Positions 1-64,000 of a stretch of DNA of 64,000 nucleotides are shown piece by piece. A model generated the notes under the pieces. The model had not been told where the DNA came from. It saw only the letters and a list, made by a program, of their open reading frames with translations, and did not search any database. Source of the stretch: a virus; IMG/VR virus record IMGVR_UViG_3300041097_000006; one strand, written 5' to 3'. Every line of letters starts with the position of its first letter. Within the stretch, counting starts at the first letter, position 1. The position numbers and the translations under genes were made by a program.

Positions 1-398
1 ATGCTCCTATGCCAAATGGTTAGTAACAACGTCCGGCGGTACAGGCCGGGTTCCGGCTCAAACAGGTCAAACTCCGAATCGAAGCGAATGGCATTAAAAT
101 ACGTCCCGCCCACGGTGCCCGAAAAATCAAGCAGCGCCGCCAGAAGAGCCGCCAGCGCGACCGAATCGTCATATTTTTTCGAGTAGCAATCCAGCTGCAC
201 CGACTCCCGCACTAGCGAGTCCGGACCGCAAAACGTGCTGGCCCTCGGCCGCGCCGTGGTGGAGTACACGACGCACGGTCTCACGCTGCTGCCGCTCCAC
301 ACCTCCGCGGGGATCTGCACGGGGTACACCCGGGCCCCCACTACAGCAGCCACGCCGGGCAGTGACAGCACTAGAGTGCGAAAGTCCGCGCCCAGCAT
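1..398 (-). CDS. Tail terminator / DUF3168-like protein (cut by window edge; complete copy at 38477-38878)
   Basis: MLGADFRTLV...GARVYPVQIP...P.VVY...VQLDCYS...F..EPGLYRR; lies between gp10-like and tail tube genes. Confidence 0.8.
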   Translation of the reverse strand, partial: MLGADFRTLVLSLPGVAAVVGARVYPVQIPAEVWSGSSVRPCVVYSTTARPRASTFCGPDSLVRESVQLDCYSKKYDDSVALAALLAALLDFSGTVGGTYFNAIRFDSEFDLFEPEPGLYRRTLLLTIWHRS

Positions 399-844
399 CA
401 GCCCCTCCCCGTCCGTGCGATTTTCTGCAACCGGCGGCGCAGATCCGCAACCATTTTGCCCTGCACCTGCGACTGCGCCGACGCGAAGGCCGGCCTGAGC
501 CAAGGGTTTTTCGGAATTTTCGCTGTTCCGAATTCCAAAAACTGCACGGCGTAAAACGCCTCCCGGCGGACCCCCATCACAGCGCGGAAGCGCCCGTTCA
601 CCCTATTCCGCGTGACGGCGATGCGGAGTGACCGCGACGCGAACCCGGGGGCCACCAGGCGCCCCTTGTACGTGCGATGCGCCCGGCCGCTGCGGTTCAA
701 TGCCGCCGCCCGCGCCTTGGCGGGCGCGACGGCCTGGCGCATCGCGGCCCGCAGGATGCCGCGGATGACGTTCGCCTCCCCGGTGGCACCGACGGCCGCC
801 AGTTTCCGGTTCAGGTCCGCGGCGCCCTTCAGTTCAGCGGCCAT
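398..844 (-). CDS. HK97 gp10-like neck/tail-completion protein
   Basis: MAAELKGAADL...AFYAVQFLEFGTAKIPKNPWLRPAF motif; start trimmed to ATG at 844. Confidence 0.85.
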   Translation of the reverse strand: MAAELKGAADLNRKLAAVGATGEANVIRGILRAAMRQAVAPAKARAAALNRSGRAHRTYKGRLVAPGFASRSLRIAVTRNRVNGRFRAVMGVRREAFYAVQFLEFGTAKIPKNPWLRPAFASAQSQVQGKMVADLRRRLQKIARTGRG

Positions 845-906
845 GGATTTTCGCCCGCAACAGCCGCAGAATCTCGGCCAGCCTCGCCCGCGCCCGCTCG
901 CATCGG

Positions 907-1272
907 TCACACGTCTTTGTCATTACGCACCCCGTCCGATTCGACCAGCCGGCACATGAGTTCGACCATCCGCCGCCGGCCGTTCACATCAATCACGTCG
1001 GTAATTTCCAGCGTCATATACTCCGTGGTGCCCTCCGCCAGGTATCGCAGCCGCTGATTCGTGCGGTATCCGGGCAGATACCTGGTGCGGACCAGGTAGG
1101 ACTGCGCAGTCTCGAACTGCCGCGCGGCCAGAAACCGGGAGCCGCGCAGCGGCTCAACCTCGGCCCACACGGTGCCCGAGTCCTGCCACGCCAGTTCCAC
1201 CGCACCGGAGGCCACCGCGGACTCAACGGCCTCCTGCACGATCACGCGATGGCGGAGGCGCCCAGCTCTCAC
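907..1272 (-). CDS. Head-closure / head-tail adaptor (SPP1 gp16-like)
   Basis: (M)RAGRLRHRVIVQ...W..VWAEVEPLRG..F..A...RTRY...EI..VIDVNGRRR.VEL.C; GTG start overlapping the upstream stop. Confidence 0.88.
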   Translation of the reverse strand: MRAGRLRHRVIVQEAVESAVASGAVELAWQDSGTVWAEVEPLRGSRFLAARQFETAQSYLVRTRYLPGYRTNQRLRYLAEGTTEYMTLEITDVIDVNGRRRMVELMCRLVESDGVRNDKDV

Positions 1273-1865
1273 AGGATCGCCCTCCGAAACGTCCGCAGCA
1301 ACTGCCACACGCCAAGCGGCACCTCGGCAACGGTGGTGCCAGTAATGGTCTGCTCGCGGTTTTCGTACAGGTGGCCCACGACCAGCAGGGCGGCTTGTTT
1401 GATCCGCAGGGGCAGGGGGTCCTCGTCGGCCGGGCTCAGGCTGTCGGTGTAGCCCGCCGTGAAATCGACTTGCACGGAGTCCGGCCAGTGCCGATGCTCC
1501 GGGTAATCCGCCTGCCAGGACCGCACCACGTGGCCTTCCGATGTGACCTCATACAACGCGGGGTCCAGCACCTGACGCACGCCGTCCGTGTCCAGGTACG
1601 TCACCTGCGCCACGCTCCGCACCGGCCGCAGCGGTAGGACAATGGTATCCGGTAGGTCGTCCAGCGCGTACCGCCAGTCCGAGGGCGAAACGGACAGCCC
1701 ACAGTGGTCTTCGACGTACTCCCGGGCCACGGTGACCATCGAGGTAATCAGGTCTAGGTCGGGGTGCGCCGGACTCTCGCCGTACCCATCCACGCGGAGA
1801 TGCGTAAACGCCTCGGCCACGGTGACCGGCTCCCACGCCGGTTGTGTCAGTCGAACTAGGCTCAC
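1269..1865 (-). CDS. Head-tail connector (HK97 gp6-like)
   Basis: EPVTVAEAFTHLRVD...LITSMVTVAREYVE...V.VDFTAGY...IKQAALLVVGHLYENRE. Confidence 0.92.
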   Translation of the reverse strand: MSLVRLTQPAWEPVTVAEAFTHLRVDGYGESPAHPDLDLITSMVTVAREYVEDHCGLSVSPSDWRYALDDLPDTIVLPLRPVRSVAQVTYLDTDGVRQVLDPALYEVTSEGHVVRSWQADYPEHRHWPDSVQVDFTAGYTDSLSPADEDPLPLRIKQAALLVVGHLYENREQTITGTTVAEVPLGVWQLLRTFRRAIL

Positions 1866-2491
1866 GCCGCGGCCCTCCGGAAAACGAACGTCTCAATGTC
1901 CTCCCGCCCCGCTGACTGCTCCATGCTGTTCGCATGGCACTGCTCCAACCCGAACCGCCCCATGAAATCCCGAATGCCCTCGCGGGTGAAATACCAGCAG
2001 TGTTCGTCCCGCCTGTAATGCTTCGACCCCATCACATGCGCGGCGTCGCGGAACACGGGGCAGGACACGAACACGTAGGACTGCACGGACTGGAGCAGCT
2101 GCGAGGGGTTGTGAATGTGCTCCAGCGAATCCCAAAAGCACAGCGCCCCCGCCGGCTCCGCGTAGGGGTCCGCCCACCGGCCAGTTTCCCGCAGCCAGGC
2201 TTCGGCGTATCGATTCACGTCGTACCCGCGGGCACCCCGTTTTTCCGTCACGAAACGCCCGCCCCCGATGCCAACGTCGACCACGCCGCCGTTATAGAAG
2301 CATTCCACCAGGTCGATGCGCATCTCCGTGAGCCGGGCGCCGATGGAAGTCTGGTCCATTTGCAGGTATCGCTCCCAATACGCTAGGCCATACGGGGCCT
2401 CGCGCACGGGATACCAGCCGATGCCCCGGTCAGGCAGCCAAATCAGCTGATCGGCGGTCAGCGAATCGAGTAGCGAATAATCGAGCGTCAT
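1862..2491 (-). CDS. Class I SAM-dependent methyltransferase (Methyltransf_23-like, probably glycan/small-molecule)
   Basis: VVDVGIGGGRFV motif I, GYDVN, CFWDSLEHI, EHCWYFT; start trimmed to MTLDY. Confidence 0.8.
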   Translation of the reverse strand: MTLDYSLLDSLTADQLIWLPDRGIGWYPVREAPYGLAYWERYLQMDQTSIGARLTEMRIDLVECFYNGGVVDVGIGGGRFVTEKRGARGYDVNRYAEAWLRETGRWADPYAEPAGALCFWDSLEHIHNPSQLLQSVQSYVFVSCPVFRDAAHVMGSKHYRRDEHCWYFTREGIRDFMGRFGLEQCHANSMEQSAGREDIETFVFRRAAA

Positions 2492-3320
2492 GATCGAACC
2501 CACTGATGGTTTTATTGCACGCGTGGCCCCACGAACTACAACGGCAGAATTCATCCGGCATCGCCGGGAAAATCCGATGCCCCCCGACCAGGGGACCTAA
2601 CAGCCGCTCCGGCCCGTTATCCGCCCCCCACCCTCCGAATACCAGCAGCAACGGGGTGCCAAACGTCAGGGCCGCGGGCACGACCCACCCGGGGCCGCCG
2701 ACTGCACACGCGGCCCGCGCGAACGCCCCCATCAGATCCGCCGGATGGACCTCCCCCGCATACCACCGGCCGTCCAGCCGCGGCTGCGGCCCTGGCGCGA
2801 GCCATTCGTCGCGGCCATGCAGATCCGCGAACCCGTAAGCCCGGAGCCCCGCCTCGACTGCCGCCGCAACCCCCCGCGCCAGGTACTGAGGGTCGGGGTT
2901 GCGCGCGTCCGCCCGCCACTCCGCCCGAATCGTGGCGGGCCGAAAAAACACGTAGGGGCTACCGCCCGGCGTAAACGCCCCCACCGGGGGCGGAACGAAC
3001 TCCGCCGGGCGCCGTGCCTCGCCGAGGTCGTCAAGCAATGCCTCCGTGATCGACACCCCCTTGCGGGCGGCGTAGTGCCAGCGCCGCACCGTGGCGCCCG
3101 CGGGGGCGGCGTGCCAGGACGACGCCGGCTGGCGCCTCACGTTCTTGCCCTGCGTGCGCAGCTTCGTGTTCGGCCGCACGCATTTGATTGGCATATCGGC
3201 GTAAAGCTCCGGCCAGGGGGTTGCGAGATACACCCCCTCCCACCCGAGCGCACGCAACACCGCCCGTTGATACAGGTTGTCCCCGAGGCCGTGCATGCCC
3301 TCAATCAGCAACGGTCTCAA
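2430..3320 (-). CDS. GT-B glycosyltransferase, GT9/heptosyltransferase-like
   Basis: N-terminal GMHGLGDNLYQRAVLRAL and C-terminal VGGPGWVVPAALTFGTPLLLVFGG; probable TTG start after GGAGG (start uncertain). Confidence 0.7.
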   Translation of the reverse strand: MRPLLIEGMHGLGDNLYQRAVLRALGWEGVYLATPWPELYADMPIKCVRPNTKLRTQGKNVRRQPASSWHAAPAGATVRRWHYAARKGVSITEALLDDLGEARRPAEFVPPPVGAFTPGGSPYVFFRPATIRAEWRADARNPDPQYLARGVAAAVEAGLRAYGFADLHGRDEWLAPGPQPRLDGRWYAGEVHPADLMGAFARAACAVGGPGWVVPAALTFGTPLLLVFGGWGADNGPERLLGPLVGGHRIFPAMPDEFCRCSSWGHACNKTISGFDHDARLFATRFADRRSADLAA

Positions 3321-4047
3321 GGGGCCTCCGCTCGAAACACCGTAGCGCGGTCTCGCGCGACGCATTGATGACCTCCACCCCGTTGAGCGCCAGGTCCAGC
3401 GCCAACGGCCCGAATTTTTCGATCCACACGTCATACGGAGATTCAACGTTCAGGCCCGCCGGGTGGTCACCGAACCAGTGCTTGCGGCCCCCTTTGCCCC
3501 TCCGCATGTCAAACCCGAGCAGCACCATGCGGGACGCTCCGGCATGGTATGCCAGGTTCATAGCCTGATATCCGGAGTTTCCACCCTCATGGATACGCCC
3601 CGCATCGAGGCACAGGCCCCGCCCGTTCGATGACGGGACGTGGTGCAGGCCGTACTGCGCGGCAGCCTCCGAGTCCCGCGTGTAGCACTTGCCGCGCAGA
3701 CCCGCCGGCAAGTCGGCATGATGCGCACGCCAGAATTTCCCATCGCACGCATACAGCGCGTCCAGCTCCGGCAGCATGCGATACGCATCATTCACACCGA
3801 GCATCTTCCAGCCGCGCGCTTTCGCCGCACGCACGTCCGATTCCACCAGGGACGGGCCGCCCGCGACGATACACACCGTGGCCCGCTCCCACATGCACCG
3901 GTACGCCGGGGCGGATACCAGGCGGCACGCCTGCCCGCGGGCCTCCAGTCGGGCCGCGCGCTGCGGGGTGACGTGCACAACGTCCCCCGGCATCGGCTTG
4001 CCTTCCGTGCCCACGTAGCGCCGCAAGACTCGCATTGCAATTTGCAT
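3301..4047 (-). CDS. DUF115/MAF_flag10 (Maf-like) putative glycosyltransferase with short N-terminal extension
   Basis: CIVAGGPSL...GVNDAY...LYACD..W...GGNSGYQAMNLAYHAGASRMVLLGFDM...VINAS. Confidence 0.7.
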   Translation of the reverse strand: MQIAMRVLRRYVGTEGKPMPGDVVHVTPQRAARLEARGQACRLVSAPAYRCMWERATVCIVAGGPSLVESDVRAAKARGWKMLGVNDAYRMLPELDALYACDGKFWRAHHADLPAGLRGKCYTRDSEAAAQYGLHHVPSSNGRGLCLDAGRIHEGGNSGYQAMNLAYHAGASRMVLLGFDMRRGKGGRKHWFGDHPAGLNVESPYDVWIEKFGPLALDLALNGVEVINASRETALRCFERRPLETVAD

Positions 4048-4104
4048 AACGCCCCCGGGGAAAAAGGGGGCCGGCCCCACAGACCGACCCCAACCCCGCC
4101 CCTG

Positions 4105-5322
4105 TTAGAACGTGCCCGTCACCAGCGCGAGCGGCCGATAGACCGTTAGAGCCAGGCGCTCTTCGCACAGGATCGCCACCATGTTTTTCACGAAAAAATC
4201 GCTGTGCGATTCGCTGATGCGGATGTTGGCATCCTCCCGGTCCCACACCTGCGCGCCCAGCTGGAACGCTCCCACCAGGAACGACCCCGTGGCCATGCTG
4301 TTCGTCGGCACCACCGGGCGGCCCCACACCATCGGGGCGCGCTGCATGGACGGGTCGCCGAACAGATAACGGCCCTGCGTGTCCTTGAGCAGCAGCAGTT
4401 CGGCCCAATCGACATGAGACAGCACCACGCCGTCCCCGACGTACTCGGAGCCGGTGGTCACCTGGAGCAGCGCCCGGAGGATCGTATCAAGCCGCTGGTC
4501 TCCCGACACCGCGCCGGAATACGCCGTGGCCTGGTTCATGAGGCCGTCCAGCGTGCCGCCGGTGCCGTCGCCGTTGAGGATTTCGTCCTCTTCCTCCAGC
4601 TTGAGACCGTAGGTCAGGCGGTTATCGATGTACCCCATCAGCATGCCGGCATCGGACAGCACCTGGCGCGATGCGGGAATCCAGTGCGCCACGGTGATAA
4701 CCGCCGCGGATTCGAGCGTGAACGTGATGCCCGATTCGGCCTTCGCCACGTTTTCACGGTTCGGGCTCGAATACTGCGGCGCCGCGGAATTTGTGAAAAC
4801 GTTTTCGCGGGCATACTCCACCACGTTGGACCCCGTGACCCCAGTGGGGATCAAGCTGCGGATGGTAAGCTGCCGCTCGGATGGCATGACCATCGCCACC
4901 CGATCCGCGGGGACCAGGGGCTGGCTGGCGCCGGTGGCGTTGACGATAGCCGTCTTGCTCGGAAACAGCGTTTTCAGAGCAACGGCGTCCATCGCCTTCG
5001 CCCGCGAACCCAGCGCGGCCGCGGCCCTCCACTCGTCGGACTCCGCCACCAGTTGACCGGGCGTCTTGACGCCGCGGGCTTCCGGCTCGACGTGGCGTTT
5101 CAGGGCGGCATCGGCCTTCTGCTCGGCGTCCAGGATGCGCGCTTGCAGCTCGGTCGACTTCTCTCCGAGCTTGACCAGCTCTTCGTTCGTCTTGGTGGTG
5201 ATCGCCGAAAGCGTCTTGACCTCGTGCAGGGCCTGATCCATCGCCTGCTGAGTCTGATCCTTCACGTCCTTGAGGCCCTGCTTCAAGACCTCCTGCACTT
5301 CCTTGATTTCATCGGGTTCCAT
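4105..5322 (-). CDS. Major capsid protein, HK97 family (with coiled-coil delta domain)
   Basis: N-terminal coiled coil; KAES.ITF...TVAHWIPASRQVLSDA, EEDEILNGDGTG, FVKNMVAILCEERLALTVYRP. Confidence 0.97.
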   Translation of the reverse strand: MEPDEIKEVQEVLKQGLKDVKDQTQQAMDQALHEVKTLSAITTKTNEELVKLGEKSTELQARILDAEQKADAALKRHVEPEARGVKTPGQLVAESDEWRAAAALGSRAKAMDAVALKTLFPSKTAIVNATGASQPLVPADRVAMVMPSERQLTIRSLIPTGVTGSNVVEYARENVFTNSAAPQYSSPNRENVAKAESGITFTLESAAVITVAHWIPASRQVLSDAGMLMGYIDNRLTYGLKLEEEDEILNGDGTGGTLDGLMNQATAYSGAVSGDQRLDTILRALLQVTTGSEYVGDGVVLSHVDWAELLLLKDTQGRYLFGDPSMQRAPMVWGRPVVPTNSMATGSFLVGAFQLGAQVWDREDANIRISESHSDFFVKNMVAILCEERLALTVYRPLALVTGTF

Positions 5323-5333
5323 CTTGCATTCCT

Positions 5334-5936
5334 TTAAAAAGCGTTGAATTCGTTCCGCATAACTTCCGCCAGGCTGGGCGCAGCGTCCCGCCGTCCCGAC
5401 ATCGTGCGGAATCCCCCCGCAGCAATGGTAACCGCCTGGGTCTTGCTAAACCCTGCATCCCGCAGGAATTCCTCAAATTCTCGAATGGTCTTGACCGCAG
5501 ATACGCCGGCCGCCACGTTCATCGGGAACGTCACCAACGAAATTTCCCACAGCTTAAGCGCGGTCAACTTACGCACTCCACCCTTCGTAATCTCCGCCCC
5601 GCCCGGCAGCACGTCGTACCCAAACGACATGCCGCGCACACTGCGCGCCTTCATGTGCGCTAGGGCCACCTGAGAACGGGGATCTTCCAAGACCAGGCGC
5701 CCCTCGAACGCGAGGCCGTGCTTGTCACTCTTGACCCGCGCGGTGCCAATGGGCTGGTCCGAACGATGCTGCCACAGCATGACGACGCGGCCATCGGCGT
5801 TCGCCTCAAACTCCTTGAACGCCCCGGCTTGCACCACGTCGCCGCCGCGGTCCACGTTGCCGTACACTGACGCGTAGCCGGAGAACTCCCCCGCATCGTC
5901 CGCCTTGAACTCCGTTTCGCATGACAAGAATTTCAT
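5334..5936 (-). CDS. Prohead maturation protease (HK97 gp4 / peptidase S78)
   Basis: FSGYASVYGNVDRGGDVV..GAF, MLWQH...PIG, GMSFGY, LWEISLVTFPMN. Confidence 0.96.
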   Translation of the reverse strand: MKFLSCETEFKADDAGEFSGYASVYGNVDRGGDVVQAGAFKEFEANADGRVVMLWQHRSDQPIGTARVKSDKHGLAFEGRLVLEDPRSQVALAHMKARSVRGMSFGYDVLPGGAEITKGGVRKLTALKLWEISLVTFPMNVAAGVSAVKTIREFEEFLRDAGFSKTQAVTIAAGGFRTMSGRRDAAPSLAEVMRNEFNAF

Positions 5937-7168
5937 GCCTCACCCCCTGTTCCGATCTGTGATACCGGCGCCATGTTAACCTGCGCGGTGTAGGCACTCA
6001 TGCCGGGGTCATCGGACGGCGCTAAGTTCTCGCGCACGCGGACTTCATTCCGCGACATGACGCCGTTTTGCAAGAACACCGAGTACAACCCGGCCCGGCC
6101 CGGCGCATCGGCCCGACGCAGCGCGTCCACATCGAACCGGAGGAAATACCGGCCCCGCTGTTCCACGGGCAGCAGCGCCCGGGCAAAGCTTTGCTCGTAC
6201 CGCGTCAGGTACGGTAGGAGCGTGAATTGTAAAAACCCCTCGGCATATTTTTCCAAGCTGTTGTAACTCGCCGAATCCTGGGCCATGACCAGATATGGCG
6301 GCACCCGGTAGATGCGGCATATCTCTTCGACCTCGAACTTCCGTGTCTCAAGAAACTGCGCGTCTTCAAGCGGCATAGTAACCTGCTTGATGTCCATGCC
6401 GCCTTCGAGCAGCTTCACACTATGCGCGTTGGTTAAGCCGGTCCAAAGGTCGTTCAGGATCTTCCGCGCGGTCTCACGCTCTTTGTCGCCCAGCCAGTCC
6501 TTTGCCAGCACCACCGCGCTAGACACCGCACCCTGCTTGAAAAACCGTGCCCCGAAACTCTCGGCGGCCAGGCCGTACCCGATAGCCTGCCGGGCGTACC
6601 CAACCGGCGAGAGCCCCAGGTACCCGTTACTGCCAAACCCTTTGAGGTGCCACACCGCGGACTGCGGTAGCAGCGCACCCCCGCGCCGGTACTCCATCGT
6701 CCCGTCGGACAGCACCCGCGCCGTAATCGTCGGGTCCGGGGTAATTGACGTAGGCATGCCCCGTGTGACCGACCGCTCCACGTAGCTATAGGAATTCCCC
6801 GCGAGACACAGGGCCGATACTTGCGCCTCGCGCAGATCCTGCGGGGTCATCCACAGGTTCGGGCTGCCGTTCAGCAGGCCAGCCAGTTCATGGTCCAAGA
6901 CCGGAACCGCGGTGCCGTCCCTGCGCCGCTCGTAGATACCCCAAGGTAGGCCCGCGATGGTCTCCGACAACAGGCGCACGCATGACCACACAGTGGTCAG
7001 GCGGAGAGCCGTATCCTCCGAGATGGTGATACCCGCGTCGGTATCGACGCCCAGGATGCGCCGAATAAACGCTTCGTCCGTGAGCGAGTACGTGCGGCCC
7101 CCGGCGGCCTTCGTGCCGCCGAACAAGCGCCGCAGCAACCCGCCTACAGGACGGGGTTGTTTAGCCAT
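5933..7168 (-). CDS. Portal protein, HK97 family
   Basis: VWSCVRLLSETIAGLPW, GLSPV.YAR..IG, DAQFLETRKF.VEEICRIYRVPP, GVMSRNEVR..ENL. Confidence 0.96.
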   Translation of the reverse strand: MAKQPRPVGGLLRRLFGGTKAAGGRTYSLTDEAFIRRILGVDTDAGITISEDTALRLTTVWSCVRLLSETIAGLPWGIYERRRDGTAVPVLDHELAGLLNGSPNLWMTPQDLREAQVSALCLAGNSYSYVERSVTRGMPTSITPDPTITARVLSDGTMEYRRGGALLPQSAVWHLKGFGSNGYLGLSPVGYARQAIGYGLAAESFGARFFKQGAVSSAVVLAKDWLGDKERETARKILNDLWTGLTNAHSVKLLEGGMDIKQVTMPLEDAQFLETRKFEVEEICRIYRVPPYLVMAQDSASYNSLEKYAEGFLQFTLLPYLTRYEQSFARALLPVEQRGRYFLRFDVDALRRADAPGRAGLYSVFLQNGVMSRNEVRVRENLAPSDDPGMSAYTAQVNMAPVSQIGTGGEA

Positions 7169-8850
7169 CCAGATATCCCCTTGTCTTCCTCGCTCCGCAC
7201 CGCAGCCCGCGACATGCCCATGAATATGGCAATCGCCCCGTCAATTTTCTGATCCGCCGCTTGCTTGACGGGTGAGTGCAGCCCCTTCGTGCTCGGCTTC
7301 CCAACAACGTTCGACAGGCACCACGTGGTGACCGGGTTCCCGTCGTGGTGCACTCGCCCGTCCACCAGGGCGGCGATGAAGTCGTCAACCGGCAGGGCGA
7401 AATTCCACGGTTTCTGCTGGAACTCTACTATATCTAGGGAATCGCCGACAATCTCCCCCACATCTAGGGCTACCTGCTGCGCGTTGAAAGGGTCGAAGAT
7501 GAATTCCCGGGCCCCGTAGGTGCGCAAGTCCGCGGCCACCTGCTCGGTAATCAGGCCGAAGTCCACCACCGCGCCGAGGGTCGGGGTGAGATGCCCCTCG
7601 CGCACCCACCGTTCATAGCTGGTACGGTTTTTCCCAGGGGCCTCGATGGTCTCCTGGGGAAGCCAGTACCGGCCGAACAGGTAGTAGTGGGGCTTTCCGT
7701 CCAGATACTTACGGAATGTATAGCTGGCAGCGCACAGGTCGATCTTGGACGCCATATCCAGAGACCCGAAACACTCGCACCCCGCGAGGTCCGCCGGCAT
7801 CAACAGCGGGTCCGCTGCGCGCTGCCAGTGCGCCAGGGGGATCAGCTGCGAACCAGCGCCGCACCACGCATTCAGGTGCTTGGTCTTGAACCGCGCCTGT
7901 GTTGCCGGCGTCATGATGGCCGCCCGCTGTTGCGCAATCAAAAAATCCTCGAACACGGAAACCCCGTAGTTGGGGTTCGCCTTCCGCAGCGCGGCCGGGT
8001 CCGTCCAGTCGTCGGCGTCGTCGATGCCGTAGAGCAGCCCGAACGCCTCGGGGTCGTCGATGACACCCTCCAGGATTTTTTTCACCCCCTGTTCATGCTC
8101 GTAGCATGGGCCTGCCAGGTTGTCCCCGGCGGTGGTGATAATCAACAGCAGTGGCTGCTCTCGCGCGCCCATGCCGGTCTGCATCGTGTCCACTAGATCC
8201 GGTACAGCATGCTCATGGTATTCATCAACAATGGCCGCGTGCGGGCTGGCGCCGTCCCCAGGTTTTCCAATGACGGGCTCGAACCGCGAGAAGTCCGCCT
8301 CGATAACCATCGAAGCTTTCAGTACCTCAATCCCGGCCGCCTCCAGCAAGTCCGGCGTTTTCTCGGCCATGAGCCGCGCCGGCCGGAACACCTCCCACGC
8401 CTGCCTTTCCGTTGTGGCACCGCTGTACACCTCCGCACCGTGTTCCCCATCCGCGCAGAAGAGCGCCAGGCCGATGGCCGCGGCCAGTACTGACTTACCG
8501 TTCTTGCGGGGGATTCGCAAGTATGCCGAACGGAAACGGCGCAGGCCGTCCTTATGACGCCGCCATCCGAAAATGTTGCACACGATGAACGACTGCCACG
8601 GTGCCAGTATCAGCATCTGCCGTTGCGCGGCCCACTTGCCCTTGACGTGCGGCAGAGCCTCGATGAACCGACACACGCGCTCGGCTTCGTCGACGTCGAA
8701 ATAGTACGGGTGCCCCGGCGTGTCTGACTCGGCCAGGTCGTTCAGGAACCGTTCGCACGCGCGGACTACCCACGCGCAATTGGGGATGGCCCCGTCGATT
8801 ACACCGTGCGCATAATCGAGTGCTGCCTGGACGTGGGGGCAATCAGCCAC
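7144..8850 (-). CDS. terL: Terminase large subunit (Terminase_1, HK97-like)
   Basis: Walker A IPRKNGKS, Walker B IVDEYHEH, ITTAG, nuclease LDMASKIDL and KIDGAIA. Confidence 0.97.
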   Translation of the reverse strand: MADCPHVQAALDYAHGVIDGAIPNCAWVVRACERFLNDLAESDTPGHPYYFDVDEAERVCRFIEALPHVKGKWAAQRQMLILAPWQSFIVCNIFGWRRHKDGLRRFRSAYLRIPRKNGKSVLAAAIGLALFCADGEHGAEVYSGATTERQAWEVFRPARLMAEKTPDLLEAAGIEVLKASMVIEADFSRFEPVIGKPGDGASPHAAIVDEYHEHAVPDLVDTMQTGMGAREQPLLLIITTAGDNLAGPCYEHEQGVKKILEGVIDDPEAFGLLYGIDDADDWTDPAALRKANPNYGVSVFEDFLIAQQRAAIMTPATQARFKTKHLNAWCGAGSQLIPLAHWQRAADPLLMPADLAGCECFGSLDMASKIDLCAASYTFRKYLDGKPHYYLFGRYWLPQETIEAPGKNRTSYERWVREGHLTPTLGAVVDFGLITEQVAADLRTYGAREFIFDPFNAQQVALDVGEIVGDSLDIVEFQQKPWNFALPVDDFIAALVDGRVHHDGNPVTTWCLSNVVGKPSTKGLHSPVKQAADQKIDGAIAIFMGMSRAAVRSEEDKGISGWLNNPVL

Positions 8851-9274
8851 GTGAGAGCAGCCCTCTGAACGCGTTCGCTCTTGGTGCCACGGGCAGACCG
8901 CGCATGACCTCCCCGCGCCCGGTGGGCGTCAGGCCCAGAGCCCGTAGGATCACGAACAGCCGGTTCAGCAAAGCCGGTTCCATGAACGCCCCATCCGCGC
9001 GGAACCGCGTCAGCAGGACCGCGGCCATCTCCACCACGAAGGCATCCGAAGTTTTCAGGGCCCCGGGAGGGGCGGCCCGTACCAGTTCGGCATAGCACAG
9101 AGCCGACTCCCACCCCATGTGATCGGGCGGAATGGGCTCCAGATCGGGCAAGCCCCCGGGTGCAGGTGTGCCCCCGGGTGCAGGCGGGCCGGAGGGCGCC
9201 GGGGCGGCGCGACGCTGCGGGTTTTTTTTGTACGCCCCCCGCAGCTCTAGGACGTTGGTCGGTAGCCGGCGCAT
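8843..9274 (-). CDS. terS: Terminase small subunit (P27 family)
   Basis: RRLPTNVLELRG N-terminus, LGLTPTGR C-terminal motif, directly upstream of terL. Confidence 0.88.
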   Translation of the reverse strand: MRRLPTNVLELRGAYKKNPQRRAAPAPSGPPAPGGTPAPGGLPDLEPIPPDHMGWESALCYAELVRAAPPGALKTSDAFVVEMAAVLLTRFRADGAFMEPALLNRLFVILRALGLTPTGRGEVMRGLPVAPRANAFRGLLSRG

Positions 9275-9381
9275 CGCAGCATCCATCTAGTGGGTAGACG
9301 GATGCCTAATACTAGATGTAGGGGGGTTATGTCAAGGCGGGTCCCGGGGGAGGGGGCGTTAACCGACGGAATCCGGCGATG

Positions 9382-9435
9382 AACACGTTGCAGCGGACGG
9401 GCCTGACGGCCCTCCGCTGAATTCACACGTTAGGT
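9382..9435 (+). repeat. attC: attC site 1, truncated (L'', L', R' present; R'' missing)
   Basis: AACAC GTTGCAGC GGACGGGCCTGACGGCCCTCC GCTGAAT TCACAC GTTAGGT; the 7 bp where R'' should be read GGCGATG. Confidence 0.75.
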
Positions 9436-9600
9436 TTCTCGGGCACGCTTGAGCGCAGCCCGCAGCCATTCTTTACCGCCGAGGCGGTCGTACTTCGCCT
9501 TCTCGGCTTCCGTTACCCGCTCCCGAATCATGGCCGTCTGAGCCTCTTCTGGTGGCAGTGCGGGGCGTCCGCGTGGCTTCTTTGGGGCCGCCTTAGTCAT
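9430..9600 (-). CDS. Cassette 1: 56-aa ribbon-helix-helix-like DNA-binding protein
   Basis: MTKAAPKKPRGRPALPPEEAQTAMIRERVTEAEKAKYDRLGGKEWLRAALKRARET; paralogue at 12048-12215; TAA stop is the complement of the TTA in R'. Confidence 0.7.
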   Translation of the reverse strand: MTKAAPKKPRGRPALPPEEAQTAMIRERVTEAEKAKYDRLGGKEWLRAALKRARET

Positions 9601-9877
9601 TCGCGCTCCGCAGGTATTCGCGCAGCGTGAGCGTTTCTCCGGCGTGCAGCCGCTTGTTGCACTTCGGACAGGTGTATGTCGAGCCGTGCGAACCGTCGCT
9701 ATGCTCGCAATCAACCGGGTACGGTGCTTCTGACCAGCCGCGCGCCATGTTCCACAGGTCAGGCTCGCCATCGCTGCATGGCGTACCTGGCCGAGATTGC
9801 GCTCCGCAGCACTGGCAAACCGCCCGCACTTTCCCATTCCTCGCTCGCACATAATTGACCGCTTTGCTGGTGCTCAT
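9593..9877 (-). CDS. Cassette 1: zinc-ribbon protein (CxxC...CxxC), unknown function
   Basis: VCQCCG...TYTCPKCN; GGGAG 7 nt before ATG 9877; overlaps the start of the regulator gene. Confidence 0.7.
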   Translation of the reverse strand: MSTSKAVNYVRARNGKVRAVCQCCGAQSRPGTPCSDGEPDLWNMARGWSEAPYPVDCEHSDGSHGSTYTCPKCNKRLHAGETLTLREYLRSAND

Positions 9878-9909
9878 CGTTTGCTCCCGCTTTCGTTGAT
9901 CGTGCATTT

Positions 9910-9955
9910 AGTGTGGCACAACAATTAGCGGTGCGCAAGCATTATTTGTGGCACA
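9910..9955 (-). promoter_or_regulatory. Cassette 1 sigma70-like promoter with two TGTG-G-CACA operator-like palindromes
   Basis: Minus strand TTGCGC-17bp-CACACT; TGTGGCACA at 9912-9920 and 9947-9955; same layout in cassette 6. Confidence 0.6.
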
Positions 9956-9958
9956 AAA

Positions 9959-10016
9959 ACCTAACTCCACATTGCACCGGATCGCCTCCGGCGCCCGGTG
10001 AATTCAGTCGTTAGAG
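9959..10016 (+). repeat. attC: attC site 2 (58 bp, intact)
   Basis: ACCTAAC TCCAC ATT[G]CACC GG[A]TCGCCTCCGGCGCCC GGTGAAT TCAGTC GTTAGAG. Confidence 0.92.
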
Positions 10017-10273
10017 CGCATGCGAATCTTGTCCGCCGCATCCCCAGCCGTTCCGTGTTCGTGGTCGCAGATGTTTGCGCAAACCTCGCGCTCGGCGAGC
10101 ACAGCCAGCCCGACGCAGTTCTCCGCAATCGCTTCTACTTGCTTGCGCCCGTCGCGCTCGCCGGCTTTGTATGCCGCTTGCGCAACCTCTTCCGCGTCCG
10201 CTCTCCCGATCCCATGCCCGGCCATCATGGAGTGGTATCGCTTGCTGCGCTTCTTCCAGTCTGCAAAGCTCAT
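10004..10273 (-). CDS. Cassette 2: 89-aa hypothetical phage protein
   Basis: GGGAG SD; AAYKAGERDG...AEREVCANIC...AADKIRMRSN resembles small phage proteins; ends inside attC2. Confidence 0.7.
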   Translation of the reverse strand: MSFADWKKRSKRYHSMMAGHGIGRADAEEVAQAAYKAGERDGRKQVEAIAENCVGLAVLAEREVCANICDHEHGTAGDAADKIRMRSND

Positions 10274-10302
10274 TTGTCGTTCTCCCTCTTGTCGGCCGTG
10301 CG

Positions 10303-10360
10303 CTCTAACACTACGTTGCAGCCGACCGCCTTCGGCGGCGGCTGAACTTCGACGTTAGAG
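10303..10360 (+). repeat. attC: attC site 3 (58 bp, intact)
   Basis: CTCTAAC ACTAC GTT[G]CAGC CG[A]CCGCCTTCGGCGGCG GCTGAAC TTCGAC GTTAGAG. Confidence 0.95.
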
Positions 10361-10367
10361 CGCTCCA

Positions 10368-11060
10368 TCACTCCGCACCAAAGCTCGCGGCAAGCCGGTC
10401 GTCGAAAGCGTCGTCGCTCTTGTCGCGCAAGATGCCCTCGAAAAACACGTCGGGCTCAGACTCCAGCAGGAAATGCGTCGCGCACGTCCAGGCTTTCGCC
10501 TCATCCTTCGCTTCCGGCGTCATCCTCTCGCTGCGGTCAATGGCCGCGAGGTATTCGCACTTCCGGCACTCTTGGCCGAGTCCGCAGCGCAAATGGTTGT
10601 CGGGTAGCGGCATCGCCGGTCTGGGGTCGTGGCCGCACATCTTGTAGCTGGTCGGCATGCCGCGCTCGCGCTCGTACTGGAACAGCAGCACCATGCGTGG
10701 CACTTCGTCGCTGATCTTCATTGCCGAGTACATCACTCGCGGCCACTCGCCGCCGTTCTCGCGCAGCCGGTCGCTCTCGGCGTTGCAGGCAGCGTGCCAT
10801 GCGTGGTCGCCGCATCCGCGCTGGTCAGTTCCACGGTTCGCCCGTTCCAGCCGCATTCCGCGCATGTACTCGGCGCCTTCCTTCAGCTGCTCCAGCATGT
10901 TGCCGCGGTCTCTGGCATAGCGGCGCAGGTACACGCCGGCCATCAGGCGGTCCTTCTGCTCAGGCGTCATTTTGTCGCGGTCCATGCCGGGCCAGCGCCA
11001 TAGCTCTTCGTGGTCAATCCGGTTCGCCAGTGCTTCCAGTTCTTCGGGTGTTGCTGCCAT
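10368..11060 (-). CDS. Cassette 3: ~230-aa hypothetical protein with Cys/His-rich C-terminal half
   Basis: Long ORF filling the cassette; GGAG 9 nt before ATG 11060; CGH...HLRC...ECRKC...WTCATH. Confidence 0.8.
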   Translation of the reverse strand: MAATPEELEALANRIDHEELWRWPGMDRDKMTPEQKDRLMAGVYLRRYARDRGNMLEQLKEGAEYMRGMRLERANRGTDQRGCGDHAWHAACNAESDRLRENGGEWPRVMYSAMKISDEVPRMVLLFQYERERGMPTSYKMCGHDPRPAMPLPDNHLRCGLGQECRKCEYLAAIDRSERMTPEAKDEAKAWTCATHFLLESEPDVFFEGILRDKSDDAFDDRLAASFGAE

Positions 11061-11089
11061 CTTCAAATTCTCCAAGTTCTACCACCGCG

Positions 11090-11146
11090 CTCTAACTATC
11101 GCTTGCAGCGGACGCCGTACCGGCGCCGCTGAAGCTGGCGTTAGAA
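11090..11146 (+). repeat. attC: attC site 4 (57 bp, intact)
   Basis: CTCTAAC TATCG CTT[G]CAGC GG[A]CGCCGTACCGGCGCC GCTGAAG CTGGC GTTAGAA. Confidence 0.95.
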
Positions 11147-11398
11147 CCCTTGAAACTCGCCCATGCGCTCGAACTGGTCGCGGGTCAGGAATACCGGCGT
11201 CACGGTGTATTCGCAGTCGCTCTCCGCAACCATCGCCTCAGCCTCGGCCGGCTCCATCACGCACGCGGTGCCGTCGTGCTCGACGCGAGAAAATCGCTCC
11301 GTCTTGTAGTCTTCGCACCCCGGCGCATGGTCAGCCGGTGGGTATTTGCCGCCCTTCGTTTCTTGCCAGTCGCGGCACCAGTCCTTGCAGTTGCACAT
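11141..11398 (-). CDS. Cassette 4: 85-aa hypothetical protein (Cys-rich N-terminus)
   Basis: MCNCKDWC...HAPGC...; SD GGAGG comes from the attC5 spacer; TAA stop lies in R' of attC4. Confidence 0.7.
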   Translation of the reverse strand: MCNCKDWCRDWQETKGGKYPPADHAPGCEDYKTERFSRVEHDGTACVMEPAEAEAMVAESDCEYTVTPVFLTRDQFERMGEFQGF

Positions 11399-11401
11399 GG
11401 G

Positions 11402-11489
11402 TTCTAACCCTCCGTTGCAGCAGACGCCGTGAAGCGCCGCAGGTTTATCCAAGCGCCGTCGCGCGGCGCTGCTGAACTACACGTTATGC
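11402..11489 (+). repeat. attC: attC site 5 (88 bp, intact)
   Basis: TTCTAAC CCTCC GTT[G]CAGC AG[A]CGCCG...CGGCGCT GCTGAAC TACAC GTTATGC. Confidence 0.93.
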
Positions 11490-12004
11490 GACGCAGCCCG
11501 AATCTCCCACAGGGTTCGAGCAACCCCGCTTTCCTCGGTGGCATCGCGCTTGTCCCGGAGCTTCACGCTGCTTTCGGCCCAGTTCTTGCGCGGTGCCAAG
11601 TCCTTCGCTTTCACCCAACCGGCAGCGCGGAGGGATGCCCCGCTTTCGTCCTGCCGGGTGTAGGTAATACACCGCCTGTACCCCATGGCTTTCGCCGCCC
11701 GCCAAATCGCCCCATACAACATCGAGTTGGCATTTCTGGTTCCATCGGTGCAAGTGCGGTTAACTTCCAAGGTCAGGCCGTCGTCAAAGCACCGGGCCAC
11801 GGGTCGCCCAGCCGTAGCAACGCCAACCAGTTCGGTGCCCTGGCGCAGCCCAACCCCAAACTTCCAGCCTGTCGGCGGCTTGTTGTGTCGGCGCATCGCG
11901 GCCACGAACGCCTTGGCCTCTGCCAGTGTTATCGGCACCACATGCAAAACCGGCATAACAAGGCGGTCAAGCGGACCTGCCGAAACGGCGCTTTCGCTCA
12001 TCAT
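11477..12004 (-). CDS. Cassette 5: XF1762-family phage protein (GNAT-like fold, inferred)
   Basis: RHNKPPTGWKFGVG, LVGVATAGRPVAR.FDDGLTLEVNRTCTDGTRNANSMLYGA, ITYT..DESGASLRAAGW; start lies inside attC6. Confidence 0.8.
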   Translation of the reverse strand: MMSESAVSAGPLDRLVMPVLHVVPITLAEAKAFVAAMRRHNKPPTGWKFGVGLRQGTELVGVATAGRPVARCFDDGLTLEVNRTCTDGTRNANSMLYGAIWRAAKAMGYRRCITYTRQDESGASLRAAGWVKAKDLAPRKNWAESSVKLRDKRDATEESGVARTLWEIRAASHNV

Positions 12005-12046
12005 TTACCCTTATCTCGCGGCAGTCCGCTTACCTCTACGTTAGGT
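11953..12046 (+). repeat. attC: attC site 6 (94 bp, intact)
   Basis: GCATAAC AAGGC GGT[C]AAGC GGA[C]CTGCCG...CGGCAGTCC GCTTACC TCTAC GTTAGGT. Confidence 0.93.
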
Positions 12047-12051
12047 TTCAT
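12001..12051 (-). CDS. Possible 16-codon coupling mini-ORF through attC6 (MKPNVEVSGLPRDKGK)
   Basis: ATG overlaps the stop of the 12048-12215 gene and its TGA overlaps the ATG of the cassette 5 gene (ATGA at both ends). Confidence 0.4.
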   Translation of the reverse strand: MKPNVEVSGLPRDKGK

Positions 12052-12215
12052 TTCCGCGGCTTCCTGGCCAGCTCGCGCACAAGCCAAGCCTTCCCGCCAC
12101 GCGCTTCGTATTCAGCCTTCTGTGCCTCCGTCACCCGCTCCCGAATCATGGCCGTCTGCGCTTGGTCAGGCGGTAGCGCAGGACGGCCGGGCTGTCGTTT
12201 CTCGGCCTTGGTCAT
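12048..12215 (-). CDS. Cassette 6: 55-aa ribbon-helix-helix-like DNA-binding protein (absent from ORF track)
   Basis: Hand translation MTKAEKRQPGRPALPPDQAQTAMIRERVTEAQKAEYEARGGKAWLVRELARKPRK; 28/36 identical to the cassette 1 regulator core. Confidence 0.75.
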   Translation of the reverse strand: MTKAEKRQPGRPALPPDQAQTAMIRERVTEAQKAEYEARGGKAWLVRELARKPRK

Positions 12216-12403
12216 GCGGCAATCGCATCCACGCCAGGAGCGCGAATCACAAGATCATTGCTGCCGCAATCCGGGCAACAATAGTTGTCCACCTTGGTCA
12301 AGGTGCCATCGGCCTTCCAGCCGGTCCAAGGCTTGTTCTCCCGCTCTTCCAGCGGGAGAATTACGCGGCACTTCATGCAACGGAAATGGGTCTCGGTTTT
12401 CAT
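12212..12403 (-). CDS. Cassette 6: 63-aa zinc-ribbon protein
   Basis: FRCMKCR...YCCPDCGSNDL; GGAGG SD before ATG 12403; ATGA-coupled to the regulator. Confidence 0.7.
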   Translation of the reverse strand: MKTETHFRCMKCRVILPLEERENKPWTGWKADGTLTKVDNYCCPDCGSNDLVIRAPGVDAIAA

Positions 12404-12414
12404 CTTCGCCTCCA

Positions 12415-12558
12415 TTACTTCGGGGCGCGTTGCGTAACTTTGAGCTGACCCTTCAGGTGGCCTTCGAGAATTTCGATCTCGTAGAACATCCCGCCGTGAA
12501 TGGTCATGGTCTTGCCGGTATAGCGGGCTAGGTCGCCGTAGAAGTAGGTGGTTTTCAT
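12415..12558 (-). CDS. Cassette 6: 47-aa hypothetical protein
   Basis: MKTTYFYGDLARYTGK...; GGAG SD; first gene after the cassette promoter. Confidence 0.65.
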   Translation of the reverse strand: MKTTYFYGDLARYTGKTMTIHGGMFYEIEILEGHLKGQLKVTQRAPK

Positions 12559-12589
12559 GTTGCGCTCCGCGTTCGTTGATGGTGTAGTT

Positions 12590-12634
12590 ATTGTGGCGCA
12601 ATAATCAACCATTGTCAAGCGTTTTCGTGGCACA
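12590..12634 (-). promoter_or_regulatory. Cassette 6 sigma70 promoter with two operator-like palindromes
   Basis: Minus strand TTGACA-17bp-CACAAT; TGTGGCGCA at 12592-12600 and CGTGGCACA at 12626-12634. Confidence 0.7.
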
Positions 12635-12637
12635 GAA

Positions 12638-12707
12638 ACCTAACTCCACATTCCACCGGACGGCCCAAATCTGCGCTTTGGTCCTCCGGTGAATTCAGCC
12701 GTTGGGC
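12638..12707 (+). repeat. attC: attC site 7 (70 bp, intact)
   Basis: ACCTAAC TCCAC ATT[C]CACC GG...CC GGTGAAT TCAGCC GTTGGGC; close relative of attC2. Confidence 0.92.
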
Positions 12708-13258
12708 TTCATGAAAACGTACCAGTGCGTTCCGGCCTTCTTGCCGGAGGTGTTGCCGAACAGTGGCCGCACTGGCGTCAGATCCAAGACCTCGCGCACC
12801 TTCACTTGCGTTTCGTTCCACTTGAACACGAGCACGCCGTGAGGCCTCAGCACGCGGAAGCATTCGGCAAAGCCGGCGCGCAGGTCGTCGCGCCAGTCCT
12901 GGCCGAGCTTCCCGTACTTCGCCGCCAGCCAGGAGCGCGGGCCAGCGCGCACCAAATGCGGCGGGTCAAACGCTACGAGGTGGAAGCTCTCTTCCGGGTA
13001 TGGCAGCGCCCGGAAGTCCATCATCACGTCCGGCTCAATGCACAGCGTTCGCGTGCCATCCTCGCGGCCGTGCGAGCGGTCGGTCACGGTCACGGTCTCG
13101 CTGCGCCGGTCTCCGAACACGACGTCCGGGTTCTCGCGGTCAAACCAGAACATCCGGCTACCGCAGCAGGGGTCAAGCACGCGCGGCATGCAGCCCAACC
13201 CGTCGGTCAACACGGACTGCCCGCCAGCAGCGTTCGTTCGCGCGTTGTGGTCGCTCAA
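12695..13258 (-). CDS. Cassette 7: phage SAM-dependent (putative DNA amino-) methyltransferase
   Basis: VLDPCCGSRMFWF, DFRALPY, VAFDPPHL, ECFRVLRPHGVLVFKWNE; SD AAGGAG and TTG start inside attC8. Confidence 0.85.
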   Translation of the reverse strand: MSDHNARTNAAGGQSVLTDGLGCMPRVLDPCCGSRMFWFDRENPDVVFGDRRSETVTVTDRSHGREDGTRTLCIEPDVMMDFRALPYPEESFHLVAFDPPHLVRAGPRSWLAAKYGKLGQDWRDDLRAGFAECFRVLRPHGVLVFKWNETQVKVREVLDLTPVRPLFGNTSGKKAGTHWYVFMKPNG

Positions 13259-13318
13259 CCTTCTTCTCCTTCGGTGGCCGCGCCAGAGGCGGGCAGCCGG
13301 TTACCTTCGACGTTAGAG
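13193..13318 (+). repeat. attC: attC site 8 (126 bp, intact, three extrahelical bases)
   Basis: GCCCAAC CCGTC GGT[C]AAC[A]CGG[A]CTGCCCGCC...GGCGGGCAGCCGGTTACC TTCGAC GTTAGAG. Confidence 0.92.
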
Positions 13319-13510
13319 CGCGTCTTGATCCTGCGCGTAATAGACCTTCCTCGCCTCGGAAATAACTTGCGTAATCGCAGAGCCGAGCCGCGAGGATGGC
13401 CACTTGTTTTCGAGTTGGTCCCGCAGAGCCGTCCACTCCTTCACCGACATGGTGATCTTCACGGTTGCCTCAATCTCGTCAGGCGCTTCAATCATGAATC
13501 TGGCTTTCAT
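13313..13510 (-). CDS. Cassette 8: 65-aa hypothetical protein
   Basis: MKARFMIEAPDEIEATVKITMSVKEW...; GGAG SD; TAA stop in R' of attC8. Confidence 0.7.
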   Translation of the reverse strand: MKARFMIEAPDEIEATVKITMSVKEWTALRDQLENKWPSSRLGSAITQVISEARKVYYAQDQDAL

Positions 13511-13533
13511 TTCTTTCTCCGTAGTTACCTGCG

Positions 13534-13578
13534 CTCTAACATTTGCGTCAACGCGGACGCTTCGCAAGCTCAGCGCCG
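13534..13578 (+). repeat. attC: attC site 9, truncated (R'', L'' and inner stem present; L' and R' missing)
   Basis: CTCTAAC ATTTG CGT[C]AAC[G]CGG[A]CGCT...AGCGCCG, then unrelated sequence in place of GTTACG...GTTRRRY. Confidence 0.75.
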
Positions 13579-13589
13579 ACTGCACCGGC

Positions 13590-13670
13590 ATTGTGGAACC
13601 GAAAATTTGCCTGGGAGCGACGGTTTCCATTCCGCCACGCCACGAAATTTTCACCCCCCTTCCCCTCCGT
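13590..13670 (-). other. Putative cos / packaging-initiation region
   Basis: G-rich run then AAAATTTC...GGAAACCG...AAATTTTCGG right after the HNH stop; in HK97-like phages cos lies between HNH and terS (inference from position). Confidence 0.4.
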
Positions 13671-14115
13671 CGATATTTTCCGAACAGGATCGGCCAATCG
13701 GCATTTCCCGCGGCCCGTCGTCCGGCTGCCGGCTCGTACCGTCACGCTGGCGCCCCGGGTGCCGCTCGTAGCCCCTCTGACGCTCCGCCTCCGACTTGGC
13801 ATCACTGCATGCCCGGCAGAGCCCTTGCGTATTCTCCGGCGTGTCCGAGCCGCCTTCAGCCAGCGGCACGATGTGATCCCGAATCGTCGCCAGTTCGACC
13901 CGTCCCGCCGCCTCACACGCCGCGCACAACGGGGAGTGCCGAAACAGTTCCTCGCGCTGCCGCTGGAGCCATCGCCCGGTTCTCCGCCGGCCCGTTTCGC
14001 TCGCGGTATTTTTCCACGCCGGTTGTTCGTGATCGCCACACCGCGAGGATTTACCGTCCGTTAATTCTGTGCATCCAGGATACGTGCACGGTTTTTTCGG
14101 TAATTTTCTCGCCAC
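13651..14115 (-). CDS. HNH endonuclease (HK97 gp74-like terminase accessory)
   Basis: KPCTYPGC...RC..H, PLCAAC...ATIRDHIVPLAEGGSD...N.QGLCRAC..AKS; GTG start after AGGAGG. Confidence 0.9.
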   Translation of the reverse strand: MARKLPKKPCTYPGCTELTDGKSSRCGDHEQPAWKNTASETGRRRTGRWLQRQREELFRHSPLCAACEAAGRVELATIRDHIVPLAEGGSDTPENTQGLCRACSDAKSEAERQRGYERHPGRQRDGTSRQPDDGPREMPIGRSCSENIDGGEGG

Positions 14116-14196
14116 GGTATTTCCTCCTGAAATATAAATAGGCATCCCGCATACCGTCCGGCCCGCCGTCCGATTCGCCCATCTCCTCCATCCCCT

Positions 14197-14396
14197 TGTC
14201 CGAAACGTCCGATTCACCTCCCCTTTAGGGGGTGAATCGGACGTTTCGGACATAGGGGAATGGATGGGCGTACGATAATCGACGTGACTAATCGGACATG
14301 AATCGTACGCTGATTCGTACGCTGCGAATACGAAAAATCGGACGATAATTATCGTCATGAACGCGGTAATTATGAGCCCGGTTATCATAATTACCG
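14197..14396. promoter_or_regulatory. Cluster of perfect inverted repeats (candidate replication origin or regulatory hub)
   Basis: 22-bp IR 14197-14218/14231-14252, 16-bp palindrome GACGATAATTATCGTC 14341-14356, 12-bp IR 14364-14375/14385-14396; recurrent AATCGGAC and CGTACG. Confidence 0.6.
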
Positions 14397-14675
14397 TACC
14401 GAACCCGCCCGCACCACGGGATACCGGCCCGTCCGCCAAATCGTCCAGGGCGAATTCAACGCCCCCCGTAACCCGCCGGGGGCCAGGTCCAGCAGCGCGC
14501 AACACCACACGAACCCGAACGGCCGGCGGTCGTCGCTGTATACCCACCGCGCGGGCTCCAGTGTGGCCGCCACGTCCGGGGGCATCTGGCGCAGGTTCGC
14601 CTGGTGGTCACGGACGGCCTGGAGGATGACGGCGGCCACCAGGCCCCGGTGAAACGCTATTTGCTCGGCGTTCAT
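14391..14675 (-). CDS. Hypothetical protein (94 aa)
   Basis: LVAAVILQAVRD...ARW..SDD..PFGFVWCC..LDL.P..LR pattern typical of small phage proteins; ATGA-coupled. Confidence 0.7.
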   Translation of the reverse strand: MNAEQIAFHRGLVAAVILQAVRDHQANLRQMPPDVAATLEPARWVYSDDRRPFGFVWCCALLDLAPGGLRGALNSPWTIWRTGRYPVVRAGSVR

Positions 14676-14881
14676 CTATATCCTTCCCGCATCACAATGC
14701 GCTCCTGCGGGTGGGTGAGGCCCTGGAACGCCCTGACAGATCCCGCCGGGATGTGATCGGGGGCATCGAGAGGCCCGTGATACCCGAGGATGTTCGTGTG
14801 GGAACTCCAGGTGGCGATCTTTGGAGACACTCCCTGGAGCCCCCACACGGCCCCGCGGAATAGTTGCTGAGGGTGGATCAT
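14672..14881 (-). CDS. Hypothetical protein (69 aa)
   Basis: ATGA overlaps with neighbours on both sides. Confidence 0.55.
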   Translation of the reverse strand: MIHPQQLFRGAVWGLQGVSPKIATWSSHTNILGYHGPLDAPDHIPAGSVRAFQGLTHPQERIVMREGYR

Positions 14882-15063
14882 TTCGTGCCCCCTGTTGATG
14901 TGTGGAGCTCGATCTCCCCGACTACGCCCCGGCCGGGCGTGCCGACGGTGCTACGGTCGATCCAGGTAAATCGCACCGCGGTAACCCGCAGACCGTAGGT
15001 ATCGGACAGCTCCTGGGCCACCCGACGCAGCGCCTCATGGGCCGCAGCCTCCGCGATTGTCAT
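14878..15063 (-). CDS. Hypothetical protein (61 aa)
   Basis: MTIAEAAAHEALRRVAQEL...; ATGA-coupled. Confidence 0.55.
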   Translation of the reverse strand: MTIAEAAAHEALRRVAQELSDTYGLRVTAVRFTWIDRSTVGTPGRGVVGEIELHTSTGGTK

Positions 15064-15284
15064 AGCCGCCCCCGCCCCGTCATCTGCCCCCGACAGATCG
15101 CTAGGAACGAATGCCCCGTCGATGTCACGGCCAACCGGGCGCCGTCGGTGGCGCCGCGGGCAGGGGTTACCCGCGCATACCCGCCGGCCAGCAGATCCAT
15201 GACCGACTGCCGCGGGAATGTTTCCACCGGGGCCCCGAGGCTCCCGAACCGTGTCAGGCATTGCACTGCGGTCGATATGCGCAT
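15060..15284 (-). CDS. Hypothetical protein (74 aa)
   Basis: MRISTAVQCL...; fills the gap in a tightly packed operon. Confidence 0.5.
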   Translation of the reverse strand: MRISTAVQCLTRFGSLGAPVETFPRQSVMDLLAGGYARVTPARGATDGARLAVTSTGHSFLAICRGQMTGRGRL

Positions 15285-15285
15285 G

Positions 15286-15597
15286 TCATTCTCCCCCGTT
15301 GAGCATTGCAATTCGGTCGCGTCCCTCCGCGTCGATGATCGAGATAGACCCCTCCGGCCAGCGCACCACCCCCACGTGTACCGGGTCGCCTTGCCCATCC
15401 CGGTGGAATACCAGGGGGAGGTCCGGCCGCGCGCCGAGCTCAATCAGTTCGTCCATGTGGTGACGCTGGACCAGGGTCAAGCCATCGACGCAACGCTCAC
15501 GGAACGCATCGGCCCGCCGTTCCAGCCACAGCCACGATGCGACCACTAGGGCGAGCGCCGAGGCAGCGCCCAGGGCGGCGATATGTACGGTTTCCAT
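15286..15597 (-). CDS. Small protein with N-terminal transmembrane helix (103 aa)
   Basis: IAALGAASALALVVASWLWL; AGGAG SD; first gene after the 15661 promoter. Confidence 0.65.
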   Translation of the reverse strand: METVHIAALGAASALALVVASWLWLERRADAFRERCVDGLTLVQRHHMDELIELGARPDLPLVFHRDGQGDPVHVGVVRWPEGSISIIDAEGRDRIAMLNGGE

Positions 15598-15660
15598 GAT
15601 GCACTCCTGATTAGATTAGATTGGATTTACTGCGGTGGCCCTGTTGCTTGCCACGATTCG

Positions 15661-15712
15661 ATTATAGTCACCGTGACTATGGAGTCAAGGATTTTTTTAG
15701 CCACGGTGACTA
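15661..15712 (-). promoter_or_regulatory. sigma70 promoter overlapped by two palindromic operators
   Basis: Minus strand TTGACT-16bp-TATAAT; ATAGTCAC-C-GTGACTAT at 15664-15680 and TAGCCAC-G-GTGACTA at 15698-15712. Confidence 0.75.
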
Positions 15713-15728
15713 ACCTGGGGTTACCGGG

Positions 15729-16175
15729 TCAATAGGACCATTGCAGTAGGTCGTCCCGGGAACAGCCGACGGCCGCGGCCCCGTCGTCGATAGTGGCGAA
15801 CAGGATGTGCCCAGGCATGGACCGCATGCGGGAATGCACGTGAATGGGCTCACCGTCCCGCAGGGCGGACTCCACCATCCGTTTGTTGTACTCCGCGAAC
15901 GACCCGGCGAGGGCAGAGCCGGCCGCCGCCTTGTCGGTACGCGGCCAGGAGTCGATGACCAGCCCCACACGCCGTGTGCCGACGCATTTCGTAACCGGCG
16001 GGGGGCGGAGCGCGTCGAACAGTTCGCGCAGGCGCGCGTCGTCGATGCCGAGGGACAACACCGCGGCCTCGATTTGCGCCGTAGCGTCCCGAACGCCATC
16101 GTCATACGACGCGGCATACAGAGGGGAGACGGCCGCACTCAGGACGGCCAGGATTACCGCAACGATCAGTTTCAT
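15729..16175 (-). CDS. Secreted/periplasmic hypothetical protein (signal peptide)
   Basis: MKLIVAVILAVLSAAVSPLYA signal-like N-terminus; AGGAGG SD. Confidence 0.7.
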   Translation of the reverse strand: MKLIVAVILAVLSAAVSPLYAASYDDGVRDATAQIEAAVLSLGIDDARLRELFDALRPPPVTKCVGTRRVGLVIDSWPRTDKAAAGSALAGSFAEYNKRMVESALRDGEPIHVHSRMRSMPGHILFATIDDGAAAVGCSRDDLLQWSY

Positions 16176-16246
16176 GGTGGTGCCTCCTAGTAAAGTGAAA
16201 ACGAATTACGGTCCGCATTCGTCATCTACCCATGGGCACCTCCTAT

Positions 16247-18220
16247 CTAACCGCAATCCGCCCCTGGGGCTGCCTCCGGGTCGGGGGCCCACCCTGGGAT
16301 TGTGACGGTCCCGTCCGATAATACTCGCGCCAGACCCCCCTCGATCAGGGAGCGGTGCGCCTCCGCCCACCGGGCGCGGGGCAGCCCACCCTTGCCTCCG
16401 TCTTCCAGACCCCCTGTGGCGGCCATCTGCCAGTCTTTGAGCGTGACGGGCTGCCCGTGAACGAGCAGAGCATCCAGGATGTCCAGGGCGAACTGCTGAT
16501 TGGGGCGCAGCTTGCGGTTCCGGAGGGGCGCCGGGGGCGGAGGCTCGCCCCGTACGATCACCGCGGATCGCAGCAGCTCGCCCGCATCATCCACCCATCC
16601 GAACGGCAGCGTCACGTCACGTAACTGAAACGCATAGTCCGGTGGCACCGCGCCGTCCTTCATCTTCCCGCACGACAGTACAATGGCGTCATCCTCCCGG
16701 CGGGCACTGAACTCCACATCGACGGCCCCCCGGAACGCTCCGGACCCCCTGGCCTGCCCGGTGTTTTTCGCCGTGTGATGCACGACCAGCACCGTGCAGC
16801 CATACCGCTCCCGGATCGCGTCCAGTTCCGCGATGAATCGCCCGGCATCAAGTGCCGAGTTTTCGTCGCCGCCGATAAACGCCCGGGCCAGCGTGTCGAT
16901 CACGATCAGTGCAGGGGGTGCGCTCAGGGCGTCTATCTCCGACGTGAGTTCGGCTACGTCGGCCGGCGACAGGAACCTGACGGCGCGGGCCGAGACCCGC
17001 ACTGGGCAGCCGGCTAGGGGGGTTTTGCGGTCCTCCTCCCACGCCCTCGCGCGGCGGGCAATGCCGGCGTGGCCCTCGCCTGCCACGTACACGACAGGAC
17101 CGGTATTTACCCGGCATCCGTGCCACTCCGTACCGGTCGCAACGGCCAGGGCCATGTCCAGGGCGAGAAACGATTTCCCGGCCCCCGGCTCACCCTGGAG
17201 CATCGCCAGTACACCATGCTCCAGGACTCCCGCAATCTGCCACCGCAGCACCTGCGGCCGGGCGGTTAGCGTGTCCAGTGGGATCAGCAGGCCACCGGCA
17301 GGTATACGGATGGGATCGGCCGCCCGGCGTTGATGCAGCACTCGTTCGCATCGCTGGCACGCGCCGAGTACTGTGGCGCGGGCGTAGTCCTCCCGTTGCC
17401 ACTTTTCGCGCACCAGGGCGGACTGTCGCGCCAGCCGCCACATGCGGGCGGCATCACGTCCGGTCCAGAATGCGAGGTGCGCGAACAGTGCCGCGTCGGC
17501 GCTGGAACGGTCATACGCGTCCCCCGACGGGGACGGGTAGGCCCGCGCCAGCGCGTCGGCGTTGCCCTCCCACAGCTCGCGCAGCGTGGCGCGCTCGCCG
17601 AACACCGCGGCACCGCCGGGACGCGATGACAGCATCATATGGATTAGCTCCGCGTCGTCCGGGGGGCCGGACCAGTCGGGAGATGGACCGCGGGTCCAGT
17701 CGGCTGCGGGGATCGGCGCGGGGGTGGGCGCGAAATACCGCTGCGCCACGGTCGCCAACGGGGCGGAGCAATCCGCGTCCAGGTCGCCCCGCGCGCTGGT
17801 GCCGGTCAGAGCTACGAAACGATCCCGCGTGTAGAGCTCGATCCCGAGGCGGGCGTCCTTGCATCGGTGGGGCGGGGCGGCCCCCTGGTATCGGCCGATG
17901 ATGTGTAGGCCCTCGCCCGATTGCGACACCTCGGCGTAGGCGCCCGGGAACTGCGCCAGCAGATCAACAGCCAGGGGGGAGGGCGTGCCGTCGGTGATAG
18001 CGTGGTCGATATCCAGCAGGAACCGCTGCGAATCGCCGTTTATCACCAGGGCGATACCGCTGGCGTCGCGGAATGGCAGAACCGCCTCGGCGGCGTCCCG
18101 CGTTACCCATTGTGTGGGGTCGTGAGCGTTACATACCGCGCCCGTGTGGGGGGAGATGGGCAGCTTGTCCGTCCGTGTTCCACGGGATACGAGGCGATAC
18201 AGGATGTATTCCGCCGTCAT
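16247..18220 (-). CDS. Primase-polymerase (NrS-1-like AEP) fused to AAA_25/RepA-type helicase
   Basis: LDID...YAEVSQSGEGLH...IELY..DRFVALTG; DRSSADAAL..HLAFWTG; GEPGAGKS, VIDTL, VVHHTAK, RGSGA. Confidence 0.88.
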   Translation of the reverse strand: MTAEYILYRLVSRGTRTDKLPISPHTGAVCNAHDPTQWVTRDAAEAVLPFRDASGIALVINGDSQRFLLDIDHAITDGTPSPLAVDLLAQFPGAYAEVSQSGEGLHIIGRYQGAAPPHRCKDARLGIELYTRDRFVALTGTSARGDLDADCSAPLATVAQRYFAPTPAPIPAADWTRGPSPDWSGPPDDAELIHMMLSSRPGGAAVFGERATLRELWEGNADALARAYPSPSGDAYDRSSADAALFAHLAFWTGRDAARMWRLARQSALVREKWQREDYARATVLGACQRCERVLHQRRAADPIRIPAGGLLIPLDTLTARPQVLRWQIAGVLEHGVLAMLQGEPGAGKSFLALDMALAVATGTEWHGCRVNTGPVVYVAGEGHAGIARRARAWEEDRKTPLAGCPVRVSARAVRFLSPADVAELTSEIDALSAPPALIVIDTLARAFIGGDENSALDAGRFIAELDAIRERYGCTVLVVHHTAKNTGQARGSGAFRGAVDVEFSARREDDAIVLSCGKMKDGAVPPDYAFQLRDVTLPFGWVDDAGELLRSAVIVRGEPPPPAPLRNRKLRPNQQFALDILDALLVHGQPVTLKDWQMAATGGLEDGGKGGLPRARWAEAHRSLIEGGLARVLSDGTVTIPGWAPDPEAAPGADCG

Positions 18221-18513
18221 GTCTCTGGCCCCGTCAGAGAGGCCAACGCCCGGGCGCGTACCCCCTCCGGTAGATCGCGCGCCGACGGGTGCCGCATGGC
18301 GATGGCCCCGGCCAGGAATCGCCACTCCCCGCGGGCTGCCGCATGTGCCACCAGCTCCGTCATGAGTCCGCCCATGGACCCGAAGTGGTACGACACCAGC
18401 GCCGGGGCGCATTTCGCGCGGCGGGCGACGCGCAGCCGCGTGATCCCCGCGGGCCCATACTGTGCTGCCACGTTATACGCAGCCCGCATAATCCGTTCGT
18501 GCGGACGGGTCAC
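18217..18513 (-). CDS. TetR-like helix-turn-helix protein
   Basis: ERIMRAA..VA...G...ITRLRVARRAKCAPALVSYHFGSMGGL. Confidence 0.75.
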   Translation of the reverse strand: MTRPHERIMRAAYNVAAQYGPAGITRLRVARRAKCAPALVSYHFGSMGGLMTELVAHAAARGEWRFLAGAIAMRHPSARDLPEGVRARALASLTGPET

Positions 18514-18896
18514 GGTTTCGCCCCCACACCGCCAGCAATGATACTCATGGCATCGGCCGGGCTAGTAGCGAATCCGGCCAGCCCGCCGAAGCTGCGCACT
18601 GCGGCGATGAACCGCATCTGTGCCCGCTCGCGCTCAGTACGAACGCCCGGCCAACCTGGGCGCTTGCATTCGATAGCTACGAATTTCCCGCTGGGGCGCG
18701 CTATGCCGATTAGATCGCTGGATTTGATCTGCGCATTGACGGCTGCCGAATCGTTCGCCAGGCCGAACCGGATGGGCCGCCCCGCCTCGTTTTTCGCCAC
18801 CCCCGTGTTATTCCGCCACAGGATGACCCCGCGTTTTGCCAGGTCCAGGCGGATCGCGGCGGCGACCTCCGACTCAGTGGGGGCGGAGGGGTTCAC
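18510..18896 (-). CDS. VRR-NUC domain nuclease
   Basis: ESEV..AIR..L...G..LWRNNTG, SSDLIG, FVAIECKRPG, Q.RFI..V...GGLAGFA; start uncertain. Confidence 0.88.
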   Translation of the reverse strand: MNPSAPTESEVAAAIRLDLAKRGVILWRNNTGVAKNEAGRPIRFGLANDSAAVNAQIKSSDLIGIARPSGKFVAIECKRPGWPGVRTERERAQMRFIAAVRSFGGLAGFATSPADAMSIIAGGVGAKP

Positions 18897-19110
18897 GGTG
18901 CGACATCCCGGTAGCGTATTCCCCGAGGTCCTGTATCGCGGATTCAGCCGATGCCTCAGATACCGCGAGTAGCCTCGCGGCGGCAAAGGCCCCGGCGTAA
19001 AATGCCGCGCGCAGCCGGATGACCTCCCCTGTCGAGGCGCCCGCAGCCAGTAGATCGGGCTCTAAGTCCGCCCAGTGGTCGTTTAGTACCCCCATGATCC
19101 CCCCCGTCAT
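18874..19110 (-). CDS. Hypothetical protein (78 aa)
   Basis: RLRAAFYAGA motif common in small phage proteins; coupled to the helicase stop. Confidence 0.55.
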   Translation of the reverse strand: MTGGIMGVLNDHWADLEPDLLAAGASTGEVIRLRAAFYAGAFAAARLLAVSEASAESAIQDLGEYATGMSHREPLRPH

Positions 19111-20747
19111 TTTTCCATCCTCTCTAAAATGCGCTCCCGAAGCGCGTCCGCCTCCGGCCGTCCTAGCGCCTGCGCGCTTAGCGAGTCGATGCCGAACGCA
19201 TGAAAAAATTTGCGATGTCGTTCCCGCTCGCTCAGGCCCGCGTCACGCTGCACCCCGGCCCACTGTGCCATGGCGTCACGCAAGGCGCGCTGGGCATCCC
19301 GCCGCAGCCGGTGGGCCTTGATGTACCCATGCACCGCCGCGGCCGGGGCATTGCCGTGCTGGAGCCGGGCGAGCTCCGGTGGGGTGTCGGCCAGCACCGC
19401 ATCCGCCCGGCTGCGCAGCGCCGCCAGCGCCTCGGGGGTCAGCTCGTACAGGTCGCCGTCAACCTCGGAGGGCCGGGAGCGCGGCACCCGTTGCGGCGAG
19501 ACGCCGCAGTACGGGCATTCGGTCCGGTGGGCCTCGTAGGCCAGGTAGCATGCAGGGCAGGTACGAACGGGGATGGCCCCGGGGTTCTCCCGCTGCCGGC
19601 GTTTGCGTGCGTCCAGGGTCCAGACCCGCGGTGCGTCCGGGAGGCCATGGCGCAGCACGTTTCCCACGTGGTCGATAACGATGGCGTGGGCTTTACCGTC
19701 CATCGGCCGCAGGGCGCGCCCGAATTGCTGCGCATAGACGTTGTAGGACTGCGTGGGGCGGGCGAACGATACGACCTCGATAGCCGGCAGGTCGAAACCC
19801 TCGCCGAACAGGTCGACGTTCACCAGCTGGAGGATCTGGCGGCGCCGGAATCGCCGAATCGCCCCCGTGCGGGTCGCGTCGTCCGTATTCGCGCTCACGG
19901 CCTCGGCGGGCACGCCGGCAGCGCAATACTGGGCTGCGATCTGCTCCGCCAGCTCAACGTCTGGCGCGAACGTCACGCCGAGTTTCCCGGGGGCGATGCG
20001 TCGGTACTGCTCCACCACGTCGCCCACAATGTGACTTTCGTGCGCCCGCTTACGCATCTGTGGTAGCGAAAAATCCCCGGTCGTCTTACTGACTGGTACA
20101 CCCGTCATGTCTAGATCGGACGGCGGGCAGAATACCCGGTAGTCGGTCAGGTATCCCTGCCCGATCAGTTCACGCATTCCGGGGCCGGAGACCAGGGCAT
20201 CAAATACGCCGTCGGCATGACGCCCCAGGCCGCGCCCGTCGGCACGCCCCGGCGTGGCCGTCACACCTAGACCCCGCGCCTGGGGGAACATCGCCGCCGC
20301 GAGGCCCCACTTATTCCCGGTGAGAACGTGGTGCGCTTCGTCCTGGACCCACAGCCGCACTGAGCTGGCCCATGCGCGTAGGTCTGCCTCTCGGGCCACC
20401 AGGGTATCCACTGACGCCACCGCGACGGCGCTGGACGCGTCGTAATAGCTGCGGCCGGTCTCCTCCACGTGATACCGCGCGCAGAACTGAACGACCTCAC
20501 GGGGGCCGATGACCCGGTGCCGTACGCCCTCGCGGGCCAGGGCCAGGCTGATCTGTGACACCAGCTCGCGGCGGTGCGCGATGGCGCAGACGGCGCCCGC
20601 GGTCTCGCGGATGATGCGGGCGAGGATGACCGTTTTGCCGCCCCCGGTCGGGAGCTGTAGCAGCACGCTCTGTGCCGCCTCCCAGGCAGCCCGCGTCTGC
20701 TCTATGAGCGCAGCTTGATGCGGTCGTAACGTAATATGACTAGTCAT
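19107..20747 (-). CDS. SF2 (DEAH; RadD/YejH-like) helicase with C-terminal zinc finger
   Basis: LRPHQ, LPTGGGKT, DEAHH, GVTATP, FGEGFDLP, QQFGRALR, CPAC...CPYCG. Confidence 0.93.
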   Translation of the reverse strand: MTSHITLRPHQAALIEQTRAAWEAAQSVLLQLPTGGGKTVILARIIRETAGAVCAIAHRRELVSQISLALAREGVRHRVIGPREVVQFCARYHVEETGRSYYDASSAVAVASVDTLVAREADLRAWASSVRLWVQDEAHHVLTGNKWGLAAAMFPQARGLGVTATPGRADGRGLGRHADGVFDALVSGPGMRELIGQGYLTDYRVFCPPSDLDMTGVPVSKTTGDFSLPQMRKRAHESHIVGDVVEQYRRIAPGKLGVTFAPDVELAEQIAAQYCAAGVPAEAVSANTDDATRTGAIRRFRRRQILQLVNVDLFGEGFDLPAIEVVSFARPTQSYNVYAQQFGRALRPMDGKAHAIVIDHVGNVLRHGLPDAPRVWTLDARKRRQRENPGAIPVRTCPACYLAYEAHRTECPYCGVSPQRVPRSRPSEVDGDLYELTPEALAALRSRADAVLADTPPELARLQHGNAPAAAVHGYIKAHRLRRDAQRALRDAMAQWAGVQRDAGLSERERHRKFFHAFGIDSLSAQALGRPEADALRERILERMEK

Positions 20748-20763
20748 CGTTCGTAAGTTTTTA

Positions 20764-20793
20764 TTGACCGCGCCGTCAAACGTGCCGTATATT
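20764..20793 (+). promoter_or_regulatory. Probable rightward promoter in the divergent helicase/replication gap
   Basis: TTGACC-18bp-TATATT; -35 embedded in inverted repeat TTGAC-n6-GTCAA; AGGAG SD before ATG 20841. Confidence 0.45.
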
Positions 20794-20840
20794 ACGCATG
20801 CGTCCCGCCGGTATGCAACCACTAAATAGGAGATTGATCG

Positions 20841-21488
20841 ATGTCCATTACGCTACATATCGCGGGGGCCACCGTGGCCGACGTGATCCGCAACGCTCAA
20901 GCGGCCTTGGCCGAGCTCACCGGGACGGGGCGTCCGCCGTTCGCCGGCCCCCAGGAGGTCAAGGCGCCCGGAGCGGGCGTGAATTACGACCCGCCCAAGC
21001 CGCCCCCGACCGAATCGGAGGGCGGCGACGCTGACGGGGCCGCCGGGGATACCTCTGGGGCGGATTCGGCGGGCCTGCCGTGGGACGAACGTATCCACAG
21101 TCGCACCGGCTCGAAAAACGCGGATGGTACGTGGCGCCAGAAGCGCGGCGTGGCGGCCACGGTCCTGAATGCCGTGCTCTCGGAGCTGCGCGCCCGGGTG
21201 GCGCCTGAACCGGCCGCGCCCGCCACCCCGACGGCCGCGCCCGAACCGGAGGCCGCGTTCCCATGGGACGCCCCGGCGGCCCCCATCGCGCCGCAGATCA
21301 CGCACGAAGGGCTGTTGGCGCAGATCACGAAGGCCATTACCGGCGGGGGCTTGAGTAATGCCGGTATCATGGGGCTGCTGTCCGAGCACGGCGTAAAGTC
21401 CGCGCAGGAACTCATGGCTCGCCCCGACACCTGGCCGGACATCTCCCGCAAGATCGCAGAGGGCTACACGGTGCCCTACGGTGGCTAG
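20841..21488 (+). CDS. Conserved APSE-like phage protein
   Basis: GLPWDERIHS.T.SKNADGTWRQKRGV motif; usual position before DUF2800. Confidence 0.75.
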   Translation: MSITLHIAGATVADVIRNAQAALAELTGTGRPPFAGPQEVKAPGAGVNYDPPKPPPTESEGGDADGAAGDTSGADSAGLPWDERIHSRTGSKNADGTWRQKRGVAATVLNAVLSELRARVAPEPAAPATPTAAPEPEAAFPWDAPAAPIAPQITHEGLLAQITKAITGGGLSNAGIMGLLSEHGVKSAQELMARPDTWPDISRKIAEGYTVPYGG

Positions 21489-22515
21489 CATCGCCACCGC
21501 GCCCCGATGGACGCGCTGCCCCGGCTCCCGGGTCTACCCGGAGCCGGAGACGCGCCCCGACGACCCGGCGGGCCAGGCGCTCGCCGTCGCCATGGCGGTA
21601 GCGCACAGCCGCCCCCCGCCCGGATCGGCGGATCGAGAGGTGACGGAGTACGGCCACCGTTTCGGCGAGGCGCTGCGGGAACGGGTGGGCCGGGCGCCGC
21701 TGGTGGTAGCCGCAGCGGTAGAGCCGCTCCCGGGCGTTACCGGCGCAGTCCATGCCGCGAGCATCGCCGGGGGGCTGCTGACGGTATATGAGCTGGCCTA
21801 TGGGCACCGCCCCGTGGAGGTCGCGCGAAACCCGGCGTTGGTGCTTAAAGCCCTCGGTCTGCTGCCGGGCTTGCCGCAGGCGCCGAGCGCCGTACAGTTC
21901 CACGTGTACCAGCCGCGCGCCCCACACCGTCAGGGCGTTTGGAGGCAGTGGGAAATGCGAGCGGAATCCCTGCCGGCGTGGCGCGATCTGTTCGTGAAAA
22001 CGCTGGCAGCCCCGGACACCGTACTGCATTCCGGGCCACACTGTGCCGGCTGTCCAGGGCGCGCAACTTGCCCGGCGCTACGGGGCGCCGCCGAGGCGGC
22101 CATCGACTGCCGGATGACTGGCTCGCCGGAGCGGTTAGGCAACGAGGCCATGGGCCAGGAGCTAGTCATCCTGCACGAGGCCGTGGAGTCGCTTCTAAAC
22201 CGACAGGCGGCCCTGGAGGCGGAGGCCCTGGCGCGAATCGAACGCGGGGGGTTCATCCCTGGATGGTCCGCTGCCCCCGGCCGGGGAAAATCCCGGTGGA
22301 CCGACCCCGCGCAAGTGGGGGCTCTCGGCGACCTGTTCGGGGTAACGATCCGCGACCCGCCCGGTTTAGCGACCCCCGCGGAGGCCCGGCGGCGCTTCAA
22401 GGCCGCCGGGCTGGATGACAGGGTACTGGACCAGTACATTATTCGGCCTGCTACCGCGGTACGGCTGGAGCGGGACACGGGGTCCAACCCTTTCGACGAT
22501 GACATTCCATTCTGA
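21481..22515 (+). CDS. DUF2800 / Cas4-like PD-(D/E)XK Fe-S protein with degenerate active site
   Basis: RW..CPGS and HC..CP....CP retained, YQPR retained; catalytic positions read GAVH and ELAYG; ends DDDIPF. Confidence 0.8.
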   Translation: MASIATAPRWTRCPGSRVYPEPETRPDDPAGQALAVAMAVAHSRPPPGSADREVTEYGHRFGEALRERVGRAPLVVAAAVEPLPGVTGAVHAASIAGGLLTVYELAYGHRPVEVARNPALVLKALGLLPGLPQAPSAVQFHVYQPRAPHRQGVWRQWEMRAESLPAWRDLFVKTLAAPDTVLHSGPHCAGCPGRATCPALRGAAEAAIDCRMTGSPERLGNEAMGQELVILHEAVESLLNRQAALEAEALARIERGGFIPGWSAAPGRGKSRWTDPAQVGALGDLFGVTIRDPPGLATPAEARRRFKAAGLDDRVLDQYIIRPATAVRLERDTGSNPFDDDIPF

Positions 22516-22522
22516 GGTGGCT

Positions 22523-23338
22523 ATGGCAAACGAATCTGAATTTCTACTAACCCCGGTTGGGCGGCTGGTGCAAGGCTCCCCCGGCACCCCTTACACAAAG
22601 GACGCCACCGGCCGCGAGCGTGACCGACCGCAGTATTTTATGGCGGTGGCATTTGAAAAACGTAACGCGGGGACGGCGGCGATGTGGCAGAAAATCCACG
22701 CGAAGGCGCTGGCCGATTGGCGCGGCAACGAAACGCAACGGCCGGACTTCGCATGGAAGGTGCTGGACGGCGACGCCCCGGCGCACGCCGGCAAAGAGGG
22801 ATGGGCCGGATGCATGGTGCTGCGTCTCACGTCGGGGTTCCCCCCGCGCTGCTACGACAGCGGCAACCCGCCGCAGCCGCTCGATCCGGCACAAATCAAA
22901 ACCGGGTATTACGTGCGGTGCAATGTCGGCGTCCGCGGGAACGGGTCGTTGCAGACGCCCGGCATGTACCTGAACCTCGACATGGTGCAGCTGTGCGGGT
23001 ACGGCGCGGAAATTTCCAGCGGCCCGGACGCCGCGGGGATTTTCGGCCAGGCCGCGCCGCTGCCCGCGGGGGCCTCCGCGATGCCCCCGGCTCCGGCCGG
23101 CGCCCCGCCGCAAGCTTCCCCCGGGTATCCGGCTTTTGCCCCGCCGCAAGCTTCCCCCGCGTATCCGGCCCCCGGGCAAACCCTTCCGGCCGATCATCCA
23201 GCGGCCGGATACCCTGCGCCGCCCCAGGCTCCGGCTGTTGCCCCGCCGATGCCGGCGGCACCCACGATGGCGCCACAGCCCGGTGCAGCGCCGTCCGGCC
23301 CGGACTGGGGCTTTCTAACTCCGGGCGCCCCTCAATAG
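22523..23338 (+). CDS. Single-stranded DNA-binding protein (DUF2815 / T7 gp2.5-like) with Pro/Ala-rich tail
   Basis: TPVGRL..GS, FAWKV.DGD, GYYVR..V....N......G.YLNL..VQLCGYG..I; GAGG SD. Confidence 0.85.
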   Translation: MANESEFLLTPVGRLVQGSPGTPYTKDATGRERDRPQYFMAVAFEKRNAGTAAMWQKIHAKALADWRGNETQRPDFAWKVLDGDAPAHAGKEGWAGCMVLRLTSGFPPRCYDSGNPPQPLDPAQIKTGYYVRCNVGVRGNGSLQTPGMYLNLDMVQLCGYGAEISSGPDAAGIFGQAAPLPAGASAMPPAPAGAPPQASPGYPAFAPPQASPAYPAPGQTLPADHPAAGYPAPPQAPAVAPPMPAAPTMAPQPGAAPSGPDWGFLTPGAPQ

Positions 23339-23344
23339 GAGGAT

Positions 23345-23569
23345 ATGACAATGGCACAATCTACCTTTGACCCCCTCGCGGTTCGCCACGCTACGGGCCT
23401 CAACCAGTCCGAATTTTGGGGCAGGCTCGGCGTCACTCAGTCCGGCGGCAGCCGCTACGAACGCGGGCGCCCCTGTCCCGCGCCCGTGTGCCTGTTGCTG
23501 GACGTAGCCTACGGTGACGCCGCGCTCTCCCGCGAGACGGTGAAGCGCCTCCGCACTGGCGATGCGTGA
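23345..23569 (+). CDS. XRE/Cro-like HTH transcriptional regulator
   Basis: VRHATGLNQSEFWGRLGVTQSGGSRYERGRPCP.PV.LLL. Confidence 0.88.
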   Translation: MTMAQSTFDPLAVRHATGLNQSEFWGRLGVTQSGGSRYERGRPCPAPVCLLLDVAYGDAALSRETVKRLRTGDA

Positions 23570-25727
23570 CCCCGCGTCTGTCGTCGACATCGACTTTGAA
23601 ACCTACTCGGAAGCGGGGTTTCGGTTCGATGCTGCCGGCACCCCCCGGTCCCCGCTCGGGGACCACCCAAGCGCCAAGCGGGGGCTTCCCCTCGTAGGCG
23701 CTTGGGCCTACTCAGAGCATGAATCGACGCGCATACTGTGCTTGTGGTATCGATTTGCGGCCGGGGAATATCTCTCATGGGTGCCAGGGCTTCCGCCCCC
23801 GGAACCCCTGTTCCGGCACATCGCGCGGGGCGGGCTGGTCCGGGCGCACAATGACAGTTTCGAGTATGCCATCTGGCTGAACGTCGCACACCGTCGGATG
23901 GGCTGGCCCACTCTGCCCCGCGAGCAGCTGACAGACTCCGCGGCACAAGCCCGGGCCTGGGGTCTGCCGGGTTCGCTGGAAAATGCGGCTGCGGTACTGG
24001 GCCTGGCCCAGCAGAAGGACGCCGCCGGGGCCGCGGCCATGCGGAAGCTGTCCGTGCCGCGGCGCCCCACGAAAAACGACAGATCGCGCAGCGTTAGCCC
24101 GGAGGCTAGTCCGGGGGATTACCTCCGGCTTTATGCATACTGCAAACAGGACGTGGCGACGCAGCGGGCAGTATCGGACGCCTGCCCCCCCATCCCCGAG
24201 CCCGCCCTATTCCGGCTCGATCAGCAGATCAACACCCGTGGCATCTACGTTGACCGGCCGCTCGCCCTCGCATGCCAGCAGATTATTACGCAGGCCGCTC
24301 GCGCCTACACGGAGGAAATCCGCGACGTGACCCGGGGCGCGATTCAGGGACCGGGGCAGGTTTCGGCAATCCTGCAATGGCTCGGCGACCAGGGCGTGCG
24401 CCTGGAATCCCTGGACGACGAACACCTATCGCGGGCGCTGGCGGACCCCACGATTACCGGCACACCCCGCCGCGTGCTGGAAATCCGCGCGGCGATGGCG
24501 TCGGCCAGCGTCAAAAAAATCCCGGCTCTGCTACATCAGACCGGCCATGACAACCGCATACGCAATCTGTTTACGTACTGCGGGGCCGGGCGTACCCGGC
24601 GTTGGTCCGGGTCCGACCTCCAGCCGCAAAATCTACCGGGTTCCGGCCCGGACACCGTACGCTGCCGGGCGTGCGGCGCGGTACGGTGGGCGCGCGGGTA
24701 TTGCTGCCCCGCCCCCGACCCTACCCCCCTGGAGTGGGGCATCGACGGCATGGAGGCCGCCATCCCGGACCTGATGACCGGGGACTGGCGCTATGTCACC
24801 GGCAGGTGGGGCGATGCCCTCGGGGTCGTCGCCGGCTGCCTGCGCGGCATGCTGCGGGCGGCCCCCGGGCGTGACCTGATCGCATCCGATTTTTCGGCCA
24901 TCGAAGCGGTGGTACTCGCGGCACTGGCCGGGGAGGAGTGGCGCCTGGAGGTTTTCCGTACCCACGGGAAAATTTATGAAATGTCGGCGGCGAAAATTTC
25001 GGGCATCCCGTTCGAGGAATTCATTCGGCATAGGCAGGAGACCGGGCAGCACCATCCGCTACGTAAAAAAATCGGGAAGGTCGCCGAGCTGGCTTCGGGC
25101 TACCAGGGAGCGGTCGGCGCCTGGAAGCAATTCGGCGCCGACAAATTCATGGCCGATGATGAAATCGCCCGCAACGTCCGCCTGTGGCGTGAGGCGTCCC
25201 CGCGCATCGTGGACCTGTGGTATGGGCTGGAACGGTGCGCCATCGGGGCGCTTCAAAACCCCGGTACAGAGTACCGGCATCGTAGCATCCGGTACGTGTA
25301 CCGCGGAGGCGCGCTGTACTGCCTGCTGCCGTCGGGGGGGTATCTGACGTACCACAATCCCCGCATCGAGCTGGAGGACGGCCCGTATGGGCGCCGGGCG
25401 AAAATATGCTTTTGGGGTTGGAACACAAACCCGAAAAACGGCCCGGTAAACCGGTGGATCGAATACCGCACGTATGGCGGGAAGCTAACGGAAAATGTCA
25501 CACAAGCAACGGCGCGAGACTGGCTCGCGTGCGCAATGCTCCGCGTCGATGCCGCGGGGTATCCCATCGTCCTGCACGTCCACGACGAAATCGGCGCGGA
25601 GGTCCCGCAGGGGTGGGGGAGCGTTGAAGAACTTGAGGGGGTAATGGGCGCAGCCCCGTCCTGGGGCGCCGATTGGCCCATTCGGGCGGCCGGCGGCTGG
25701 CGGGGCCTGCGGTATCGGAAAGGATGA
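23562..25727 (+). CDS. Family A DNA polymerase (APSE-like) with 3'-5' exonuclease domain, Leu at E. coli PolA position 762
   Basis: DFETYS, AHN..FE, DFSAIEA (motif A), RKKIGKVAELASGYQG (motif B), LHVHDEI (motif C). Confidence 0.96.
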   Translation: MRDPASVVDIDFETYSEAGFRFDAAGTPRSPLGDHPSAKRGLPLVGAWAYSEHESTRILCLWYRFAAGEYLSWVPGLPPPEPLFRHIARGGLVRAHNDSFEYAIWLNVAHRRMGWPTLPREQLTDSAAQARAWGLPGSLENAAAVLGLAQQKDAAGAAAMRKLSVPRRPTKNDRSRSVSPEASPGDYLRLYAYCKQDVATQRAVSDACPPIPEPALFRLDQQINTRGIYVDRPLALACQQIITQAARAYTEEIRDVTRGAIQGPGQVSAILQWLGDQGVRLESLDDEHLSRALADPTITGTPRRVLEIRAAMASASVKKIPALLHQTGHDNRIRNLFTYCGAGRTRRWSGSDLQPQNLPGSGPDTVRCRACGAVRWARGYCCPAPDPTPLEWGIDGMEAAIPDLMTGDWRYVTGRWGDALGVVAGCLRGMLRAAPGRDLIASDFSAIEAVVLAALAGEEWRLEVFRTHGKIYEMSAAKISGIPFEEFIRHRQETGQHHPLRKKIGKVAELASGYQGAVGAWKQFGADKFMADDEIARNVRLWREASPRIVDLWYGLERCAIGALQNPGTEYRHRSIRYVYRGGALYCLLPSGGYLTYHNPRIELEDGPYGRRAKICFWGWNTNPKNGPVNRWIEYRTYGGKLTENVTQATARDWLACAMLRVDAAGYPIVLHVHDEIGAEVPQGWGSVEELEGVMGAAPSWGADWPIRAAGGWRGLRYRKG

Positions 25728-25734
25728 AAAAGCC

Positions 25735-26007
25735 TTGACTATACTTAAATCGCCAGCAACGAACCGGAGGCGCATCTTGAACAACGGGGCATGGGTATCG
25801 CTCGCTCTCGCAATCGGGCTTGCCGGGCTGGTTACGGTCCTGTCGGTTCAGCCAACCCCGGCAGAGACGTGCCGCGCTCAGGGGGCCGCGCTCGGTGTGC
25901 CCGTATTCACCTCGGATACAGGCCAATGCATGGTGGTATGGGGCGGCCGGGTTATGACGATGGAATCGTTGCAGCGGTTACTGACTGAACGATATGTGCG
26001 GGGGTGA
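25735..26007 (+). CDS. Small membrane-anchored hypothetical protein
   Basis: WVSLALAIGLAGLVTVLSV helix; start uncertain; last gene of the + strand block. Confidence 0.55.
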   Translation: MTILKSPATNRRRILNNGAWVSLALAIGLAGLVTVLSVQPTPAETCRAQGAALGVPVFTSDTGQCMVVWGGRVMTMESLQRLLTERYVRG

Positions 26008-26038
26008 AAAAAAAAAAACGCCCGGCGCTAGCCGGGCG
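26007..26038 (-). terminator. Rho-independent terminator ending the leftward late transcript
   Basis: Minus strand CGCCCGGC-TAGC-GCCGGGCG followed by 12 T, at the convergence point of the two transcription blocks. Confidence 0.85.
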
Positions 26039-26091
26039 AACCAGAGAGAAGCTTAGGCCGGCGGGCCCCGCCCGCCAGTGAAAATCCTACA

Positions 26092-27394
26092 TCAGACCTC
26101 CCTAACCCGCAAGCCCCAATACGGCCCGAACTGCCAGTTTTGAGACTGGTTATTGGGTAGCGCCGGGGTAGTGGCCGAGCCGTGCCGCAGGTAGATCCAC
26201 CCGTCATCCGCACGCCACCCCCCGTTCGGGTGGGATGGCGCCACGAACCCCGGCGGGGTCACGTCCTGGTACTCCCCTGTCCGCGGGTCGAATACCACCA
26301 CCGCATTCCGGGAGGGATCGATGGGCTCGGAGGGGAACTCCGCGCGCAGTTCGTCCGTGACGCCCGACCCGCTCAGACTGTACCGCGGGTACTCATAGAA
26401 CGGCCGGCACGCGAGGACGAATACATCAAGGGCGTCGTCGTAGCTCACGGCCCCGTCGATCATGACCATGGGGAGGTCGGGCAGCCGTTCGACCTCCAGG
26501 GTTTCGATGTTCACCCGATGCGCCGAGCGGGACCCCCACATGGTTTGTAGCGTGACCCCCGGGATACCGCGGAACGGGTACGCCGTAGCCTGCCGCTCCC
26601 GGCCGCCGAACACGTACATCCAGGGGCTGCTACGCCCCCGGAATCGCGCGTGGTTGCGCCACTGGTAGCGCGGCACCCACCCCGCCTCTGCCGCGTCGAG
26701 CAGGGCCACGTTGCGCACGCGCCAGGGCTGCGGCCCCTCGGGGTTGCGCTCTATGACCCAGCATCCCGACGCGGGCGAGTCGGAGCCGACACCGCCGTTC
26801 AGTACCAGCCATGCGTCTGCCCGCTCGCTGTAGTCGTAGGCCGGGTTGTAGCAGGCGTTCCCCGCATTGCCGCTCCACCACTGCTCGCGCGAGTCGTCCC
26901 GCAAGAAGTCGGCGAGGCCGGGCCCTGCCCAATCCTCCACGCCGTCGGGGCGTTTCCGGGGGCAATGCCACAGTCATGATTTTTCCAGATGGGGGCTGGC
27001 CGAATGGCCCGCCGTGCCCGAAGTCCCCGCCGTAGGAATAGACCCGCTTCGTCGTGGGGCACCATTCCAGGCAAACGTGTTTCGCCCCGCCATTCGGCGT
27101 GCCTGCCCAGGATGTGAACGGATTTACCTCCACGGGGATAGCCTGCTCGCGCCAGGATGCGCCTGCCCCCGGCGGCTCAGGTTCAGGTGCCGGCGGCTCA
27201 GGTTCAGGTGCCGGCGGCTCAGGTTCAGGTGCCGGCGGTACGCCCACCACCACCGGGGGCACCAGTGCGGCCAGTTCGCGCAGCTTCCGCAGCACGTCGG
27301 CATACTCCAGGGGGGCATCTTTCGCCCATTCCTCCACCACCTCAATTGCCATTGCTACCGCAACAGCGATCTGCCTACGGCGCGGCTCACTCAT
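26092..27394 (-). pseudogene. Kelch-like beta-propeller protein split by a frameshift near 26940-26985
   Basis: ORF from 27394 is protein-like to RVYSYGGD...SG, then turns Arg-rich; ORF 26092-26940 in another frame carries MYVFGG and ERLPDLP and has no SD. Confidence 0.55.
27169..27238. repeat. 21-bp tandem repeat x3.3 encoding a (PPAPEPE)n linker
   Basis: Unit CCGGCGGCTCAGGTTCAGGTG at 27169, 27190 and 27211, plus a partial fourth. Confidence 0.95.
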
Positions 27395-27858
27395 TTTTCG
27401 CCCTCCAGGTCCAGCGCGAACAGGTTGTGACGCATCATGATGCTAACTATTTTTTCGGCATACCGCGGGTCCGTAGCGTACCCTGCCTGCGCTACCCGGA
27501 GCGCAAACATCTGCGGGCTGCCGGCCAGGAATGCCTGCCGATATCGCGGGTTCCGAGACAGAAACAGCGCGTGGTCCGCGAGGCTCGCAGCCACGTCGGC
27601 GTACCGGCGCCACCCCGCGGTAACGGTCACCCACTCCCCGTCCTGGAATTCACGGGTGGGCAGATCAATGACCTCGCCGGCCCACCGGGGGCCTGCTTTT
27701 ATGCCAAACAGGTTGTTGGCTTCCCGCGCGAGCCGGGACCGCCCCCACGCGGATTCTAGGGCCGCCTGGGCAACGATGAACGACGCGGGGATTCCGTACT
27801 CCCGCATCGTGCGCACGGCGCCATCGCGCAGCCACTCAACGAACTCCAACGGTTTCAT
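27391..27858 (-). CDS. Endolysin, GH73 glucosaminidase (FlgJ-like)
   Basis: IVAQAALESAWG, NNLFGIKA, TREF, WRRY......SL.DHA.FL..NPRY, AGYATDPRYAEK; GGAGG SD before MKPLEF. Confidence 0.93.
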   Translation of the reverse strand: MKPLEFVEWLRDGAVRTMREYGIPASFIVAQAALESAWGRSRLAREANNLFGIKAGPRWAGEVIDLPTREFQDGEWVTVTAGWRRYADVAASLADHALFLSRNPRYRQAFLAGSPQMFALRVAQAGYATDPRYAEKIVSIMMRHNLFALDLEGEK

Positions 27859-27904
27859 CCGCTCTACCTCCAGCGCCTCCGCCACGCACTCCGCACAGCG
27901 GGCC

Positions 27905-28021
27905 TCAAACGCGATCCCGTGGGCGCACCGGGGCATGACGCTTACACTCACGTCCAAGGGCCGCCAACACCGCACCGGCGGCAACCATGGGGACGATCAC
28001 CAGCAGGGCCCACCAGATCAT
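27905..28021 (-). CDS. Putative 38-aa membrane peptide between holin and endolysin (absent from ORF track)
   Basis: Hand translation MIWWALLVIVPMVAAGAVLAALGRECKRHAPVRPRDRV; ATG overlaps the holin stop. Confidence 0.45.
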   Translation of the reverse strand: MIWWALLVIVPMVAAGAVLAALGRECKRHAPVRPRDRV

Positions 28022-28323
28022 TTTTCACCCCCGAATTTCCTACGCAAAACGAGGATAGCCAGCCGCTCCAGGCCGGAGGCCCCGAGGCTCGCCAGGGCGG
28101 ACGCGAGCCCCAGCTGGGCGAGGAACGGCAGGTCGGGCAGCCACACTAGCGCAAGCCCCGCACTCATGGCGATGCCCCCCGTACTGATCGCGCGGCCCAC
28201 GATGACGTGCCACGGCGGGGGGTCGCGCTCTGTCAGCACCTGCCCCGTGCCGATGGCGGCACCGATCAAACCGAACAAGCCGGCTTTCATCAAGTGCCAC
28301 AGCTGTGGGTCTTTCTCGTCCAT
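28018..28323 (-). CDS. Holin
   Basis: 101 aa, about three hydrophobic segments, basic C-terminus (RRKFGGEK), upstream of endolysin. Confidence 0.85.
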   Translation of the reverse strand: MDEKDPQLWHLMKAGLFGLIGAAIGTGQVLTERDPPPWHVIVGRAISTGGIAMSAGLALVWLPDLPFLAQLGLASALASLGASGLERLAILVLRRKFGGEK

Positions 28324-28333
28324 GGGGCTACCC

Positions 28334-29236
28334 TCACGTCATAATAATCATGGCGGGTTGTGCGGCCCCGCCGGAGACGGGCACCGTAAAAGTTTTCGTC
28401 TCACCGTTTGACCATGACACGCCGCTGAATGATGCCACGGAGACCCATGCACCGGCGGCATTGCGGTACTCAATCGTAAATGCGGTGGGCGCCTGGGTGG
28501 CCTGCGTCCCGCGGGCGCGCATCATGACTTCTGCGATCTCGTGCGCGGATTCGTCGTCCCAATCGTAGCCCACCCATTGCGGCAGGCCAGCGGCGGAGCT
28601 CCACTCCGTTGAGGTATTATCGTCGTGGCAGTTGTAGGAGCTGACGCTATCCTGCCCGAAATTACTGGAGCCGATGCCGTTTTCGGGGTCCGTAGCCGTA
28701 TCCGCCCCACCCGCCGAGGTGCGAAACTCCATCTCTGACAGACCTACCGCGGTGCCCGCCCCGACGGCGGAAACATTTACGCGCCACGCGCTTTTGTCCG
28801 CTAAGGCATTTTTCGGAAAGGTCTTCTGGTTATTGGCCTTCCAAGACGTAATGTCCGTCACGCTGAACAGCGCCGTCCAGGCCGAATTGTCGTCGGACCA
28901 TTGGAGCTCAAAATCCCGCGGGGACTGGTAGTCACTACCGTTCCGGCCCCCGATTAAAATTTCGGCTACATCGACCTCCCCGCCCGCACCGAAGTCGCAC
29001 TTGACCCATGCCGGCAGGGTAGTGTTACCCGCATGCCACTCCGTCGTGCTGTTGCCGTCGAATGCGTTGGCCACCGGGAGACCAAACCCCTCTGACGATG
29101 CTGATAGGGTTTTCCCCGCTGTAGAAATCGGCGTGCCGCCGCTGTCCCTAAACACCACTTCGGATAGCGAAGGGTACACCCCCGGGGTCGCCTGCACCGT
29201 CAGGTAGAGGCGCCAGTACCGATGCGCGGCCATCAA
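28334..29236 (-). CDS. Tail-associated protein with two tandem discoidin (F5/8 type C-like) domains
   Basis: Two repeats of W.......SE..FR...ASS....N.FD....TEW....LP.WV..D......VAE....R....P..F....W....S.T...W.....KTF. Confidence 0.75.
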   Translation of the reverse strand: MMAAHRYWRLYLTVQATPGVYPSLSEVVFRDSGGTPISTAGKTLSASSEGFGLPVANAFDGNSTTEWHAGNTTLPAWVKCDFGAGGEVDVAEILIGGRNGSDYQSPRDFELQWSDDNSAWTALFSVTDITSWKANNQKTFPKNALADKSAWRVNVSAVGAGTAVGLSEMEFRTSAGGADTATDPENGIGSSNFGQDSVSSYNCHDDNTSTEWSSAAGLPQWVGYDWDDESAHEIAEVMMRARGTQATQAPTAFTIEYRNAAGAWVSVASFSGVSWSNGETKTFTVPVSGGAAQPAMIIMT

Positions 29237-29961
29237 CGCGTCCCCGCTAGAATGAACCCCAGGTCCGCAAGTGTCGCATCCGGGGAGCTAGGCGATACCA
29301 CGGTAAGCACGTCTCCCGCCGCGAATGCCGTTTGGCTAGCCATGATGAACGTCGCCACCGTTGCCGCTGCGGCAAACCGCATCGTCCCTACGCTACTGCC
29401 GTTTTTCTGGATATCAAAATCCGTCTGTGCCGTCGCCGCCACACCAGCCACCCCCTGCGAGCCCGTGAGCCCCGCGGGAAACGTGACCGCGCGGGCGAGG
29501 GGGGCGCGCAGTAGCACCAGGCTCGCCGTGGGCGACCCGTTATACATGCTGCCGATGTCATAGGGCTGGGACACCCCGGACGACCCGGCCACGGCCTCCA
29601 GGCCATTCGCCGTCCCGTCGGAATAGAACAGGGCAATCCTGCCCGGCGCCATGGCGATGCTGGTAGATCCGCGGACAACACTGAACGGGTCGGAGTTACC
29701 CGCAGAGGCCCGCACGAGGAATGCGCGTTTGCCCTGCGGCACCGTCACGGTGCGGCCCGTCGTAGCGACCCCGGAAACATCCAGCAGCAGGGCGCGGGTA
29801 ATCTGCGCGGACGTGACCGTGGCATTCCCAGATGTCAGGTCAATAGCGAGGATTTCACAGATGGCATCGTCGAACGCCTCGAATGCCTGATTGGCGGTGA
29901 CTTCCTTCTGCGCCTGCGCGGTCTCGATATGCGTTACGAGTAGATTGCTTGTGGTCGTCAT
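29233..29961 (-). CDS. Tail fibre / receptor-binding adaptor (DUF2793-like N-terminus)
   Basis: TTSNL...IETAQAQKEVTANQAF..FD; beta-rich C-terminal domain; follows the tail tip gene. Confidence 0.7.
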   Translation of the reverse strand: MTTTSNLLVTHIETAQAQKEVTANQAFEAFDDAICEILAIDLTSGNATVTSAQITRALLLDVSGVATTGRTVTVPQGKRAFLVRASAGNSDPFSVVRGSTSIAMAPGRIALFYSDGTANGLEAVAGSSGVSQPYDIGSMYNGSPTASLVLLRAPLARAVTFPAGLTGSQGVAGVAATAQTDFDIQKNGSSVGTMRFAAAATVATFIMASQTAFAAGDVLTVVSPSSPDATLADLGFILAGTR

Positions 29962-32900
29962 AGTATCGCGTCCGTCGGATGGCCTGCTATAGAGGCGGCT
30001 AGTTGGTAGATGCGGAAGCCCACCGCAGACTGCGGGGTCCCGAAATCGCTGGTCTGCTCCCCGGCGAAGTAGGTTATCGTCGTAGCATCTTCGGGATACC
30101 AGGCACGTTTAAGCACCGTGAACCCCGTATCCCATGCCTCCACGACGTACTGTTCAAACGTCTCGCCGAGGCCGGCGTCTACCCCGTCCCGCCATTCCCC
30201 GTCGATGCGAGTGCGGCGTATCCATGTCACGGTAATATCCAGGGATACGTTCCGTGTAGCTGCAAGATGCACGGGGGATAGGGGGCGCAGGATGTTCCCC
30301 TGCAACGTGAACGTCTGCCCGGTCTCTTCGTCGATTGACCGCCCGGATGTTACGGGCACATACAGCTCGGGAACCCCCGCCTCCCCGTATCCCTGATCGA
30401 CTGCTACCAGCGTCGCGGCGTTCAACAGTACGAACGCCTCCCCCGCAGCGTGCGCGCCGAGTGCGTAGTCTGTGCCCTTCCGAGCGCGCAGAATCCCCGA
30501 TAGCGTGTAGGACCCCCCGCCGTTCGGTGTGGCGGTAGCGAATTGGATAATCTCCCCCGCCTCGGTCCATATGGCATTGGCGCCGTTCAGCACCGCCAGT
30601 TCCGTGGCGCTGCTCAGGCTCCCGACGTACACCGTTACTGTAATGTCGTTGTCGTAGTCGAAGATGTTCCCGGTGTAGCTGCCGGGCAGAGCCGTCTGCA
30701 CGACACCGTGGGTGGCCTCGCTGGTGAACAGGGCCCGCTCCGTGTATGTGGCGCCGCCGTCCAACGACGAATACAGCACGGCGCCGCGCCATCGCCCCGT
30801 CCCGCTGGACCCGGCCGCAACGTAAATCATCAGCGTGTTGTCCGCATCCCGCAGCGGAGGCACGTCCATCAAGAACGCCTCGGAGTACGCTAGTGGCTCG
30901 ATGACCCGGCTCGGGGGCTGCCGGCCTGACACCCCTACCCCAGCGGGGGTGTACACCTCCGTGCCCTCTAGTACCGCCTCCACCTCGATGCGGTGCGCCC
31001 CGACCGACGTGCGGGTAATCCGGCACGTTGCAAGCAGCCCGTCACGGGGTATGTCAAGCACATCAGTGGGGTCAAGCGCCAGGTGTTCCACCGGAAGCGT
31101 CAGTGAGAACGCATCCCTACCCTGCCACGCGAGGTATAGATTTACCTCGGCGATACGTTTCGCTTCCGTGTCGGTCAGGACGATAGGAAGGTCGAGAACT
31201 ACCTCGCCCTCTGACTCTACGGCTAGCCGCCGGTCATATTGAGTGCCCGGGTCATACTCCGCAGCAGCGTTGATGTATCGAACGCCGATTTCCCGCGGTA
31301 TCTCCAGCTCCCCAGTGCGCCGAACGTCTAGCACCGGGCGATCCCCCTCGCGCACTAGGCCGTCATACTCCAGGGACGCAACCGACGCCCCCCCACGGTT
31401 CACGAATTTCAGCACCCCATCGGACTCGGCGGCGTCGAACCAATACGCCTGTTGCAGGGGCTCGATCACCGCCCGCGCGGACGCGGGGCGGGTCTGCACG
31501 TACCCCGCCACAGACTGTGTGAGGGCCGTCACGTTGACGCGCGATGGGCCCAGGCCCACCCCCGCGGCCAGTTCGGAAACGATCTGAGATAACTGGATGG
31601 GCCCCCCCAGCTCGCGGTACATGAGGGACCCCGGGTTACCCGCGTCAATAGAGTAGACGCCGAGGCCCGCGCCAACCAAGGGGCCAAAGGGGCTCGTGAG
31701 GCCGCTGTACCCGATGCGGTATTTAATCGATCCGTCCGTCAAGTCGATGGCGATGACATCCGTATTACCGGTGTCCAGGGTCCACCACACGGAGGGCTCT
31801 AGCACGTCGGGCACTAGATACGCATCGGCGGAACCGTAGCTCGCAGCGAACTGCTGTACTACCGCCTCGGTAGCGATGTCCCATTCAACCACTGACGTGG
31901 GGGTAGCTATGACGAGAGAATTACGCCCCATGTCATACTTCACGTTCAGCAGGGTGCCGCCGTAACCGCTCAGGTCGAAGTCCGTGACCCCGCCCGAATC
32001 ACCCAGCCGTCGGAGGGTGGTGTTCTTCGGCTCGGTCGTGGGCGCCCGGGTTACCTGATAGAAATTCCCATCGTCATCTCGCGCTATCCGTGGGATGGCC
32101 GATAGCGCGGGGAAGGGGGTCACCGGAAGAGCGGTGCCAGACGGAATTGATATGGATCGGAGCTTACCCCCGCCGCCAGTGGAATAGATGTACGCAGTCT
32201 TGGCGGTATCCCCCCACCCCATCGTAATATCTGTGCTGATGAACGAATCGGGAAAATGCCGAACCGTAGTCACTAGCGACTTTTCTCTAACGTCTATGAC
32301 GTGGACATCAATGTTGTTCGGGCCACCCAGCGCCACCAGATACCGGGACGCCTTCCCATTCCCGCGAACCATTGGTATGCCTAGACCGTCCACCGTCAGC
32401 GTGTCTGTGACACTGCCGGTTGCCAGGTCGTAAAATATCAGTTCCCCATTAAATCGCAGGCCAACTAGGTATGGGGGCGCGTGTACTAGTGCCTGGTTGA
32501 CGAATGTATCCCCCGCCCACGAGTACTTCTCAGTAGCGGTAGCGCCGTCCGTGGCGACGACCTCGAACTGGAATGACGGGGGCCTATTGCCGAATTTCTC
32601 CAGCTCAAGCCCCTCAATCTCACACATCGCAACCCCACGGAACCCGGGTACGTTGCCTACCCCTTCGTAGGACTCGATCAGGGCGCTCGCCCCCTGCGTC
32701 TCGGTGCCGGTGGAAAACCGCATGCCGTTGGGCAGCACCTCCGAATCCACCCCCAGCCCTTCTTGGTCATAGACCAACAGGCCGTTGGCCCACACCCGGC
32801 GAACTCCAAGGATAGGCCCCTGGCATATAGCTAGGGCGATATCGACTGAATAGGTGTAGGTCGTAACGGTGCTGGTGGCGCTGCTACCCTTGCCCCCTGA

Positions 32901-33170
32901 TTCGGTTTTATGCTCGGTCTCGATCAGGTCGCTAGACCATATGACCACGCCAGGGACCGCAACGGTGCCCCACACTCGATGGAGGGGCGACCCGTAGGTG
33001 CTGTTTGTGACGCGCAGATCCTCGATCCGCGGCCCCTGCACGTTTGTCGATTCCGCGGTGATCGCGCCGCCAACGTACCCGCCAACCAGCCAGCCGATAC
33101 GCGCGCCCCAGGGGCCCCCGATGGCCCCGCCGATTACCGCGCCGACAATGGACAGGGCTAGCTGCGCCAT
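29958..33170 (-). CDS. GTA-type tail tip / host-specificity protein (1070 aa) with inserted beta-propeller-like region
   Basis: GPRIEDLRVTNSTYG..L.RVWGTV..PGVVIW, VPGFRGVA, F.NRPPSF.FEV, E.IQF..A..........LSG.LR.RKGT, W.RRTRI.G.W.DGVD..LGE..EQY. Confidence 0.9.
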   Translation of the reverse strand: MAQLALSIVGAVIGGAIGGPWGARIGWLVGGYVGGAITAESTNVQGPRIEDLRVTNSTYGSPLHRVWGTVAVPGVVIWSSDLIETEHKTESGGKGSSATSTVTTYTYSVDIALAICQGPILGVRRVWANGLLVYDQEGLGVDSEVLPNGMRFSTGTETQGASALIESYEGVGNVPGFRGVAMCEIEGLELEKFGNRPPSFQFEVVATDGATATEKYSWAGDTFVNQALVHAPPYLVGLRFNGELIFYDLATGSVTDTLTVDGLGIPMVRGNGKASRYLVALGGPNNIDVHVIDVREKSLVTTVRHFPDSFISTDITMGWGDTAKTAYIYSTGGGGKLRSISIPSGTALPVTPFPALSAIPRIARDDDGNFYQVTRAPTTEPKNTTLRRLGDSGGVTDFDLSGYGGTLLNVKYDMGRNSLVIATPTSVVEWDIATEAVVQQFAASYGSADAYLVPDVLEPSVWWTLDTGNTDVIAIDLTDGSIKYRIGYSGLTSPFGPLVGAGLGVYSIDAGNPGSLMYRELGGPIQLSQIVSELAAGVGLGPSRVNVTALTQSVAGYVQTRPASARAVIEPLQQAYWFDAAESDGVLKFVNRGGASVASLEYDGLVREGDRPVLDVRRTGELEIPREIGVRYINAAAEYDPGTQYDRRLAVESEGEVVLDLPIVLTDTEAKRIAEVNLYLAWQGRDAFSLTLPVEHLALDPTDVLDIPRDGLLATCRITRTSVGAHRIEVEAVLEGTEVYTPAGVGVSGRQPPSRVIEPLAYSEAFLMDVPPLRDADNTLMIYVAAGSSGTGRWRGAVLYSSLDGGATYTERALFTSEATHGVVQTALPGSYTGNIFDYDNDITVTVYVGSLSSATELAVLNGANAIWTEAGEIIQFATATPNGGGSYTLSGILRARKGTDYALGAHAAGEAFVLLNAATLVAVDQGYGEAGVPELYVPVTSGRSIDEETGQTFTLQGNILRPLSPVHLAATRNVSLDITVTWIRRTRIDGEWRDGVDAGLGETFEQYVVEAWDTGFTVLKRAWYPEDATTITYFAGEQTSDFGTPQSAVGFRIYQLAASIAGHPTDAIL

Positions 33171-33586
33171 GGCTCAACCCCACGCAGGCGCCACACGGAC
33201 ATGAGGCGCACCCGCCACCTGCTGTCAAACGTGGTCTCTACACACCGGCCCACGCGTTCCCACGCGTGGATCAGAGTTAGCCCCTCCGGGCTGTCCCCGA
33301 ATATACCGACGTGCTGCGGGTCGCGGCGCCACCGGAACAGCCCGATGGCCCCCGGCTCCGGCGTAGAGACCCGCTCGCAGTACGCCGAAATGTGAGCCAG
33401 CAGCACCCTAGGGTCCGGGGTGCGCGCATAGCTCCGGTAATCCCGCTCGACCAGCCCCAGGGCCGCCCCGGCTCCGATCGCCACGCCGACACAATCGACC
33501 CCCTCGCCCAACCTGCGGCCCTGGTGTTCCCAGGGCGTACCGATCCACCGCCGGGCCTCGCGGATCACGTCCGCCGCCGAGGTCAT
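33158..33586 (-). CDS. NlpC/P60 tail-associated peptidase
   Basis: ARRWIGTPWEHQGR...GVDCVG, QHVGI, LIHA. Confidence 0.92.
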   Translation of the reverse strand: MTSAADVIREARRWIGTPWEHQGRRLGEGVDCVGVAIGAGAALGLVERDYRSYARTPDPRVLLAHISAYCERVSTPEPGAIGLFRWRRDPQHVGIFGDSPEGLTLIHAWERVGRCVETTFDSRWRVRLMSVWRLRGVEPWRS

Positions 33587-34410
33587 ACCGGGCCCCGCAT
33601 GAGCTCGTTGGTAGTCCGGATAAACGGAAACCCCCGGAAATTTATGAGATTGGAGTACACCCCGGAGCACGTCCCAGTCGATTTATCGCACCCCGAGGTC
33701 ACCGAGTAGGCATCGCCAACCGCAATGTCATAGGGTACGGGCAGGAACAACGTAAGGTCCGAACCAGATATGGCCTTGACCTCCACACTGCGCCCCGCGT
33801 TACCCCCGCTTGTGAACGTAATCTCGCCCCCGACGCTAGCCGGTGGTGTACTCACGGTGACCTCCCGCCGGCTAGCCGCAGCAGTAACCGTGCCGGTCAC
33901 GGTAAATGACGCGAGATTTACGCCACATCGGGCGTCCCCTAGGTCCGCGTCACAGGACGGCGTAACGGTGCGCCCGACGGTCTGTTGCAGTCGCTGCGCC
34001 AGGCCCCGCAGTTCCGCGTTGAACCGGCCGTTGCCCGCCGTAACCTCCCCGAGCCACCCGACTCGCAGGTTGATCTGCCCTTGTGTGGCGTCTTGCCAGT
34101 TAACCAGGAAACATTCGGTAAATGCGTGATCCCACAGGGCGGCCTGTAGGTCCCCTTCGGTGATCGCCGGGGAGTCCAGCAGGCCCACCAGTTCCACGTC
34201 ATCGACGTTCAGGGCGGAGTTATTTTCTACCGCCCCCGCGGTAAATCCTGTTGCAGCTAGGTAGGTCTCGCCCCCGTAGACCAGATCCCGGTCTAGCGAC
34301 GTGAACCGGAACACCTGCCCATCGGTACGCGTAACCCGCCAGCAATACGCCAGCGTCGTAACCTCGCCGGCGATATGCGCCGCCATCCCCGCATCGAGGC
34401 TCTTGCTCAT
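33583..34410 (-). CDS. DUF2163 / BR0599 GTA-like hub protein
   Basis: TTLAYCWRVTRTDG.V..FTSLDRDL, CDADLGDARCGV, GCDK....C...Y.N..NFRGFPF. Confidence 0.92.
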   Translation of the reverse strand: MSKSLDAGMAAHIAGEVTTLAYCWRVTRTDGQVFRFTSLDRDLVYGGETYLAATGFTAGAVENNSALNVDDVELVGLLDSPAITEGDLQAALWDHAFTECFLVNWQDATQGQINLRVGWLGEVTAGNGRFNAELRGLAQRLQQTVGRTVTPSCDADLGDARCGVNLASFTVTGTVTAAASRREVTVSTPPASVGGEITFTSGGNAGRSVEVKAISGSDLTLFLPVPYDIAVGDAYSVTSGCDKSTGTCSGVYSNLINFRGFPFIRTTNELMRGPV

Positions 34411-35273
34411 GTGCGAATCTCCACCAGGGGGACCGACTGCCAGGAGAACAGTAGCGCCCCACTCGCCCCTTCGTCCATCGCCACCGCTTGCAGCTTGTCA
34501 GTGTCGAACCGCACCGGCACGTCAAACTCTCCCACCCAATACAGATCGTCCGCGGCGAGGCCGTACTTCGAGGCTGTGCCCCCGCTGGTGTAGGCGGCAT
34601 ACGCCGACGTGTCGATACCCAGATGGAATGTGTCCGCTGTAATCTTGGTAACCGTGCCCGTCTGGCCGTTGATCTCAGTCATACCTGCGACGCCGGTAAT
34701 CCCAACCAGGTCGCCGTTGTTGAACGGGTGGCCGACTGACGTTATGACGCCGGGGTCCGCCTGGGTAATGCCCGAGAGGGCAGCAGTCGCGTTCGGGACG
34801 AACGTCGCGCGCCCCGTAGTGTCGTCTACCGACACGCTGCCCGGGGATGCCCCCACCGTGACCGGAGACCCGTTGCGGTACACCGCCCAGCTACCGACGA
34901 CAGGTTTGCGTATCTCCCGCGCCTCGGAGAGCGCACCCGCGAGATACCATTTCCCGAACTGGTACACCCCCGGCGAGCCGGTCACCGCCAGCAGCGCCCC
35001 GTTTGCCGACGTGCAGGTGTAGTCCGCCCAGTCCTTGAGGCGGAATCCGTGGGCCCGGCCGCGCACCGCGCGGAAAAACGCCAGCACCAAGTCAAACTGT
35101 GCCTGCGTCCGCACGCCAAACGCGATGTCATACTCGGCGCGGGCCGCCGCCCACTCCACGTTGCGCGACTCCCACCCGGACGCCACGGCAGCAATCCGTG
35201 TCAGCCAGCCCGGCCCGCCGGACATGCCGTGCGAAACATCCTCCGGGAATCGCGGGGTCTCCAAAAAGCTCAC
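34407..35273 (-). CDS. DUF2460 distal tail protein with an inserted domain
   Basis: F.E.RFP......SGGP.W.T.I....SG.E.RN..W, RGRAHGFRLKDW.DY, GEFDVPVRFDTD.L. Confidence 0.92.
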   Translation of the reverse strand: MSFLETPRFPEDVSHGMSGGPGWLTRIAAVASGWESRNVEWAAARAEYDIAFGVRTQAQFDLVLAFFRAVRGRAHGFRLKDWADYTCTSANGALLAVTGSPGVYQFGKWYLAGALSEAREIRKPVVGSWAVYRNGSPVTVGASPGSVSVDDTTGRATFVPNATAALSGITQADPGVITSVGHPFNNGDLVGITGVAGMTEINGQTGTVTKITADTFHLGIDTSAYAAYTSGGTASKYGLAADDLYWVGEFDVPVRFDTDKLQAVAMDEGASGALLFSWQSVPLVEIRT

Positions 35274-37435
35274 AGATTGCGCCTCCCCTTACTGACCGCT
35301 CGGGTCACCGCTGCCGCGACTTGCGTCGACGAACGCCGTAGGGTGCCCTCATCCTGAACCCCGGAGACATTGACCGTCACCGCCACATTGGACCCGCCTC
35401 CTGCCAGCGCCCTCCGCGTGTCGGAATTGGACAGGATCGCCCTAGACCGGGAGGGCAGCACCAGCTCGGGGCCACGTTCGCCCACCAGCGAAACCTTGCC
35501 CGCAGGGAGGTCCCCGCCGGCCGCGAAACTGCCGCCGAACAGCCCCTTGAACACGCCGCCCAGCACGCCCCCCACGCTGCCCATCGACCCCATCAGGGCC
35601 TTGAAAATGTCGCGCGCGACGGCCTCCGCGACCATGCGCTGAATGGTCTGCTGGAAGGACTGGAGCATGCCTTTCAGCCCCTTGTCGAACGGGTCGAACA
35701 GAAAATCCGCAAATGCGTCCTGCATGTTCTCCGCCGCACGTTTCGCCACCGTCTCCCACTGGTCCGACGACGTTTCAACGTCCGCCGTCACCCGCGACAT
35801 GACGACCGAAACCCCCTCTGAATACTGCCGTACCGCCTCCAGGGACCCGACGACCCCGAGCTGCCCCCTCTGGTAGGCATCCCACAGCAGTTCGATGTCC
35901 CGGGCGGCCTGCTCCAGCTGCGCCGTGGGGGTCTGCGAGAGGATACTGTTCAGGCGCTGGATGGATTCCGCAGCAGCATCCTGCGCACCCGTGGCAGCGT
36001 CAAACGCCTCCTGGGCCGCCAGCACCGCGCGGGCGTAGGTCTCATAACTGATGACCCCGGCATCAAGCAGTTCGTCATACCGCGCCTGTGCGGACGCAAG
36101 CTCTTCGATGGGCGTCCGCATCGCCTCTGTCAGCTGCCGGCCGGATTCGAGTAGGGCTTGATGCTGCTTTTCGACCTCCACCAGGTTCAACACCCCAAGG
36201 GCCCATTCCAACGTTTCGCCCTTGGCCCCGGCAGCCCGTAGCCGATATACCTCGATCTGCCCGGCCGTCATACCGAGCGTGGCTTCCTGCTCTTTCAAAT
36301 GGGACACCAGCCGCTGTAGATCCGACTGCGCGGAGTTCACTGCGGTGCCTAGGGCAGAGTATCCCAGTGCCAGTTTGCCGGCGGCATCCGCAGCCCCCGC
36401 AGGGGTTGCCGAGGCAGCCGGTGCCGTGCGGTCCAGCACCCGGGAAACGAACGCGTCCTGGGCTTTCCGCGCGGCCTCCGCGTCTTCGACCATCAGCCGG
36501 CGGATTTCCCGCGCCTGCGCAAACTGCCCCTGGGCTATCGCCGCGGCTTGCGCCGCCAGTCCGCCGATCTCGCGGCCAATGGACGTAATGACAAAAGCGG
36601 TCTCCGCCCCGAGTACCGTCACGGTCTCCAGAACTACTTGAATGCCGCGGGTGATCCCCTCCGCCACGGACGCATTTTTTGCGTACCCCACCCACGCATC
36701 CGAGATATTCGCAACCGTGGGCAGCAGCCCCTGCACGATGCGGTTCACCAACCCCTGGGTAGCGAAACCCATACGGGATAGATTGTCGTTGAACTGCTCG
36801 GCCGCCTGTGCCGCCTCGCTACTCAGGGTAACGCCGAACGACCGCGCCTCCTCTCGCGCCCGGCGGAGACCCACGGAACCCTCGTTCAGCAGGGACACCA
36901 TGTTAGGCCCCGCAGTTTTCCCGAACAGAGCCACGGCGACCGCGGCTTTCTCGGGGCCATCCGAGAACCGCGCGAACGCATCCGCGATCAGGTCGATCCC
37001 GCCCTCCACGTCACGGGCGACCTCGCCCGCATCGACGCCTAGGGCACGGAACGCATCCGCCTGTTCTTTGCTGCCCCGCTGGGCCATCACCGCGTTTTTC
37101 GACAGCTTCACCAGGGCCGCGGTGTATGCCTCGAACTCTACTCCCGCCAAGCTCGCGGCATAAGCGGATTCGCTAATGAACTCCGTAGAAGCGCCCACCG
37201 CGCGGGCCATCTTGGATATTTCATCCGCGGTGTTGACGGCATTAAATGCCATCTCGGTAAGCCGGCTCGCGGCGGCTTCGATTCCCCGCGCCAGGAGGTT
37301 GCCCACCGCAATGGACGTGGTGCTGGCCCCGCGCTGAAAACGGTCCAGCTTCGACCGTGCCGCGTCCAGCTGAGTCTGGAGCCGGCCGGTTTCGGCCTCC
37401 AGGGAAACGACCAGTTTCGCAAGATCAACTGCCAC
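35270..37435 (-). CDS. Tape measure protein (721 aa)
   Basis: L.KLVVSLEAET...Q..L N-terminus, long Ala-rich helical body, FAAGG......SLVGERGPEL C-terminus. Confidence 0.93.
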   Translation of the reverse strand: MAVDLAKLVVSLEAETGRLQTQLDAARSKLDRFQRGASTTSIAVGNLLARGIEAAASRLTEMAFNAVNTADEISKMARAVGASTEFISESAYAASLAGVEFEAYTAALVKLSKNAVMAQRGSKEQADAFRALGVDAGEVARDVEGGIDLIADAFARFSDGPEKAAVAVALFGKTAGPNMVSLLNEGSVGLRRAREEARSFGVTLSSEAAQAAEQFNDNLSRMGFATQGLVNRIVQGLLPTVANISDAWVGYAKNASVAEGITRGIQVVLETVTVLGAETAFVITSIGREIGGLAAQAAAIAQGQFAQAREIRRLMVEDAEAARKAQDAFVSRVLDRTAPAASATPAGAADAAGKLALGYSALGTAVNSAQSDLQRLVSHLKEQEATLGMTAGQIEVYRLRAAGAKGETLEWALGVLNLVEVEKQHQALLESGRQLTEAMRTPIEELASAQARYDELLDAGVISYETYARAVLAAQEAFDAATGAQDAAAESIQRLNSILSQTPTAQLEQAARDIELLWDAYQRGQLGVVGSLEAVRQYSEGVSVVMSRVTADVETSSDQWETVAKRAAENMQDAFADFLFDPFDKGLKGMLQSFQQTIQRMVAEAVARDIFKALMGSMGSVGGVLGGVFKGLFGGSFAAGGDLPAGKVSLVGERGPELVLPSRSRAILSNSDTRRALAGGGSNVAVTVNVSGVQDEGTLRRSSTQVAAAVTRAVSKGRRNL

Positions 37436-37745
37436 GCCTCACCCCCCGCGCCCGAAGCGCCGCTAGGACGCCCATGGTCTCCGCCCGCCGTTGCTCGCCC
37501 GCGGGTTTCAGCATGAAATCCCCCGGGGCCGGCTTGCGCTGCGAGTATGGGGCGAGTACCGCCGACGCCACAATGCCGGCGTGCAGATTGTCACGCAGCG
37601 CGCCCCACGGTTCGACCCGGTAATATTCGATCCACGCGTCATACTCCGCCGCTCCCATCGTCGCCCGCATCTCCGCCACCGTCCGGCCCATCGCCAGCGC
37701 TAGGCGATGGTCGAAACGCTGCTCGGGCGTCAGGCGTTTTTTCCC
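37425..37745 (-). CDS. Tail assembly chaperone extension (gpT-like), read by -1 frameshift
   Basis: The -1 frame from slippery GGGAAAA reads GKKRLTPEQRFDHRLALAMGRTVAEM, continuous with ORF 37425-37691. Confidence 0.8.
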   Translation of the reverse strand, partial: GKKRLTPEQRFDHRLALAMGRTVAEMRATMGAAEYDAWIEYYRVEPWGALRDNLHAGIVASAVLAPYSQRKPAPGDFMLKPAGEQRRAETMGVLAALRARGVRRGS

Positions 37746-38056
37746 GTGGCTTTCTCGGCCCCGAGGCCGGACAGTTCCAGCACCGCCATCGCCATCGCTT
37801 CCAGCACGGCCGGGGACACGCCGTTGAGGTCTGCCCCCTCCGACAGGACGCGCGCACCCTCGGAGTTCACCCAGGCCATCCGGACCAGCACGGCCTGCGC
37901 CGATGCGGGCGACTCGCGGACGGCCGCATGAAAGGCCGCCCGTTCATCGACGGTAAGCTCCCGCACCCGCACCACGGCCCCATCATCCGACACGGGGACG
38001 TCCATCGCCCGGAGGGGCGCCGCTGCGGCCAGAGCCGCCAGGTCCGCGAGCATCAT
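37730..38056 (-). CDS. Tail assembly chaperone (gpG-like)
   Basis: Between tail tube and tape measure; VRVRELT..ER motif; ends G GGA AAA AAC GCC TGA. Confidence 0.85.
   Translation of the reverse strand: MMLADLAALAAAAPLRAMDVPVSDDGAVVRVRELTVDERAAFHAAVRESPASAQAVLVRMAWVNSEGARVLSEGADLNGVSPAVLEAMAMAVLELSGLGAEKATGKNA
37739..37745 (-). other. Programmed -1 ribosomal frameshift site G GGA AAA
   Basis: X XXY YYZ heptamer in frame at the chaperone 3' end, analogous to lambda G-T (GGGAAAG). Confidence 0.8.
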
Positions 38057-38475
38057 GATACGGTCACCGCCCCCGAGATTTTCAACGTGAATTCCAGCAT
38101 GTTCCTGTCATCCACAGAGGGGGACAGCTTCCATCCGCGCGCCAGCGCAGCGAACGCGAACGTCTCGGCCGGAGAGCTGTTTTCCGCGACGATGCGGTAG
38201 TTGCCGACGGTGCGGTTCTTCACGTCGGTAATCATCTGGAGCAGGTTCGCGTCACCTTGCTCGTAGTTCGCGGTGATCGTAATTTCCTCGCCGTCCGCCA
38301 GGCCGCCGATGTATTCCTCGTTACCCGCGGAACAAAACGTGGTGGCCTTTACCAGGTTGTTCGTCTCGCCCAGCCCCGAGATGCCATACACCTGGCAAAT
38401 CTTCGTGAAAACCTCCGGGCTAGCGCCATCGCCCCGGTAGAAAAAAATGTCCGCAACGAACGCGTCGGTAGTCAT
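38053..38475 (-). CDS. Tail tube protein
   Basis: GDGASPEVFTKI..V..ISG.G.T...V..T........EYI.GL.DGEEIT...N, F.F.A....W......DD......TLKISG. Confidence 0.9.
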   Translation of the reverse strand: MTTDAFVADIFFYRGDGASPEVFTKICQVYGISGLGETNNLVKATTFCSAGNEEYIGGLADGEEITITANYEQGDANLLQMITDVKNRTVGNYRIVAENSSPAETFAFAALARGWKLSPSVDDRNMLEFTLKISGAVTVS

Positions 38476-38476
38476 G

Positions 38477-38878
38477 TCAAATGCTCCTATGCCAAATGGT
38501 TAGTAACAACGTCCGGCGGTACAGGCCGGGTTCCGGCTCAAACAGGTCAAACTCCGAATCGAAGCGAATGGCATTAAAATACGTCCCGCCCACGGTGCCC
38601 GAAAAATCAAGCAGCGCCGCCAGAAGAGCCGCCAGCGCGACCGAATCGTCATATTTTTTCGAGTAGCAATCCAGCTGCACCGACTCCCGCACTAGCGAGT
38701 CCGGACCGCAAAACGTGCTGGCCCTCGGCCGCGCCGTGGTGGAGTACACGACGCACGGTCTCACGCTGCTGCCGCTCCACACCTCCGCGGGGATCTGCAC
38801 GGGGTACACCCGGGCCCCCACTACAGCAGCCACGCCGGGCAGTGACAGCACTAGAGTGCGAAAGTCCGCGCCCAGCAT
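38477..38878 (-). CDS. Tail terminator / DUF3168-like protein (complete, spans the unit junction)
   Basis: The ORF runs uninterrupted across 38480/38481, supporting a circular genome. Confidence 0.82.
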   Translation of the reverse strand: MLGADFRTLVLSLPGVAAVVGARVYPVQIPAEVWSGSSVRPCVVYSTTARPRASTFCGPDSLVRESVQLDCYSKKYDDSVALAALLAALLDFSGTVGGTYFNAIRFDSEFDLFEPEPGLYRRTLLLTIWHRSI

Positions 38879-39324
38879 CAGCCCCTCCCCGTCCGTGCGA
38901 TTTTCTGCAACCGGCGGCGCAGATCCGCAACCATTTTGCCCTGCACCTGCGACTGCGCCGACGCGAAGGCCGGCCTGAGCCAAGGGTTTTTCGGAATTTT
39001 CGCTGTTCCGAATTCCAAAAACTGCACGGCGTAAAACGCCTCCCGGCGGACCCCCATCACAGCGCGGAAGCGCCCGTTCACCCTATTCCGCGTGACGGCG
39101 ATGCGGAGTGACCGCGACGCGAACCCGGGGGCCACCAGGCGCCCCTTGTACGTGCGATGCGCCCGGCCGCTGCGGTTCAATGCCGCCGCCCGCGCCTTGG
39201 CGGGCGCGACGGCCTGGCGCATCGCGGCCCGCAGGATGCCGCGGATGACGTTCGCCTCCCCGGTGGCACCGACGGCCGCCAGTTTCCGGTTCAGGTCCGC
39301 GGCGCCCTTCAGTTCAGCGGCCAT
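38878..39324 (-). CDS. Copy 2: HK97 gp10-like protein
   Basis: Same as 398-844. Confidence 0.85.
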   Translation of the reverse strand: MAAELKGAADLNRKLAAVGATGEANVIRGILRAAMRQAVAPAKARAAALNRSGRAHRTYKGRLVAPGFASRSLRIAVTRNRVNGRFRAVMGVRREAFYAVQFLEFGTAKIPKNPWLRPAFASAQSQVQGKMVADLRRRLQKIARTGRG

Positions 39325-39386
39325 GGATTTTCGCCCGCAACAGCCGCAGAATCTCGGCCAGCCTCGCCCGCGCCCGCTCGCATCGG

Positions 39387-39752
39387 TCACACGTCTTTGT
39401 CATTACGCACCCCGTCCGATTCGACCAGCCGGCACATGAGTTCGACCATCCGCCGCCGGCCGTTCACATCAATCACGTCGGTAATTTCCAGCGTCATATA
39501 CTCCGTGGTGCCCTCCGCCAGGTATCGCAGCCGCTGATTCGTGCGGTATCCGGGCAGATACCTGGTGCGGACCAGGTAGGACTGCGCAGTCTCGAACTGC
39601 CGCGCGGCCAGAAACCGGGAGCCGCGCAGCGGCTCAACCTCGGCCCACACGGTGCCCGAGTCCTGCCACGCCAGTTCCACCGCACCGGAGGCCACCGCGG
39701 ACTCAACGGCCTCCTGCACGATCACGCGATGGCGGAGGCGCCCAGCTCTCAC
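39387..39752 (-). CDS. Copy 2: head-closure protein
   Basis: Same as 907-1272. Confidence 0.88.
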   Translation of the reverse strand: MRAGRLRHRVIVQEAVESAVASGAVELAWQDSGTVWAEVEPLRGSRFLAARQFETAQSYLVRTRYLPGYRTNQRLRYLAEGTTEYMTLEITDVIDVNGRRRMVELMCRLVESDGVRNDKDV

Positions 39753-40345
39753 AGGATCGCCCTCCGAAACGTCCGCAGCAACTGCCACACGCCAAGCGGC
39801 ACCTCGGCAACGGTGGTGCCAGTAATGGTCTGCTCGCGGTTTTCGTACAGGTGGCCCACGACCAGCAGGGCGGCTTGTTTGATCCGCAGGGGCAGGGGGT
39901 CCTCGTCGGCCGGGCTCAGGCTGTCGGTGTAGCCCGCCGTGAAATCGACTTGCACGGAGTCCGGCCAGTGCCGATGCTCCGGGTAATCCGCCTGCCAGGA
40001 CCGCACCACGTGGCCTTCCGATGTGACCTCATACAACGCGGGGTCCAGCACCTGACGCACGCCGTCCGTGTCCAGGTACGTCACCTGCGCCACGCTCCGC
40101 ACCGGCCGCAGCGGTAGGACAATGGTATCCGGTAGGTCGTCCAGCGCGTACCGCCAGTCCGAGGGCGAAACGGACAGCCCACAGTGGTCTTCGACGTACT
40201 CCCGGGCCACGGTGACCATCGAGGTAATCAGGTCTAGGTCGGGGTGCGCCGGACTCTCGCCGTACCCATCCACGCGGAGATGCGTAAACGCCTCGGCCAC
40301 GGTGACCGGCTCCCACGCCGGTTGTGTCAGTCGAACTAGGCTCAC
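39749..40345 (-). CDS. Copy 2: head-tail connector
   Basis: Same as 1269-1865. Confidence 0.92.
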   Translation of the reverse strand: MSLVRLTQPAWEPVTVAEAFTHLRVDGYGESPAHPDLDLITSMVTVAREYVEDHCGLSVSPSDWRYALDDLPDTIVLPLRPVRSVAQVTYLDTDGVRQVLDPALYEVTSEGHVVRSWQADYPEHRHWPDSVQVDFTAGYTDSLSPADEDPLPLRIKQAALLVVGHLYENREQTITGTTVAEVPLGVWQLLRTFRRAIL

Positions 40346-40971
40346 GCCGCGGCCCTCCGGAAAACGAACGTCTCAATGTCCTCCCGCCCCGCTGACTGCT
40401 CCATGCTGTTCGCATGGCACTGCTCCAACCCGAACCGCCCCATGAAATCCCGAATGCCCTCGCGGGTGAAATACCAGCAGTGTTCGTCCCGCCTGTAATG
40501 CTTCGACCCCATCACATGCGCGGCGTCGCGGAACACGGGGCAGGACACGAACACGTAGGACTGCACGGACTGGAGCAGCTGCGAGGGGTTGTGAATGTGC
40601 TCCAGCGAATCCCAAAAGCACAGCGCCCCCGCCGGCTCCGCGTAGGGGTCCGCCCACCGGCCAGTTTCCCGCAGCCAGGCTTCGGCGTATCGATTCACGT
40701 CGTACCCGCGGGCACCCCGTTTTTCCGTCACGAAACGCCCGCCCCCGATGCCAACGTCGACCACGCCGCCGTTATAGAAGCATTCCACCAGGTCGATGCG
40801 CATCTCCGTGAGCCGGGCGCCGATGGAAGTCTGGTCCATTTGCAGGTATCGCTCCCAATACGCTAGGCCATACGGGGCCTCGCGCACGGGATACCAGCCG
40901 ATGCCCCGGTCAGGCAGCCAAATCAGCTGATCGGCGGTCAGCGAATCGAGTAGCGAATAATCGAGCGTCAT
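40342..40971 (-). CDS. Copy 2: SAM-dependent methyltransferase
   Basis: Same as 1862-2491. Confidence 0.8.
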   Translation of the reverse strand: MTLDYSLLDSLTADQLIWLPDRGIGWYPVREAPYGLAYWERYLQMDQTSIGARLTEMRIDLVECFYNGGVVDVGIGGGRFVTEKRGARGYDVNRYAEAWLRETGRWADPYAEPAGALCFWDSLEHIHNPSQLLQSVQSYVFVSCPVFRDAAHVMGSKHYRRDEHCWYFTREGIRDFMGRFGLEQCHANSMEQSAGREDIETFVFRRAAA

Positions 40972-41800
40972 GATCGAACCCACTGATGGTTTTATTGCAC
41001 GCGTGGCCCCACGAACTACAACGGCAGAATTCATCCGGCATCGCCGGGAAAATCCGATGCCCCCCGACCAGGGGACCTAACAGCCGCTCCGGCCCGTTAT
41101 CCGCCCCCCACCCTCCGAATACCAGCAGCAACGGGGTGCCAAACGTCAGGGCCGCGGGCACGACCCACCCGGGGCCGCCGACTGCACACGCGGCCCGCGC
41201 GAACGCCCCCATCAGATCCGCCGGATGGACCTCCCCCGCATACCACCGGCCGTCCAGCCGCGGCTGCGGCCCTGGCGCGAGCCATTCGTCGCGGCCATGC
41301 AGATCCGCGAACCCGTAAGCCCGGAGCCCCGCCTCGACTGCCGCCGCAACCCCCCGCGCCAGGTACTGAGGGTCGGGGTTGCGCGCGTCCGCCCGCCACT
41401 CCGCCCGAATCGTGGCGGGCCGAAAAAACACGTAGGGGCTACCGCCCGGCGTAAACGCCCCCACCGGGGGCGGAACGAACTCCGCCGGGCGCCGTGCCTC
41501 GCCGAGGTCGTCAAGCAATGCCTCCGTGATCGACACCCCCTTGCGGGCGGCGTAGTGCCAGCGCCGCACCGTGGCGCCCGCGGGGGCGGCGTGCCAGGAC
41601 GACGCCGGCTGGCGCCTCACGTTCTTGCCCTGCGTGCGCAGCTTCGTGTTCGGCCGCACGCATTTGATTGGCATATCGGCGTAAAGCTCCGGCCAGGGGG
41701 TTGCGAGATACACCCCCTCCCACCCGAGCGCACGCAACACCGCCCGTTGATACAGGTTGTCCCCGAGGCCGTGCATGCCCTCAATCAGCAACGGTCTCAA
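40910..41800 (-). CDS. Copy 2: GT9-like glycosyltransferase
   Basis: Same as 2430-3320. Confidence 0.7.
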   Translation of the reverse strand: MRPLLIEGMHGLGDNLYQRAVLRALGWEGVYLATPWPELYADMPIKCVRPNTKLRTQGKNVRRQPASSWHAAPAGATVRRWHYAARKGVSITEALLDDLGEARRPAEFVPPPVGAFTPGGSPYVFFRPATIRAEWRADARNPDPQYLARGVAAAVEAGLRAYGFADLHGRDEWLAPGPQPRLDGRWYAGEVHPADLMGAFARAACAVGGPGWVVPAALTFGTPLLLVFGGWGADNGPERLLGPLVGGHRIFPAMPDEFCRCSSWGHACNKTISGFDHDARLFATRFADRRSADLAA

Positions 41801-42527
41801 GGGGCCTCCGCTCGAAACACCGTAGCGCGGTCTCGCGCGACGCATTGATGACCTCCACCCCGTTGAGCGCCAGGTCCAGCGCCAACGGCCCGAATTTTTC
41901 GATCCACACGTCATACGGAGATTCAACGTTCAGGCCCGCCGGGTGGTCACCGAACCAGTGCTTGCGGCCCCCTTTGCCCCTCCGCATGTCAAACCCGAGC
42001 AGCACCATGCGGGACGCTCCGGCATGGTATGCCAGGTTCATAGCCTGATATCCGGAGTTTCCACCCTCATGGATACGCCCCGCATCGAGGCACAGGCCCC
42101 GCCCGTTCGATGACGGGACGTGGTGCAGGCCGTACTGCGCGGCAGCCTCCGAGTCCCGCGTGTAGCACTTGCCGCGCAGACCCGCCGGCAAGTCGGCATG
42201 ATGCGCACGCCAGAATTTCCCATCGCACGCATACAGCGCGTCCAGCTCCGGCAGCATGCGATACGCATCATTCACACCGAGCATCTTCCAGCCGCGCGCT
42301 TTCGCCGCACGCACGTCCGATTCCACCAGGGACGGGCCGCCCGCGACGATACACACCGTGGCCCGCTCCCACATGCACCGGTACGCCGGGGCGGATACCA
42401 GGCGGCACGCCTGCCCGCGGGCCTCCAGTCGGGCCGCGCGCTGCGGGGTGACGTGCACAACGTCCCCCGGCATCGGCTTGCCTTCCGTGCCCACGTAGCG
42501 CCGCAAGACTCGCATTGCAATTTGCAT
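41781..42527 (-). CDS. Copy 2: DUF115/Maf-like transferase
   Basis: Same as 3301-4047. Confidence 0.7.
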   Translation of the reverse strand: MQIAMRVLRRYVGTEGKPMPGDVVHVTPQRAARLEARGQACRLVSAPAYRCMWERATVCIVAGGPSLVESDVRAAKARGWKMLGVNDAYRMLPELDALYACDGKFWRAHHADLPAGLRGKCYTRDSEAAAQYGLHHVPSSNGRGLCLDAGRIHEGGNSGYQAMNLAYHAGASRMVLLGFDMRRGKGGRKHWFGDHPAGLNVESPYDVWIEKFGPLALDLALNGVEVINASRETALRCFERRPLETVAD

Positions 42528-42584
42528 AACGCCCCCGGGGAAAAAGGGGGCCGGCCCCACAGACCGACCCCAACCCCGCCCCTG

Positions 42585-43802
42585 TTAGAACGTGCCCGTC
42601 ACCAGCGCGAGCGGCCGATAGACCGTTAGAGCCAGGCGCTCTTCGCACAGGATCGCCACCATGTTTTTCACGAAAAAATCGCTGTGCGATTCGCTGATGC
42701 GGATGTTGGCATCCTCCCGGTCCCACACCTGCGCGCCCAGCTGGAACGCTCCCACCAGGAACGACCCCGTGGCCATGCTGTTCGTCGGCACCACCGGGCG
42801 GCCCCACACCATCGGGGCGCGCTGCATGGACGGGTCGCCGAACAGATAACGGCCCTGCGTGTCCTTGAGCAGCAGCAGTTCGGCCCAATCGACATGAGAC
42901 AGCACCACGCCGTCCCCGACGTACTCGGAGCCGGTGGTCACCTGGAGCAGCGCCCGGAGGATCGTATCAAGCCGCTGGTCTCCCGACACCGCGCCGGAAT
43001 ACGCCGTGGCCTGGTTCATGAGGCCGTCCAGCGTGCCGCCGGTGCCGTCGCCGTTGAGGATTTCGTCCTCTTCCTCCAGCTTGAGACCGTAGGTCAGGCG
43101 GTTATCGATGTACCCCATCAGCATGCCGGCATCGGACAGCACCTGGCGCGATGCGGGAATCCAGTGCGCCACGGTGATAACCGCCGCGGATTCGAGCGTG
43201 AACGTGATGCCCGATTCGGCCTTCGCCACGTTTTCACGGTTCGGGCTCGAATACTGCGGCGCCGCGGAATTTGTGAAAACGTTTTCGCGGGCATACTCCA
43301 CCACGTTGGACCCCGTGACCCCAGTGGGGATCAAGCTGCGGATGGTAAGCTGCCGCTCGGATGGCATGACCATCGCCACCCGATCCGCGGGGACCAGGGG
43401 CTGGCTGGCGCCGGTGGCGTTGACGATAGCCGTCTTGCTCGGAAACAGCGTTTTCAGAGCAACGGCGTCCATCGCCTTCGCCCGCGAACCCAGCGCGGCC
43501 GCGGCCCTCCACTCGTCGGACTCCGCCACCAGTTGACCGGGCGTCTTGACGCCGCGGGCTTCCGGCTCGACGTGGCGTTTCAGGGCGGCATCGGCCTTCT
43601 GCTCGGCGTCCAGGATGCGCGCTTGCAGCTCGGTCGACTTCTCTCCGAGCTTGACCAGCTCTTCGTTCGTCTTGGTGGTGATCGCCGAAAGCGTCTTGAC
43701 CTCGTGCAGGGCCTGATCCATCGCCTGCTGAGTCTGATCCTTCACGTCCTTGAGGCCCTGCTTCAAGACCTCCTGCACTTCCTTGATTTCATCGGGTTCC
43801 AT
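42585..43802 (-). CDS. Copy 2: major capsid protein
   Basis: Same as 4105-5322. Confidence 0.97.
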   Translation of the reverse strand: MEPDEIKEVQEVLKQGLKDVKDQTQQAMDQALHEVKTLSAITTKTNEELVKLGEKSTELQARILDAEQKADAALKRHVEPEARGVKTPGQLVAESDEWRAAAALGSRAKAMDAVALKTLFPSKTAIVNATGASQPLVPADRVAMVMPSERQLTIRSLIPTGVTGSNVVEYARENVFTNSAAPQYSSPNRENVAKAESGITFTLESAAVITVAHWIPASRQVLSDAGMLMGYIDNRLTYGLKLEEEDEILNGDGTGGTLDGLMNQATAYSGAVSGDQRLDTILRALLQVTTGSEYVGDGVVLSHVDWAELLLLKDTQGRYLFGDPSMQRAPMVWGRPVVPTNSMATGSFLVGAFQLGAQVWDREDANIRISESHSDFFVKNMVAILCEERLALTVYRPLALVTGTF

Positions 43803-43813
43803 CTTGCATTCCT

Positions 43814-44416
43814 TTAAAAAGCGTTGAATTCGTTCCGCATAACTTCCGCCAGGCTGGGCGCAGCGTCCCGCCGTCCCGACATCGTGCGGAATCCCCCCGC
43901 AGCAATGGTAACCGCCTGGGTCTTGCTAAACCCTGCATCCCGCAGGAATTCCTCAAATTCTCGAATGGTCTTGACCGCAGATACGCCGGCCGCCACGTTC
44001 ATCGGGAACGTCACCAACGAAATTTCCCACAGCTTAAGCGCGGTCAACTTACGCACTCCACCCTTCGTAATCTCCGCCCCGCCCGGCAGCACGTCGTACC
44101 CAAACGACATGCCGCGCACACTGCGCGCCTTCATGTGCGCTAGGGCCACCTGAGAACGGGGATCTTCCAAGACCAGGCGCCCCTCGAACGCGAGGCCGTG
44201 CTTGTCACTCTTGACCCGCGCGGTGCCAATGGGCTGGTCCGAACGATGCTGCCACAGCATGACGACGCGGCCATCGGCGTTCGCCTCAAACTCCTTGAAC
44301 GCCCCGGCTTGCACCACGTCGCCGCCGCGGTCCACGTTGCCGTACACTGACGCGTAGCCGGAGAACTCCCCCGCATCGTCCGCCTTGAACTCCGTTTCGC
44401 ATGACAAGAATTTCAT
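43814..44416 (-). CDS. Copy 2: prohead protease
   Basis: Same as 5334-5936. Confidence 0.96.
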   Translation of the reverse strand: MKFLSCETEFKADDAGEFSGYASVYGNVDRGGDVVQAGAFKEFEANADGRVVMLWQHRSDQPIGTARVKSDKHGLAFEGRLVLEDPRSQVALAHMKARSVRGMSFGYDVLPGGAEITKGGVRKLTALKLWEISLVTFPMNVAAGVSAVKTIREFEEFLRDAGFSKTQAVTIAAGGFRTMSGRRDAAPSLAEVMRNEFNAF

Positions 44417-45648
44417 GCCTCACCCCCTGTTCCGATCTGTGATACCGGCGCCATGTTAACCTGCGCGGTGTAGGCACTCATGCCGGGGTCATCGGACGGC
44501 GCTAAGTTCTCGCGCACGCGGACTTCATTCCGCGACATGACGCCGTTTTGCAAGAACACCGAGTACAACCCGGCCCGGCCCGGCGCATCGGCCCGACGCA
44601 GCGCGTCCACATCGAACCGGAGGAAATACCGGCCCCGCTGTTCCACGGGCAGCAGCGCCCGGGCAAAGCTTTGCTCGTACCGCGTCAGGTACGGTAGGAG
44701 CGTGAATTGTAAAAACCCCTCGGCATATTTTTCCAAGCTGTTGTAACTCGCCGAATCCTGGGCCATGACCAGATATGGCGGCACCCGGTAGATGCGGCAT
44801 ATCTCTTCGACCTCGAACTTCCGTGTCTCAAGAAACTGCGCGTCTTCAAGCGGCATAGTAACCTGCTTGATGTCCATGCCGCCTTCGAGCAGCTTCACAC
44901 TATGCGCGTTGGTTAAGCCGGTCCAAAGGTCGTTCAGGATCTTCCGCGCGGTCTCACGCTCTTTGTCGCCCAGCCAGTCCTTTGCCAGCACCACCGCGCT
45001 AGACACCGCACCCTGCTTGAAAAACCGTGCCCCGAAACTCTCGGCGGCCAGGCCGTACCCGATAGCCTGCCGGGCGTACCCAACCGGCGAGAGCCCCAGG
45101 TACCCGTTACTGCCAAACCCTTTGAGGTGCCACACCGCGGACTGCGGTAGCAGCGCACCCCCGCGCCGGTACTCCATCGTCCCGTCGGACAGCACCCGCG
45201 CCGTAATCGTCGGGTCCGGGGTAATTGACGTAGGCATGCCCCGTGTGACCGACCGCTCCACGTAGCTATAGGAATTCCCCGCGAGACACAGGGCCGATAC
45301 TTGCGCCTCGCGCAGATCCTGCGGGGTCATCCACAGGTTCGGGCTGCCGTTCAGCAGGCCAGCCAGTTCATGGTCCAAGACCGGAACCGCGGTGCCGTCC
45401 CTGCGCCGCTCGTAGATACCCCAAGGTAGGCCCGCGATGGTCTCCGACAACAGGCGCACGCATGACCACACAGTGGTCAGGCGGAGAGCCGTATCCTCCG
45501 AGATGGTGATACCCGCGTCGGTATCGACGCCCAGGATGCGCCGAATAAACGCTTCGTCCGTGAGCGAGTACGTGCGGCCCCCGGCGGCCTTCGTGCCGCC
45601 GAACAAGCGCCGCAGCAACCCGCCTACAGGACGGGGTTGTTTAGCCAT
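44413..45648 (-). CDS. Copy 2: portal protein
   Basis: Same as 5933-7168. Confidence 0.96.
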   Translation of the reverse strand: MAKQPRPVGGLLRRLFGGTKAAGGRTYSLTDEAFIRRILGVDTDAGITISEDTALRLTTVWSCVRLLSETIAGLPWGIYERRRDGTAVPVLDHELAGLLNGSPNLWMTPQDLREAQVSALCLAGNSYSYVERSVTRGMPTSITPDPTITARVLSDGTMEYRRGGALLPQSAVWHLKGFGSNGYLGLSPVGYARQAIGYGLAAESFGARFFKQGAVSSAVVLAKDWLGDKERETARKILNDLWTGLTNAHSVKLLEGGMDIKQVTMPLEDAQFLETRKFEVEEICRIYRVPPYLVMAQDSASYNSLEKYAEGFLQFTLLPYLTRYEQSFARALLPVEQRGRYFLRFDVDALRRADAPGRAGLYSVFLQNGVMSRNEVRVRENLAPSDDPGMSAYTAQVNMAPVSQIGTGGEA

Positions 45649-47330
45649 CCAGATATCCCCTTGTCTTCCTCGCTCCGCACCGCAGCCCGCGACATGCCCA
45701 TGAATATGGCAATCGCCCCGTCAATTTTCTGATCCGCCGCTTGCTTGACGGGTGAGTGCAGCCCCTTCGTGCTCGGCTTCCCAACAACGTTCGACAGGCA
45801 CCACGTGGTGACCGGGTTCCCGTCGTGGTGCACTCGCCCGTCCACCAGGGCGGCGATGAAGTCGTCAACCGGCAGGGCGAAATTCCACGGTTTCTGCTGG
45901 AACTCTACTATATCTAGGGAATCGCCGACAATCTCCCCCACATCTAGGGCTACCTGCTGCGCGTTGAAAGGGTCGAAGATGAATTCCCGGGCCCCGTAGG
46001 TGCGCAAGTCCGCGGCCACCTGCTCGGTAATCAGGCCGAAGTCCACCACCGCGCCGAGGGTCGGGGTGAGATGCCCCTCGCGCACCCACCGTTCATAGCT
46101 GGTACGGTTTTTCCCAGGGGCCTCGATGGTCTCCTGGGGAAGCCAGTACCGGCCGAACAGGTAGTAGTGGGGCTTTCCGTCCAGATACTTACGGAATGTA
46201 TAGCTGGCAGCGCACAGGTCGATCTTGGACGCCATATCCAGAGACCCGAAACACTCGCACCCCGCGAGGTCCGCCGGCATCAACAGCGGGTCCGCTGCGC
46301 GCTGCCAGTGCGCCAGGGGGATCAGCTGCGAACCAGCGCCGCACCACGCATTCAGGTGCTTGGTCTTGAACCGCGCCTGTGTTGCCGGCGTCATGATGGC
46401 CGCCCGCTGTTGCGCAATCAAAAAATCCTCGAACACGGAAACCCCGTAGTTGGGGTTCGCCTTCCGCAGCGCGGCCGGGTCCGTCCAGTCGTCGGCGTCG
46501 TCGATGCCGTAGAGCAGCCCGAACGCCTCGGGGTCGTCGATGACACCCTCCAGGATTTTTTTCACCCCCTGTTCATGCTCGTAGCATGGGCCTGCCAGGT
46601 TGTCCCCGGCGGTGGTGATAATCAACAGCAGTGGCTGCTCTCGCGCGCCCATGCCGGTCTGCATCGTGTCCACTAGATCCGGTACAGCATGCTCATGGTA
46701 TTCATCAACAATGGCCGCGTGCGGGCTGGCGCCGTCCCCAGGTTTTCCAATGACGGGCTCGAACCGCGAGAAGTCCGCCTCGATAACCATCGAAGCTTTC
46801 AGTACCTCAATCCCGGCCGCCTCCAGCAAGTCCGGCGTTTTCTCGGCCATGAGCCGCGCCGGCCGGAACACCTCCCACGCCTGCCTTTCCGTTGTGGCAC
46901 CGCTGTACACCTCCGCACCGTGTTCCCCATCCGCGCAGAAGAGCGCCAGGCCGATGGCCGCGGCCAGTACTGACTTACCGTTCTTGCGGGGGATTCGCAA
47001 GTATGCCGAACGGAAACGGCGCAGGCCGTCCTTATGACGCCGCCATCCGAAAATGTTGCACACGATGAACGACTGCCACGGTGCCAGTATCAGCATCTGC
47101 CGTTGCGCGGCCCACTTGCCCTTGACGTGCGGCAGAGCCTCGATGAACCGACACACGCGCTCGGCTTCGTCGACGTCGAAATAGTACGGGTGCCCCGGCG
47201 TGTCTGACTCGGCCAGGTCGTTCAGGAACCGTTCGCACGCGCGGACTACCCACGCGCAATTGGGGATGGCCCCGTCGATTACACCGTGCGCATAATCGAG
47301 TGCTGCCTGGACGTGGGGGCAATCAGCCAC
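45624..47330 (-). CDS. terL: Copy 2: terminase large subunit
   Basis: Same as 7144-8850. Confidence 0.97.
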   Translation of the reverse strand: MADCPHVQAALDYAHGVIDGAIPNCAWVVRACERFLNDLAESDTPGHPYYFDVDEAERVCRFIEALPHVKGKWAAQRQMLILAPWQSFIVCNIFGWRRHKDGLRRFRSAYLRIPRKNGKSVLAAAIGLALFCADGEHGAEVYSGATTERQAWEVFRPARLMAEKTPDLLEAAGIEVLKASMVIEADFSRFEPVIGKPGDGASPHAAIVDEYHEHAVPDLVDTMQTGMGAREQPLLLIITTAGDNLAGPCYEHEQGVKKILEGVIDDPEAFGLLYGIDDADDWTDPAALRKANPNYGVSVFEDFLIAQQRAAIMTPATQARFKTKHLNAWCGAGSQLIPLAHWQRAADPLLMPADLAGCECFGSLDMASKIDLCAASYTFRKYLDGKPHYYLFGRYWLPQETIEAPGKNRTSYERWVREGHLTPTLGAVVDFGLITEQVAADLRTYGAREFIFDPFNAQQVALDVGEIVGDSLDIVEFQQKPWNFALPVDDFIAALVDGRVHHDGNPVTTWCLSNVVGKPSTKGLHSPVKQAADQKIDGAIAIFMGMSRAAVRSEEDKGISGWLNNPVL

Positions 47331-47754
47331 GTGAGAGCAGCCCTCTGAACGCGTTCGCTCTTGGTGCCACGGGCAGACCGCGCATGACCTCCCCGCGCCC
47401 GGTGGGCGTCAGGCCCAGAGCCCGTAGGATCACGAACAGCCGGTTCAGCAAAGCCGGTTCCATGAACGCCCCATCCGCGCGGAACCGCGTCAGCAGGACC
47501 GCGGCCATCTCCACCACGAAGGCATCCGAAGTTTTCAGGGCCCCGGGAGGGGCGGCCCGTACCAGTTCGGCATAGCACAGAGCCGACTCCCACCCCATGT
47601 GATCGGGCGGAATGGGCTCCAGATCGGGCAAGCCCCCGGGTGCAGGTGTGCCCCCGGGTGCAGGCGGGCCGGAGGGCGCCGGGGCGGCGCGACGCTGCGG
47701 GTTTTTTTTGTACGCCCCCCGCAGCTCTAGGACGTTGGTCGGTAGCCGGCGCAT
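47323..47754 (-). CDS. terS: Copy 2: terminase small subunit
   Basis: Same as 8843-9274. Confidence 0.88.
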   Translation of the reverse strand: MRRLPTNVLELRGAYKKNPQRRAAPAPSGPPAPGGTPAPGGLPDLEPIPPDHMGWESALCYAELVRAAPPGALKTSDAFVVEMAAVLLTRFRADGAFMEPALLNRLFVILRALGLTPTGRGEVMRGLPVAPRANAFRGLLSRG

Positions 47755-47909
47755 CGCAGCATCCATCTAGTGGGTAGACGGATGCCTAATACTAGATGTA
47801 GGGGGGTTATGTCAAGGCGGGTCCCGGGGGAGGGGGCGTTAACCGACGGAATCCGGCGATGAACACGTTGCAGCGGACGGGCCTGACGGCCCTCCGCTGA
47901 ATTCACACG

Positions 47910-48080
47910 TTAGGTTTCTCGGGCACGCTTGAGCGCAGCCCGCAGCCATTCTTTACCGCCGAGGCGGTCGTACTTCGCCTTCTCGGCTTCCGTTACCCGC
48001 TCCCGAATCATGGCCGTCTGAGCCTCTTCTGGTGGCAGTGCGGGGCGTCCGCGTGGCTTCTTTGGGGCCGCCTTAGTCAT
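47910..48080 (-). CDS. Copy 2: cassette 1 RHH-like regulator
   Basis: Same as 9430-9600. Confidence 0.7.
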   Translation of the reverse strand: MTKAAPKKPRGRPALPPEEAQTAMIRERVTEAEKAKYDRLGGKEWLRAALKRARET

Positions 48081-48357
48081 TCGCGCTCCGCAGGTATTCG
48101 CGCAGCGTGAGCGTTTCTCCGGCGTGCAGCCGCTTGTTGCACTTCGGACAGGTGTATGTCGAGCCGTGCGAACCGTCGCTATGCTCGCAATCAACCGGGT
48201 ACGGTGCTTCTGACCAGCCGCGCGCCATGTTCCACAGGTCAGGCTCGCCATCGCTGCATGGCGTACCTGGCCGAGATTGCGCTCCGCAGCACTGGCAAAC
48301 CGCCCGCACTTTCCCATTCCTCGCTCGCACATAATTGACCGCTTTGCTGGTGCTCAT
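48073..48357 (-). CDS. Copy 2: cassette 1 zinc-ribbon protein
   Basis: Same as 9593-9877. Confidence 0.7.
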   Translation of the reverse strand: MSTSKAVNYVRARNGKVRAVCQCCGAQSRPGTPCSDGEPDLWNMARGWSEAPYPVDCEHSDGSHGSTYTCPKCNKRLHAGETLTLREYLRSAND

Positions 48358-48483
48358 CGTTTGCTCCCGCTTTCGTTGATCGTGCATTTAGTGTGGCACA
48401 ACAATTAGCGGTGCGCAAGCATTATTTGTGGCACAAAAACCTAACTCCACATTGCACCGGATCGCCTCCGGCGCCCGGTGAAT

Positions 48484-48753
48484 TCAGTCGTTAGAGCGCA
48501 TGCGAATCTTGTCCGCCGCATCCCCAGCCGTTCCGTGTTCGTGGTCGCAGATGTTTGCGCAAACCTCGCGCTCGGCGAGCACAGCCAGCCCGACGCAGTT
48601 CTCCGCAATCGCTTCTACTTGCTTGCGCCCGTCGCGCTCGCCGGCTTTGTATGCCGCTTGCGCAACCTCTTCCGCGTCCGCTCTCCCGATCCCATGCCCG
48701 GCCATCATGGAGTGGTATCGCTTGCTGCGCTTCTTCCAGTCTGCAAAGCTCAT
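48484..48753 (-). CDS. Copy 2: cassette 2 hypothetical protein
   Basis: Same as 10004-10273. Confidence 0.7.
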   Translation of the reverse strand: MSFADWKKRSKRYHSMMAGHGIGRADAEEVAQAAYKAGERDGRKQVEAIAENCVGLAVLAEREVCANICDHEHGTAGDAADKIRMRSND

Positions 48754-48847
48754 TTGTCGTTCTCCCTCTTGTCGGCCGTGCGCTCTAACACTACGTTGCA
48801 GCCGACCGCCTTCGGCGGCGGCTGAACTTCGACGTTAGAGCGCTCCA

Positions 48848-49540
48848 TCACTCCGCACCAAAGCTCGCGGCAAGCCGGTCGTCGAAAGCGTCGTCGCTCT
48901 TGTCGCGCAAGATGCCCTCGAAAAACACGTCGGGCTCAGACTCCAGCAGGAAATGCGTCGCGCACGTCCAGGCTTTCGCCTCATCCTTCGCTTCCGGCGT
49001 CATCCTCTCGCTGCGGTCAATGGCCGCGAGGTATTCGCACTTCCGGCACTCTTGGCCGAGTCCGCAGCGCAAATGGTTGTCGGGTAGCGGCATCGCCGGT
49101 CTGGGGTCGTGGCCGCACATCTTGTAGCTGGTCGGCATGCCGCGCTCGCGCTCGTACTGGAACAGCAGCACCATGCGTGGCACTTCGTCGCTGATCTTCA
49201 TTGCCGAGTACATCACTCGCGGCCACTCGCCGCCGTTCTCGCGCAGCCGGTCGCTCTCGGCGTTGCAGGCAGCGTGCCATGCGTGGTCGCCGCATCCGCG
49301 CTGGTCAGTTCCACGGTTCGCCCGTTCCAGCCGCATTCCGCGCATGTACTCGGCGCCTTCCTTCAGCTGCTCCAGCATGTTGCCGCGGTCTCTGGCATAG
49401 CGGCGCAGGTACACGCCGGCCATCAGGCGGTCCTTCTGCTCAGGCGTCATTTTGTCGCGGTCCATGCCGGGCCAGCGCCATAGCTCTTCGTGGTCAATCC
49501 GGTTCGCCAGTGCTTCCAGTTCTTCGGGTGTTGCTGCCAT
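48848..49540 (-). CDS. Copy 2: cassette 3 hypothetical protein
   Basis: Same as 10368-11060. Confidence 0.8.
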   Translation of the reverse strand: MAATPEELEALANRIDHEELWRWPGMDRDKMTPEQKDRLMAGVYLRRYARDRGNMLEQLKEGAEYMRGMRLERANRGTDQRGCGDHAWHAACNAESDRLRENGGEWPRVMYSAMKISDEVPRMVLLFQYERERGMPTSYKMCGHDPRPAMPLPDNHLRCGLGQECRKCEYLAAIDRSERMTPEAKDEAKAWTCATHFLLESEPDVFFEGILRDKSDDAFDDRLAASFGAE

Positions 49541-49620
49541 CTTCAAATTCTCCAAGTTCTACCACCGCGCTCTAACTATCGCTTGCAGCGGACGCCGTAC
49601 CGGCGCCGCTGAAGCTGGCG

Positions 49621-49878
49621 TTAGAACCCTTGAAACTCGCCCATGCGCTCGAACTGGTCGCGGGTCAGGAATACCGGCGTCACGGTGTATTCGCAGTCGC
49701 TCTCCGCAACCATCGCCTCAGCCTCGGCCGGCTCCATCACGCACGCGGTGCCGTCGTGCTCGACGCGAGAAAATCGCTCCGTCTTGTAGTCTTCGCACCC
49801 CGGCGCATGGTCAGCCGGTGGGTATTTGCCGCCCTTCGTTTCTTGCCAGTCGCGGCACCAGTCCTTGCAGTTGCACAT
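49621..49878 (-). CDS. Copy 2: cassette 4 hypothetical protein
   Basis: Same as 11141-11398. Confidence 0.7.
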   Translation of the reverse strand: MCNCKDWCRDWQETKGGKYPPADHAPGCEDYKTERFSRVEHDGTACVMEPAEAEAMVAESDCEYTVTPVFLTRDQFERMGEFQGF

Positions 49879-49956
49879 GGGTTCTAACCCTCCGTTGCAG
49901 CAGACGCCGTGAAGCGCCGCAGGTTTATCCAAGCGCCGTCGCGCGGCGCTGCTGAA

Positions 49957-50484
49957 CTACACGTTATGCGACGCAGCCCGAATCTCCCACAGGGTTCGAG
50001 CAACCCCGCTTTCCTCGGTGGCATCGCGCTTGTCCCGGAGCTTCACGCTGCTTTCGGCCCAGTTCTTGCGCGGTGCCAAGTCCTTCGCTTTCACCCAACC
50101 GGCAGCGCGGAGGGATGCCCCGCTTTCGTCCTGCCGGGTGTAGGTAATACACCGCCTGTACCCCATGGCTTTCGCCGCCCGCCAAATCGCCCCATACAAC
50201 ATCGAGTTGGCATTTCTGGTTCCATCGGTGCAAGTGCGGTTAACTTCCAAGGTCAGGCCGTCGTCAAAGCACCGGGCCACGGGTCGCCCAGCCGTAGCAA
50301 CGCCAACCAGTTCGGTGCCCTGGCGCAGCCCAACCCCAAACTTCCAGCCTGTCGGCGGCTTGTTGTGTCGGCGCATCGCGGCCACGAACGCCTTGGCCTC
50401 TGCCAGTGTTATCGGCACCACATGCAAAACCGGCATAACAAGGCGGTCAAGCGGACCTGCCGAAACGGCGCTTTCGCTCATCAT
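49957..50484 (-). CDS. Copy 2: cassette 5 XF1762-family protein
   Basis: Same as 11477-12004. Confidence 0.8.
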   Translation of the reverse strand: MMSESAVSAGPLDRLVMPVLHVVPITLAEAKAFVAAMRRHNKPPTGWKFGVGLRQGTELVGVATAGRPVARCFDDGLTLEVNRTCTDGTRNANSMLYGAIWRAAKAMGYRRCITYTRQDESGASLRAAGWVKAKDLAPRKNWAESSVKLRDKRDATEESGVARTLWEIRAASHNV

Positions 50485-50527
50485 TTACCCTTATCTCGCG
50501 GCAGTCCGCTTACCTCTACGTTAGGTT

Positions 50528-50695
50528 TCATTTCCGCGGCTTCCTGGCCAGCTCGCGCACAAGCCAAGCCTTCCCGCCACGCGCTTCGTATTCAGCCTTC
50601 TGTGCCTCCGTCACCCGCTCCCGAATCATGGCCGTCTGCGCTTGGTCAGGCGGTAGCGCAGGACGGCCGGGCTGTCGTTTCTCGGCCTTGGTCAT
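50528..50695 (-). CDS. Copy 2: cassette 6 RHH-like regulator
   Basis: Same as 12048-12215. Confidence 0.75.
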   Translation of the reverse strand: MTKAEKRQPGRPALPPDQAQTAMIRERVTEAQKAEYEARGGKAWLVRELARKPRK

Positions 50696-50883
50696 GCGGC
50701 AATCGCATCCACGCCAGGAGCGCGAATCACAAGATCATTGCTGCCGCAATCCGGGCAACAATAGTTGTCCACCTTGGTCAAGGTGCCATCGGCCTTCCAG
50801 CCGGTCCAAGGCTTGTTCTCCCGCTCTTCCAGCGGGAGAATTACGCGGCACTTCATGCAACGGAAATGGGTCTCGGTTTTCAT
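50692..50883 (-). CDS. Copy 2: cassette 6 zinc-ribbon protein
   Basis: Same as 12212-12403. Confidence 0.7.
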   Translation of the reverse strand: MKTETHFRCMKCRVILPLEERENKPWTGWKADGTLTKVDNYCCPDCGSNDLVIRAPGVDAIAA

Positions 50884-50894
50884 CTTCGCCTCCA

Positions 50895-51038
50895 TTACTT
50901 CGGGGCGCGTTGCGTAACTTTGAGCTGACCCTTCAGGTGGCCTTCGAGAATTTCGATCTCGTAGAACATCCCGCCGTGAATGGTCATGGTCTTGCCGGTA
51001 TAGCGGGCTAGGTCGCCGTAGAAGTAGGTGGTTTTCAT
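50895..51038 (-). CDS. Copy 2: cassette 6 47-aa protein
   Basis: Same as 12415-12558. Confidence 0.65.
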   Translation of the reverse strand: MKTTYFYGDLARYTGKTMTIHGGMFYEIEILEGHLKGQLKVTQRAPK

Positions 51039-51174
51039 GTTGCGCTCCGCGTTCGTTGATGGTGTAGTTATTGTGGCGCAATAATCAACCATTGTCAAGC
51101 GTTTTCGTGGCACAGAAACCTAACTCCACATTCCACCGGACGGCCCAAATCTGCGCTTTGGTCCTCCGGTGAAT

Positions 51175-51738
51175 TCAGCCGTTGGGCTTCATGAAAACGT
51201 ACCAGTGCGTTCCGGCCTTCTTGCCGGAGGTGTTGCCGAACAGTGGCCGCACTGGCGTCAGATCCAAGACCTCGCGCACCTTCACTTGCGTTTCGTTCCA
51301 CTTGAACACGAGCACGCCGTGAGGCCTCAGCACGCGGAAGCATTCGGCAAAGCCGGCGCGCAGGTCGTCGCGCCAGTCCTGGCCGAGCTTCCCGTACTTC
51401 GCCGCCAGCCAGGAGCGCGGGCCAGCGCGCACCAAATGCGGCGGGTCAAACGCTACGAGGTGGAAGCTCTCTTCCGGGTATGGCAGCGCCCGGAAGTCCA
51501 TCATCACGTCCGGCTCAATGCACAGCGTTCGCGTGCCATCCTCGCGGCCGTGCGAGCGGTCGGTCACGGTCACGGTCTCGCTGCGCCGGTCTCCGAACAC
51601 GACGTCCGGGTTCTCGCGGTCAAACCAGAACATCCGGCTACCGCAGCAGGGGTCAAGCACGCGCGGCATGCAGCCCAACCCGTCGGTCAACACGGACTGC
51701 CCGCCAGCAGCGTTCGTTCGCGCGTTGTGGTCGCTCAA
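51175..51738 (-). CDS. Copy 2: cassette 7 methyltransferase
   Basis: Same as 12695-13258. Confidence 0.85.
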   Translation of the reverse strand: MSDHNARTNAAGGQSVLTDGLGCMPRVLDPCCGSRMFWFDRENPDVVFGDRRSETVTVTDRSHGREDGTRTLCIEPDVMMDFRALPYPEESFHLVAFDPPHLVRAGPRSWLAAKYGKLGQDWRDDLRAGFAECFRVLRPHGVLVFKWNETQVKVREVLDLTPVRPLFGNTSGKKAGTHWYVFMKPNG

Positions 51739-51792
51739 CCTTCTTCTCCTTCGGTGGCCGCGCCAGAGGCGGGCAGCCGGTTACCTTCGACG

Positions 51793-51990
51793 TTAGAGCG
51801 CGTCTTGATCCTGCGCGTAATAGACCTTCCTCGCCTCGGAAATAACTTGCGTAATCGCAGAGCCGAGCCGCGAGGATGGCCACTTGTTTTCGAGTTGGTC
51901 CCGCAGAGCCGTCCACTCCTTCACCGACATGGTGATCTTCACGGTTGCCTCAATCTCGTCAGGCGCTTCAATCATGAATCTGGCTTTCAT
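51793..51990 (-). CDS. Copy 2: cassette 8 hypothetical protein
   Basis: Same as 13313-13510. Confidence 0.7.
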   Translation of the reverse strand: MKARFMIEAPDEIEATVKITMSVKEWTALRDQLENKWPSSRLGSAITQVISEARKVYYAQDQDAL

Positions 51991-52130
51991 TTCTTTCTCC
52001 GTAGTTACCTGCGCTCTAACATTTGCGTCAACGCGGACGCTTCGCAAGCTCAGCGCCGACTGCACCGGCATTGTGGAACCGAAAATTTGCCTGGGAGCGA
52101 CGGTTTCCATTCCGCCACGCCACGAAATTT

Positions 52131-52595
52131 TCACCCCCCTTCCCCTCCGTCGATATTTTCCGAACAGGATCGGCCAATCGGCATTTCCCGCGGCCCGTCG
52201 TCCGGCTGCCGGCTCGTACCGTCACGCTGGCGCCCCGGGTGCCGCTCGTAGCCCCTCTGACGCTCCGCCTCCGACTTGGCATCACTGCATGCCCGGCAGA
52301 GCCCTTGCGTATTCTCCGGCGTGTCCGAGCCGCCTTCAGCCAGCGGCACGATGTGATCCCGAATCGTCGCCAGTTCGACCCGTCCCGCCGCCTCACACGC
52401 CGCGCACAACGGGGAGTGCCGAAACAGTTCCTCGCGCTGCCGCTGGAGCCATCGCCCGGTTCTCCGCCGGCCCGTTTCGCTCGCGGTATTTTTCCACGCC
52501 GGTTGTTCGTGATCGCCACACCGCGAGGATTTACCGTCCGTTAATTCTGTGCATCCAGGATACGTGCACGGTTTTTTCGGTAATTTTCTCGCCAC
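52131..52595 (-). CDS. Copy 2: HNH endonuclease
   Basis: Same as 13651-14115. Confidence 0.9.
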   Translation of the reverse strand: MARKLPKKPCTYPGCTELTDGKSSRCGDHEQPAWKNTASETGRRRTGRWLQRQREELFRHSPLCAACEAAGRVELATIRDHIVPLAEGGSDTPENTQGLCRACSDAKSEAERQRGYERHPGRQRDGTSRQPDDGPREMPIGRSCSENIDGGEGG

Positions 52596-52676
52596 GGTAT
52601 TTCCTCCTGAAATATAAATAGGCATCCCGCATACCGTCCGGCCCGCCGTCCGATTCGCCCATCTCCTCCATCCCCT

Positions 52677-52876
52677 TGTCCGAAACGTCCGATTCACCTC
52701 CCCTTTAGGGGGTGAATCGGACGTTTCGGACATAGGGGAATGGATGGGCGTACGATAATCGACGTGACTAATCGGACATGAATCGTACGCTGATTCGTAC
52801 GCTGCGAATACGAAAAATCGGACGATAATTATCGTCATGAACGCGGTAATTATGAGCCCGGTTATCATAATTACCG
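52677..52876. promoter_or_regulatory. Copy 2: inverted-repeat cluster
   Basis: Same as 14197-14396. Confidence 0.6.
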
Positions 52877-53155
52877 TACCGAACCCGCCCGCACCACGGG
52901 ATACCGGCCCGTCCGCCAAATCGTCCAGGGCGAATTCAACGCCCCCCGTAACCCGCCGGGGGCCAGGTCCAGCAGCGCGCAACACCACACGAACCCGAAC
53001 GGCCGGCGGTCGTCGCTGTATACCCACCGCGCGGGCTCCAGTGTGGCCGCCACGTCCGGGGGCATCTGGCGCAGGTTCGCCTGGTGGTCACGGACGGCCT
53101 GGAGGATGACGGCGGCCACCAGGCCCCGGTGAAACGCTATTTGCTCGGCGTTCAT
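52871..53155 (-). CDS. Copy 2: hypothetical protein (94 aa)
   Basis: Same as 14391-14675. Confidence 0.7.
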   Translation of the reverse strand: MNAEQIAFHRGLVAAVILQAVRDHQANLRQMPPDVAATLEPARWVYSDDRRPFGFVWCCALLDLAPGGLRGALNSPWTIWRTGRYPVVRAGSVR

Positions 53156-53765
53156 CTATATCCTTCCCGCATCACAATGCGCTCCTGCGGGTGGGTGAGG
53201 CCCTGGAACGCCCTGACAGATCCCGCCGGGATGTGATCGGGGGCATCGAGAGGCCCGTGATACCCGAGGATGTTCGTGTGGGAACTCCAGGTGGCGATCT
53301 TTGGAGACACTCCCTGGAGCCCCCACACGGCCCCGCGGAATAGTTGCTGAGGGTGGATCATTTCGTGCCCCCTGTTGATGTGTGGAGCTCGATCTCCCCG
53401 ACTACGCCCCGGCCGGGCGTGCCGACGGTGCTACGGTCGATCCAGGTAAATCGCACCGCGGTAACCCGCAGACCGTAGGTATCGGACAGCTCCTGGGCCA
53501 CCCGACGCAGCGCCTCATGGGCCGCAGCCTCCGCGATTGTCATAGCCGCCCCCGCCCCGTCATCTGCCCCCGACAGATCGCTAGGAACGAATGCCCCGTC
53601 GATGTCACGGCCAACCGGGCGCCGTCGGTGGCGCCGCGGGCAGGGGTTACCCGCGCATACCCGCCGGCCAGCAGATCCATGACCGACTGCCGCGGGAATG
53701 TTTCCACCGGGGCCCCGAGGCTCCCGAACCGTGTCAGGCATTGCACTGCGGTCGATATGCGCATG

Positions 53766-54077
53766 TCATTCTCCCCCGTTGAGCATTGCAATTCGGTCGC
53801 GTCCCTCCGCGTCGATGATCGAGATAGACCCCTCCGGCCAGCGCACCACCCCCACGTGTACCGGGTCGCCTTGCCCATCCCGGTGGAATACCAGGGGGAG
53901 GTCCGGCCGCGCGCCGAGCTCAATCAGTTCGTCCATGTGGTGACGCTGGACCAGGGTCAAGCCATCGACGCAACGCTCACGGAACGCATCGGCCCGCCGT
54001 TCCAGCCACAGCCACGATGCGACCACTAGGGCGAGCGCCGAGGCAGCGCCCAGGGCGGCGATATGTACGGTTTCCAT
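53766..54077 (-). CDS. Copy 2: small membrane protein
   Basis: Same as 15286-15597. Confidence 0.65.
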   Translation of the reverse strand: METVHIAALGAASALALVVASWLWLERRADAFRERCVDGLTLVQRHHMDELIELGARPDLPLVFHRDGQGDPVHVGVVRWPEGSISIIDAEGRDRIAMLNGGE

Positions 54078-54208
54078 GATGCACTCCTGATTAGATTAGA
54101 TTGGATTTACTGCGGTGGCCCTGTTGCTTGCCACGATTCGATTATAGTCACCGTGACTATGGAGTCAAGGATTTTTTTAGCCACGGTGACTAACCTGGGG
54201 TTACCGGG

Positions 54209-54655
54209 TCAATAGGACCATTGCAGTAGGTCGTCCCGGGAACAGCCGACGGCCGCGGCCCCGTCGTCGATAGTGGCGAACAGGATGTGCCCAGGCATGG
54301 ACCGCATGCGGGAATGCACGTGAATGGGCTCACCGTCCCGCAGGGCGGACTCCACCATCCGTTTGTTGTACTCCGCGAACGACCCGGCGAGGGCAGAGCC
54401 GGCCGCCGCCTTGTCGGTACGCGGCCAGGAGTCGATGACCAGCCCCACACGCCGTGTGCCGACGCATTTCGTAACCGGCGGGGGGCGGAGCGCGTCGAAC
54501 AGTTCGCGCAGGCGCGCGTCGTCGATGCCGAGGGACAACACCGCGGCCTCGATTTGCGCCGTAGCGTCCCGAACGCCATCGTCATACGACGCGGCATACA
54601 GAGGGGAGACGGCCGCACTCAGGACGGCCAGGATTACCGCAACGATCAGTTTCAT
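54209..54655 (-). CDS. Copy 2: secreted hypothetical protein
   Basis: Same as 15729-16175. Confidence 0.7.
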   Translation of the reverse strand: MKLIVAVILAVLSAAVSPLYAASYDDGVRDATAQIEAAVLSLGIDDARLRELFDALRPPPVTKCVGTRRVGLVIDSWPRTDKAAAGSALAGSFAEYNKRMVESALRDGEPIHVHSRMRSMPGHILFATIDDGAAAVGCSRDDLLQWSY

Positions 54656-54726
54656 GGTGGTGCCTCCTAGTAAAGTGAAAACGAATTACGGTCCGCATTC
54701 GTCATCTACCCATGGGCACCTCCTAT

Positions 54727-56700
54727 CTAACCGCAATCCGCCCCTGGGGCTGCCTCCGGGTCGGGGGCCCACCCTGGGATTGTGACGGTCCCGTCCGATA
54801 ATACTCGCGCCAGACCCCCCTCGATCAGGGAGCGGTGCGCCTCCGCCCACCGGGCGCGGGGCAGCCCACCCTTGCCTCCGTCTTCCAGACCCCCTGTGGC
54901 GGCCATCTGCCAGTCTTTGAGCGTGACGGGCTGCCCGTGAACGAGCAGAGCATCCAGGATGTCCAGGGCGAACTGCTGATTGGGGCGCAGCTTGCGGTTC
55001 CGGAGGGGCGCCGGGGGCGGAGGCTCGCCCCGTACGATCACCGCGGATCGCAGCAGCTCGCCCGCATCATCCACCCATCCGAACGGCAGCGTCACGTCAC
55101 GTAACTGAAACGCATAGTCCGGTGGCACCGCGCCGTCCTTCATCTTCCCGCACGACAGTACAATGGCGTCATCCTCCCGGCGGGCACTGAACTCCACATC
55201 GACGGCCCCCCGGAACGCTCCGGACCCCCTGGCCTGCCCGGTGTTTTTCGCCGTGTGATGCACGACCAGCACCGTGCAGCCATACCGCTCCCGGATCGCG
55301 TCCAGTTCCGCGATGAATCGCCCGGCATCAAGTGCCGAGTTTTCGTCGCCGCCGATAAACGCCCGGGCCAGCGTGTCGATCACGATCAGTGCAGGGGGTG
55401 CGCTCAGGGCGTCTATCTCCGACGTGAGTTCGGCTACGTCGGCCGGCGACAGGAACCTGACGGCGCGGGCCGAGACCCGCACTGGGCAGCCGGCTAGGGG
55501 GGTTTTGCGGTCCTCCTCCCACGCCCTCGCGCGGCGGGCAATGCCGGCGTGGCCCTCGCCTGCCACGTACACGACAGGACCGGTATTTACCCGGCATCCG
55601 TGCCACTCCGTACCGGTCGCAACGGCCAGGGCCATGTCCAGGGCGAGAAACGATTTCCCGGCCCCCGGCTCACCCTGGAGCATCGCCAGTACACCATGCT
55701 CCAGGACTCCCGCAATCTGCCACCGCAGCACCTGCGGCCGGGCGGTTAGCGTGTCCAGTGGGATCAGCAGGCCACCGGCAGGTATACGGATGGGATCGGC
55801 CGCCCGGCGTTGATGCAGCACTCGTTCGCATCGCTGGCACGCGCCGAGTACTGTGGCGCGGGCGTAGTCCTCCCGTTGCCACTTTTCGCGCACCAGGGCG
55901 GACTGTCGCGCCAGCCGCCACATGCGGGCGGCATCACGTCCGGTCCAGAATGCGAGGTGCGCGAACAGTGCCGCGTCGGCGCTGGAACGGTCATACGCGT
56001 CCCCCGACGGGGACGGGTAGGCCCGCGCCAGCGCGTCGGCGTTGCCCTCCCACAGCTCGCGCAGCGTGGCGCGCTCGCCGAACACCGCGGCACCGCCGGG
56101 ACGCGATGACAGCATCATATGGATTAGCTCCGCGTCGTCCGGGGGGCCGGACCAGTCGGGAGATGGACCGCGGGTCCAGTCGGCTGCGGGGATCGGCGCG
56201 GGGGTGGGCGCGAAATACCGCTGCGCCACGGTCGCCAACGGGGCGGAGCAATCCGCGTCCAGGTCGCCCCGCGCGCTGGTGCCGGTCAGAGCTACGAAAC
56301 GATCCCGCGTGTAGAGCTCGATCCCGAGGCGGGCGTCCTTGCATCGGTGGGGCGGGGCGGCCCCCTGGTATCGGCCGATGATGTGTAGGCCCTCGCCCGA
56401 TTGCGACACCTCGGCGTAGGCGCCCGGGAACTGCGCCAGCAGATCAACAGCCAGGGGGGAGGGCGTGCCGTCGGTGATAGCGTGGTCGATATCCAGCAGG
56501 AACCGCTGCGAATCGCCGTTTATCACCAGGGCGATACCGCTGGCGTCGCGGAATGGCAGAACCGCCTCGGCGGCGTCCCGCGTTACCCATTGTGTGGGGT
56601 CGTGAGCGTTACATACCGCGCCCGTGTGGGGGGAGATGGGCAGCTTGTCCGTCCGTGTTCCACGGGATACGAGGCGATACAGGATGTATTCCGCCGTCAT
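54727..56700 (-). CDS. Copy 2: primase-polymerase/AAA_25 helicase
   Basis: Same as 16247-18220. Confidence 0.88.
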   Translation of the reverse strand: MTAEYILYRLVSRGTRTDKLPISPHTGAVCNAHDPTQWVTRDAAEAVLPFRDASGIALVINGDSQRFLLDIDHAITDGTPSPLAVDLLAQFPGAYAEVSQSGEGLHIIGRYQGAAPPHRCKDARLGIELYTRDRFVALTGTSARGDLDADCSAPLATVAQRYFAPTPAPIPAADWTRGPSPDWSGPPDDAELIHMMLSSRPGGAAVFGERATLRELWEGNADALARAYPSPSGDAYDRSSADAALFAHLAFWTGRDAARMWRLARQSALVREKWQREDYARATVLGACQRCERVLHQRRAADPIRIPAGGLLIPLDTLTARPQVLRWQIAGVLEHGVLAMLQGEPGAGKSFLALDMALAVATGTEWHGCRVNTGPVVYVAGEGHAGIARRARAWEEDRKTPLAGCPVRVSARAVRFLSPADVAELTSEIDALSAPPALIVIDTLARAFIGGDENSALDAGRFIAELDAIRERYGCTVLVVHHTAKNTGQARGSGAFRGAVDVEFSARREDDAIVLSCGKMKDGAVPPDYAFQLRDVTLPFGWVDDAGELLRSAVIVRGEPPPPAPLRNRKLRPNQQFALDILDALLVHGQPVTLKDWQMAATGGLEDGGKGGLPRARWAEAHRSLIEGGLARVLSDGTVTIPGWAPDPEAAPGADCG

Positions 56701-56993
56701 GTCTCTGGCCCCGTCAGAGAGGCCAACGCCCGGGCGCGTACCCCCTCCGGTAGATCGCGCGCCGACGGGTGCCGCATGGCGATGGCCCCGGCCAGGAATC
56801 GCCACTCCCCGCGGGCTGCCGCATGTGCCACCAGCTCCGTCATGAGTCCGCCCATGGACCCGAAGTGGTACGACACCAGCGCCGGGGCGCATTTCGCGCG
56901 GCGGGCGACGCGCAGCCGCGTGATCCCCGCGGGCCCATACTGTGCTGCCACGTTATACGCAGCCCGCATAATCCGTTCGTGCGGACGGGTCAC
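56697..56993 (-). CDS. Copy 2: TetR-like HTH protein
   Basis: Same as 18217-18513. Confidence 0.75.
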   Translation of the reverse strand: MTRPHERIMRAAYNVAAQYGPAGITRLRVARRAKCAPALVSYHFGSMGGLMTELVAHAAARGEWRFLAGAIAMRHPSARDLPEGVRARALASLTGPET

Positions 56994-57376
56994 GGTTTCG
57001 CCCCCACACCGCCAGCAATGATACTCATGGCATCGGCCGGGCTAGTAGCGAATCCGGCCAGCCCGCCGAAGCTGCGCACTGCGGCGATGAACCGCATCTG
57101 TGCCCGCTCGCGCTCAGTACGAACGCCCGGCCAACCTGGGCGCTTGCATTCGATAGCTACGAATTTCCCGCTGGGGCGCGCTATGCCGATTAGATCGCTG
57201 GATTTGATCTGCGCATTGACGGCTGCCGAATCGTTCGCCAGGCCGAACCGGATGGGCCGCCCCGCCTCGTTTTTCGCCACCCCCGTGTTATTCCGCCACA
57301 GGATGACCCCGCGTTTTGCCAGGTCCAGGCGGATCGCGGCGGCGACCTCCGACTCAGTGGGGGCGGAGGGGTTCAC
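56990..57376 (-). CDS. Copy 2: VRR-NUC nuclease
   Basis: Same as 18510-18896. Confidence 0.88.
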   Translation of the reverse strand: MNPSAPTESEVAAAIRLDLAKRGVILWRNNTGVAKNEAGRPIRFGLANDSAAVNAQIKSSDLIGIARPSGKFVAIECKRPGWPGVRTERERAQMRFIAAVRSFGGLAGFATSPADAMSIIAGGVGAKP

Positions 57377-57586
57377 GGTGCGACATCCCGGTAGCGTATT
57401 CCCCGAGGTCCTGTATCGCGGATTCAGCCGATGCCTCAGATACCGCGAGTAGCCTCGCGGCGGCAAAGGCCCCGGCGTAAAATGCCGCGCGCAGCCGGAT
57501 GACCTCCCCTGTCGAGGCGCCCGCAGCCAGTAGATCGGGCTCTAAGTCCGCCCAGTGGTCGTTTAGTACCCCCATGATCCCCCCCG

Positions 57587-59227
57587 TCATTTTTCCATCC
57601 TCTCTAAAATGCGCTCCCGAAGCGCGTCCGCCTCCGGCCGTCCTAGCGCCTGCGCGCTTAGCGAGTCGATGCCGAACGCATGAAAAAATTTGCGATGTCG
57701 TTCCCGCTCGCTCAGGCCCGCGTCACGCTGCACCCCGGCCCACTGTGCCATGGCGTCACGCAAGGCGCGCTGGGCATCCCGCCGCAGCCGGTGGGCCTTG
57801 ATGTACCCATGCACCGCCGCGGCCGGGGCATTGCCGTGCTGGAGCCGGGCGAGCTCCGGTGGGGTGTCGGCCAGCACCGCATCCGCCCGGCTGCGCAGCG
57901 CCGCCAGCGCCTCGGGGGTCAGCTCGTACAGGTCGCCGTCAACCTCGGAGGGCCGGGAGCGCGGCACCCGTTGCGGCGAGACGCCGCAGTACGGGCATTC
58001 GGTCCGGTGGGCCTCGTAGGCCAGGTAGCATGCAGGGCAGGTACGAACGGGGATGGCCCCGGGGTTCTCCCGCTGCCGGCGTTTGCGTGCGTCCAGGGTC
58101 CAGACCCGCGGTGCGTCCGGGAGGCCATGGCGCAGCACGTTTCCCACGTGGTCGATAACGATGGCGTGGGCTTTACCGTCCATCGGCCGCAGGGCGCGCC
58201 CGAATTGCTGCGCATAGACGTTGTAGGACTGCGTGGGGCGGGCGAACGATACGACCTCGATAGCCGGCAGGTCGAAACCCTCGCCGAACAGGTCGACGTT
58301 CACCAGCTGGAGGATCTGGCGGCGCCGGAATCGCCGAATCGCCCCCGTGCGGGTCGCGTCGTCCGTATTCGCGCTCACGGCCTCGGCGGGCACGCCGGCA
58401 GCGCAATACTGGGCTGCGATCTGCTCCGCCAGCTCAACGTCTGGCGCGAACGTCACGCCGAGTTTCCCGGGGGCGATGCGTCGGTACTGCTCCACCACGT
58501 CGCCCACAATGTGACTTTCGTGCGCCCGCTTACGCATCTGTGGTAGCGAAAAATCCCCGGTCGTCTTACTGACTGGTACACCCGTCATGTCTAGATCGGA
58601 CGGCGGGCAGAATACCCGGTAGTCGGTCAGGTATCCCTGCCCGATCAGTTCACGCATTCCGGGGCCGGAGACCAGGGCATCAAATACGCCGTCGGCATGA
58701 CGCCCCAGGCCGCGCCCGTCGGCACGCCCCGGCGTGGCCGTCACACCTAGACCCCGCGCCTGGGGGAACATCGCCGCCGCGAGGCCCCACTTATTCCCGG
58801 TGAGAACGTGGTGCGCTTCGTCCTGGACCCACAGCCGCACTGAGCTGGCCCATGCGCGTAGGTCTGCCTCTCGGGCCACCAGGGTATCCACTGACGCCAC
58901 CGCGACGGCGCTGGACGCGTCGTAATAGCTGCGGCCGGTCTCCTCCACGTGATACCGCGCGCAGAACTGAACGACCTCACGGGGGCCGATGACCCGGTGC
59001 CGTACGCCCTCGCGGGCCAGGGCCAGGCTGATCTGTGACACCAGCTCGCGGCGGTGCGCGATGGCGCAGACGGCGCCCGCGGTCTCGCGGATGATGCGGG
59101 CGAGGATGACCGTTTTGCCGCCCCCGGTCGGGAGCTGTAGCAGCACGCTCTGTGCCGCCTCCCAGGCAGCCCGCGTCTGCTCTATGAGCGCAGCTTGATG
59201 CGGTCGTAACGTAATATGACTAGTCAT
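57587..59227 (-). CDS. Copy 2: SF2 helicase
   Basis: Same as 19107-20747. Confidence 0.93.
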   Translation of the reverse strand: MTSHITLRPHQAALIEQTRAAWEAAQSVLLQLPTGGGKTVILARIIRETAGAVCAIAHRRELVSQISLALAREGVRHRVIGPREVVQFCARYHVEETGRSYYDASSAVAVASVDTLVAREADLRAWASSVRLWVQDEAHHVLTGNKWGLAAAMFPQARGLGVTATPGRADGRGLGRHADGVFDALVSGPGMRELIGQGYLTDYRVFCPPSDLDMTGVPVSKTTGDFSLPQMRKRAHESHIVGDVVEQYRRIAPGKLGVTFAPDVELAEQIAAQYCAAGVPAEAVSANTDDATRTGAIRRFRRRQILQLVNVDLFGEGFDLPAIEVVSFARPTQSYNVYAQQFGRALRPMDGKAHAIVIDHVGNVLRHGLPDAPRVWTLDARKRRQRENPGAIPVRTCPACYLAYEAHRTECPYCGVSPQRVPRSRPSEVDGDLYELTPEALAALRSRADAVLADTPPELARLQHGNAPAAAVHGYIKAHRLRRDAQRALRDAMAQWAGVQRDAGLSERERHRKFFHAFGIDSLSAQALGRPEADALRERILERMEK

Positions 59228-59320
59228 CGTTCGTAAGTTTTTATTGACCGCGCCGTCAAACGTGCCGTATATTACGCATGCGTCCCGCCGGTATGCAACC
59301 ACTAAATAGGAGATTGATCG

Positions 59321-59968
59321 ATGTCCATTACGCTACATATCGCGGGGGCCACCGTGGCCGACGTGATCCGCAACGCTCAAGCGGCCTTGGCCGAGCTCAC
59401 CGGGACGGGGCGTCCGCCGTTCGCCGGCCCCCAGGAGGTCAAGGCGCCCGGAGCGGGCGTGAATTACGACCCGCCCAAGCCGCCCCCGACCGAATCGGAG
59501 GGCGGCGACGCTGACGGGGCCGCCGGGGATACCTCTGGGGCGGATTCGGCGGGCCTGCCGTGGGACGAACGTATCCACAGTCGCACCGGCTCGAAAAACG
59601 CGGATGGTACGTGGCGCCAGAAGCGCGGCGTGGCGGCCACGGTCCTGAATGCCGTGCTCTCGGAGCTGCGCGCCCGGGTGGCGCCTGAACCGGCCGCGCC
59701 CGCCACCCCGACGGCCGCGCCCGAACCGGAGGCCGCGTTCCCATGGGACGCCCCGGCGGCCCCCATCGCGCCGCAGATCACGCACGAAGGGCTGTTGGCG
59801 CAGATCACGAAGGCCATTACCGGCGGGGGCTTGAGTAATGCCGGTATCATGGGGCTGCTGTCCGAGCACGGCGTAAAGTCCGCGCAGGAACTCATGGCTC
59901 GCCCCGACACCTGGCCGGACATCTCCCGCAAGATCGCAGAGGGCTACACGGTGCCCTACGGTGGCTAG
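59321..59968 (+). CDS. Copy 2: conserved APSE-like protein
   Basis: Same as 20841-21488. Confidence 0.75.
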   Translation: MSITLHIAGATVADVIRNAQAALAELTGTGRPPFAGPQEVKAPGAGVNYDPPKPPPTESEGGDADGAAGDTSGADSAGLPWDERIHSRTGSKNADGTWRQKRGVAATVLNAVLSELRARVAPEPAAPATPTAAPEPEAAFPWDAPAAPIAPQITHEGLLAQITKAITGGGLSNAGIMGLLSEHGVKSAQELMARPDTWPDISRKIAEGYTVPYGG

Positions 59969-60995
59969 CATCGCCACCGCGCCCCGATGGACGCGCTGCC
60001 CCGGCTCCCGGGTCTACCCGGAGCCGGAGACGCGCCCCGACGACCCGGCGGGCCAGGCGCTCGCCGTCGCCATGGCGGTAGCGCACAGCCGCCCCCCGCC
60101 CGGATCGGCGGATCGAGAGGTGACGGAGTACGGCCACCGTTTCGGCGAGGCGCTGCGGGAACGGGTGGGCCGGGCGCCGCTGGTGGTAGCCGCAGCGGTA
60201 GAGCCGCTCCCGGGCGTTACCGGCGCAGTCCATGCCGCGAGCATCGCCGGGGGGCTGCTGACGGTATATGAGCTGGCCTATGGGCACCGCCCCGTGGAGG
60301 TCGCGCGAAACCCGGCGTTGGTGCTTAAAGCCCTCGGTCTGCTGCCGGGCTTGCCGCAGGCGCCGAGCGCCGTACAGTTCCACGTGTACCAGCCGCGCGC
60401 CCCACACCGTCAGGGCGTTTGGAGGCAGTGGGAAATGCGAGCGGAATCCCTGCCGGCGTGGCGCGATCTGTTCGTGAAAACGCTGGCAGCCCCGGACACC
60501 GTACTGCATTCCGGGCCACACTGTGCCGGCTGTCCAGGGCGCGCAACTTGCCCGGCGCTACGGGGCGCCGCCGAGGCGGCCATCGACTGCCGGATGACTG
60601 GCTCGCCGGAGCGGTTAGGCAACGAGGCCATGGGCCAGGAGCTAGTCATCCTGCACGAGGCCGTGGAGTCGCTTCTAAACCGACAGGCGGCCCTGGAGGC
60701 GGAGGCCCTGGCGCGAATCGAACGCGGGGGGTTCATCCCTGGATGGTCCGCTGCCCCCGGCCGGGGAAAATCCCGGTGGACCGACCCCGCGCAAGTGGGG
60801 GCTCTCGGCGACCTGTTCGGGGTAACGATCCGCGACCCGCCCGGTTTAGCGACCCCCGCGGAGGCCCGGCGGCGCTTCAAGGCCGCCGGGCTGGATGACA
60901 GGGTACTGGACCAGTACATTATTCGGCCTGCTACCGCGGTACGGCTGGAGCGGGACACGGGGTCCAACCCTTTCGACGATGACATTCCATTCTGA
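59961..60995 (+). CDS. Copy 2: degenerate DUF2800/Cas4-like protein
   Basis: Same as 21481-22515. Confidence 0.8.
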   Translation: MASIATAPRWTRCPGSRVYPEPETRPDDPAGQALAVAMAVAHSRPPPGSADREVTEYGHRFGEALRERVGRAPLVVAAAVEPLPGVTGAVHAASIAGGLLTVYELAYGHRPVEVARNPALVLKALGLLPGLPQAPSAVQFHVYQPRAPHRQGVWRQWEMRAESLPAWRDLFVKTLAAPDTVLHSGPHCAGCPGRATCPALRGAAEAAIDCRMTGSPERLGNEAMGQELVILHEAVESLLNRQAALEAEALARIERGGFIPGWSAAPGRGKSRWTDPAQVGALGDLFGVTIRDPPGLATPAEARRRFKAAGLDDRVLDQYIIRPATAVRLERDTGSNPFDDDIPF

Positions 60996-61002
60996 GGTGG
61001 CT

Positions 61003-61818
61003 ATGGCAAACGAATCTGAATTTCTACTAACCCCGGTTGGGCGGCTGGTGCAAGGCTCCCCCGGCACCCCTTACACAAAGGACGCCACCGGCCGCGAGCG
61101 TGACCGACCGCAGTATTTTATGGCGGTGGCATTTGAAAAACGTAACGCGGGGACGGCGGCGATGTGGCAGAAAATCCACGCGAAGGCGCTGGCCGATTGG
61201 CGCGGCAACGAAACGCAACGGCCGGACTTCGCATGGAAGGTGCTGGACGGCGACGCCCCGGCGCACGCCGGCAAAGAGGGATGGGCCGGATGCATGGTGC
61301 TGCGTCTCACGTCGGGGTTCCCCCCGCGCTGCTACGACAGCGGCAACCCGCCGCAGCCGCTCGATCCGGCACAAATCAAAACCGGGTATTACGTGCGGTG
61401 CAATGTCGGCGTCCGCGGGAACGGGTCGTTGCAGACGCCCGGCATGTACCTGAACCTCGACATGGTGCAGCTGTGCGGGTACGGCGCGGAAATTTCCAGC
61501 GGCCCGGACGCCGCGGGGATTTTCGGCCAGGCCGCGCCGCTGCCCGCGGGGGCCTCCGCGATGCCCCCGGCTCCGGCCGGCGCCCCGCCGCAAGCTTCCC
61601 CCGGGTATCCGGCTTTTGCCCCGCCGCAAGCTTCCCCCGCGTATCCGGCCCCCGGGCAAACCCTTCCGGCCGATCATCCAGCGGCCGGATACCCTGCGCC
61701 GCCCCAGGCTCCGGCTGTTGCCCCGCCGATGCCGGCGGCACCCACGATGGCGCCACAGCCCGGTGCAGCGCCGTCCGGCCCGGACTGGGGCTTTCTAACT
61801 CCGGGCGCCCCTCAATAG
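61003..61818 (+). CDS. Copy 2: DUF2815 SSB
   Basis: Same as 22523-23338. Confidence 0.85.
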   Translation: MANESEFLLTPVGRLVQGSPGTPYTKDATGRERDRPQYFMAVAFEKRNAGTAAMWQKIHAKALADWRGNETQRPDFAWKVLDGDAPAHAGKEGWAGCMVLRLTSGFPPRCYDSGNPPQPLDPAQIKTGYYVRCNVGVRGNGSLQTPGMYLNLDMVQLCGYGAEISSGPDAAGIFGQAAPLPAGASAMPPAPAGAPPQASPGYPAFAPPQASPAYPAPGQTLPADHPAAGYPAPPQAPAVAPPMPAAPTMAPQPGAAPSGPDWGFLTPGAPQ

Positions 61819-61824
61819 GAGGAT

Positions 61825-62049
61825 ATGACAATGGCACAATCTACCTTTGACCCCCTCGCGGTTCGCCACGCTACGGGCCTCAACCAGTCCGAATTTTGGG
61901 GCAGGCTCGGCGTCACTCAGTCCGGCGGCAGCCGCTACGAACGCGGGCGCCCCTGTCCCGCGCCCGTGTGCCTGTTGCTGGACGTAGCCTACGGTGACGC
62001 CGCGCTCTCCCGCGAGACGGTGAAGCGCCTCCGCACTGGCGATGCGTGA
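61825..62049 (+). CDS. Copy 2: XRE/Cro-like HTH regulator
   Basis: Same as 23345-23569. Confidence 0.88.
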   Translation: MTMAQSTFDPLAVRHATGLNQSEFWGRLGVTQSGGSRYERGRPCPAPVCLLLDVAYGDAALSRETVKRLRTGDA

Positions 62050-64000
62050 CCCCGCGTCTGTCGTCGACATCGACTTTGAAACCTACTCGGAAGCGGGGTT
62101 TCGGTTCGATGCTGCCGGCACCCCCCGGTCCCCGCTCGGGGACCACCCAAGCGCCAAGCGGGGGCTTCCCCTCGTAGGCGCTTGGGCCTACTCAGAGCAT
62201 GAATCGACGCGCATACTGTGCTTGTGGTATCGATTTGCGGCCGGGGAATATCTCTCATGGGTGCCAGGGCTTCCGCCCCCGGAACCCCTGTTCCGGCACA
62301 TCGCGCGGGGCGGGCTGGTCCGGGCGCACAATGACAGTTTCGAGTATGCCATCTGGCTGAACGTCGCACACCGTCGGATGGGCTGGCCCACTCTGCCCCG
62401 CGAGCAGCTGACAGACTCCGCGGCACAAGCCCGGGCCTGGGGTCTGCCGGGTTCGCTGGAAAATGCGGCTGCGGTACTGGGCCTGGCCCAGCAGAAGGAC
62501 GCCGCCGGGGCCGCGGCCATGCGGAAGCTGTCCGTGCCGCGGCGCCCCACGAAAAACGACAGATCGCGCAGCGTTAGCCCGGAGGCTAGTCCGGGGGATT
62601 ACCTCCGGCTTTATGCATACTGCAAACAGGACGTGGCGACGCAGCGGGCAGTATCGGACGCCTGCCCCCCCATCCCCGAGCCCGCCCTATTCCGGCTCGA
62701 TCAGCAGATCAACACCCGTGGCATCTACGTTGACCGGCCGCTCGCCCTCGCATGCCAGCAGATTATTACGCAGGCCGCTCGCGCCTACACGGAGGAAATC
62801 CGCGACGTGACCCGGGGCGCGATTCAGGGACCGGGGCAGGTTTCGGCAATCCTGCAATGGCTCGGCGACCAGGGCGTGCGCCTGGAATCCCTGGACGACG
62901 AACACCTATCGCGGGCGCTGGCGGACCCCACGATTACCGGCACACCCCGCCGCGTGCTGGAAATCCGCGCGGCGATGGCGTCGGCCAGCGTCAAAAAAAT
63001 CCCGGCTCTGCTACATCAGACCGGCCATGACAACCGCATACGCAATCTGTTTACGTACTGCGGGGCCGGGCGTACCCGGCGTTGGTCCGGGTCCGACCTC
63101 CAGCCGCAAAATCTACCGGGTTCCGGCCCGGACACCGTACGCTGCCGGGCGTGCGGCGCGGTACGGTGGGCGCGCGGGTATTGCTGCCCCGCCCCCGACC
63201 CTACCCCCCTGGAGTGGGGCATCGACGGCATGGAGGCCGCCATCCCGGACCTGATGACCGGGGACTGGCGCTATGTCACCGGCAGGTGGGGCGATGCCCT
63301 CGGGGTCGTCGCCGGCTGCCTGCGCGGCATGCTGCGGGCGGCCCCCGGGCGTGACCTGATCGCATCCGATTTTTCGGCCATCGAAGCGGTGGTACTCGCG
63401 GCACTGGCCGGGGAGGAGTGGCGCCTGGAGGTTTTCCGTACCCACGGGAAAATTTATGAAATGTCGGCGGCGAAAATTTCGGGCATCCCGTTCGAGGAAT
63501 TCATTCGGCATAGGCAGGAGACCGGGCAGCACCATCCGCTACGTAAAAAAATCGGGAAGGTCGCCGAGCTGGCTTCGGGCTACCAGGGAGCGGTCGGCGC
63601 CTGGAAGCAATTCGGCGCCGACAAATTCATGGCCGATGATGAAATCGCCCGCAACGTCCGCCTGTGGCGTGAGGCGTCCCCGCGCATCGTGGACCTGTGG
63701 TATGGGCTGGAACGGTGCGCCATCGGGGCGCTTCAAAACCCCGGTACAGAGTACCGGCATCGTAGCATCCGGTACGTGTACCGCGGAGGCGCGCTGTACT
63801 GCCTGCTGCCGTCGGGGGGGTATCTGACGTACCACAATCCCCGCATCGAGCTGGAGGACGGCCCGTATGGGCGCCGGGCGAAAATATGCTTTTGGGGTTG
63901 GAACACAAACCCGAAAAACGGCCCGGTAAACCGGTGGATCGAATACCGCACGTATGGCGGGAAGCTAACGGAAAATGTCACACAAGCAACGGCGCGAGAC
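62042..64000 (+). CDS. Copy 2: family A DNA polymerase (cut by window end; absent from ORF track)
   Basis: Matches 23562-25520. Confidence 0.93.
   Translation, partial: MRDPASVVDIDFETYSEAGFRFDAAGTPRSPLGDHPSAKRGLPLVGAWAYSEHESTRILCLWYRFAAGEYLSWVPGLPPPEPLFRHIARGGLVRAHNDSFEYAIWLNVAHRRMGWPTLPREQLTDSAAQARAWGLPGSLENAAAVLGLAQQKDAAGAAAMRKLSVPRRPTKNDRSRSVSPEASPGDYLRLYAYCKQDVATQRAVSDACPPIPEPALFRLDQQINTRGIYVDRPLALACQQIITQAARAYTEEIRDVTRGAIQGPGQVSAILQWLGDQGVRLESLDDEHLSRALADPTITGTPRRVLEIRAAMASASVKKIPALLHQTGHDNRIRNLFTYCGAGRTRRWSGSDLQPQNLPGSGPDTVRCRACGAVRWARGYCCPAPDPTPLEWGIDGMEAAIPDLMTGDWRYVTGRWGDALGVVAGCLRGMLRAAPGRDLIASDFSAIEAVVLAALAGEEWRLEVFRTHGKIYEMSAAKISGIPFEEFIRHRQETGQHHPLRKKIGKVAELASGYQGAVGAWKQFGADKFMADDEIARNVRLWREASPRIVDLWYGLERCAIGALQNPGTEYRHRSIRYVYRGGALYCLLPSGGYLTYHNPRIELEDGPYGRRAKICFWGWNTNPKNGPVNRWIEYRTYGGKLTENVTQATARD

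Follow-up and report, generated by a model that had tools for sequence, protein, structure and literature searches.

An integrase-less array of inverted integron cassettes in a cos-type siphophage, probably drawn from a phage-associated cassette pool

Main

Classical integrons, such as those of class 1, combine an integrase gene (intI), the site attI, the promoter Pc and an array of co-oriented promoterless cassettes. In the 'inverted-integrase' integrons of Treponema and others, intI lies on the same strand as the cassettes. Arrays of attC sites without intI (CALINs) have been found in virulent and temperate phages, with DNA methyltransferases among the cargo; five of six phage attC sites tested recombined with IntI1, the phages were proposed to acquire anti-restriction cassettes, and the arrays were described as typical in structure (Qi et al. 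2023, PMC9892861). Reversed cassettes are known from sedentary chromosomal integrons, where they are mostly toxin–antitoxin cassettes with their own promoter (PMC13108822), and cassettes can also be inserted at non-att genome sites by attC × attG recombination (Loot et al., bioRxiv 10.1101/2022.09.11.507474). Clusters of attC sites in phages are thus on record; uniform inversion was absent from the literature searched. Here we describe a phage locus that is likely to be an integrase-less array (CALIN) of eight inverted cassettes in a cos-type siphophage, derived from a phage-associated cassette pool.

Results

The window, that is, the whole 64,000-nt stretch of DNA analysed, contains 1.66 copies of a 38,480-bp phage genome. 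The phage, a siphophage of the cos type, encodes replication functions of its own and no integrase of any kind. Eight attC sites and one half-site, with 11 open reading frames (ORFs) inside, are located between terS (8843–9286, − strand, 147 aa) and an HNH endonuclease gene (13651–14547, − strand), the two phage genes that a preliminary description had named as flanks. Both identifications stand, that of HNH through PHROG matches (phrog_144, 3.2e-23) and that of terS through only its position directly upstream of terL (phrog_9, 1.9e-161) and its tblastn relatives, which adjoin terL in other phages. Insertion of the array is supported by relatives in which HNH lies directly upstream of terS, as in locus L053 (HNH 9123–9452, terS 9613–9939, terL at 10001). 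The cos region, likely the physical end of the virion DNA, is at 13611–13623, 40–90 bp from the half-site S9: contigs of several runs end at 13611 or begin at 13623 with sequencing-adapter letters directly attached, and contigs from other samples likewise terminate there.

We scored attC sites with a covariance model on both strands of the window. Six full sites (S1–S5 and S7) reach 48–82 bits on the + strand and two degenerate ones (S6 and S8) 20 bits, against at most 23 bits for the same places on the − strand; the eight sites occupy 3.95 kb and every top strand is on +. A strict attC-shaped pattern gave 6 matches against 0.00 expected from shuffles; the matches come from three sites, each encountered in both copies of this part of the genome. 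The complete imperfect inverted repeat, R''(RYYYAAC)-L''...L'-R'(GTTRRRY) over about 55–140 nt, is present in six sites, and six fold as hairpins with z from −2.3 to −6.7; S6, S8 and S9 are degenerate. S1 (9374–9440; this and all following sites on +) is a full hairpin with a degenerate R'' (GATGAAC) and the R' GTTAGGT (48 bits; − strand fold z = −3.5). S2 (9954–10021; 75.3 bits on + against 13.8 on −) and S7 (12633–12712; 59.7 bits on +) have nearly identical arms. S3 (10298–10365) is the best-formed site, with 82 bits on + and 20 on −, a fold of −25.7 kcal/mol (z = −6.65) and 84–91% identity to class-1 attC sites. S4 (11085–11151) scores 68.3 bits on + and 22.8 on −, and S5 (11397–11494; 53.1 bits on +) has a long variable loop. 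Only the L'/R' half (GTTAGGTTTC) is recognisable in S6 (11948–12051; 20.1 bits on +, weak fold), and a comparable half-site is found upstream of Mom in loci L001 and L002. S8 (13188–13323, core 13250–13323; 20 bits on +) folds no better than shuffles, and the Shine-Dalgarno motif of g10 is now located in its left arm. At the distal end, the half-site S9 (13526–13570), read from the sequence, consists of R'' (GCGCTCTAAC) and an L''-like arm; its right half is absent, and it gave no covariance-model match and no stable fold.

The repeats might be a phage-specific intergenic element, such as a terminator, an RNA-processing hairpin or a phage nuclease target, that merely resembles attC. They stand between nearly every gene pair, some supply a Shine-Dalgarno motif or a stop codon, an HNH gene adjoins the array, and S2 read on the − strand is followed by a T-run. 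Against this, they have the full R''/L''/L'/R' anatomy with bulges, 84–91% identity to the attC sites of the aacA34 and gcu cassettes, and the co-occurrence with TIGR02249 integrases in canonical position described below; moreover, a terminator scan found 6 against 5.5 expected from shuffles and an Rfam search returned no match for the repeats. We consider this explanation extremely improbable and treat the repeats as attC sites.

All 11 ORFs between the sites are on the − strand, antisense to attC and co-oriented with the flanking phage genes, as originally noticed and now borne out by covariance scores and gene calls. A Shine-Dalgarno motif precedes 10 of the 11 starts, the remaining gene (g7) being start/stop-coupled to g8, and is found at none of six rival + strand ORFs. 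Pipeline calls on four contigs 99.98–100% identical give the same 11 genes on the same strand. With the Mom-like/XF1762 and methyltransferase matches, these observations establish − as the coding strand, so that none of the 11 ORFs is a classical cassette gene, that is, promoterless, co-oriented with its attC and thereby open to expression from Pc. Given the inverted fraction in bacterial arrays (14/94), the probability of eight out of eight inverted cassettes by chance is about 2e-7.

Two cargo genes have clear family matches. The product of g6 (11477–12004, −, 175 aa), previously called XF1762-like, does match that family (NF045478, 2.2e-58) and belongs in addition to the Mom-like DNA modification proteins (phrog_1384, 3.3e-37). 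The second, g10 (12695–13258, −), encodes the DNA methyltransferase with a DPPH motif that had been recognised before (phrog_954, 3.5e-72); its start is ambiguous (TTG at 13258 or ATG at 13189), and it ends in ...FMKPN, where CCCAAC makes up the S7 R' box. The 230-aa product of g4 (10368–11060, −) is Cys/His-rich and has no assigned function: none of its 226 homologues carries a Pfam domain or a functional name, and one is encoded in the early region of a prophage, next to YqaJ, Tad3 and a methylase. Three small genes, each called at the same length elsewhere, are interlaced with the sites. The hypothetical g3 (10004–10273, −, 89 aa; GGGAGA Shine-Dalgarno) runs through the R' box of S2, and codon-position GC alone does not separate it from a + strand ORF (9998–10345) that itself lacks a Shine-Dalgarno motif. 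In g5 (11141–11398, −, 85 aa) the Shine-Dalgarno motif (GGAGG) is inside the S5 spacer and the stop is the TAA of the S4 R' box; the hypothetical g11 (13313–13510, −, 65 aa; GGAGA) stops at the TAA of the S8 R' box.

Cassettes 1 and 6 are paralogous, self-contained modules of two and three genes with promoter-like sequence, so the statement that the cargo includes no toxin–antitoxin genes is not established for them. Cassette 1 holds g1 (9430–9600, −, 56 aa; GGAG Shine-Dalgarno; 56-aa call on four other contigs), whose stop is the TAA within the S1 R' box, and the Cys-rich, zinc-ribbon-like g2 (9593–9877, −, 94 aa; GGGAG Shine-Dalgarno; 94-aa call elsewhere), the two overlapping by ATGA. Cassette 6 (12048–12558) holds g7 (12048–12215, 55 aa), the zinc-ribbon-like g8 (12212–12403, 63 aa) and g9 (12415–12558, 47 aa), all on − and called at these lengths on contigs L333 and L334; on L331 and L332, which have the identical sequence, the calls for the g9/g8 stretch are 65 and 67 aa. 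Over 108 nt, g1 and g7 share 74% identity. The region upstream of cassette 1 (9878–9953, −) has repeated GTGGCACA motifs and is paralogous to 12559–12632 (right-end alignment of the two cassettes), and the cassette 6 copy contains a sigma-70-like match at 12618–12590. Searches of Pfam, PHROG and NCBIfam gave no match for g1 (earlier called RHH-like), g2 or g7; g9 had no match in the two family libraries searched, and g8 had two sub-threshold Pfam matches only.

The inversion depends on which strand of the attC sites is the top one, and a reading in which − is the real top strand would turn these into ordinary cassettes with an attC after each gene. The sites are near-palindromic, and the R'' of each is complementary to the R' of the preceding site instead of its own, a chain that is symmetric and gives no information on which strand is top. 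Furthermore, g3, g6 and g10 stop in the attC spacer two codons beyond the R' box, as many canonical cassette ORFs do, g10 has a possible TTG start inside an R box, and the first extrahelical base of the bottom strand is C instead of the usual G in five of seven sites (the + strand bulge is G, not C, at most sites), S7 having the classical arrangement of C on the top and G on the bottom strand. In the g4 cassette family, attC conservation across arrays is neutral (0.57 on the 5' side, 0.58 on the 3' side). Against this reading stand, besides the covariance scores, several tests on sites of known orientation. In intI1-anchored class-1 integrons, an HMM built from only the six window sites, + strand, matches two attC sites on the top strand, those of aacA34 (47 bits) and a gcu cassette (29.6 bits), and gives no − strand match; the covariance model finds the attC sites of catB3, aac(6')-Ib4, IMP-14 and IMP-45 on the top strand only, and the identity to class-1 sites is likewise in top-strand orientation. 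The − strand fold places single-base bulges on its 3' arm, with spacers of 6 and 5 nt, and such bulges are the canonical arrangement of an attC bottom strand (Nivina 2016, PMC5027507). In 16 of 17 bacterial loci, as for 56 of 56 attC matches on IntI-bearing viral contigs, the assigned top strand is directed away from intI, and the same model makes bacterial arrays mostly co-oriented (below). Finally, what the paralogous cassettes 1 and 6 have in common is the attC lying 5' of their genes and not the one lying 3' of them; the two copies have nearly identical arms, and the cassettes diverge past the GTT of R'. A mis-assigned polarity is thus very unlikely, and the attC top strand is + throughout the array.

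Among thirteen other viral contigs, 39 intervals are inverted, 1 is co-oriented and 9 are ambiguous; with the window included, the counts are 45, 1 and 10. Bacterial arrays with the same attC motif have 80 co-oriented and 14 inverted cassettes, in line with the earlier remark that classical arrays are mostly co-oriented (Fisher 5e-23 for viral versus bacterial, with intervals that are not independent; the coding-strand classifier depends on Shine-Dalgarno motifs and made no call for 10 viral and 71 bacterial intervals). The bacterial inverted cassettes are scattered singletons, and none of the bacterial arrays in which two or more cassettes were called is inverted throughout. The proposed distinct class of inverted, phage-type cassettes recurs, in these 13 and in nine further IntI-bearing viral contigs; in all, about two dozen further phage contigs have the backwards layout, and some of them encode an integron integrase. 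There are exceptions: the array of phage TJE1 is canonical (its attC is co-oriented with its methyltransferase, as checked here), that of L367 is mixed and that of L370 co-oriented. Inversion is lineage-specific, neither obligatory nor general among phage arrays.

The cargo is phage-type. Relatives of the methyltransferase occur on at least 287 viral stretches, of the Mom-like protein on 31 and of g4 at 8 viral loci, mostly as ordinary phage genes without attC, which agrees with the description of the cargo as phage accessory genes. Across the recurring arrays, the identifiable cargo consists mostly of DNA-modification genes and includes DNA methyltransferases, Mom-like proteins, phrog_12600, HNH and a PAPS-reductase-like protein. 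Such DNA-modification cargo plausibly counters restriction.

The array could also be an inert, one-off capture, in which a bacterial array fragment recombined illegitimately into the phage, its genes being inverted by happenstance or overwritten by phage genes and its repeats now serving only as intergenic hairpins. The phage has no integrase, S1, S6, S8 and S9 are defective, and with both outer sites defective the array may be frozen. In five contigs, four of them 100% identical and the fifth with a single mismatch, it has neither gained nor lost a cassette, no deletion (excision) joints are seen at the array in contigs of four runs, and the position beside cos could be a recombination hotspot. 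But the array has six well-formed inner sites, many unrelated viral contigs have the inverted layout with homologous cassettes (methyltransferase, Mom and g4) in varied order and company, and some of these contigs have an intact intI. A one-off capture had been expected to show the closest homologues in bacterial integrons and none in phages; instead, the relatives are in phages, and the 11 cassette proteins have none in 120 bacterial integron loci, which also gives no support to a silent host-integron reservoir. We judge one-off capture unlikely and favour exchange within a phage-associated cassette pool.

At least ten viral contigs carry a true integron integrase, with the cassette ORFs directed toward it and co-directional with the flanking phage genes. 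The TIGR02249 integrases of G006 and G008 score 427 and 413 bits (cut-off 265), on contigs rated 92% and 100% complete. Along G008, a tail gene is followed by a phage integrase, intI, an array of 12 attC sites in which methyltransferase and RNA-ligase cassettes are inverted, and then SbcC-like, RecT and exonuclease genes. Inverted arrays are present on nine more viral contigs with IntI, and genes past the far array end are co-directional. No IntI, attI, intI remnant or tyrosine recombinase was found in the genome of the window phage; lacking a TIGR02249 intI, it is not a complete integron, which would have attI and Pc adjacent to intI, and with two or more attC sites of the same polarity within a few kb and no intI near, it is a CALIN. 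The platform suggested by the evidence is the phage-borne integron that encodes intI itself, instead of a host-integron reservoir.

Discussion

Each unit, read on +, has the classical anatomy (TTRRRY, cargo, R''-L''-loop-L'-G) with its ORFs on the attC bottom strand. The fuller form of such an array is the phage-borne integron, in which intI, cassette ORFs and neighbouring phage genes all run in one direction, the attC sites keeping the usual polarity with their top strands directed away from intI. If attC polarity is fixed relative to attI and intI, and such integrons lie within phage operons that run in a single direction, intI included, the phage would transcribe only cassettes with bottom-strand ORFs, and we infer that only such cassettes would be kept and exchanged. 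Cassette movement in the window phage would require an IntI acting in trans, from the host, a prophage or a co-infecting phage. Read-through phage transcription would drive expression, together with internal promoters in cassettes 1 and 6. Ribosome-binding sites are present inside the cassettes, some inside attC.

There is perhaps an even chance that phages keep an integron lineage of their own, an IntI clade with a pool of flipped cassettes, as a platform for exchanging counter-defence genes. If so, methyltransferases, Mom-like modifiers and RNA ligase would be exchanged as plug-in units, with intI, cassettes and phage operons co-directional. Ordinary phage genes trapped between attC sites could become new cassettes. 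With the recombinogenic bottom strand as the non-template strand, folding, and with it cassette exchange, might be coupled to transcription or replication of the phage.

Compared with the phage CALINs of Qi et al., the eight cassettes here are all inverted and the relatives include intI-bearing phage integrons, whose intI is co-directional with the cassette ORFs, unlike in that description. The array resembles classical integrons in attC anatomy and sequence (up to 91% identity to class-1 attC sites), in G|TT junction logic and, in the phage-borne relatives, in attC polarity relative to intI. It differs in that Pc would yield antisense RNA from ORFs on the attC bottom strand, in that the window has no intI or attI, and in carrying phage DNA-modification genes instead of resistance genes. 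With the reversed cassettes of chromosomal integrons it shares ORFs antisense to attC and, in cassettes 1 and 6, two or three genes that look self-promoted; those, however, are singletons in co-oriented arrays, whereas here the whole array is reversed and no promoter of their own is seen in most cassettes. Recombination of attC × attG, known outside phage DNA, is a possible IntI route for seeding a phage genome at GTT-type sites and accounts for integrase-less clusters that are not integron remnants, although the window ends in a full attC with a poor R'' and a half attC instead of a simple GTT. The inverted-integrase integrons, a layout we also see in bacterial loci L140, L223, L218, L236 and L138, are like the phage type in making intI and cassette ORFs co-directional. 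There, intI is flipped, the array lies downstream and the ORFs are still co-oriented with attC; in the phage type, intI is in its canonical position and the ORFs are flipped relative to attC, which places the cassettes upstream of intI.

Results

The window repeats itself with a period of exactly 38,480 bases and therefore represents one phage genome written circularly about 1.66 times; all features recur at +38,480, with a second copy of the attC array at 47854-52050. PHROG matches describe a siphovirus-type genome, with structural genes for terL, portal, major head protein, tape measure and tail proteins, and replication genes for a family-A DNA polymerase, primase-helicase, helicase, exonuclease and gp2.5-like SSB. 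The same PHROG search found no integrase of any kind in the phage genome, tblastn with IntI1 and one phage IntI gave nothing significant in the window, megablast of 12 kb of the window against GenBank phages gave no match, and an Rfam scan of the window returned no family. A homologue is present in a Sterolibacterium MAG.

The array is flanked on the left by terS (8843-9286) and on the right by an HNH endonuclease gene (13651-14547). In relatives identified through terL these two genes are adjacent (for example in viral locus L053, with HNH at 9123-9452, terS at 9613-9939 and terL from 10001), so the 4-kb stretch separating them in the window is an insertion. Among 80 terL-related loci at 55% identity or less there were no attC matches, which leaves no syntenic arrays for comparison. 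In several runs and samples, contig sequence ends at 13611 or begins at 13623, and sequencing-adapter letters adjoin it directly. The virion DNA probably has its physical cos end here; the array would then come first after the end in the linear genome, followed by terS, with HNH at the opposite end. PHROG matches to the 298-aa HNH ORF span residues 148-275 only, and its GTG start at 14547 may lie too far upstream. Non-coding DNA upstream of HNH holds a 30-nt inverted repeat (14192-14257; 90% complementary, 6-nt gap), which may be an operator, origin or terminator; its attC-model score is weak, about 10-11 bits on both strands, and it is not an attC.

By reading, the units at 9200-13800 take the form YCTAAC, 5 nt, RTTSCASCNGAC, loop, STGAAY, 6 nt and GTTRRR. 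A strict attC pattern has six matches in the window versus 0.00 expected from shuffles and, given the repeated genome, these are three sites, each seen twice. With a covariance model trained on six window sites and two class-1 attCs, sites S1-S5 and S7 score 48-82 bits on the + strand, the degenerate sites S6 and S8 score 20 bits on the + strand, and attC places on the - strand reach at most 23 bits; S9, near 13530, consists of the left half only. The R'' of each site pairs better with the R' of the preceding site than with its own (S4 and S5, for example). This chain is the signature of units joined at R boxes but, being symmetric, is polarity-neutral alone. A 1351-nt low-depth contig from the same sediment sample (run X2, record 4) carries the 33-nt attC core of S3 with one mismatch; compared with window 10315-10347, its R boxes and flanks differ, so the core occurs in a second genetic context in the same community.

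Several lines of evidence together identify the + strand as the attC top strand. By blastn, S3 matches the attCs of the plasmid-borne aacA34 and gcu ('Pathogenicity locus') cassettes at 84-91% identity; both belong to class-1 integrons with intI1 upstream and are matched in top-strand orientation. An HMM built from the six window sites alone scores 47 and 29.6 bits on the top strands of these two attCs and has no matches on their opposite strands, and the covariance model finds the attCs of catB3, aac(6')-Ib4, IMP-14 and IMP-45 on the top strand only. When the - strand is folded as DNA, its hairpins carry the single-base bulges on the 3' arm and have unequal spacers (6/5 nt); at the first bulge, five of seven sites have C where attCs usually have G. 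Bulges on the 3' arm and spacer asymmetry mark the recombinogenic bottom strand (Nivina et al. 2016, PMC5027507). At least 120 bacterial loci, spread over many phyla, contain the motif TCTAAC-N5-GTTGCAGCNGAC; 17 of them also have an intI-like gene, and in 16 of these the HMM-assigned top strand is directed away from it, as expected. In the same model orientation, bacterial arrays contain 80 co-oriented, 14 inverted and 71 ambiguous cassettes, and 80 versus 14 is the expected canonical bias.

The preliminary description had placed all 11 cassette ORFs antisense to the attC orientation, and family matches, Shine-Dalgarno motifs and independent gene calls agree. Three of the ORFs have relatives: g6 is an XF1762-family, Mom-like gene (NF045478, 2e-58; phrog_1384, 3e-37), g10 encodes a DNA methyltransferase (phrog_954, 3.5e-72) and g4 has 226 homologues. 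Shine-Dalgarno motifs precede 10 of the 11 - strand ORFs, the remaining one, g7, overlapping g8 by ATGA; no Shine-Dalgarno motif precedes any of six long ORFs on the + strand. For four contigs from other samples that are 99.98-100% identical, other pipelines call the same genes on the same strand. Across the eight cassettes all 11 ORFs are thus antisense to attC, with a probability of all being inverted of about 2e-7 at the bacterial background of 14/94. The TAA of the R' box is the stop codon of g1, g5 and g11, the frames of g3, g6 and g10 run past the R' box to a stop in the spacer, and the Shine-Dalgarno motif of g5 lies inside S5.

Cassettes 1 (9430-10010) and 6 (12041-12701) are paralogues. 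They are alike in the region upstream of the genes and in the arms of the 5'-side attCs, S2 and S7, as far as the GTT of R', and diverge directly after it. The arms of S2 and S7 are nearly identical, and full-length identity is only 72% because the loops differ. Their 3'-side attCs, S1 and S6, have little in common beyond a generic L'/R' half, S6 having no R''/L'' arm. The common 5'-side arms are supportive of a + top strand without being decisive. For g4 cassettes, a visual impression that the 5'-side attC is conserved did not survive comparison of four arrays (5'-side 0.57, 3'-side 0.58). Both paralogous cassettes contain a small protein (g1 or g7, labelled RHH-like in the preliminary description), a zinc-ribbon-like protein and repeated GTGGCACA motifs (9878-9953 and 12559-12632), and cassette 6 has a sigma-70-like site at 12618-12590. 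From this layout the two cassettes look self-regulated, and a putative toxin-antitoxin-like role is conceivable.

Inverted arrays recur in other viral contigs. Relatives of the Mom-like gene led to three contigs with attC matches (L001, L002 and L010), all antisense to the gene; an attC-pattern search of viral contigs gave seven; and relatives of the methyltransferase and g4 gave seven contigs with arrays, in which 31 of 31 attC matches are antisense to the gene. As three separate searches all yield inverted arrays, the arrangement is not a one-off. A ten-site array lies in L117, a complete, terminally repeated genome of 59 kb that has no integrase and whose terL is unrelated. Coding strands were assigned from coverage by ORFs with a Shine-Dalgarno motif, replacing longest-ORF and GC3-based classifiers, which were unreliable in GC-rich DNA; the strand of many array ORFs outside the window was confirmed by PHROG matches. 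This classifier counts 45 inverted, 1 co-oriented and 10 ambiguous intervals in the window and 13 other viral contigs, or 39, 1 and 9 without the window, and the difference from bacterial arrays (80 co-oriented, 14 inverted) has a Fisher value of 5e-23 for intervals that are not independent. Inverted cassettes in bacteria are scattered singletons. The proposal of a class of inverted phage cassettes is supported by this recurrence. Across arrays, DNA homology of Mom cassettes ends at the coding region, so that their borders could not be mapped. Four DNA runs of one study, which may represent the source samples, yielded contigs with no cassette-loss joints; rare variants are lost from contigs, and the absence says nothing on activity. 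Among the sequencing runs listed as containing the phage sequence, none is an RNA run.

Annotated array ORFs encode DNA methyltransferases (several PHROGs), Mom-like proteins, the recurrent phrog_12600, an HNH endonuclease, a PAPS-reductase-like protein and an RNA ligase. The suggestion that the cargo is phage-type also holds, since most members of the three families with relatives are ordinary phage genes that lack an attC: viral relatives number at least 287 for the methyltransferase, with about 4 of the best 80 in arrays, and 31 for the Mom-like protein, with three or four in arrays, and g4 is present at eight viral loci, three of them in arrays. Outside arrays, g4 copies are found in early regions of prophages next to YqaJ, Tad3 and methylases, and no attC was found near the g4 homologues in L322, L326, L335, L374 and L376. 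The L335 homologue (9455-9982; 84% identical), in a prophage early region, has a YqaJ exonuclease as a neighbour and a Tad3-family (anti-Thoeris) gene two genes away, a setting that hints at an accessory or counter-defence role for g4. A search for the window cassettes in bacterial integrons, proposed earlier, found no relatives of their proteins in 120 loci. The methyltransferase family ends in FMK, often FMKP; array copies (window 12695-12712; L242, L244, L282 and L310 near 4470-4490) read FMKPN, with AAC as the next codon. This codon completes CCCAAC, the R' box, which puts the cassette border exactly at the conserved coding end.

Some phages carry the integrase as well. An ORF in viral locus L323 scores 427 bits on the integron-integrase model TIGR02249 (cut-off 265 bits), and intI of G008 (IMGVR_UViG_3300049489_000585, the contig of L242; 54.9 kb, rated 100% complete) scores 413 bits. 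G008 is a temperate phage with a full integron (L341 5126-10829, L342 26-3587) in the order tail gene, phage integrase, intI, 12 attC sites, then SbcC-like, RecT and exonuclease genes. Its attC top strands are directed away from intI and its cassette ORFs are on the intI strand, four ORFs having DNA-methyltransferase PHROG matches, one more a weak match, and another encoding an RNA ligase. A scan with the L323 IntI gave 30 viral loci (L344-L373), one being the query's own contig and the other 29 being 54-73% identical. All 56 covariance-model matches in these loci are on the strand opposite intI and nearly all are upstream of it, as in canonical integrons. Nine further contigs have cassette ORFs that read in the direction of intI, and genes past the far array end are mostly co-directional too. 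The array in L367 is mixed and that in L370 co-oriented; L367 comes from an isolate genome and could represent a chromosomal integron of a bacterium, adjacent to a prophage. The two phage IntIs tested are sisters with 98/96 support in a 13-row tree, a sample too small for us to claim a phage IntI clade.

Discussion

Integrons are regarded as bacterial devices whose attC polarity ensures that cassettes are expressed from Pc, and they were recently shown to store genes for anti-phage defence. For the inverted phage arrays, a cassette-selection logic can be inferred. The polarity of attC would be fixed relative to attI and intI; with a phage integron placed inside a one-directional operon and intI co-directional, transcription would reach only bottom-strand-coding cassettes, so that a pool of inverted cassettes would be kept and exchanged among phage arrays. 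New cassettes with the same inverted polarity could arise from ordinary phage genes that come to lie between attCs. Their origin would become testable, because these gene families include plain phage genes as well as cassettes. The window array would be an integrase-less, end-damaged copy adjoining a physical DNA end, and its further movement would need IntI in trans.

If this is true, phages would have a counterpart to the bacterial integron that turns the same recombination machinery to the opposite side of the arms race, with a reversed coding-strand rule and a cargo dominated by DNA-modification genes that plausibly serve anti-restriction. The many unannotated small cassettes would form a candidate list of counter-defence genes, and gene-versus-attC polarity would be a simple marker separating phage-pool from bacterial cassettes. 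The literature searched contained no report of uniformly inverted phage cassettes or of phage integrons whose cassettes read in the direction of intI. Clusters of attCs that carry methyltransferase genes have already been published for phages, as in phage TJE1 (Qi et al. 2023, PMC9892861). The TJE1 cluster differs from the inverted arrays in being canonical, with the attC at 1011-1081 co-oriented with the methyltransferase gene orf2.

Follow-up and report, generated by a model that had tools for sequence, protein, structure and literature searches.

A cassette array of attC sites without an integrase, with every gene in antisense orientation, in the cos–terS spacer of a lytic-type siphophage

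Integrons are best known for bacterial gene capture in antibiotic resistance and, more recently, in anti-phage defence. Inverted cassettes that bear their own promoter, e.g., toxin–antitoxin cassettes, occur in chromosomal integrons here and there between sense cassettes, which outnumber them. Both virulent and temperate phages have already been reported to carry attC clusters that lack an integrase; IntI1 was shown to use the phage sites, and capture by illegitimate recombination was proposed (Qi et al. 2023, PMC9892861). Here we describe an array of eight attC sites and the stump of a ninth in a phage genome, in which all genes run antisense to the attC sites. The window, i.e., the whole stretch of DNA analysed (64,000 nt), is a concatemer in which a 38,480-bp unit repeats exactly.

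The array occupies the short cos–terS spacer in a lytic-type siphophage of 38.5 kb. Its left flank is terS (8843..9286, minus strand; phrog_83), and an HNH endonuclease gene (13651..14547, minus strand; phrog_144 and Pfam HNH) lies across cos from it. The putative cos overhang, 13612..13622, puts the physical DNA ends at 13611 and 13623: among contigs from four runs of one sediment study, starts fall at 13623 in all four, ends at 13611 in three and at 13628 in the fourth, and sequencing adapters are joined to the DNA ends in two runs. The stump of site 9 is 47 nt away from the physical DNA end. As the sequence comes from a metagenome assembly, a chimera joining phage DNA to that of a bacterial integron, or a set of chance hairpins, has to be considered. 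However, one contig of even depth carries terS and the array and reaches the adapter-tagged end in three runs (115x, 128x and 31x), with overlapping contigs covering the stretch from terS to the end in the fourth, and eight same-strand model matches within 4 kb, with none elsewhere in 38 kb, speak against chance; the probability left to either explanation is close to negligible. No near relative was found among GenBank phages, and the best protein matches, about 48–51% identical, are to gammaproteobacterial siphophages. Rfam and tRNA scans of the phage DNA gave no matches, nor did a host search with the capsid protein across 400 genomes of the class of G001. One homologue of the cassette gene g8 (see below) is binned in a Sterolibacterium MAG, which is at most a hint as to a host.

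The attC sites were located by scanning the 38,480-bp genome with a covariance model, R2, trained on 48 sites from nine bacterial cassette-array loci only. Eight matches were obtained, all on the plus strand within 9369–13321, with scores of 30.8–69.2 bits and E-values from 3e-13 to 8e-5, against a best score of 11.4 bits in the rest of the genome. Scores of 30–69 bits on the plus strand contrast with at most 21 bits on the minus strand; the plus strand is the canonical attC top strand. Sites 2–8 are complete, each with both core boxes, R'' (RYYYAAC) and R' (GTTRRRY), around an imperfect L''/L' stem. Site 2 (9957..10019; 46.4 bits) and site 7 (12636..12710; 46.3 bits) are paralogues by alignment, site 3 (10301..10363; 69.2 bits) is a textbook hairpin whose single-stranded DNA folds at −24.5 kcal/mol (z −6.2), site 4 (11088..11149; 52.7 bits) folds with z −3.6, and site 5 (11400..11492; 45.5 bits) has a long variable loop. 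The R''-L'' half of site 6 (11951..12049, 99 nt; 44.2 bits) lies inside the start of the gene for a Mom-like protein, an overlap seen also in the Mom-like cassettes of two other phage contigs, and the 5' half of site 8 (13191..13321, 131 nt; 40.3 bits) lies inside the start of a methyltransferase gene, whose ribosome-binding site and TTG start codon are contained in the loop of that site. An earlier, narrower model, R1, trained on three phage sites, failed to detect sites 6 and 9 and gave site 8 a score of 9.8 bits; the view of sites 6 and 8 as degenerate, taken from R1, was dropped when R2 returned both as complete, long sites.

The two outer sites are truncated. Site 1 (9369..9438, plus strand; 30.8 bits) retains L'', L' and R' (GTTAGGTTTC from 9429) and lacks R'', at whose positions the R2 alignment has non-matching bases and a 4-nt insert; under R1 it gives a local match only, over model positions 7–56. 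The stump of site 9 (13531..13564, plus strand), read directly, consists solely of R'' (GCGCTCTAAC) and L'', separated by 5 nt; it has no L' or R', no match to R1 or R2, and no fold. R2 and direct reading thus bear out the anatomy proposed in a sequence-only reading, in which site 1 is without R'', site 9 without L' and R', and sites 2–8 are intact.

The phage sites are members of the same attC family as bacterial integron sites. The AAC/GTT cores are invariant across 36 distinct phage sites, base pairing is kept in 86.9% of cells (36 distinct sites from six phage sequences), and the L helix has compensatory changes in 11 of its 14 pairs; none of 500 shuffles reached the observed score. The asymmetry that determines polarity, with additional unpaired bases on one arm and spacers of unequal length, involves the same arm and spacing as in the sites adjoining intI in the bacterial locus L142. 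Conversely, R1 picks up long arrays in bacterial loci, one of which adjoins an intI gene scoring 461.7 bits for TIGR02249.

Eleven genes, all on the minus strand, make up the cargo. The first, fixed cassette holds g11 (9430..9597, about 55 aa), a paralogue of the small basic protein g5 (12048..12215, 55 aa), and two twin cassettes, A and F, hold the zinc-ribbon-like proteins g10 (9593..9877, 94 aa) and g4 (12212..12403, 63 aa), respectively, together with promoter-like elements of their own. The remaining genes are g9 (10004..10273, 89 aa), g8 (10368..11060, 230 aa, of an uncharacterised family), the Cys-rich g7 (11141..11398, 85 aa), the Mom-like DNA modification protein g6 (11477..12004; phrog_1384, 3.3e-37), g3 (12415..12558, 47 aa, with no assigned function), the DNA methyltransferase g2 (12695..13258; phrog_954, 3.5e-72) and, in the last, fixed cassette, g1 (13313..13510, 65 aa), which has a ribosome-binding site and no family match. 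Judging from the family names, this cargo of Mom-like protein, DNA methyltransferase and small regulators may help the phage evade restriction. Other phage arrays, among them those of IntI-encoding phages, hold g8 homologues, likewise as antisense cassettes. In blastn comparisons with other phage arrays, the DNA of the g8 and Mom-like cassettes is 66–82% identical over coding sequence only, and with homology so confined no recent transfer is documented. None of the cassette genes besides these two has homologues inside other arrays; for g7 there is one weak match, in the contig L304, outside any array.

The junctions between the cassettes bear traces of integrase action. Taken in order along sites 1–9, R' of each site is complementary to R'' of the next at 9, 10, 10, 10, 7, 10, 9 and 10 of 10 nt, and the chain thus extends into the stump, where R'' matches R' of site 8 at 10/10. 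Cassette units begin and end at G|TT, and the homology between cassettes A and F runs from the G|TT of one R' to that of the next R', the whole of sites 2 and 7 being within the span. The R'/R'' chain, together with a cassette whose duplication has G|TT as its exact limit on both sides, shows that the array was once assembled by an integron integrase, which inserted each cassette at G|TT. The same features lend indirect support to recombination of the sites by IntI as folded bottom strands. Cassette exchange may be continuing; no cassette-deletion joints or variants were seen in the contigs of the four runs, which hide rare variants.

The outer ends require a different explanation. IntI exchanges strands solely at G|TT in R' and can account neither for a missing R'' box nor for a missing L'/R' half. 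Therefore, the outer breaks are not integrase products, in agreement with the earlier view that they sit at non-canonical positions. This bears on the possibility that the array was built in situ, with a host integrase placing the first cassette into an attG-type GTT between cos and terS, others following, and the ends eroding later. IntI can insert cassettes at many genomic GTT sites, and CALINs have been suggested to originate in this way (preprint 10.1101/2022.09.11.507474); the R'/R'' chain consists of integrase-made junctions within the array. But in-situ assembly would be expected to leave a bare GTT at the left end and an intact attC at the other, whereas the array starts and stops inside attC sites; it would also call for two independent erosions and for an antisense cassette pool, so far seen in phages, and we consider it distinctly unlikely. 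The ends are best explained if illegitimate recombination captured or trimmed the block; capture of a block in this way was the alternative offered in the sequence-only reading.

No array was found in the nearest relative or in the related loci that were scanned. L219, the nearest relative found, begins with a cos-like sequence some 81 nt upstream of terS and has no attC matches, a comparison based on one contig end and a 12/16-nt resemblance. No attC sites were detected in the best 40 of 80 viral loci or the best 30 of 80 metagenome loci with related TerL, and the array is therefore not a trait of the lineage.

Excision needs two complete flanking sites, so that at most the six cassettes between sites 2 and 8 are movable and the first and last are fixed, as had been foreseen. 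The further idea that the broken ends protect terS and cos is not supported, since attC x attC recombination removes only the intervening DNA and intact outer sites would pose no danger to the flanks. Nor is there support for R' of site 1 as an attI-like entry point: it lacks every feature of an attI, no attI-like features were recognised to the left of site 1, a region that is the terS promoter region, and any GTT can act as a weak secondary site (preprint 10.1101/2022.09.11.507474). The truncated ends chiefly tell how the block arrived, and the notion of locked ends matters less.

The phage does not appear to encode the enzyme that would act on its sites. PHROG and Pfam scans of about 60 ORFs, essentially all the coding space of the complete unit, revealed no tyrosine or serine recombinase, the latter being covered by these scans only, and a six-frame phmmer search with five IntI and phage-integrase seeds was negative as well, with a best E-value of 0.65 for a true IntI seed and 0.07 for any seed; the absence noted earlier is thereby confirmed. 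With eight sites in 4 kb on a complete 38,480-bp unit free of intI, the locus is a CALIN, defined by at least two clustered attC sites and no intI on the replicon, and not a complete integron, which comprises intI with adjacent attI and Pc. A recombinase of the phage's own, too divergent to be recognised, could in principle be among several ORFs of 100–280 aa that have no family match (e.g., 26092–26940, 20841–21488 and 14391–16175). It would have escaped both the Pfam/PHROG recombinase families and phmmer, however, and related phages with a recombinase beside such arrays have a perfectly ordinary IntI, which makes this very improbable.

The polarity of the genes sets the array apart from the bacterial ones examined. 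All 11 genes are antisense to the attC polarity and co-directional with the phage late genes; a canonical cassette consists of an ORF that has no promoter and lies on the attC top strand, with its attC behind it, whereas the 11 ORFs here are on the minus strand. When gene orientation was compared with that of attC sites interval by interval, bacterial arrays had 39 sense and 2 antisense intervals and five phage arrays, chosen partly by homology to the present one, 5 sense and 28 antisense (Fisher p = 4e-13). Independent gene calls for L347 place every gene on the plus strand and 11 attC sites on the minus strand. Two other viral contigs, G007 and G008, have sense-oriented arrays. Three temperate phage contigs (G012, L347 and L351) carry a bona fide IntI (427, 477 and 469 bits for TIGR02249, cut-off 265) beside antisense arrays with g8 homologues, the latter sharing 82–90% amino acid identity. 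Antisense phage arrays are not described in the literature that we searched, against which the all-antisense array, the recurrence of this layout in other phage contigs and the IntI of the three temperate antisense-array contigs appear to be new.

These contigs modify the proposal that the array depends on a host integrase. IntI acting in trans would indeed be needed for movement, but the host is not its sole conceivable source, as the presence of IntI in temperate phages beside antisense g8 arrays means that it could come from a prophage or from the host. We suggest tentatively, with rather less than even confidence, that phages maintain an integron system of their own apart from the bacterial one. 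It would comprise an antisense cassette pool with DNA-modification and counter-defence genes, IntI supplied by some temperate phages, and arrays of lytic-type phages that are reshuffled in cells with such a prophage or a host integron, with polarity acting as an orientation barrier. If this is true, bacterial cassettes would be silent in a phage array, and hence phage-type cassettes alone would be retained.

Taken together, our data argue that the stretch is a CALIN, and probably a piece of a cassette array that illegitimate events placed in, or trimmed within, the cos–terS spacer. The block would stem from a phage-borne integron of the antisense type, and would either have arrived through illegitimate recombination or have been stripped of intI/attI and of its ends by deletion or hairpin slippage. 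The seven intact sites could still be recombined given IntI in trans, from the host or a resident prophage, so that the six inner cassettes might be lost or swapped and the two outer cassettes would stay in place. A rather doubtful competitor is a frozen relic, captured once and no longer recombining, whose hairpins are kept for gene expression, e.g., as ribosome-binding sites and start codons in sites 6 and 8, promoter or operator elements, or mRNA stem-loops. It is consistent with the missing integrase, the lack of deletion variants in the contigs, the interweaving of two sites with gene starts, the promoter-like elements of cassettes A and F, and the modest DNA identity (just 66–82%) of cassette homologues elsewhere. 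A role in expression alone, however, would not need attC geometry, yet seven sites keep that of an integrase substrate (AAC/GTT cores, spacers, extra bases on one arm and paired L boxes) and score as high as bacterial sites, and the same gene families are found in arrays adjoining live intI genes in other phages.

Among known systems, the fragment that we propose resembles the phage CALINs reported earlier (PMC9892861), with which it shares attC clusters without integrase and DNA methyltransferases in the cargo. Those described in detail are short, e.g., three attC sites in phage TJE1 as opposed to eight and a stump here, and two have the orientation typical of bacterial arrays, whereas here every gene is antisense; the unbroken R'/R'' chain and the truncated outer sites by cos are further differences. 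With the sedentary integron arrays of bacterial chromosomes and with bacterial CALINs (as defined for IntegronFinder, Cury et al. 2016; e.g., L099, L142) it has the attC family and the G|TT cassette logic in common, but the gene is on the attC top strand in 39 of 41 bacterial intervals and in none here, where the replicon is a lytic-type phage. Inverted cassettes of chromosomal integrons are alike in having the gene antisense to attC and an internal promoter, as in A and F, and unlike in that here the whole array is antisense. The phage-encoded complete integrons of G012, L347 and L351 share the antisense cassettes, the g8 family and the small-gene cargo, and that of L347 includes a DNA methyltransferase (MT-A70), as the present array also has a methyltransferase. 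They are temperate, with intI and a separate phage integrase, neither of which the present phage has, and their arrays lie beside lysis genes instead of between cos and terS. If the findings are confirmed, phages would be using the integron mechanism on their own side of the arms race; given defined sites and IntI genes, the source of the integrase can now be put to the test. Earlier phage attC clusters without an integrase had been reported only as short curiosities; the present array is long and structurally intact, with junctions that prove integrase assembly, and adds a counter-defence-looking cargo (Mom-like protein and DNA methyltransferase) and a reversed polarity common to several phage arrays, some of them beside phage-encoded integron integrases.

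The array between cos and terS (9369–13564, + strand) is a real CALIN, i.e., an attC cluster without an integrase. Its repeated unit can be read in the sequence as YCTAAC, 5 nt, GTTGCAG..., a loop, ...CTGAAC, 5–6 nt and GTTAGA, and single-stranded DNA folding gave a textbook hairpin for site 3 (z −6.2) and site 4 (z −3.6). An attC model derived from three phage sites (R1) matched further window sites and, in bacterial genome loci that had been fetched by a short attC pattern, long arrays of sites all on one strand. One of the R1-detected arrays, in Simplicispira psychrophila, begins directly beside an intI gene (461.7 bits for TIGR02249, cut-off 265) located on the opposite strand, and its cassette ORFs follow the model orientation. 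A covariance model trained on 48 exclusively bacterial sites (R2), used to scan the phage genome with filters off, returned eight matches, all on the + strand and all inside 9369–13321, with scores of 30.8–69.2 bits; the highest score elsewhere was 11.4 bits. In a model-fitted alignment of 36 distinct sites, taken from six phage sequences, the consensus structure is retained in 86.9% of cells, compensatory changes are seen in 11 of 14 L-box pairs, and the observed score was reached by none of 500 shuffles.

The window consists of exact head-to-tail repeats of a 38,480-bp unit. According to PHROG scans, the phage is a siphophage whose replication module is of the lytic type (family A DNA polymerase, primase/helicase, helicase, exonuclease and Gp2.5-like annealing protein). 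Its late operon has the order terS, terL, portal, protease, capsid, connectors, tail and lysis, and the genome also encodes an HNH endonuclease. No close relative was found among GenBank phages, and the best matches of its proteins are ~50% identical. The array stretch is contained in four runs of one sediment-metagenome study, and terS, the array and the DNA end lie on a single contig of even depth in three of these. Contigs stop at 13611 in three runs and at 13628 in the fourth, resume at 13623 in every run, and in two runs have Illumina or Nextera adapter sequence joined directly to their ends at 13611–13623; the physical ends (cos) are therefore placed at ~13612–13622, which implies an 11-nt cohesive overhang between the HNH gene and the array. 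The array is located between cos and terS, and is not an assembly chimera.

A separate 6x contig in run X2 (record 5) matches the site 3 stem (10315–10347) with one mismatch and then diverges; a near-identical attC core is present on another replicon of that community. In run X4, the unitig 12362–13611 has a depth of 62 versus 32–38 in its neighbours, i.e., about twofold, and contigs break at 10664–10693, 11185–11214 and 12362–12391; a second genome in the sample may share the methyltransferase end of the array. Elsewhere in the phage genome, a near-perfect 55-nt palindrome in non-coding DNA upstream of the HNH gene (14197–14252) has a weak attC-model score (16 bits, both strands), but is not an attC site because it is symmetric; an origin or a regulatory role is possible. 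The interval from the capsid gene to the head-tail adaptor contains three overlapping genes (1862–4080) that match PHROGs named methyltransferase, unknown family and alpha-2,3-sialyltransferase, and these may form a virion glycosylation module. A 98-aa ORF in the primase-to-endonuclease interval (18217–18513) has a Pfam match to the TetR_N DNA-binding domain (1.3e-6).

The sequence-only reading had recognized no recombinase in the genome, and this is borne out by PHROG/Pfam scans and a six-frame phmmer search. Among ~60 ORFs that take up nearly all coding space, none has a PHROG and/or Pfam match to an integrase, resolvase or recombinase. The six-frame search with IntI and phage-integrase proteins from other loci returned nothing, the best match of a true IntI seed having an E-value of 0.65. 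Just two stretches are left unassigned, 14.5–16.2 kb (with ORFs of up to 148 aa) and 26.1–27.4 kb (with two overlapping ORFs that have no match).

At the left end of the array, the R'' model positions of site 1 fall on unrelated bases with a 4-nt insert in the R2 alignment, and its L'', L' and R' are good. At the right end, site 9 (13531–13564) retains R'', the 5-nt spacer and L'', followed by unrelated sequence and, 47 nt on, the DNA end. Sites 2–8 are all complete. The anatomy proposed from sequence alone, with site 1 lacking R'', site 9 lacking L'/R' and sites 2–8 intact, is therefore correct. A reading of sites 6 and 8 as degenerate, based on R1, was dropped; both are long (99 and 131 nt), and their 5' halves extend into the start of the Mom-like gene and of the methyltransferase gene, respectively.

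Complementarity between the R' of each site and the R'' of the following site amounts to 9, 10, 10, 10, 7, 10, 9 and 10 over 10 nt (sites 1 and 8 counted by eye), versus often only 5–8 for R' and R'' within the same site, as expected if every unit is a former circle inserted at G|TT. The homology between cassettes A (site 1 to 2) and F (site 6 to 7), which are diverged duplicates, extends from 2 bases before the left-R' G|TT to the right-R' GTT; sites 2 and 7 lie wholly inside it, and the site 1 and site 6 stems lie outside. This duplication assigns the crossover to R' on the + strand, and + to the top strand, independently of the models. Integron integrases exchange strands only at R' G|TT, and the loss of R'' from site 1 and of L'/R' from site 9 is thus not integrase-made. 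Insertion by IntI into secondary GTT sites has been described (preprint 10.1101/2022.09.11.507474), and attC sites are known to be deleted by hairpin slippage (same preprint). Secondary-site insertion predicts a bare left GTT and a full right site, however, and the array ends differ. The ends are best explained if a fragment of a longer array was captured, or if deletions occurred later. The nearest relative found (contig L219; capsid 67% and TerL 59% identity) starts ~81 nt before terS, its first bases resemble the window sequence that ends at 13611, and it gave no attC hit; the comparison weakly suggests that the array is a 4.2-kb insertion in a short cos–terS spacer.

It follows from the site anatomy that an integrase supplied in trans could move the inner cassettes only; contigs of the four sediment runs contain no cassette-deletion joints. 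The additional proposals that the locked ends "protect" terS and the cos side, and that R' of site 1 acts as an attI-like entry point, found no support.

All 11 array ORFs, each with a ribosome-binding site, are on the − strand and antisense to the attC sites (11/11). Their products include a DNA methyltransferase (phrog_954, 3.5e-72) and a modification protein of the Mom-like type (phrog_1384, 3.3e-37). The twin cassettes A and F contribute two zinc-ribbon-like proteins and a pair of small basic paralogues, and the other five products, among them the 230-aa g8, are unknowns. When gene versus attC strand was counted per interval with a crude coding-strand classifier, nine bacterial arrays gave 39 sense and 2 antisense intervals, and five phage arrays gave 5 and 28, respectively (Fisher p = 4e-13); by homology, at least two of the five "sense" phage intervals are classifier errors. 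Between site 1 and terS, a TTGACA-type promoter is followed by an 8-bp inverted repeat (9329–9300, −). Cassette F contains a promoter-like TTGACA, 17 nt, CACAAT (12618–12590), with repeated TGTGGCAC motifs on either side; cassette A has these motifs conserved.

Antisense small genes are also present in phage G006 (locus L301), whose complete 59-kb genome has terminal repeats and encodes no integrase; here, 10 attC sites (L301 11701–15364) lie inside the replication module, with DNA polymerase on one side and Gp2.5-like/exonuclease genes on the other. G013 and G015 share this layout, with 8 and 13 attC sites, respectively, and Mom-like cassettes with an attC site overlapping the gene start recur in G015 and G016. 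The antisense rule is not universal, since two viral contigs (G007 and G008) carry sense arrays.

Homologues of g8 comprise 224 proteins with no Pfam family. Three contigs of temperate phages have them in antisense cassettes, i.e., G012 (locus L344, 5357–8724), L347 (2675–8773) and L351 (34–2811). Each encodes a bona fide IntI beside the array (427, 477 and 469 bits for TIGR02249, respectively) and, in addition to it, a phage integrase or a serine recombinase, with lysis and tail genes adjoining. In L347, the 11 attC sites are on the − strand and all independently called genes on the + strand, and the g8 homologue directly adjoins intI. The orientation of intI versus attC is canonical in all three contigs; the cassette genes alone are flipped, and are therefore transcribed toward intI. 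Members of the g8 family are present, too, in phages that have no attC site at all (G011 and G014). Nucleotide homology between arrays is limited to coding sequence, at 66–82%, and recent transfer is thus not documented.

CALINs with methyltransferase cargo and IntI1-usable sites have been published for virulent phages (Qi et al. 2023, PMC9892861), and integrase-less phage arrays are therefore of a known kind. What goes beyond the literature searched is that the antisense polarity is uniform, that it recurs in several phage arrays, and that the shared cassette family g8 links the array to integron integrases encoded by phages. On these grounds, it is as plausible that the integrase comes from a prophage as from the host.

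Follow-up and report, generated by a model that had tools for sequence, protein, structure and literature searches.

The DNA analysed here, a window of 64,000 nucleotides from a virus, has an exact period of 38,480 bp, the sequence being wrapped on itself, so that every feature repeats at +38,480, and the coordinates given below are those of the first copy within the window. It contains an integron-type array enclosed by a co-oriented block of phage genes, running from an HNH gene to the terS, terL and portal genes, and the scanned ORFs showed no integrase and hence no attI/Pc platform. Two cassettes of this array, 1 and 6, are twins, their sequences matching at the end with the attC and the promoter as well as in the terminal gene, and differing in between. 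Cassette 1 has its canonical limits at 9430..10010 (G/TTAGGT at 9429/9430 to G/TTAGAG at 10010/10011) and lies directly upstream of the co-oriented terS, terL and portal genes, and cassette 6 spans 12041..12701 (G/TTAGGT at 12040/12041 to G/TTGGGC at 12701/12702), both in attC orientation on the plus strand, with the genes on the minus strand. The crossover points of both cassettes coincide with the start and end of their mutual homology.

The attC belonging to each twin is the one adjoining its promoter, which corrects the preliminary description, where these sites were numbered 2 and 7. They are located at 9959..10016 in cassette 1, with a bulged base in the 5' arm of the plus strand, and at 12638..12707 in cassette 6, both on the plus strand and matched by the attC model R1 with 60.2 and 62.4 bits, respectively; their close relationship, already claimed, is borne out by sequence comparison as well as by R1. 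As each twin's own attC is the promoter-side one, its genes run against the canonical cassette orientation. Three integrons with IntI in a Thiobacillus MAG served to validate the orientation of R1, which reads away from intI there (TIGR02249, 461-477 bits), and the model also matches arrays in related loci, with 83 of the 84 matches of one search antisense to the gene. In addition, the third cassette of one of the Thiobacillus integrons is of the twin type (L084/L021). The twin unit is a true integron cassette, with genes running antisense to its attC.

Beside the attC sites, both promoters proposed in the preliminary description were recovered on the minus strand and are of the sigma-70 type. 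The predicted promoter of cassette 1 (9910..9938) consists of a -35 TTGCGC (9938-9933), a 17-nt spacer and a TGc followed by the -10 CACACT (9915-9910), being weak by consensus, as only 6/12 positions match, and failing the consensus scan; that of cassette 6 (12590..12618), with TTGACA (12618-12613), 17 nt and CACAAT (12595-12590), matches at 10/12 and passes it. The scan returned two promoter-like sites in 5.8 kb compared to 1.3 expected, therefore a consensus match by itself is not significant. The paired TGTGcCACA palindromes, one of them over the -10 and 34-35 bp from the other, are likewise present in both cassettes, as described before. In cassette 1, both putative operators read TGTGCCACA, operator 1 at 9947..9955, within a 13-bp palindrome (TTTGTGgCACAAA) and 3 nt from the attC R'' box, and operator 2 at 9912..9920, overlapping the -10, with 35 bp from centre to centre. 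In cassette 6, operator 1 (TGTGCCACG, 12626..12634) and operator 2 (TGCGCCACA, 12592..12600, inside the longer palindrome TTATTG-N5-CAATAA) bear one mismatch each and are 34 bp apart. Allowing up to one mismatch, the 11-mer TTGTGCCACAA has no other occurrence anywhere in the 38.5-kb genome, which points to a local, cis control.

Both cassettes end in a gene for a small RHH-like protein, encoded on the minus strand: P0001, with 56 aa (9430..9600), whose TAA stop is part of the boundary R box AACCTAAC, and P0002, with 55 aa (12048..12215). Their homology, with 28 of 36 identical positions in the core from GRP to WL, was confirmed (67% identity overall, E 1e-21), and the codon changes in this core are 15 synonymous compared to 8 non-synonymous. 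Throughout the family, G11, R12, P13, I25, R26, E27, R28, V29, T30, G41 and W45 are invariant. Regarding the fold, sequence searches of Pfam, NCBIfam, PHROG, PADLOC and PDB with the protein and its wider superfamily gave nothing backing an RHH assignment, fold searches gave no result, and the monomer model is poor (pLDDT 67), with residues 17-26 drawn as a helix. The homodimer model scores 0.43, the best control reaching 0.00; of the proteins solved as same-chain pairs, 20 of 30 attain this mark, compared to 1 of 23 among those solved as single chains. Between the three runs, at least 96% of the contacts are shared, with a partner pLDDT of at least 71; the predicted contacts obey i+j=52, residues 21-30 forming an antiparallel β-ribbon centred on R26, and helix 2 meets helix 2 at 46-46 and 49-49. 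This RHH-type ribbon, the outcome of the structure prediction that the preliminary description had proposed as a check, puts R26, R28 and T30 on one face, and the model supports an RHH dimer. All language-model neighbours with a name belong to RHH families (MobC_2, TacA1, NikA-like and CcdA), which are leads only, as their scores are 0.88-0.89.

The genes preceding the RHH gene differ between the twins. In cassette 1, the minus-strand gene of P0003 (9593..9877) encodes a 94-aa four-cysteine zinc-ribbon protein, and its stop overlaps the RHH start (ATGA); C21, C24, C70 and C73 are invariant, with synonymous changes in excess. In cassette 6, P0004 (12212..12415, minus strand) is a zinc-ribbon protein of 67 aa, or of 63 aa if it begins at an inner ATG behind a GGAGG. 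Comparison of both CxxC...CxxC proteins (E 0.17) upholds the earlier statement that they are different and unrelated. The layout of cassette 6 needs revision in one respect, since its zinc-ribbon gene stands, whereas a further conserved cargo ORF of 47 aa (12415..12558, minus strand), ahead of the P0004 gene, had been missed, and the cargo is not a single gene. Relative to locus L027, 10 codon changes in this ORF are synonymous and 4 non-synonymous. Judging by such codon changes, the cargo ORFs are under purifying selection, and are thus not filler. No known anti-defence protein is matched by the cargo, a sub-threshold match of P0004 to Lar (E 0.034, 14.5 bits vs a cut-off of 39.6) being the sole hint.

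The preliminary description had emphasised the promoters, proposing that mobile promoter cassettes may drive the downstream cassettes and transcription toward terS; in such a reading, the downstream cassettes would be promoterless and the small genes secondary. All cassette genes and terS do share their orientation with both twin promoters, the minus strand downstream of either promoter, up to the next genes within the array, has no intrinsic-terminator-like site, and the missing attI/Pc platform would fit such a role. However, the array can receive transcription from upstream within the co-oriented block from HNH to terS, terL and portal, and in the Thiobacillus integron the same cassette type faces intI, away from the other cassettes. 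The selection on the cargo also speaks against it, and a self-repressing promoter would be a poor constitutive driver, making this an unlikely primary function.

The strongest support for the twin layout is not the window itself but its conservation in about 50 other loci, from metagenomic, viral and MAG sequences. An nhmmer search with the 92-nt promoter region returned some 50 loci, and in every one of them a homologue of the small protein follows downstream. Across the family, the conserved elements are the attC, the two operators with the -35 and the extended -10, the RBS and the terminal protein, the promoter consensus being TTGAC-17-TGcCACAAT. Among 40 unique copies, the operators are the most conserved blocks of the promoter region (0.92 for operator 1 and 0.95 for operator 2), compared to 0.59 for the diverged spacer that follows the -35. 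Among 37 unique homologues whose upstream sequence covers at least 700 nt, 28 carry two strict operators at a distance of 33-38 bp, and most of the others have one strict and one degenerate site. Between the conserved parts, one or two ORFs from at least 15 unrelated families are found, and in locus L011 the RHH gene follows the promoter without any cargo. The same cargo is seen with differing C-terminal types of the small protein and differing attC types, thus the modules are mosaic. The earlier description of mobile promoter cassettes with swappable effectors is therefore supported, the same frame of attC, operators, promoter and terminal gene carrying at least 15 cargo families.

Close family members are 60-90% identical, so the promoter conservation is partly due to shared ancestry, and since the operators and the β-strand are both nearly invariant, no covariation links the protein to its site. 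Considering this, together with the lack of a family match and the poor monomer model, the palindromes might be bound by a host or another phage factor, or be conserved by recent descent, the small protein being no DNA-binding regulator. This reading is rather improbable, as the sites are seen only beside the small-protein gene, both in the genome and across loci, conservation peaks exactly on the palindromes next to a diverged spacer, and the modelled ribbon has R26, R28 and T30 on one face. Binding by the small protein itself, and with it autorepression, is suggested by this co-occurrence, which is the only link between protein and operator; of the earlier proposal of self-regulation, the conserved regulator-like protein is thus backed by the ribbon model and the palindromes, and the repression stays at the level of this association. 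In each of the 40 unique copies, operator 1 is directly adjacent to the R'' box, and MobC- and NikA-like RHH proteins, found among the named neighbours, are accessory proteins of DNA-processing machines, so the protein could instead modulate IntI access to its own attC, as a stabiliser or directionality factor. This role is very improbable, because operator 2 sits squarely over the -10, the classic position of a repressor, and because the substrate of IntI is single-stranded and folded, unlike the duplex DNA that an RHH dimer needs for binding a palindrome.

Autorepression would also be expected of toxin–antitoxin (TA)-like addiction cassettes, an alternative already raised in the preliminary description, in which the upstream protein would be the toxin and the RHH protein the antitoxin and autorepressor, stabilising the array in the way known for the TA cassettes of chromosomal integrons. 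The compact operon with overlapping genes, its own promoter and its RHH-type terminal gene fit this view, as do the antitoxin families TacA1 and CcdA among the neighbours, as leads only. In sedentary chromosomal integrons, a cassette with a promoter of its own is typically a TA system (PMC13108822); like the twins, such cassettes have a small operon of two or three genes that contains an RHH-type protein or ends in one, and the twin type occurs in a real chromosomal integron (L084). Unlike them, the twins have no recognisable toxin, as their proteins match no toxin family in Pfam, NCBIfam or PADLOC, and their regulator, nearly invariant, consists of the RHH part and a short basic arm, without a further domain or toxin-binding extension. 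A protein-binding antitoxin must co-vary with its toxin, whereas this one is constant across at least 15 unrelated partner families and is kept without any partner in L011; conversely, distant relatives of P0003 sit in other phage operons without the 55-aa protein. Taken together, the TA-like alternative is weakened and appears unlikely.

We consider it probable that the twin cassettes are expression chassis that repress themselves, similar to acr-aca operons. Cassette 1 lies just ahead of terS, terL and portal, and in some Pseudomonas phages the late structural gene block likewise harbours acr loci controlled by Aca1. In acr-aca operons, as here, the last gene encodes a small and conserved protein of the DNA-binding type, the small genes ahead of it are variable and unrelated, and the promoter has inverted repeats, one over the -10, in a phage or other mobile-element setting. 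Aca14 is an RHH autorepressor of anti-defence operons, and the inverted repeat to which it binds covers the -10 (PMC13551039). Compared by description only, the Aca14 site is AT-rich and its protein has a long helical extension, whereas the site of the twins is TGTGcCACA and their protein has only 55 aa. Moreover, the cassette cargo matches no known Acr or anti-defence protein, and the whole twin operon is an attC-bounded integron cassette. The small protein also resembles the RHH autorepressors of the Arc/Mnt and CopG/MetJ types in its length of about 55 aa, its β-strand, in which basic residues alternate with polar ones, its two subsequent helices with a G-G-x turn, its modelled dimer ribbon and its two short palindromic operators per promoter, of metbox-like length. 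It differs from them in the absence of a sequence-family match, in the conserved N-terminal GRPxLPP arm and in being encoded last, not first, in the operon. As for the arrays, phage CALINs (attC clusters without integrase; PMC9892861) are, in the part of that source used here, likewise attC-bounded, lacking IntI and often carrying methyltransferases; DNA methyltransferases are also frequent in the neighbouring cassettes of the related arrays. The same part of PMC9892861 describes cassettes of two virulent phages sharing one, typical direction, and says nothing of a conserved regulated chassis.

Followed in the direction of its genes, the unit comprises the attC, operator 1 right after the R'' box, the -35, operator 2 over the extended -10, a conserved leader with the RBS, one or two small cargo genes and, finally, the translationally coupled 55-aa protein, with its stop codon in the cassette boundary R box. 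The proposed RHH dimer would bind both TGTGcCACA palindromes, its GRP-containing basic N-terminal arm possibly lying in the AT-rich operator flanks, and would turn off its own promoter once cargo and regulator are made. By analogy with the acr-aca logic (strong early promoter, variable small anti-defence genes and conserved terminal autorepressor), the cargo of the twins, two zinc ribbons and a third small protein, would most likely be phage accessory or counter-defence proteins. The twins are copies of a widespread, undescribed "plug-in" unit, which would provide a burst-then-off expression chassis, working wherever IntI or homologous recombination puts the cassette.

The 64,000-nt window is made up of a 38,480-bp sequence that wraps onto itself; the period is exact, each base being equal to the base 38,480 further on. 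One whole phage-type genome is present about 1.66 times in positions 1-64000, and every feature is found again at +38,480. A search for sequencing runs matched this DNA to four DNA runs of a single sediment-metagenome study, its possible source, and to no RNA run. The genes for portal (5933-7168), terL (7144-8850), terS (8843-9286) and an HNH endonuclease (13651-14547) are all on the minus strand, and the genome also encodes an NrS-1-type primase-helicase, a DEAD-box helicase, a DUF2800 nuclease, an Enc34-type SSB and a family A polymerase, with no integrase among the window ORFs scanned. An attC-type array lies between the HNH and terS genes, having small minus-strand genes between sites whose GTTRRRY boxes are at 9429, 10010, 10354, 11140, 11483, 12040, 12701 and 13312 on the plus strand; the twin cassettes 1 and 6 are its first and sixth units. 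As clusters of attC sites in phage genomes, often accompanied by methyltransferases, have been described before (PMC9892861), the array as such is not new. Neighbouring cassettes of the window encode an orphan-type methyltransferase (PADLOC, 271 bits) and an XF1762-family protein (196 bits), and N6/N4 methyltransferases are also present in related arrays, which fits a counter-defence theme while being no proof of it for the twins.

Some details of the array concern its borders. The attC between cassettes 5 and 6 (11953-12046) is long, at 94 nt, and reaches ~17 codons into the 5' end of the XF1762-family gene (11477-12004), an inner ATG of which lies inside the box GTTATGC. Three antisense genes, namely the cassette 2 gene, the XF1762-family gene and the methyltransferase gene, extend two codons beyond their own G|TT border (10004-10010, 11477-11483 and 12695-12701), taking their stop codons from the neighbouring attC arm, twice from a shared TGAATTCA motif. 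The outermost site, beside terS (9375-9435), matches R1, the attC covariance model, with 52 bits and has GGCGATG in place of the RYYYAAC R'' box; the terS end of the array looks degenerate.

In both twins, the promoter elements and palindromes are located where the preliminary description had placed them. The cassette 1 promoter, TTGCGC-17-CACACT, is accompanied by TGTGCCACA at 9947-9955 and 9912-9920, 35 bp apart, and the cassette 6 promoter, TTGACA-17-CACAAT, by one-mismatch versions of TGTGCCACA at 12626-12634 and 12592-12600, 34 bp apart. As bare consensus matches the twin promoters are weak: a consensus scan returned 2 promoter-like sites in 5.8 kb vs 1.3 expected, with the cassette 1 promoter below the pass mark. 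Meanwhile, the 11-mer TTGTGCCACAA, with at most one mismatch, is confined to the twin promoters within the whole genome, and an nhmmer search with the 92-nt twin promoter region recovered ~50 loci, each upstream of a gene for the small terminal protein of these cassettes.

The consensus of 40 unique copies reads GTTAGGT-TTC-TGTGCCACA-AATAATGC-TTGAC-(variable)-TTAATTGT-TGTGCCACA-AT-AACTACACGATCAAC-...-GGAG-...-ATG. Among these copies, conservation is 0.92 for operator 1, the palindrome 3 nt from the attC R'' box, and 0.95 for operator 2, the one over the -10, compared to 0.75 for the -35 and 0.59 for the eight bases after it. In most copies TGc immediately precedes CACAAT on its 5' side, forming an extended -10. 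Where at least 700 nt are available upstream (37 unique genes), a strict operator pair 33-38 bp apart is present in 28, and most of the remaining nine have one strict and one degenerate site. AT-rich runs border the operators in this genome of 64% G+C. A further conserved block, CGATCAAC, contains GATC (9894-9902 and 12573-12581; conservation 0.81) and lies just downstream of the likely transcription start, at positions 64-72 of the promoter alignment in gene orientation. Inspection of the alignment by eye spoke against a leader hairpin around the RBS, its pairs being kept inconsistently; the palindrome was also considered as a LexA or CRP site, which was rejected for its poor fit to their consensus sequences.

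The twin attC sites (9959-10016 and 12638-12707) score 60 and 62 bits with R1, which was built on eight sites in plus-strand orientation. On that strand the order is RYYYAAC, 5 nt, an L'' arm with one bulged base, a loop, an L' arm, 5-6 nt and GTTRRRY; the extra base in the 5' arm can be read directly in both sequences. The sites thus have the R''-L''...L'-R' arms, the GTTRRRY/RYYYAAC boxes and the extra L'' base of integron attC sites. The orientation of R1 was calibrated on a Thiobacillus MAG that encodes a relative of the small protein and three integron integrases (461-477 bits on TIGR02249, cut-off 265). These are full-length and lie on three contigs (L084-L086 of G001), each with attC sites matching the phage-derived R1. 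In all three Thiobacillus integrons the R1 matches read away from intI, the canonical top-strand direction; therefore, the plus strand is the canonical cassette strand in the window and all genes of the array are antisense. Independently, homology between the twins starts exactly at G|TTAGGT (9430 and 12041) and stops exactly at the next G|TT (10010 and 12701), so each twin's own attC is the site adjoining its promoter. Both lines, the direction of R1 and the limits of homology, support the antisense orientation.

The same arrangement recurs among 75 loci for the small protein, drawn from contigs that encode it and from collections of viruses, genomes and metagenomes, and set with the gene on the plus strand. 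R1 detects attC arrays among them, with 83 of 84 matches in one search on the minus strand, and further related loci agree. The promoter-side attC is present throughout related loci, in several subtypes. The small gene ends with its stop codon in the box AACCTAAC or 0-4 nt away; the sequence diverges right after this box, which is the expected position of the cassette border. Consistent with crossover at G|TTRRRY and with the attC as part of the cassette, divergence directly after the boundary-box AAC was seen in ~35 loci.

An array beside an integrase was found in L084/L021, a Thiobacillus locus, where IntI is encoded at 4613-5557 (TIGR02249, 477 bits vs a cut-off of 265) and attC sites end at 3348, 3020 and 2245, reading away from intI. 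Its third cassette has the promoter (2239-2305), a gene for a 107-aa cargo protein and the small gene (2789-2950), pointing towards intI. Judging from these features, the twins are integron gene cassettes in antisense orientation, and their excision and insertion by IntI is predicted; the evidence also points to hosts like the Thiobacillus MAG as a source or sink for the cassettes of the phage.

The same design is found in the cassette of P0149 (L091/L092; L091:2601-3249), a distant member of the superfamily of the small protein. Here one inverted repeat comes immediately after the R box and another is placed close to the -10, followed by a gene for a 70-aa acidic cargo protein and, at the end, the RHH-like gene. 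Unlike the twins, this cassette is in sense orientation, and its repeats have other sequences (AGACAC-N5-GTGTCT beside the R box). Thus, the design predates the close family, and members of the superfamily can differ in orientation.

The DNA of the twins aligns at ~80% from attC through the promoter to the first ATG and again over the last gene, with no alignment between, and the CxxC...CxxC proteins ahead of the terminal genes, P0003 (94 aa, cassette 1) and P0004 (67 aa, cassette 6), are indeed unrelated to each other, as the preliminary description had it. For cassette 6, its zinc-ribbon gene and terminal gene were correctly listed, but a conserved 47-aa ORF (12415-12558) ahead of the zinc-ribbon gene had been overlooked; compared to its counterpart in the related locus L027, this ORF has 10 synonymous and 4 non-synonymous changes. 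Across related loci, the cargo between leader and small gene consists of one or two ORFs of 47-107 aa from at least 15 unrelated families. An empty chassis was also observed (L011:5893-6150), in which the attC and the operator-bearing promoter are followed by the RHH-like gene right after the leader, with no cargo ORF. The P0003 family has four invariant cysteines and an excess of synonymous changes, and by such signs of selection the cargo ORFs are evidently real genes. Distant relatives of P0003 (P0079 and P0082) are found in other phage operons, where no small protein follows them.

Cargo also crosses between versions of the flanks. The 94-aa zinc ribbon accompanies a small protein of the KRARET-ending C-terminal type in the window, L024 and L025, and one of the NRKRK-ending type in L031, L009 and L020. 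The L031 regulator joins the N-terminal half of the window's protein to an NRKRK-type C-terminal half, indicating a crossover within the conserved IRERVT-coding stretch. Similarly, the pair of 47-aa and 66-aa cargo proteins is combined with two types of regulator and two of attC (cassette 6 of the window and L027). Cargo shared across flank versions points to recombination inside the conserved arms.

PHROGs gave no match for the two zinc-ribbon proteins of the window or for ~20 cargo proteins of other loci. In Pfam and NCBIfam the two zinc-ribbon proteins matched zinc fingers below threshold only, and in PADLOC they matched nothing. The match of P0004 to the Lar restriction-alleviation family is sub-threshold (E 0.034; 14.5 bits, cut-off 39.6) and a mere hint. 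The Atlas look-alikes found for P0003 and P0004 were only viral zinc ribbons of a generic kind, and the AF2 model of P0003 (pLDDT 62) had no Foldseek match at E <=0.001.

This exchange of partners bears on another reading of the twins, as type II toxin-antitoxin cassettes, a role of that kind having been offered as an alternative in the preliminary description. In chromosomal integrons, the promoter-bearing cassettes known so far are toxin-antitoxin pairs (PMC13108822), and the twins resemble them in having their own promoter. However, the comparison argues against such a role, because no toxin family was matched in Pfam, NCBIfam or PADLOC, and a nearly invariant 55-aa protein, paired with such diverse families and once with none, has no partner-specific neutralising region. 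The main proposal, mobile promoter cassettes with swappable effectors, is largely borne out by the comparative evidence; the part concerning autorepression is a well-founded inference.

The regulator proposed for these cassettes is the small protein itself. P0001 (9430-9600) and P0002 (12048-12215), the terminal proteins of cassettes 1 and 6, are 67% identical (E 1e-21), with the 28/36 identical core counted previously and 15 synonymous vs 8 non-synonymous codon changes. Close relatives, 60-90% identical, form ~70 metagenomic clusters, two records being named Propionivibrio, and none of these clusters has a Pfam domain. The invariant positions of the alignment are G11 R12 P13, L15, P17, I25 R26 E27 R28 V29 T30, Y37, G41, K43 and W45 L46. 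A full profile search extends the superfamily to ~200 clusters with the pattern (R/K)GRPxLPP...IxxRxT-helix-LGG-WLRxxL, which reads like the strand and two following helices of a ribbon-helix-helix (RHH) protein.

Neither the small protein, 60 superfamily members nor the profiles matched a curated RHH family or a solved RHH protein, and Pfam, NCBIfam, PHROGs and PADLOC had nothing above threshold for the small protein. The Pfam scan of the 60 members gave only two sub-threshold matches, HTH_32 and AT_hook (E 0.032 for the latter), each in a single member, and the family profiles A3 and A5 found nothing significant among PDB sequences, with a weak resemblance to the HMG-I/Y AT-hook (E 0.85). 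In these weak matches, the N-terminal RGRP/PGRP arm is similar to the AT-hook core, and this arm may contact the AT-rich flanks of the operators. The named language-model neighbours are all RHH families (MobC_2, TacA1, NikA-like and CcdA; 0.88-0.89), to be taken as leads only.

The homodimer prediction lies above the mark of the tool, with a score of 0.43 vs 0.00 for the best control, a mark that is reached by 20 of 30 proteins solved as one-chain pairs and 1 of 23 solved as single chains. Between runs, at least 96% of contacts are the same, and the pLDDT of the partner is at least 71. The listed contacts between the chains follow i+j=52 over residues 21-30 (26/26, 27/25, 28/24, 29/23 and 30/22), forming a two-stranded antiparallel ribbon centred on R26, with T22, M24, R26, R28 and T30 on one face, and the helices meet in symmetric contacts (46-46 and 49-49). 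The intertwined antiparallel β-ribbon with two helices that defines RHH dimers is thus a feature of the model, and the small protein is predicted to be such a dimer. The pass may come partly from the model's memory of RHH structures, and what it displays is likeness rather than binding. The AF2 monomer is poor (pLDDT 67, three helices), disagreeing with the dimer model at residues 17-26, and a VIA-align search with it gave a best Z of 2.8, which is meaningless. The RHH fold suggested previously is supported by the homodimer model but not by curated-family matches or the monomer model. In L036, L034 and L057, the RHH-like ORF has an extra C-terminal part, reaching 90, 130 and 94 aa, respectively; in L036 this part is a tail rich in CxxC that resembles a zinc ribbon. 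Gene fusion, or an effect of assembly and frameshift, may account for these longer ORFs.

The protein is linked to palindromic DNA by the co-occurrence of its gene with the palindromes. In the proposed mechanism, the promoter would fire on entry or wherever the cassette lands, and a single transcript, with ATGA start-stop overlaps, would yield cargo and regulator. RHH dimers would then fill both palindromes, one over the -10 and the other 35 bp upstream beside the attC, and transcription would be switched off once they are occupied.

Such behaviour has a described counterpart in Aca14 (PMC13551039): this RHH protein binds to an inverted repeat located over the -10, repressing both its own operon and a neighbouring anti-defence operon. 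The closest functional analogue of the twins is probably the acr-aca operon: in both, the regulator is encoded by the last gene of an operon whose promoter has inverted repeats at or over the -10. However, no cargo protein matched a known Acr or anti-defence gene in the family searches; the likeness is one of design, the small protein being likened to Aca14 (WP_005725436.1) by description and not as an established member. The cassettes are kin in design to autoregulated RHH operons, promoter-bearing cassettes and acr-aca-type modules, with a protein family that is unclassified, and no earlier description of the recurring chassis was found in the papers searched.

Integron cassettes are usually described as promoterless, relying on the Pc of the platform, and the known exceptions are mostly toxin-antitoxin pairs. 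Here, a recurrent type of cassette comes with a promoter of its own that has two operators, and with a dedicated RHH-like regulator of no recognised class, the two framing many unrelated small genes. It is always antisense to attC and was found in phage-borne arrays as well as in a true bacterial integron at least once. This suggests a route to cassette expression without Pc, for example in a phage, and to its restraint. A tentative and rather doubtful extension is that the family is a portable anti-defence launcher, an acr-aca-type operon packaged as an integron cassette. If so, integron integrases and recombination between the conserved promoter and regulator arms could move counter-defence genes, ready to fire and self-limiting, among the arrays of phages and the integrons of bacteria, and the RHH protein would serve, through guilt by association, as a new Aca-like bait for dozens of small anti-defence proteins. 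Should the regulator be Aca-like, the conserved promoter and last gene would provide a search handle for unannotated phage accessory or counter-defence candidates, and integron recombination would be tied to the phage-host arms race on the side of the phage.
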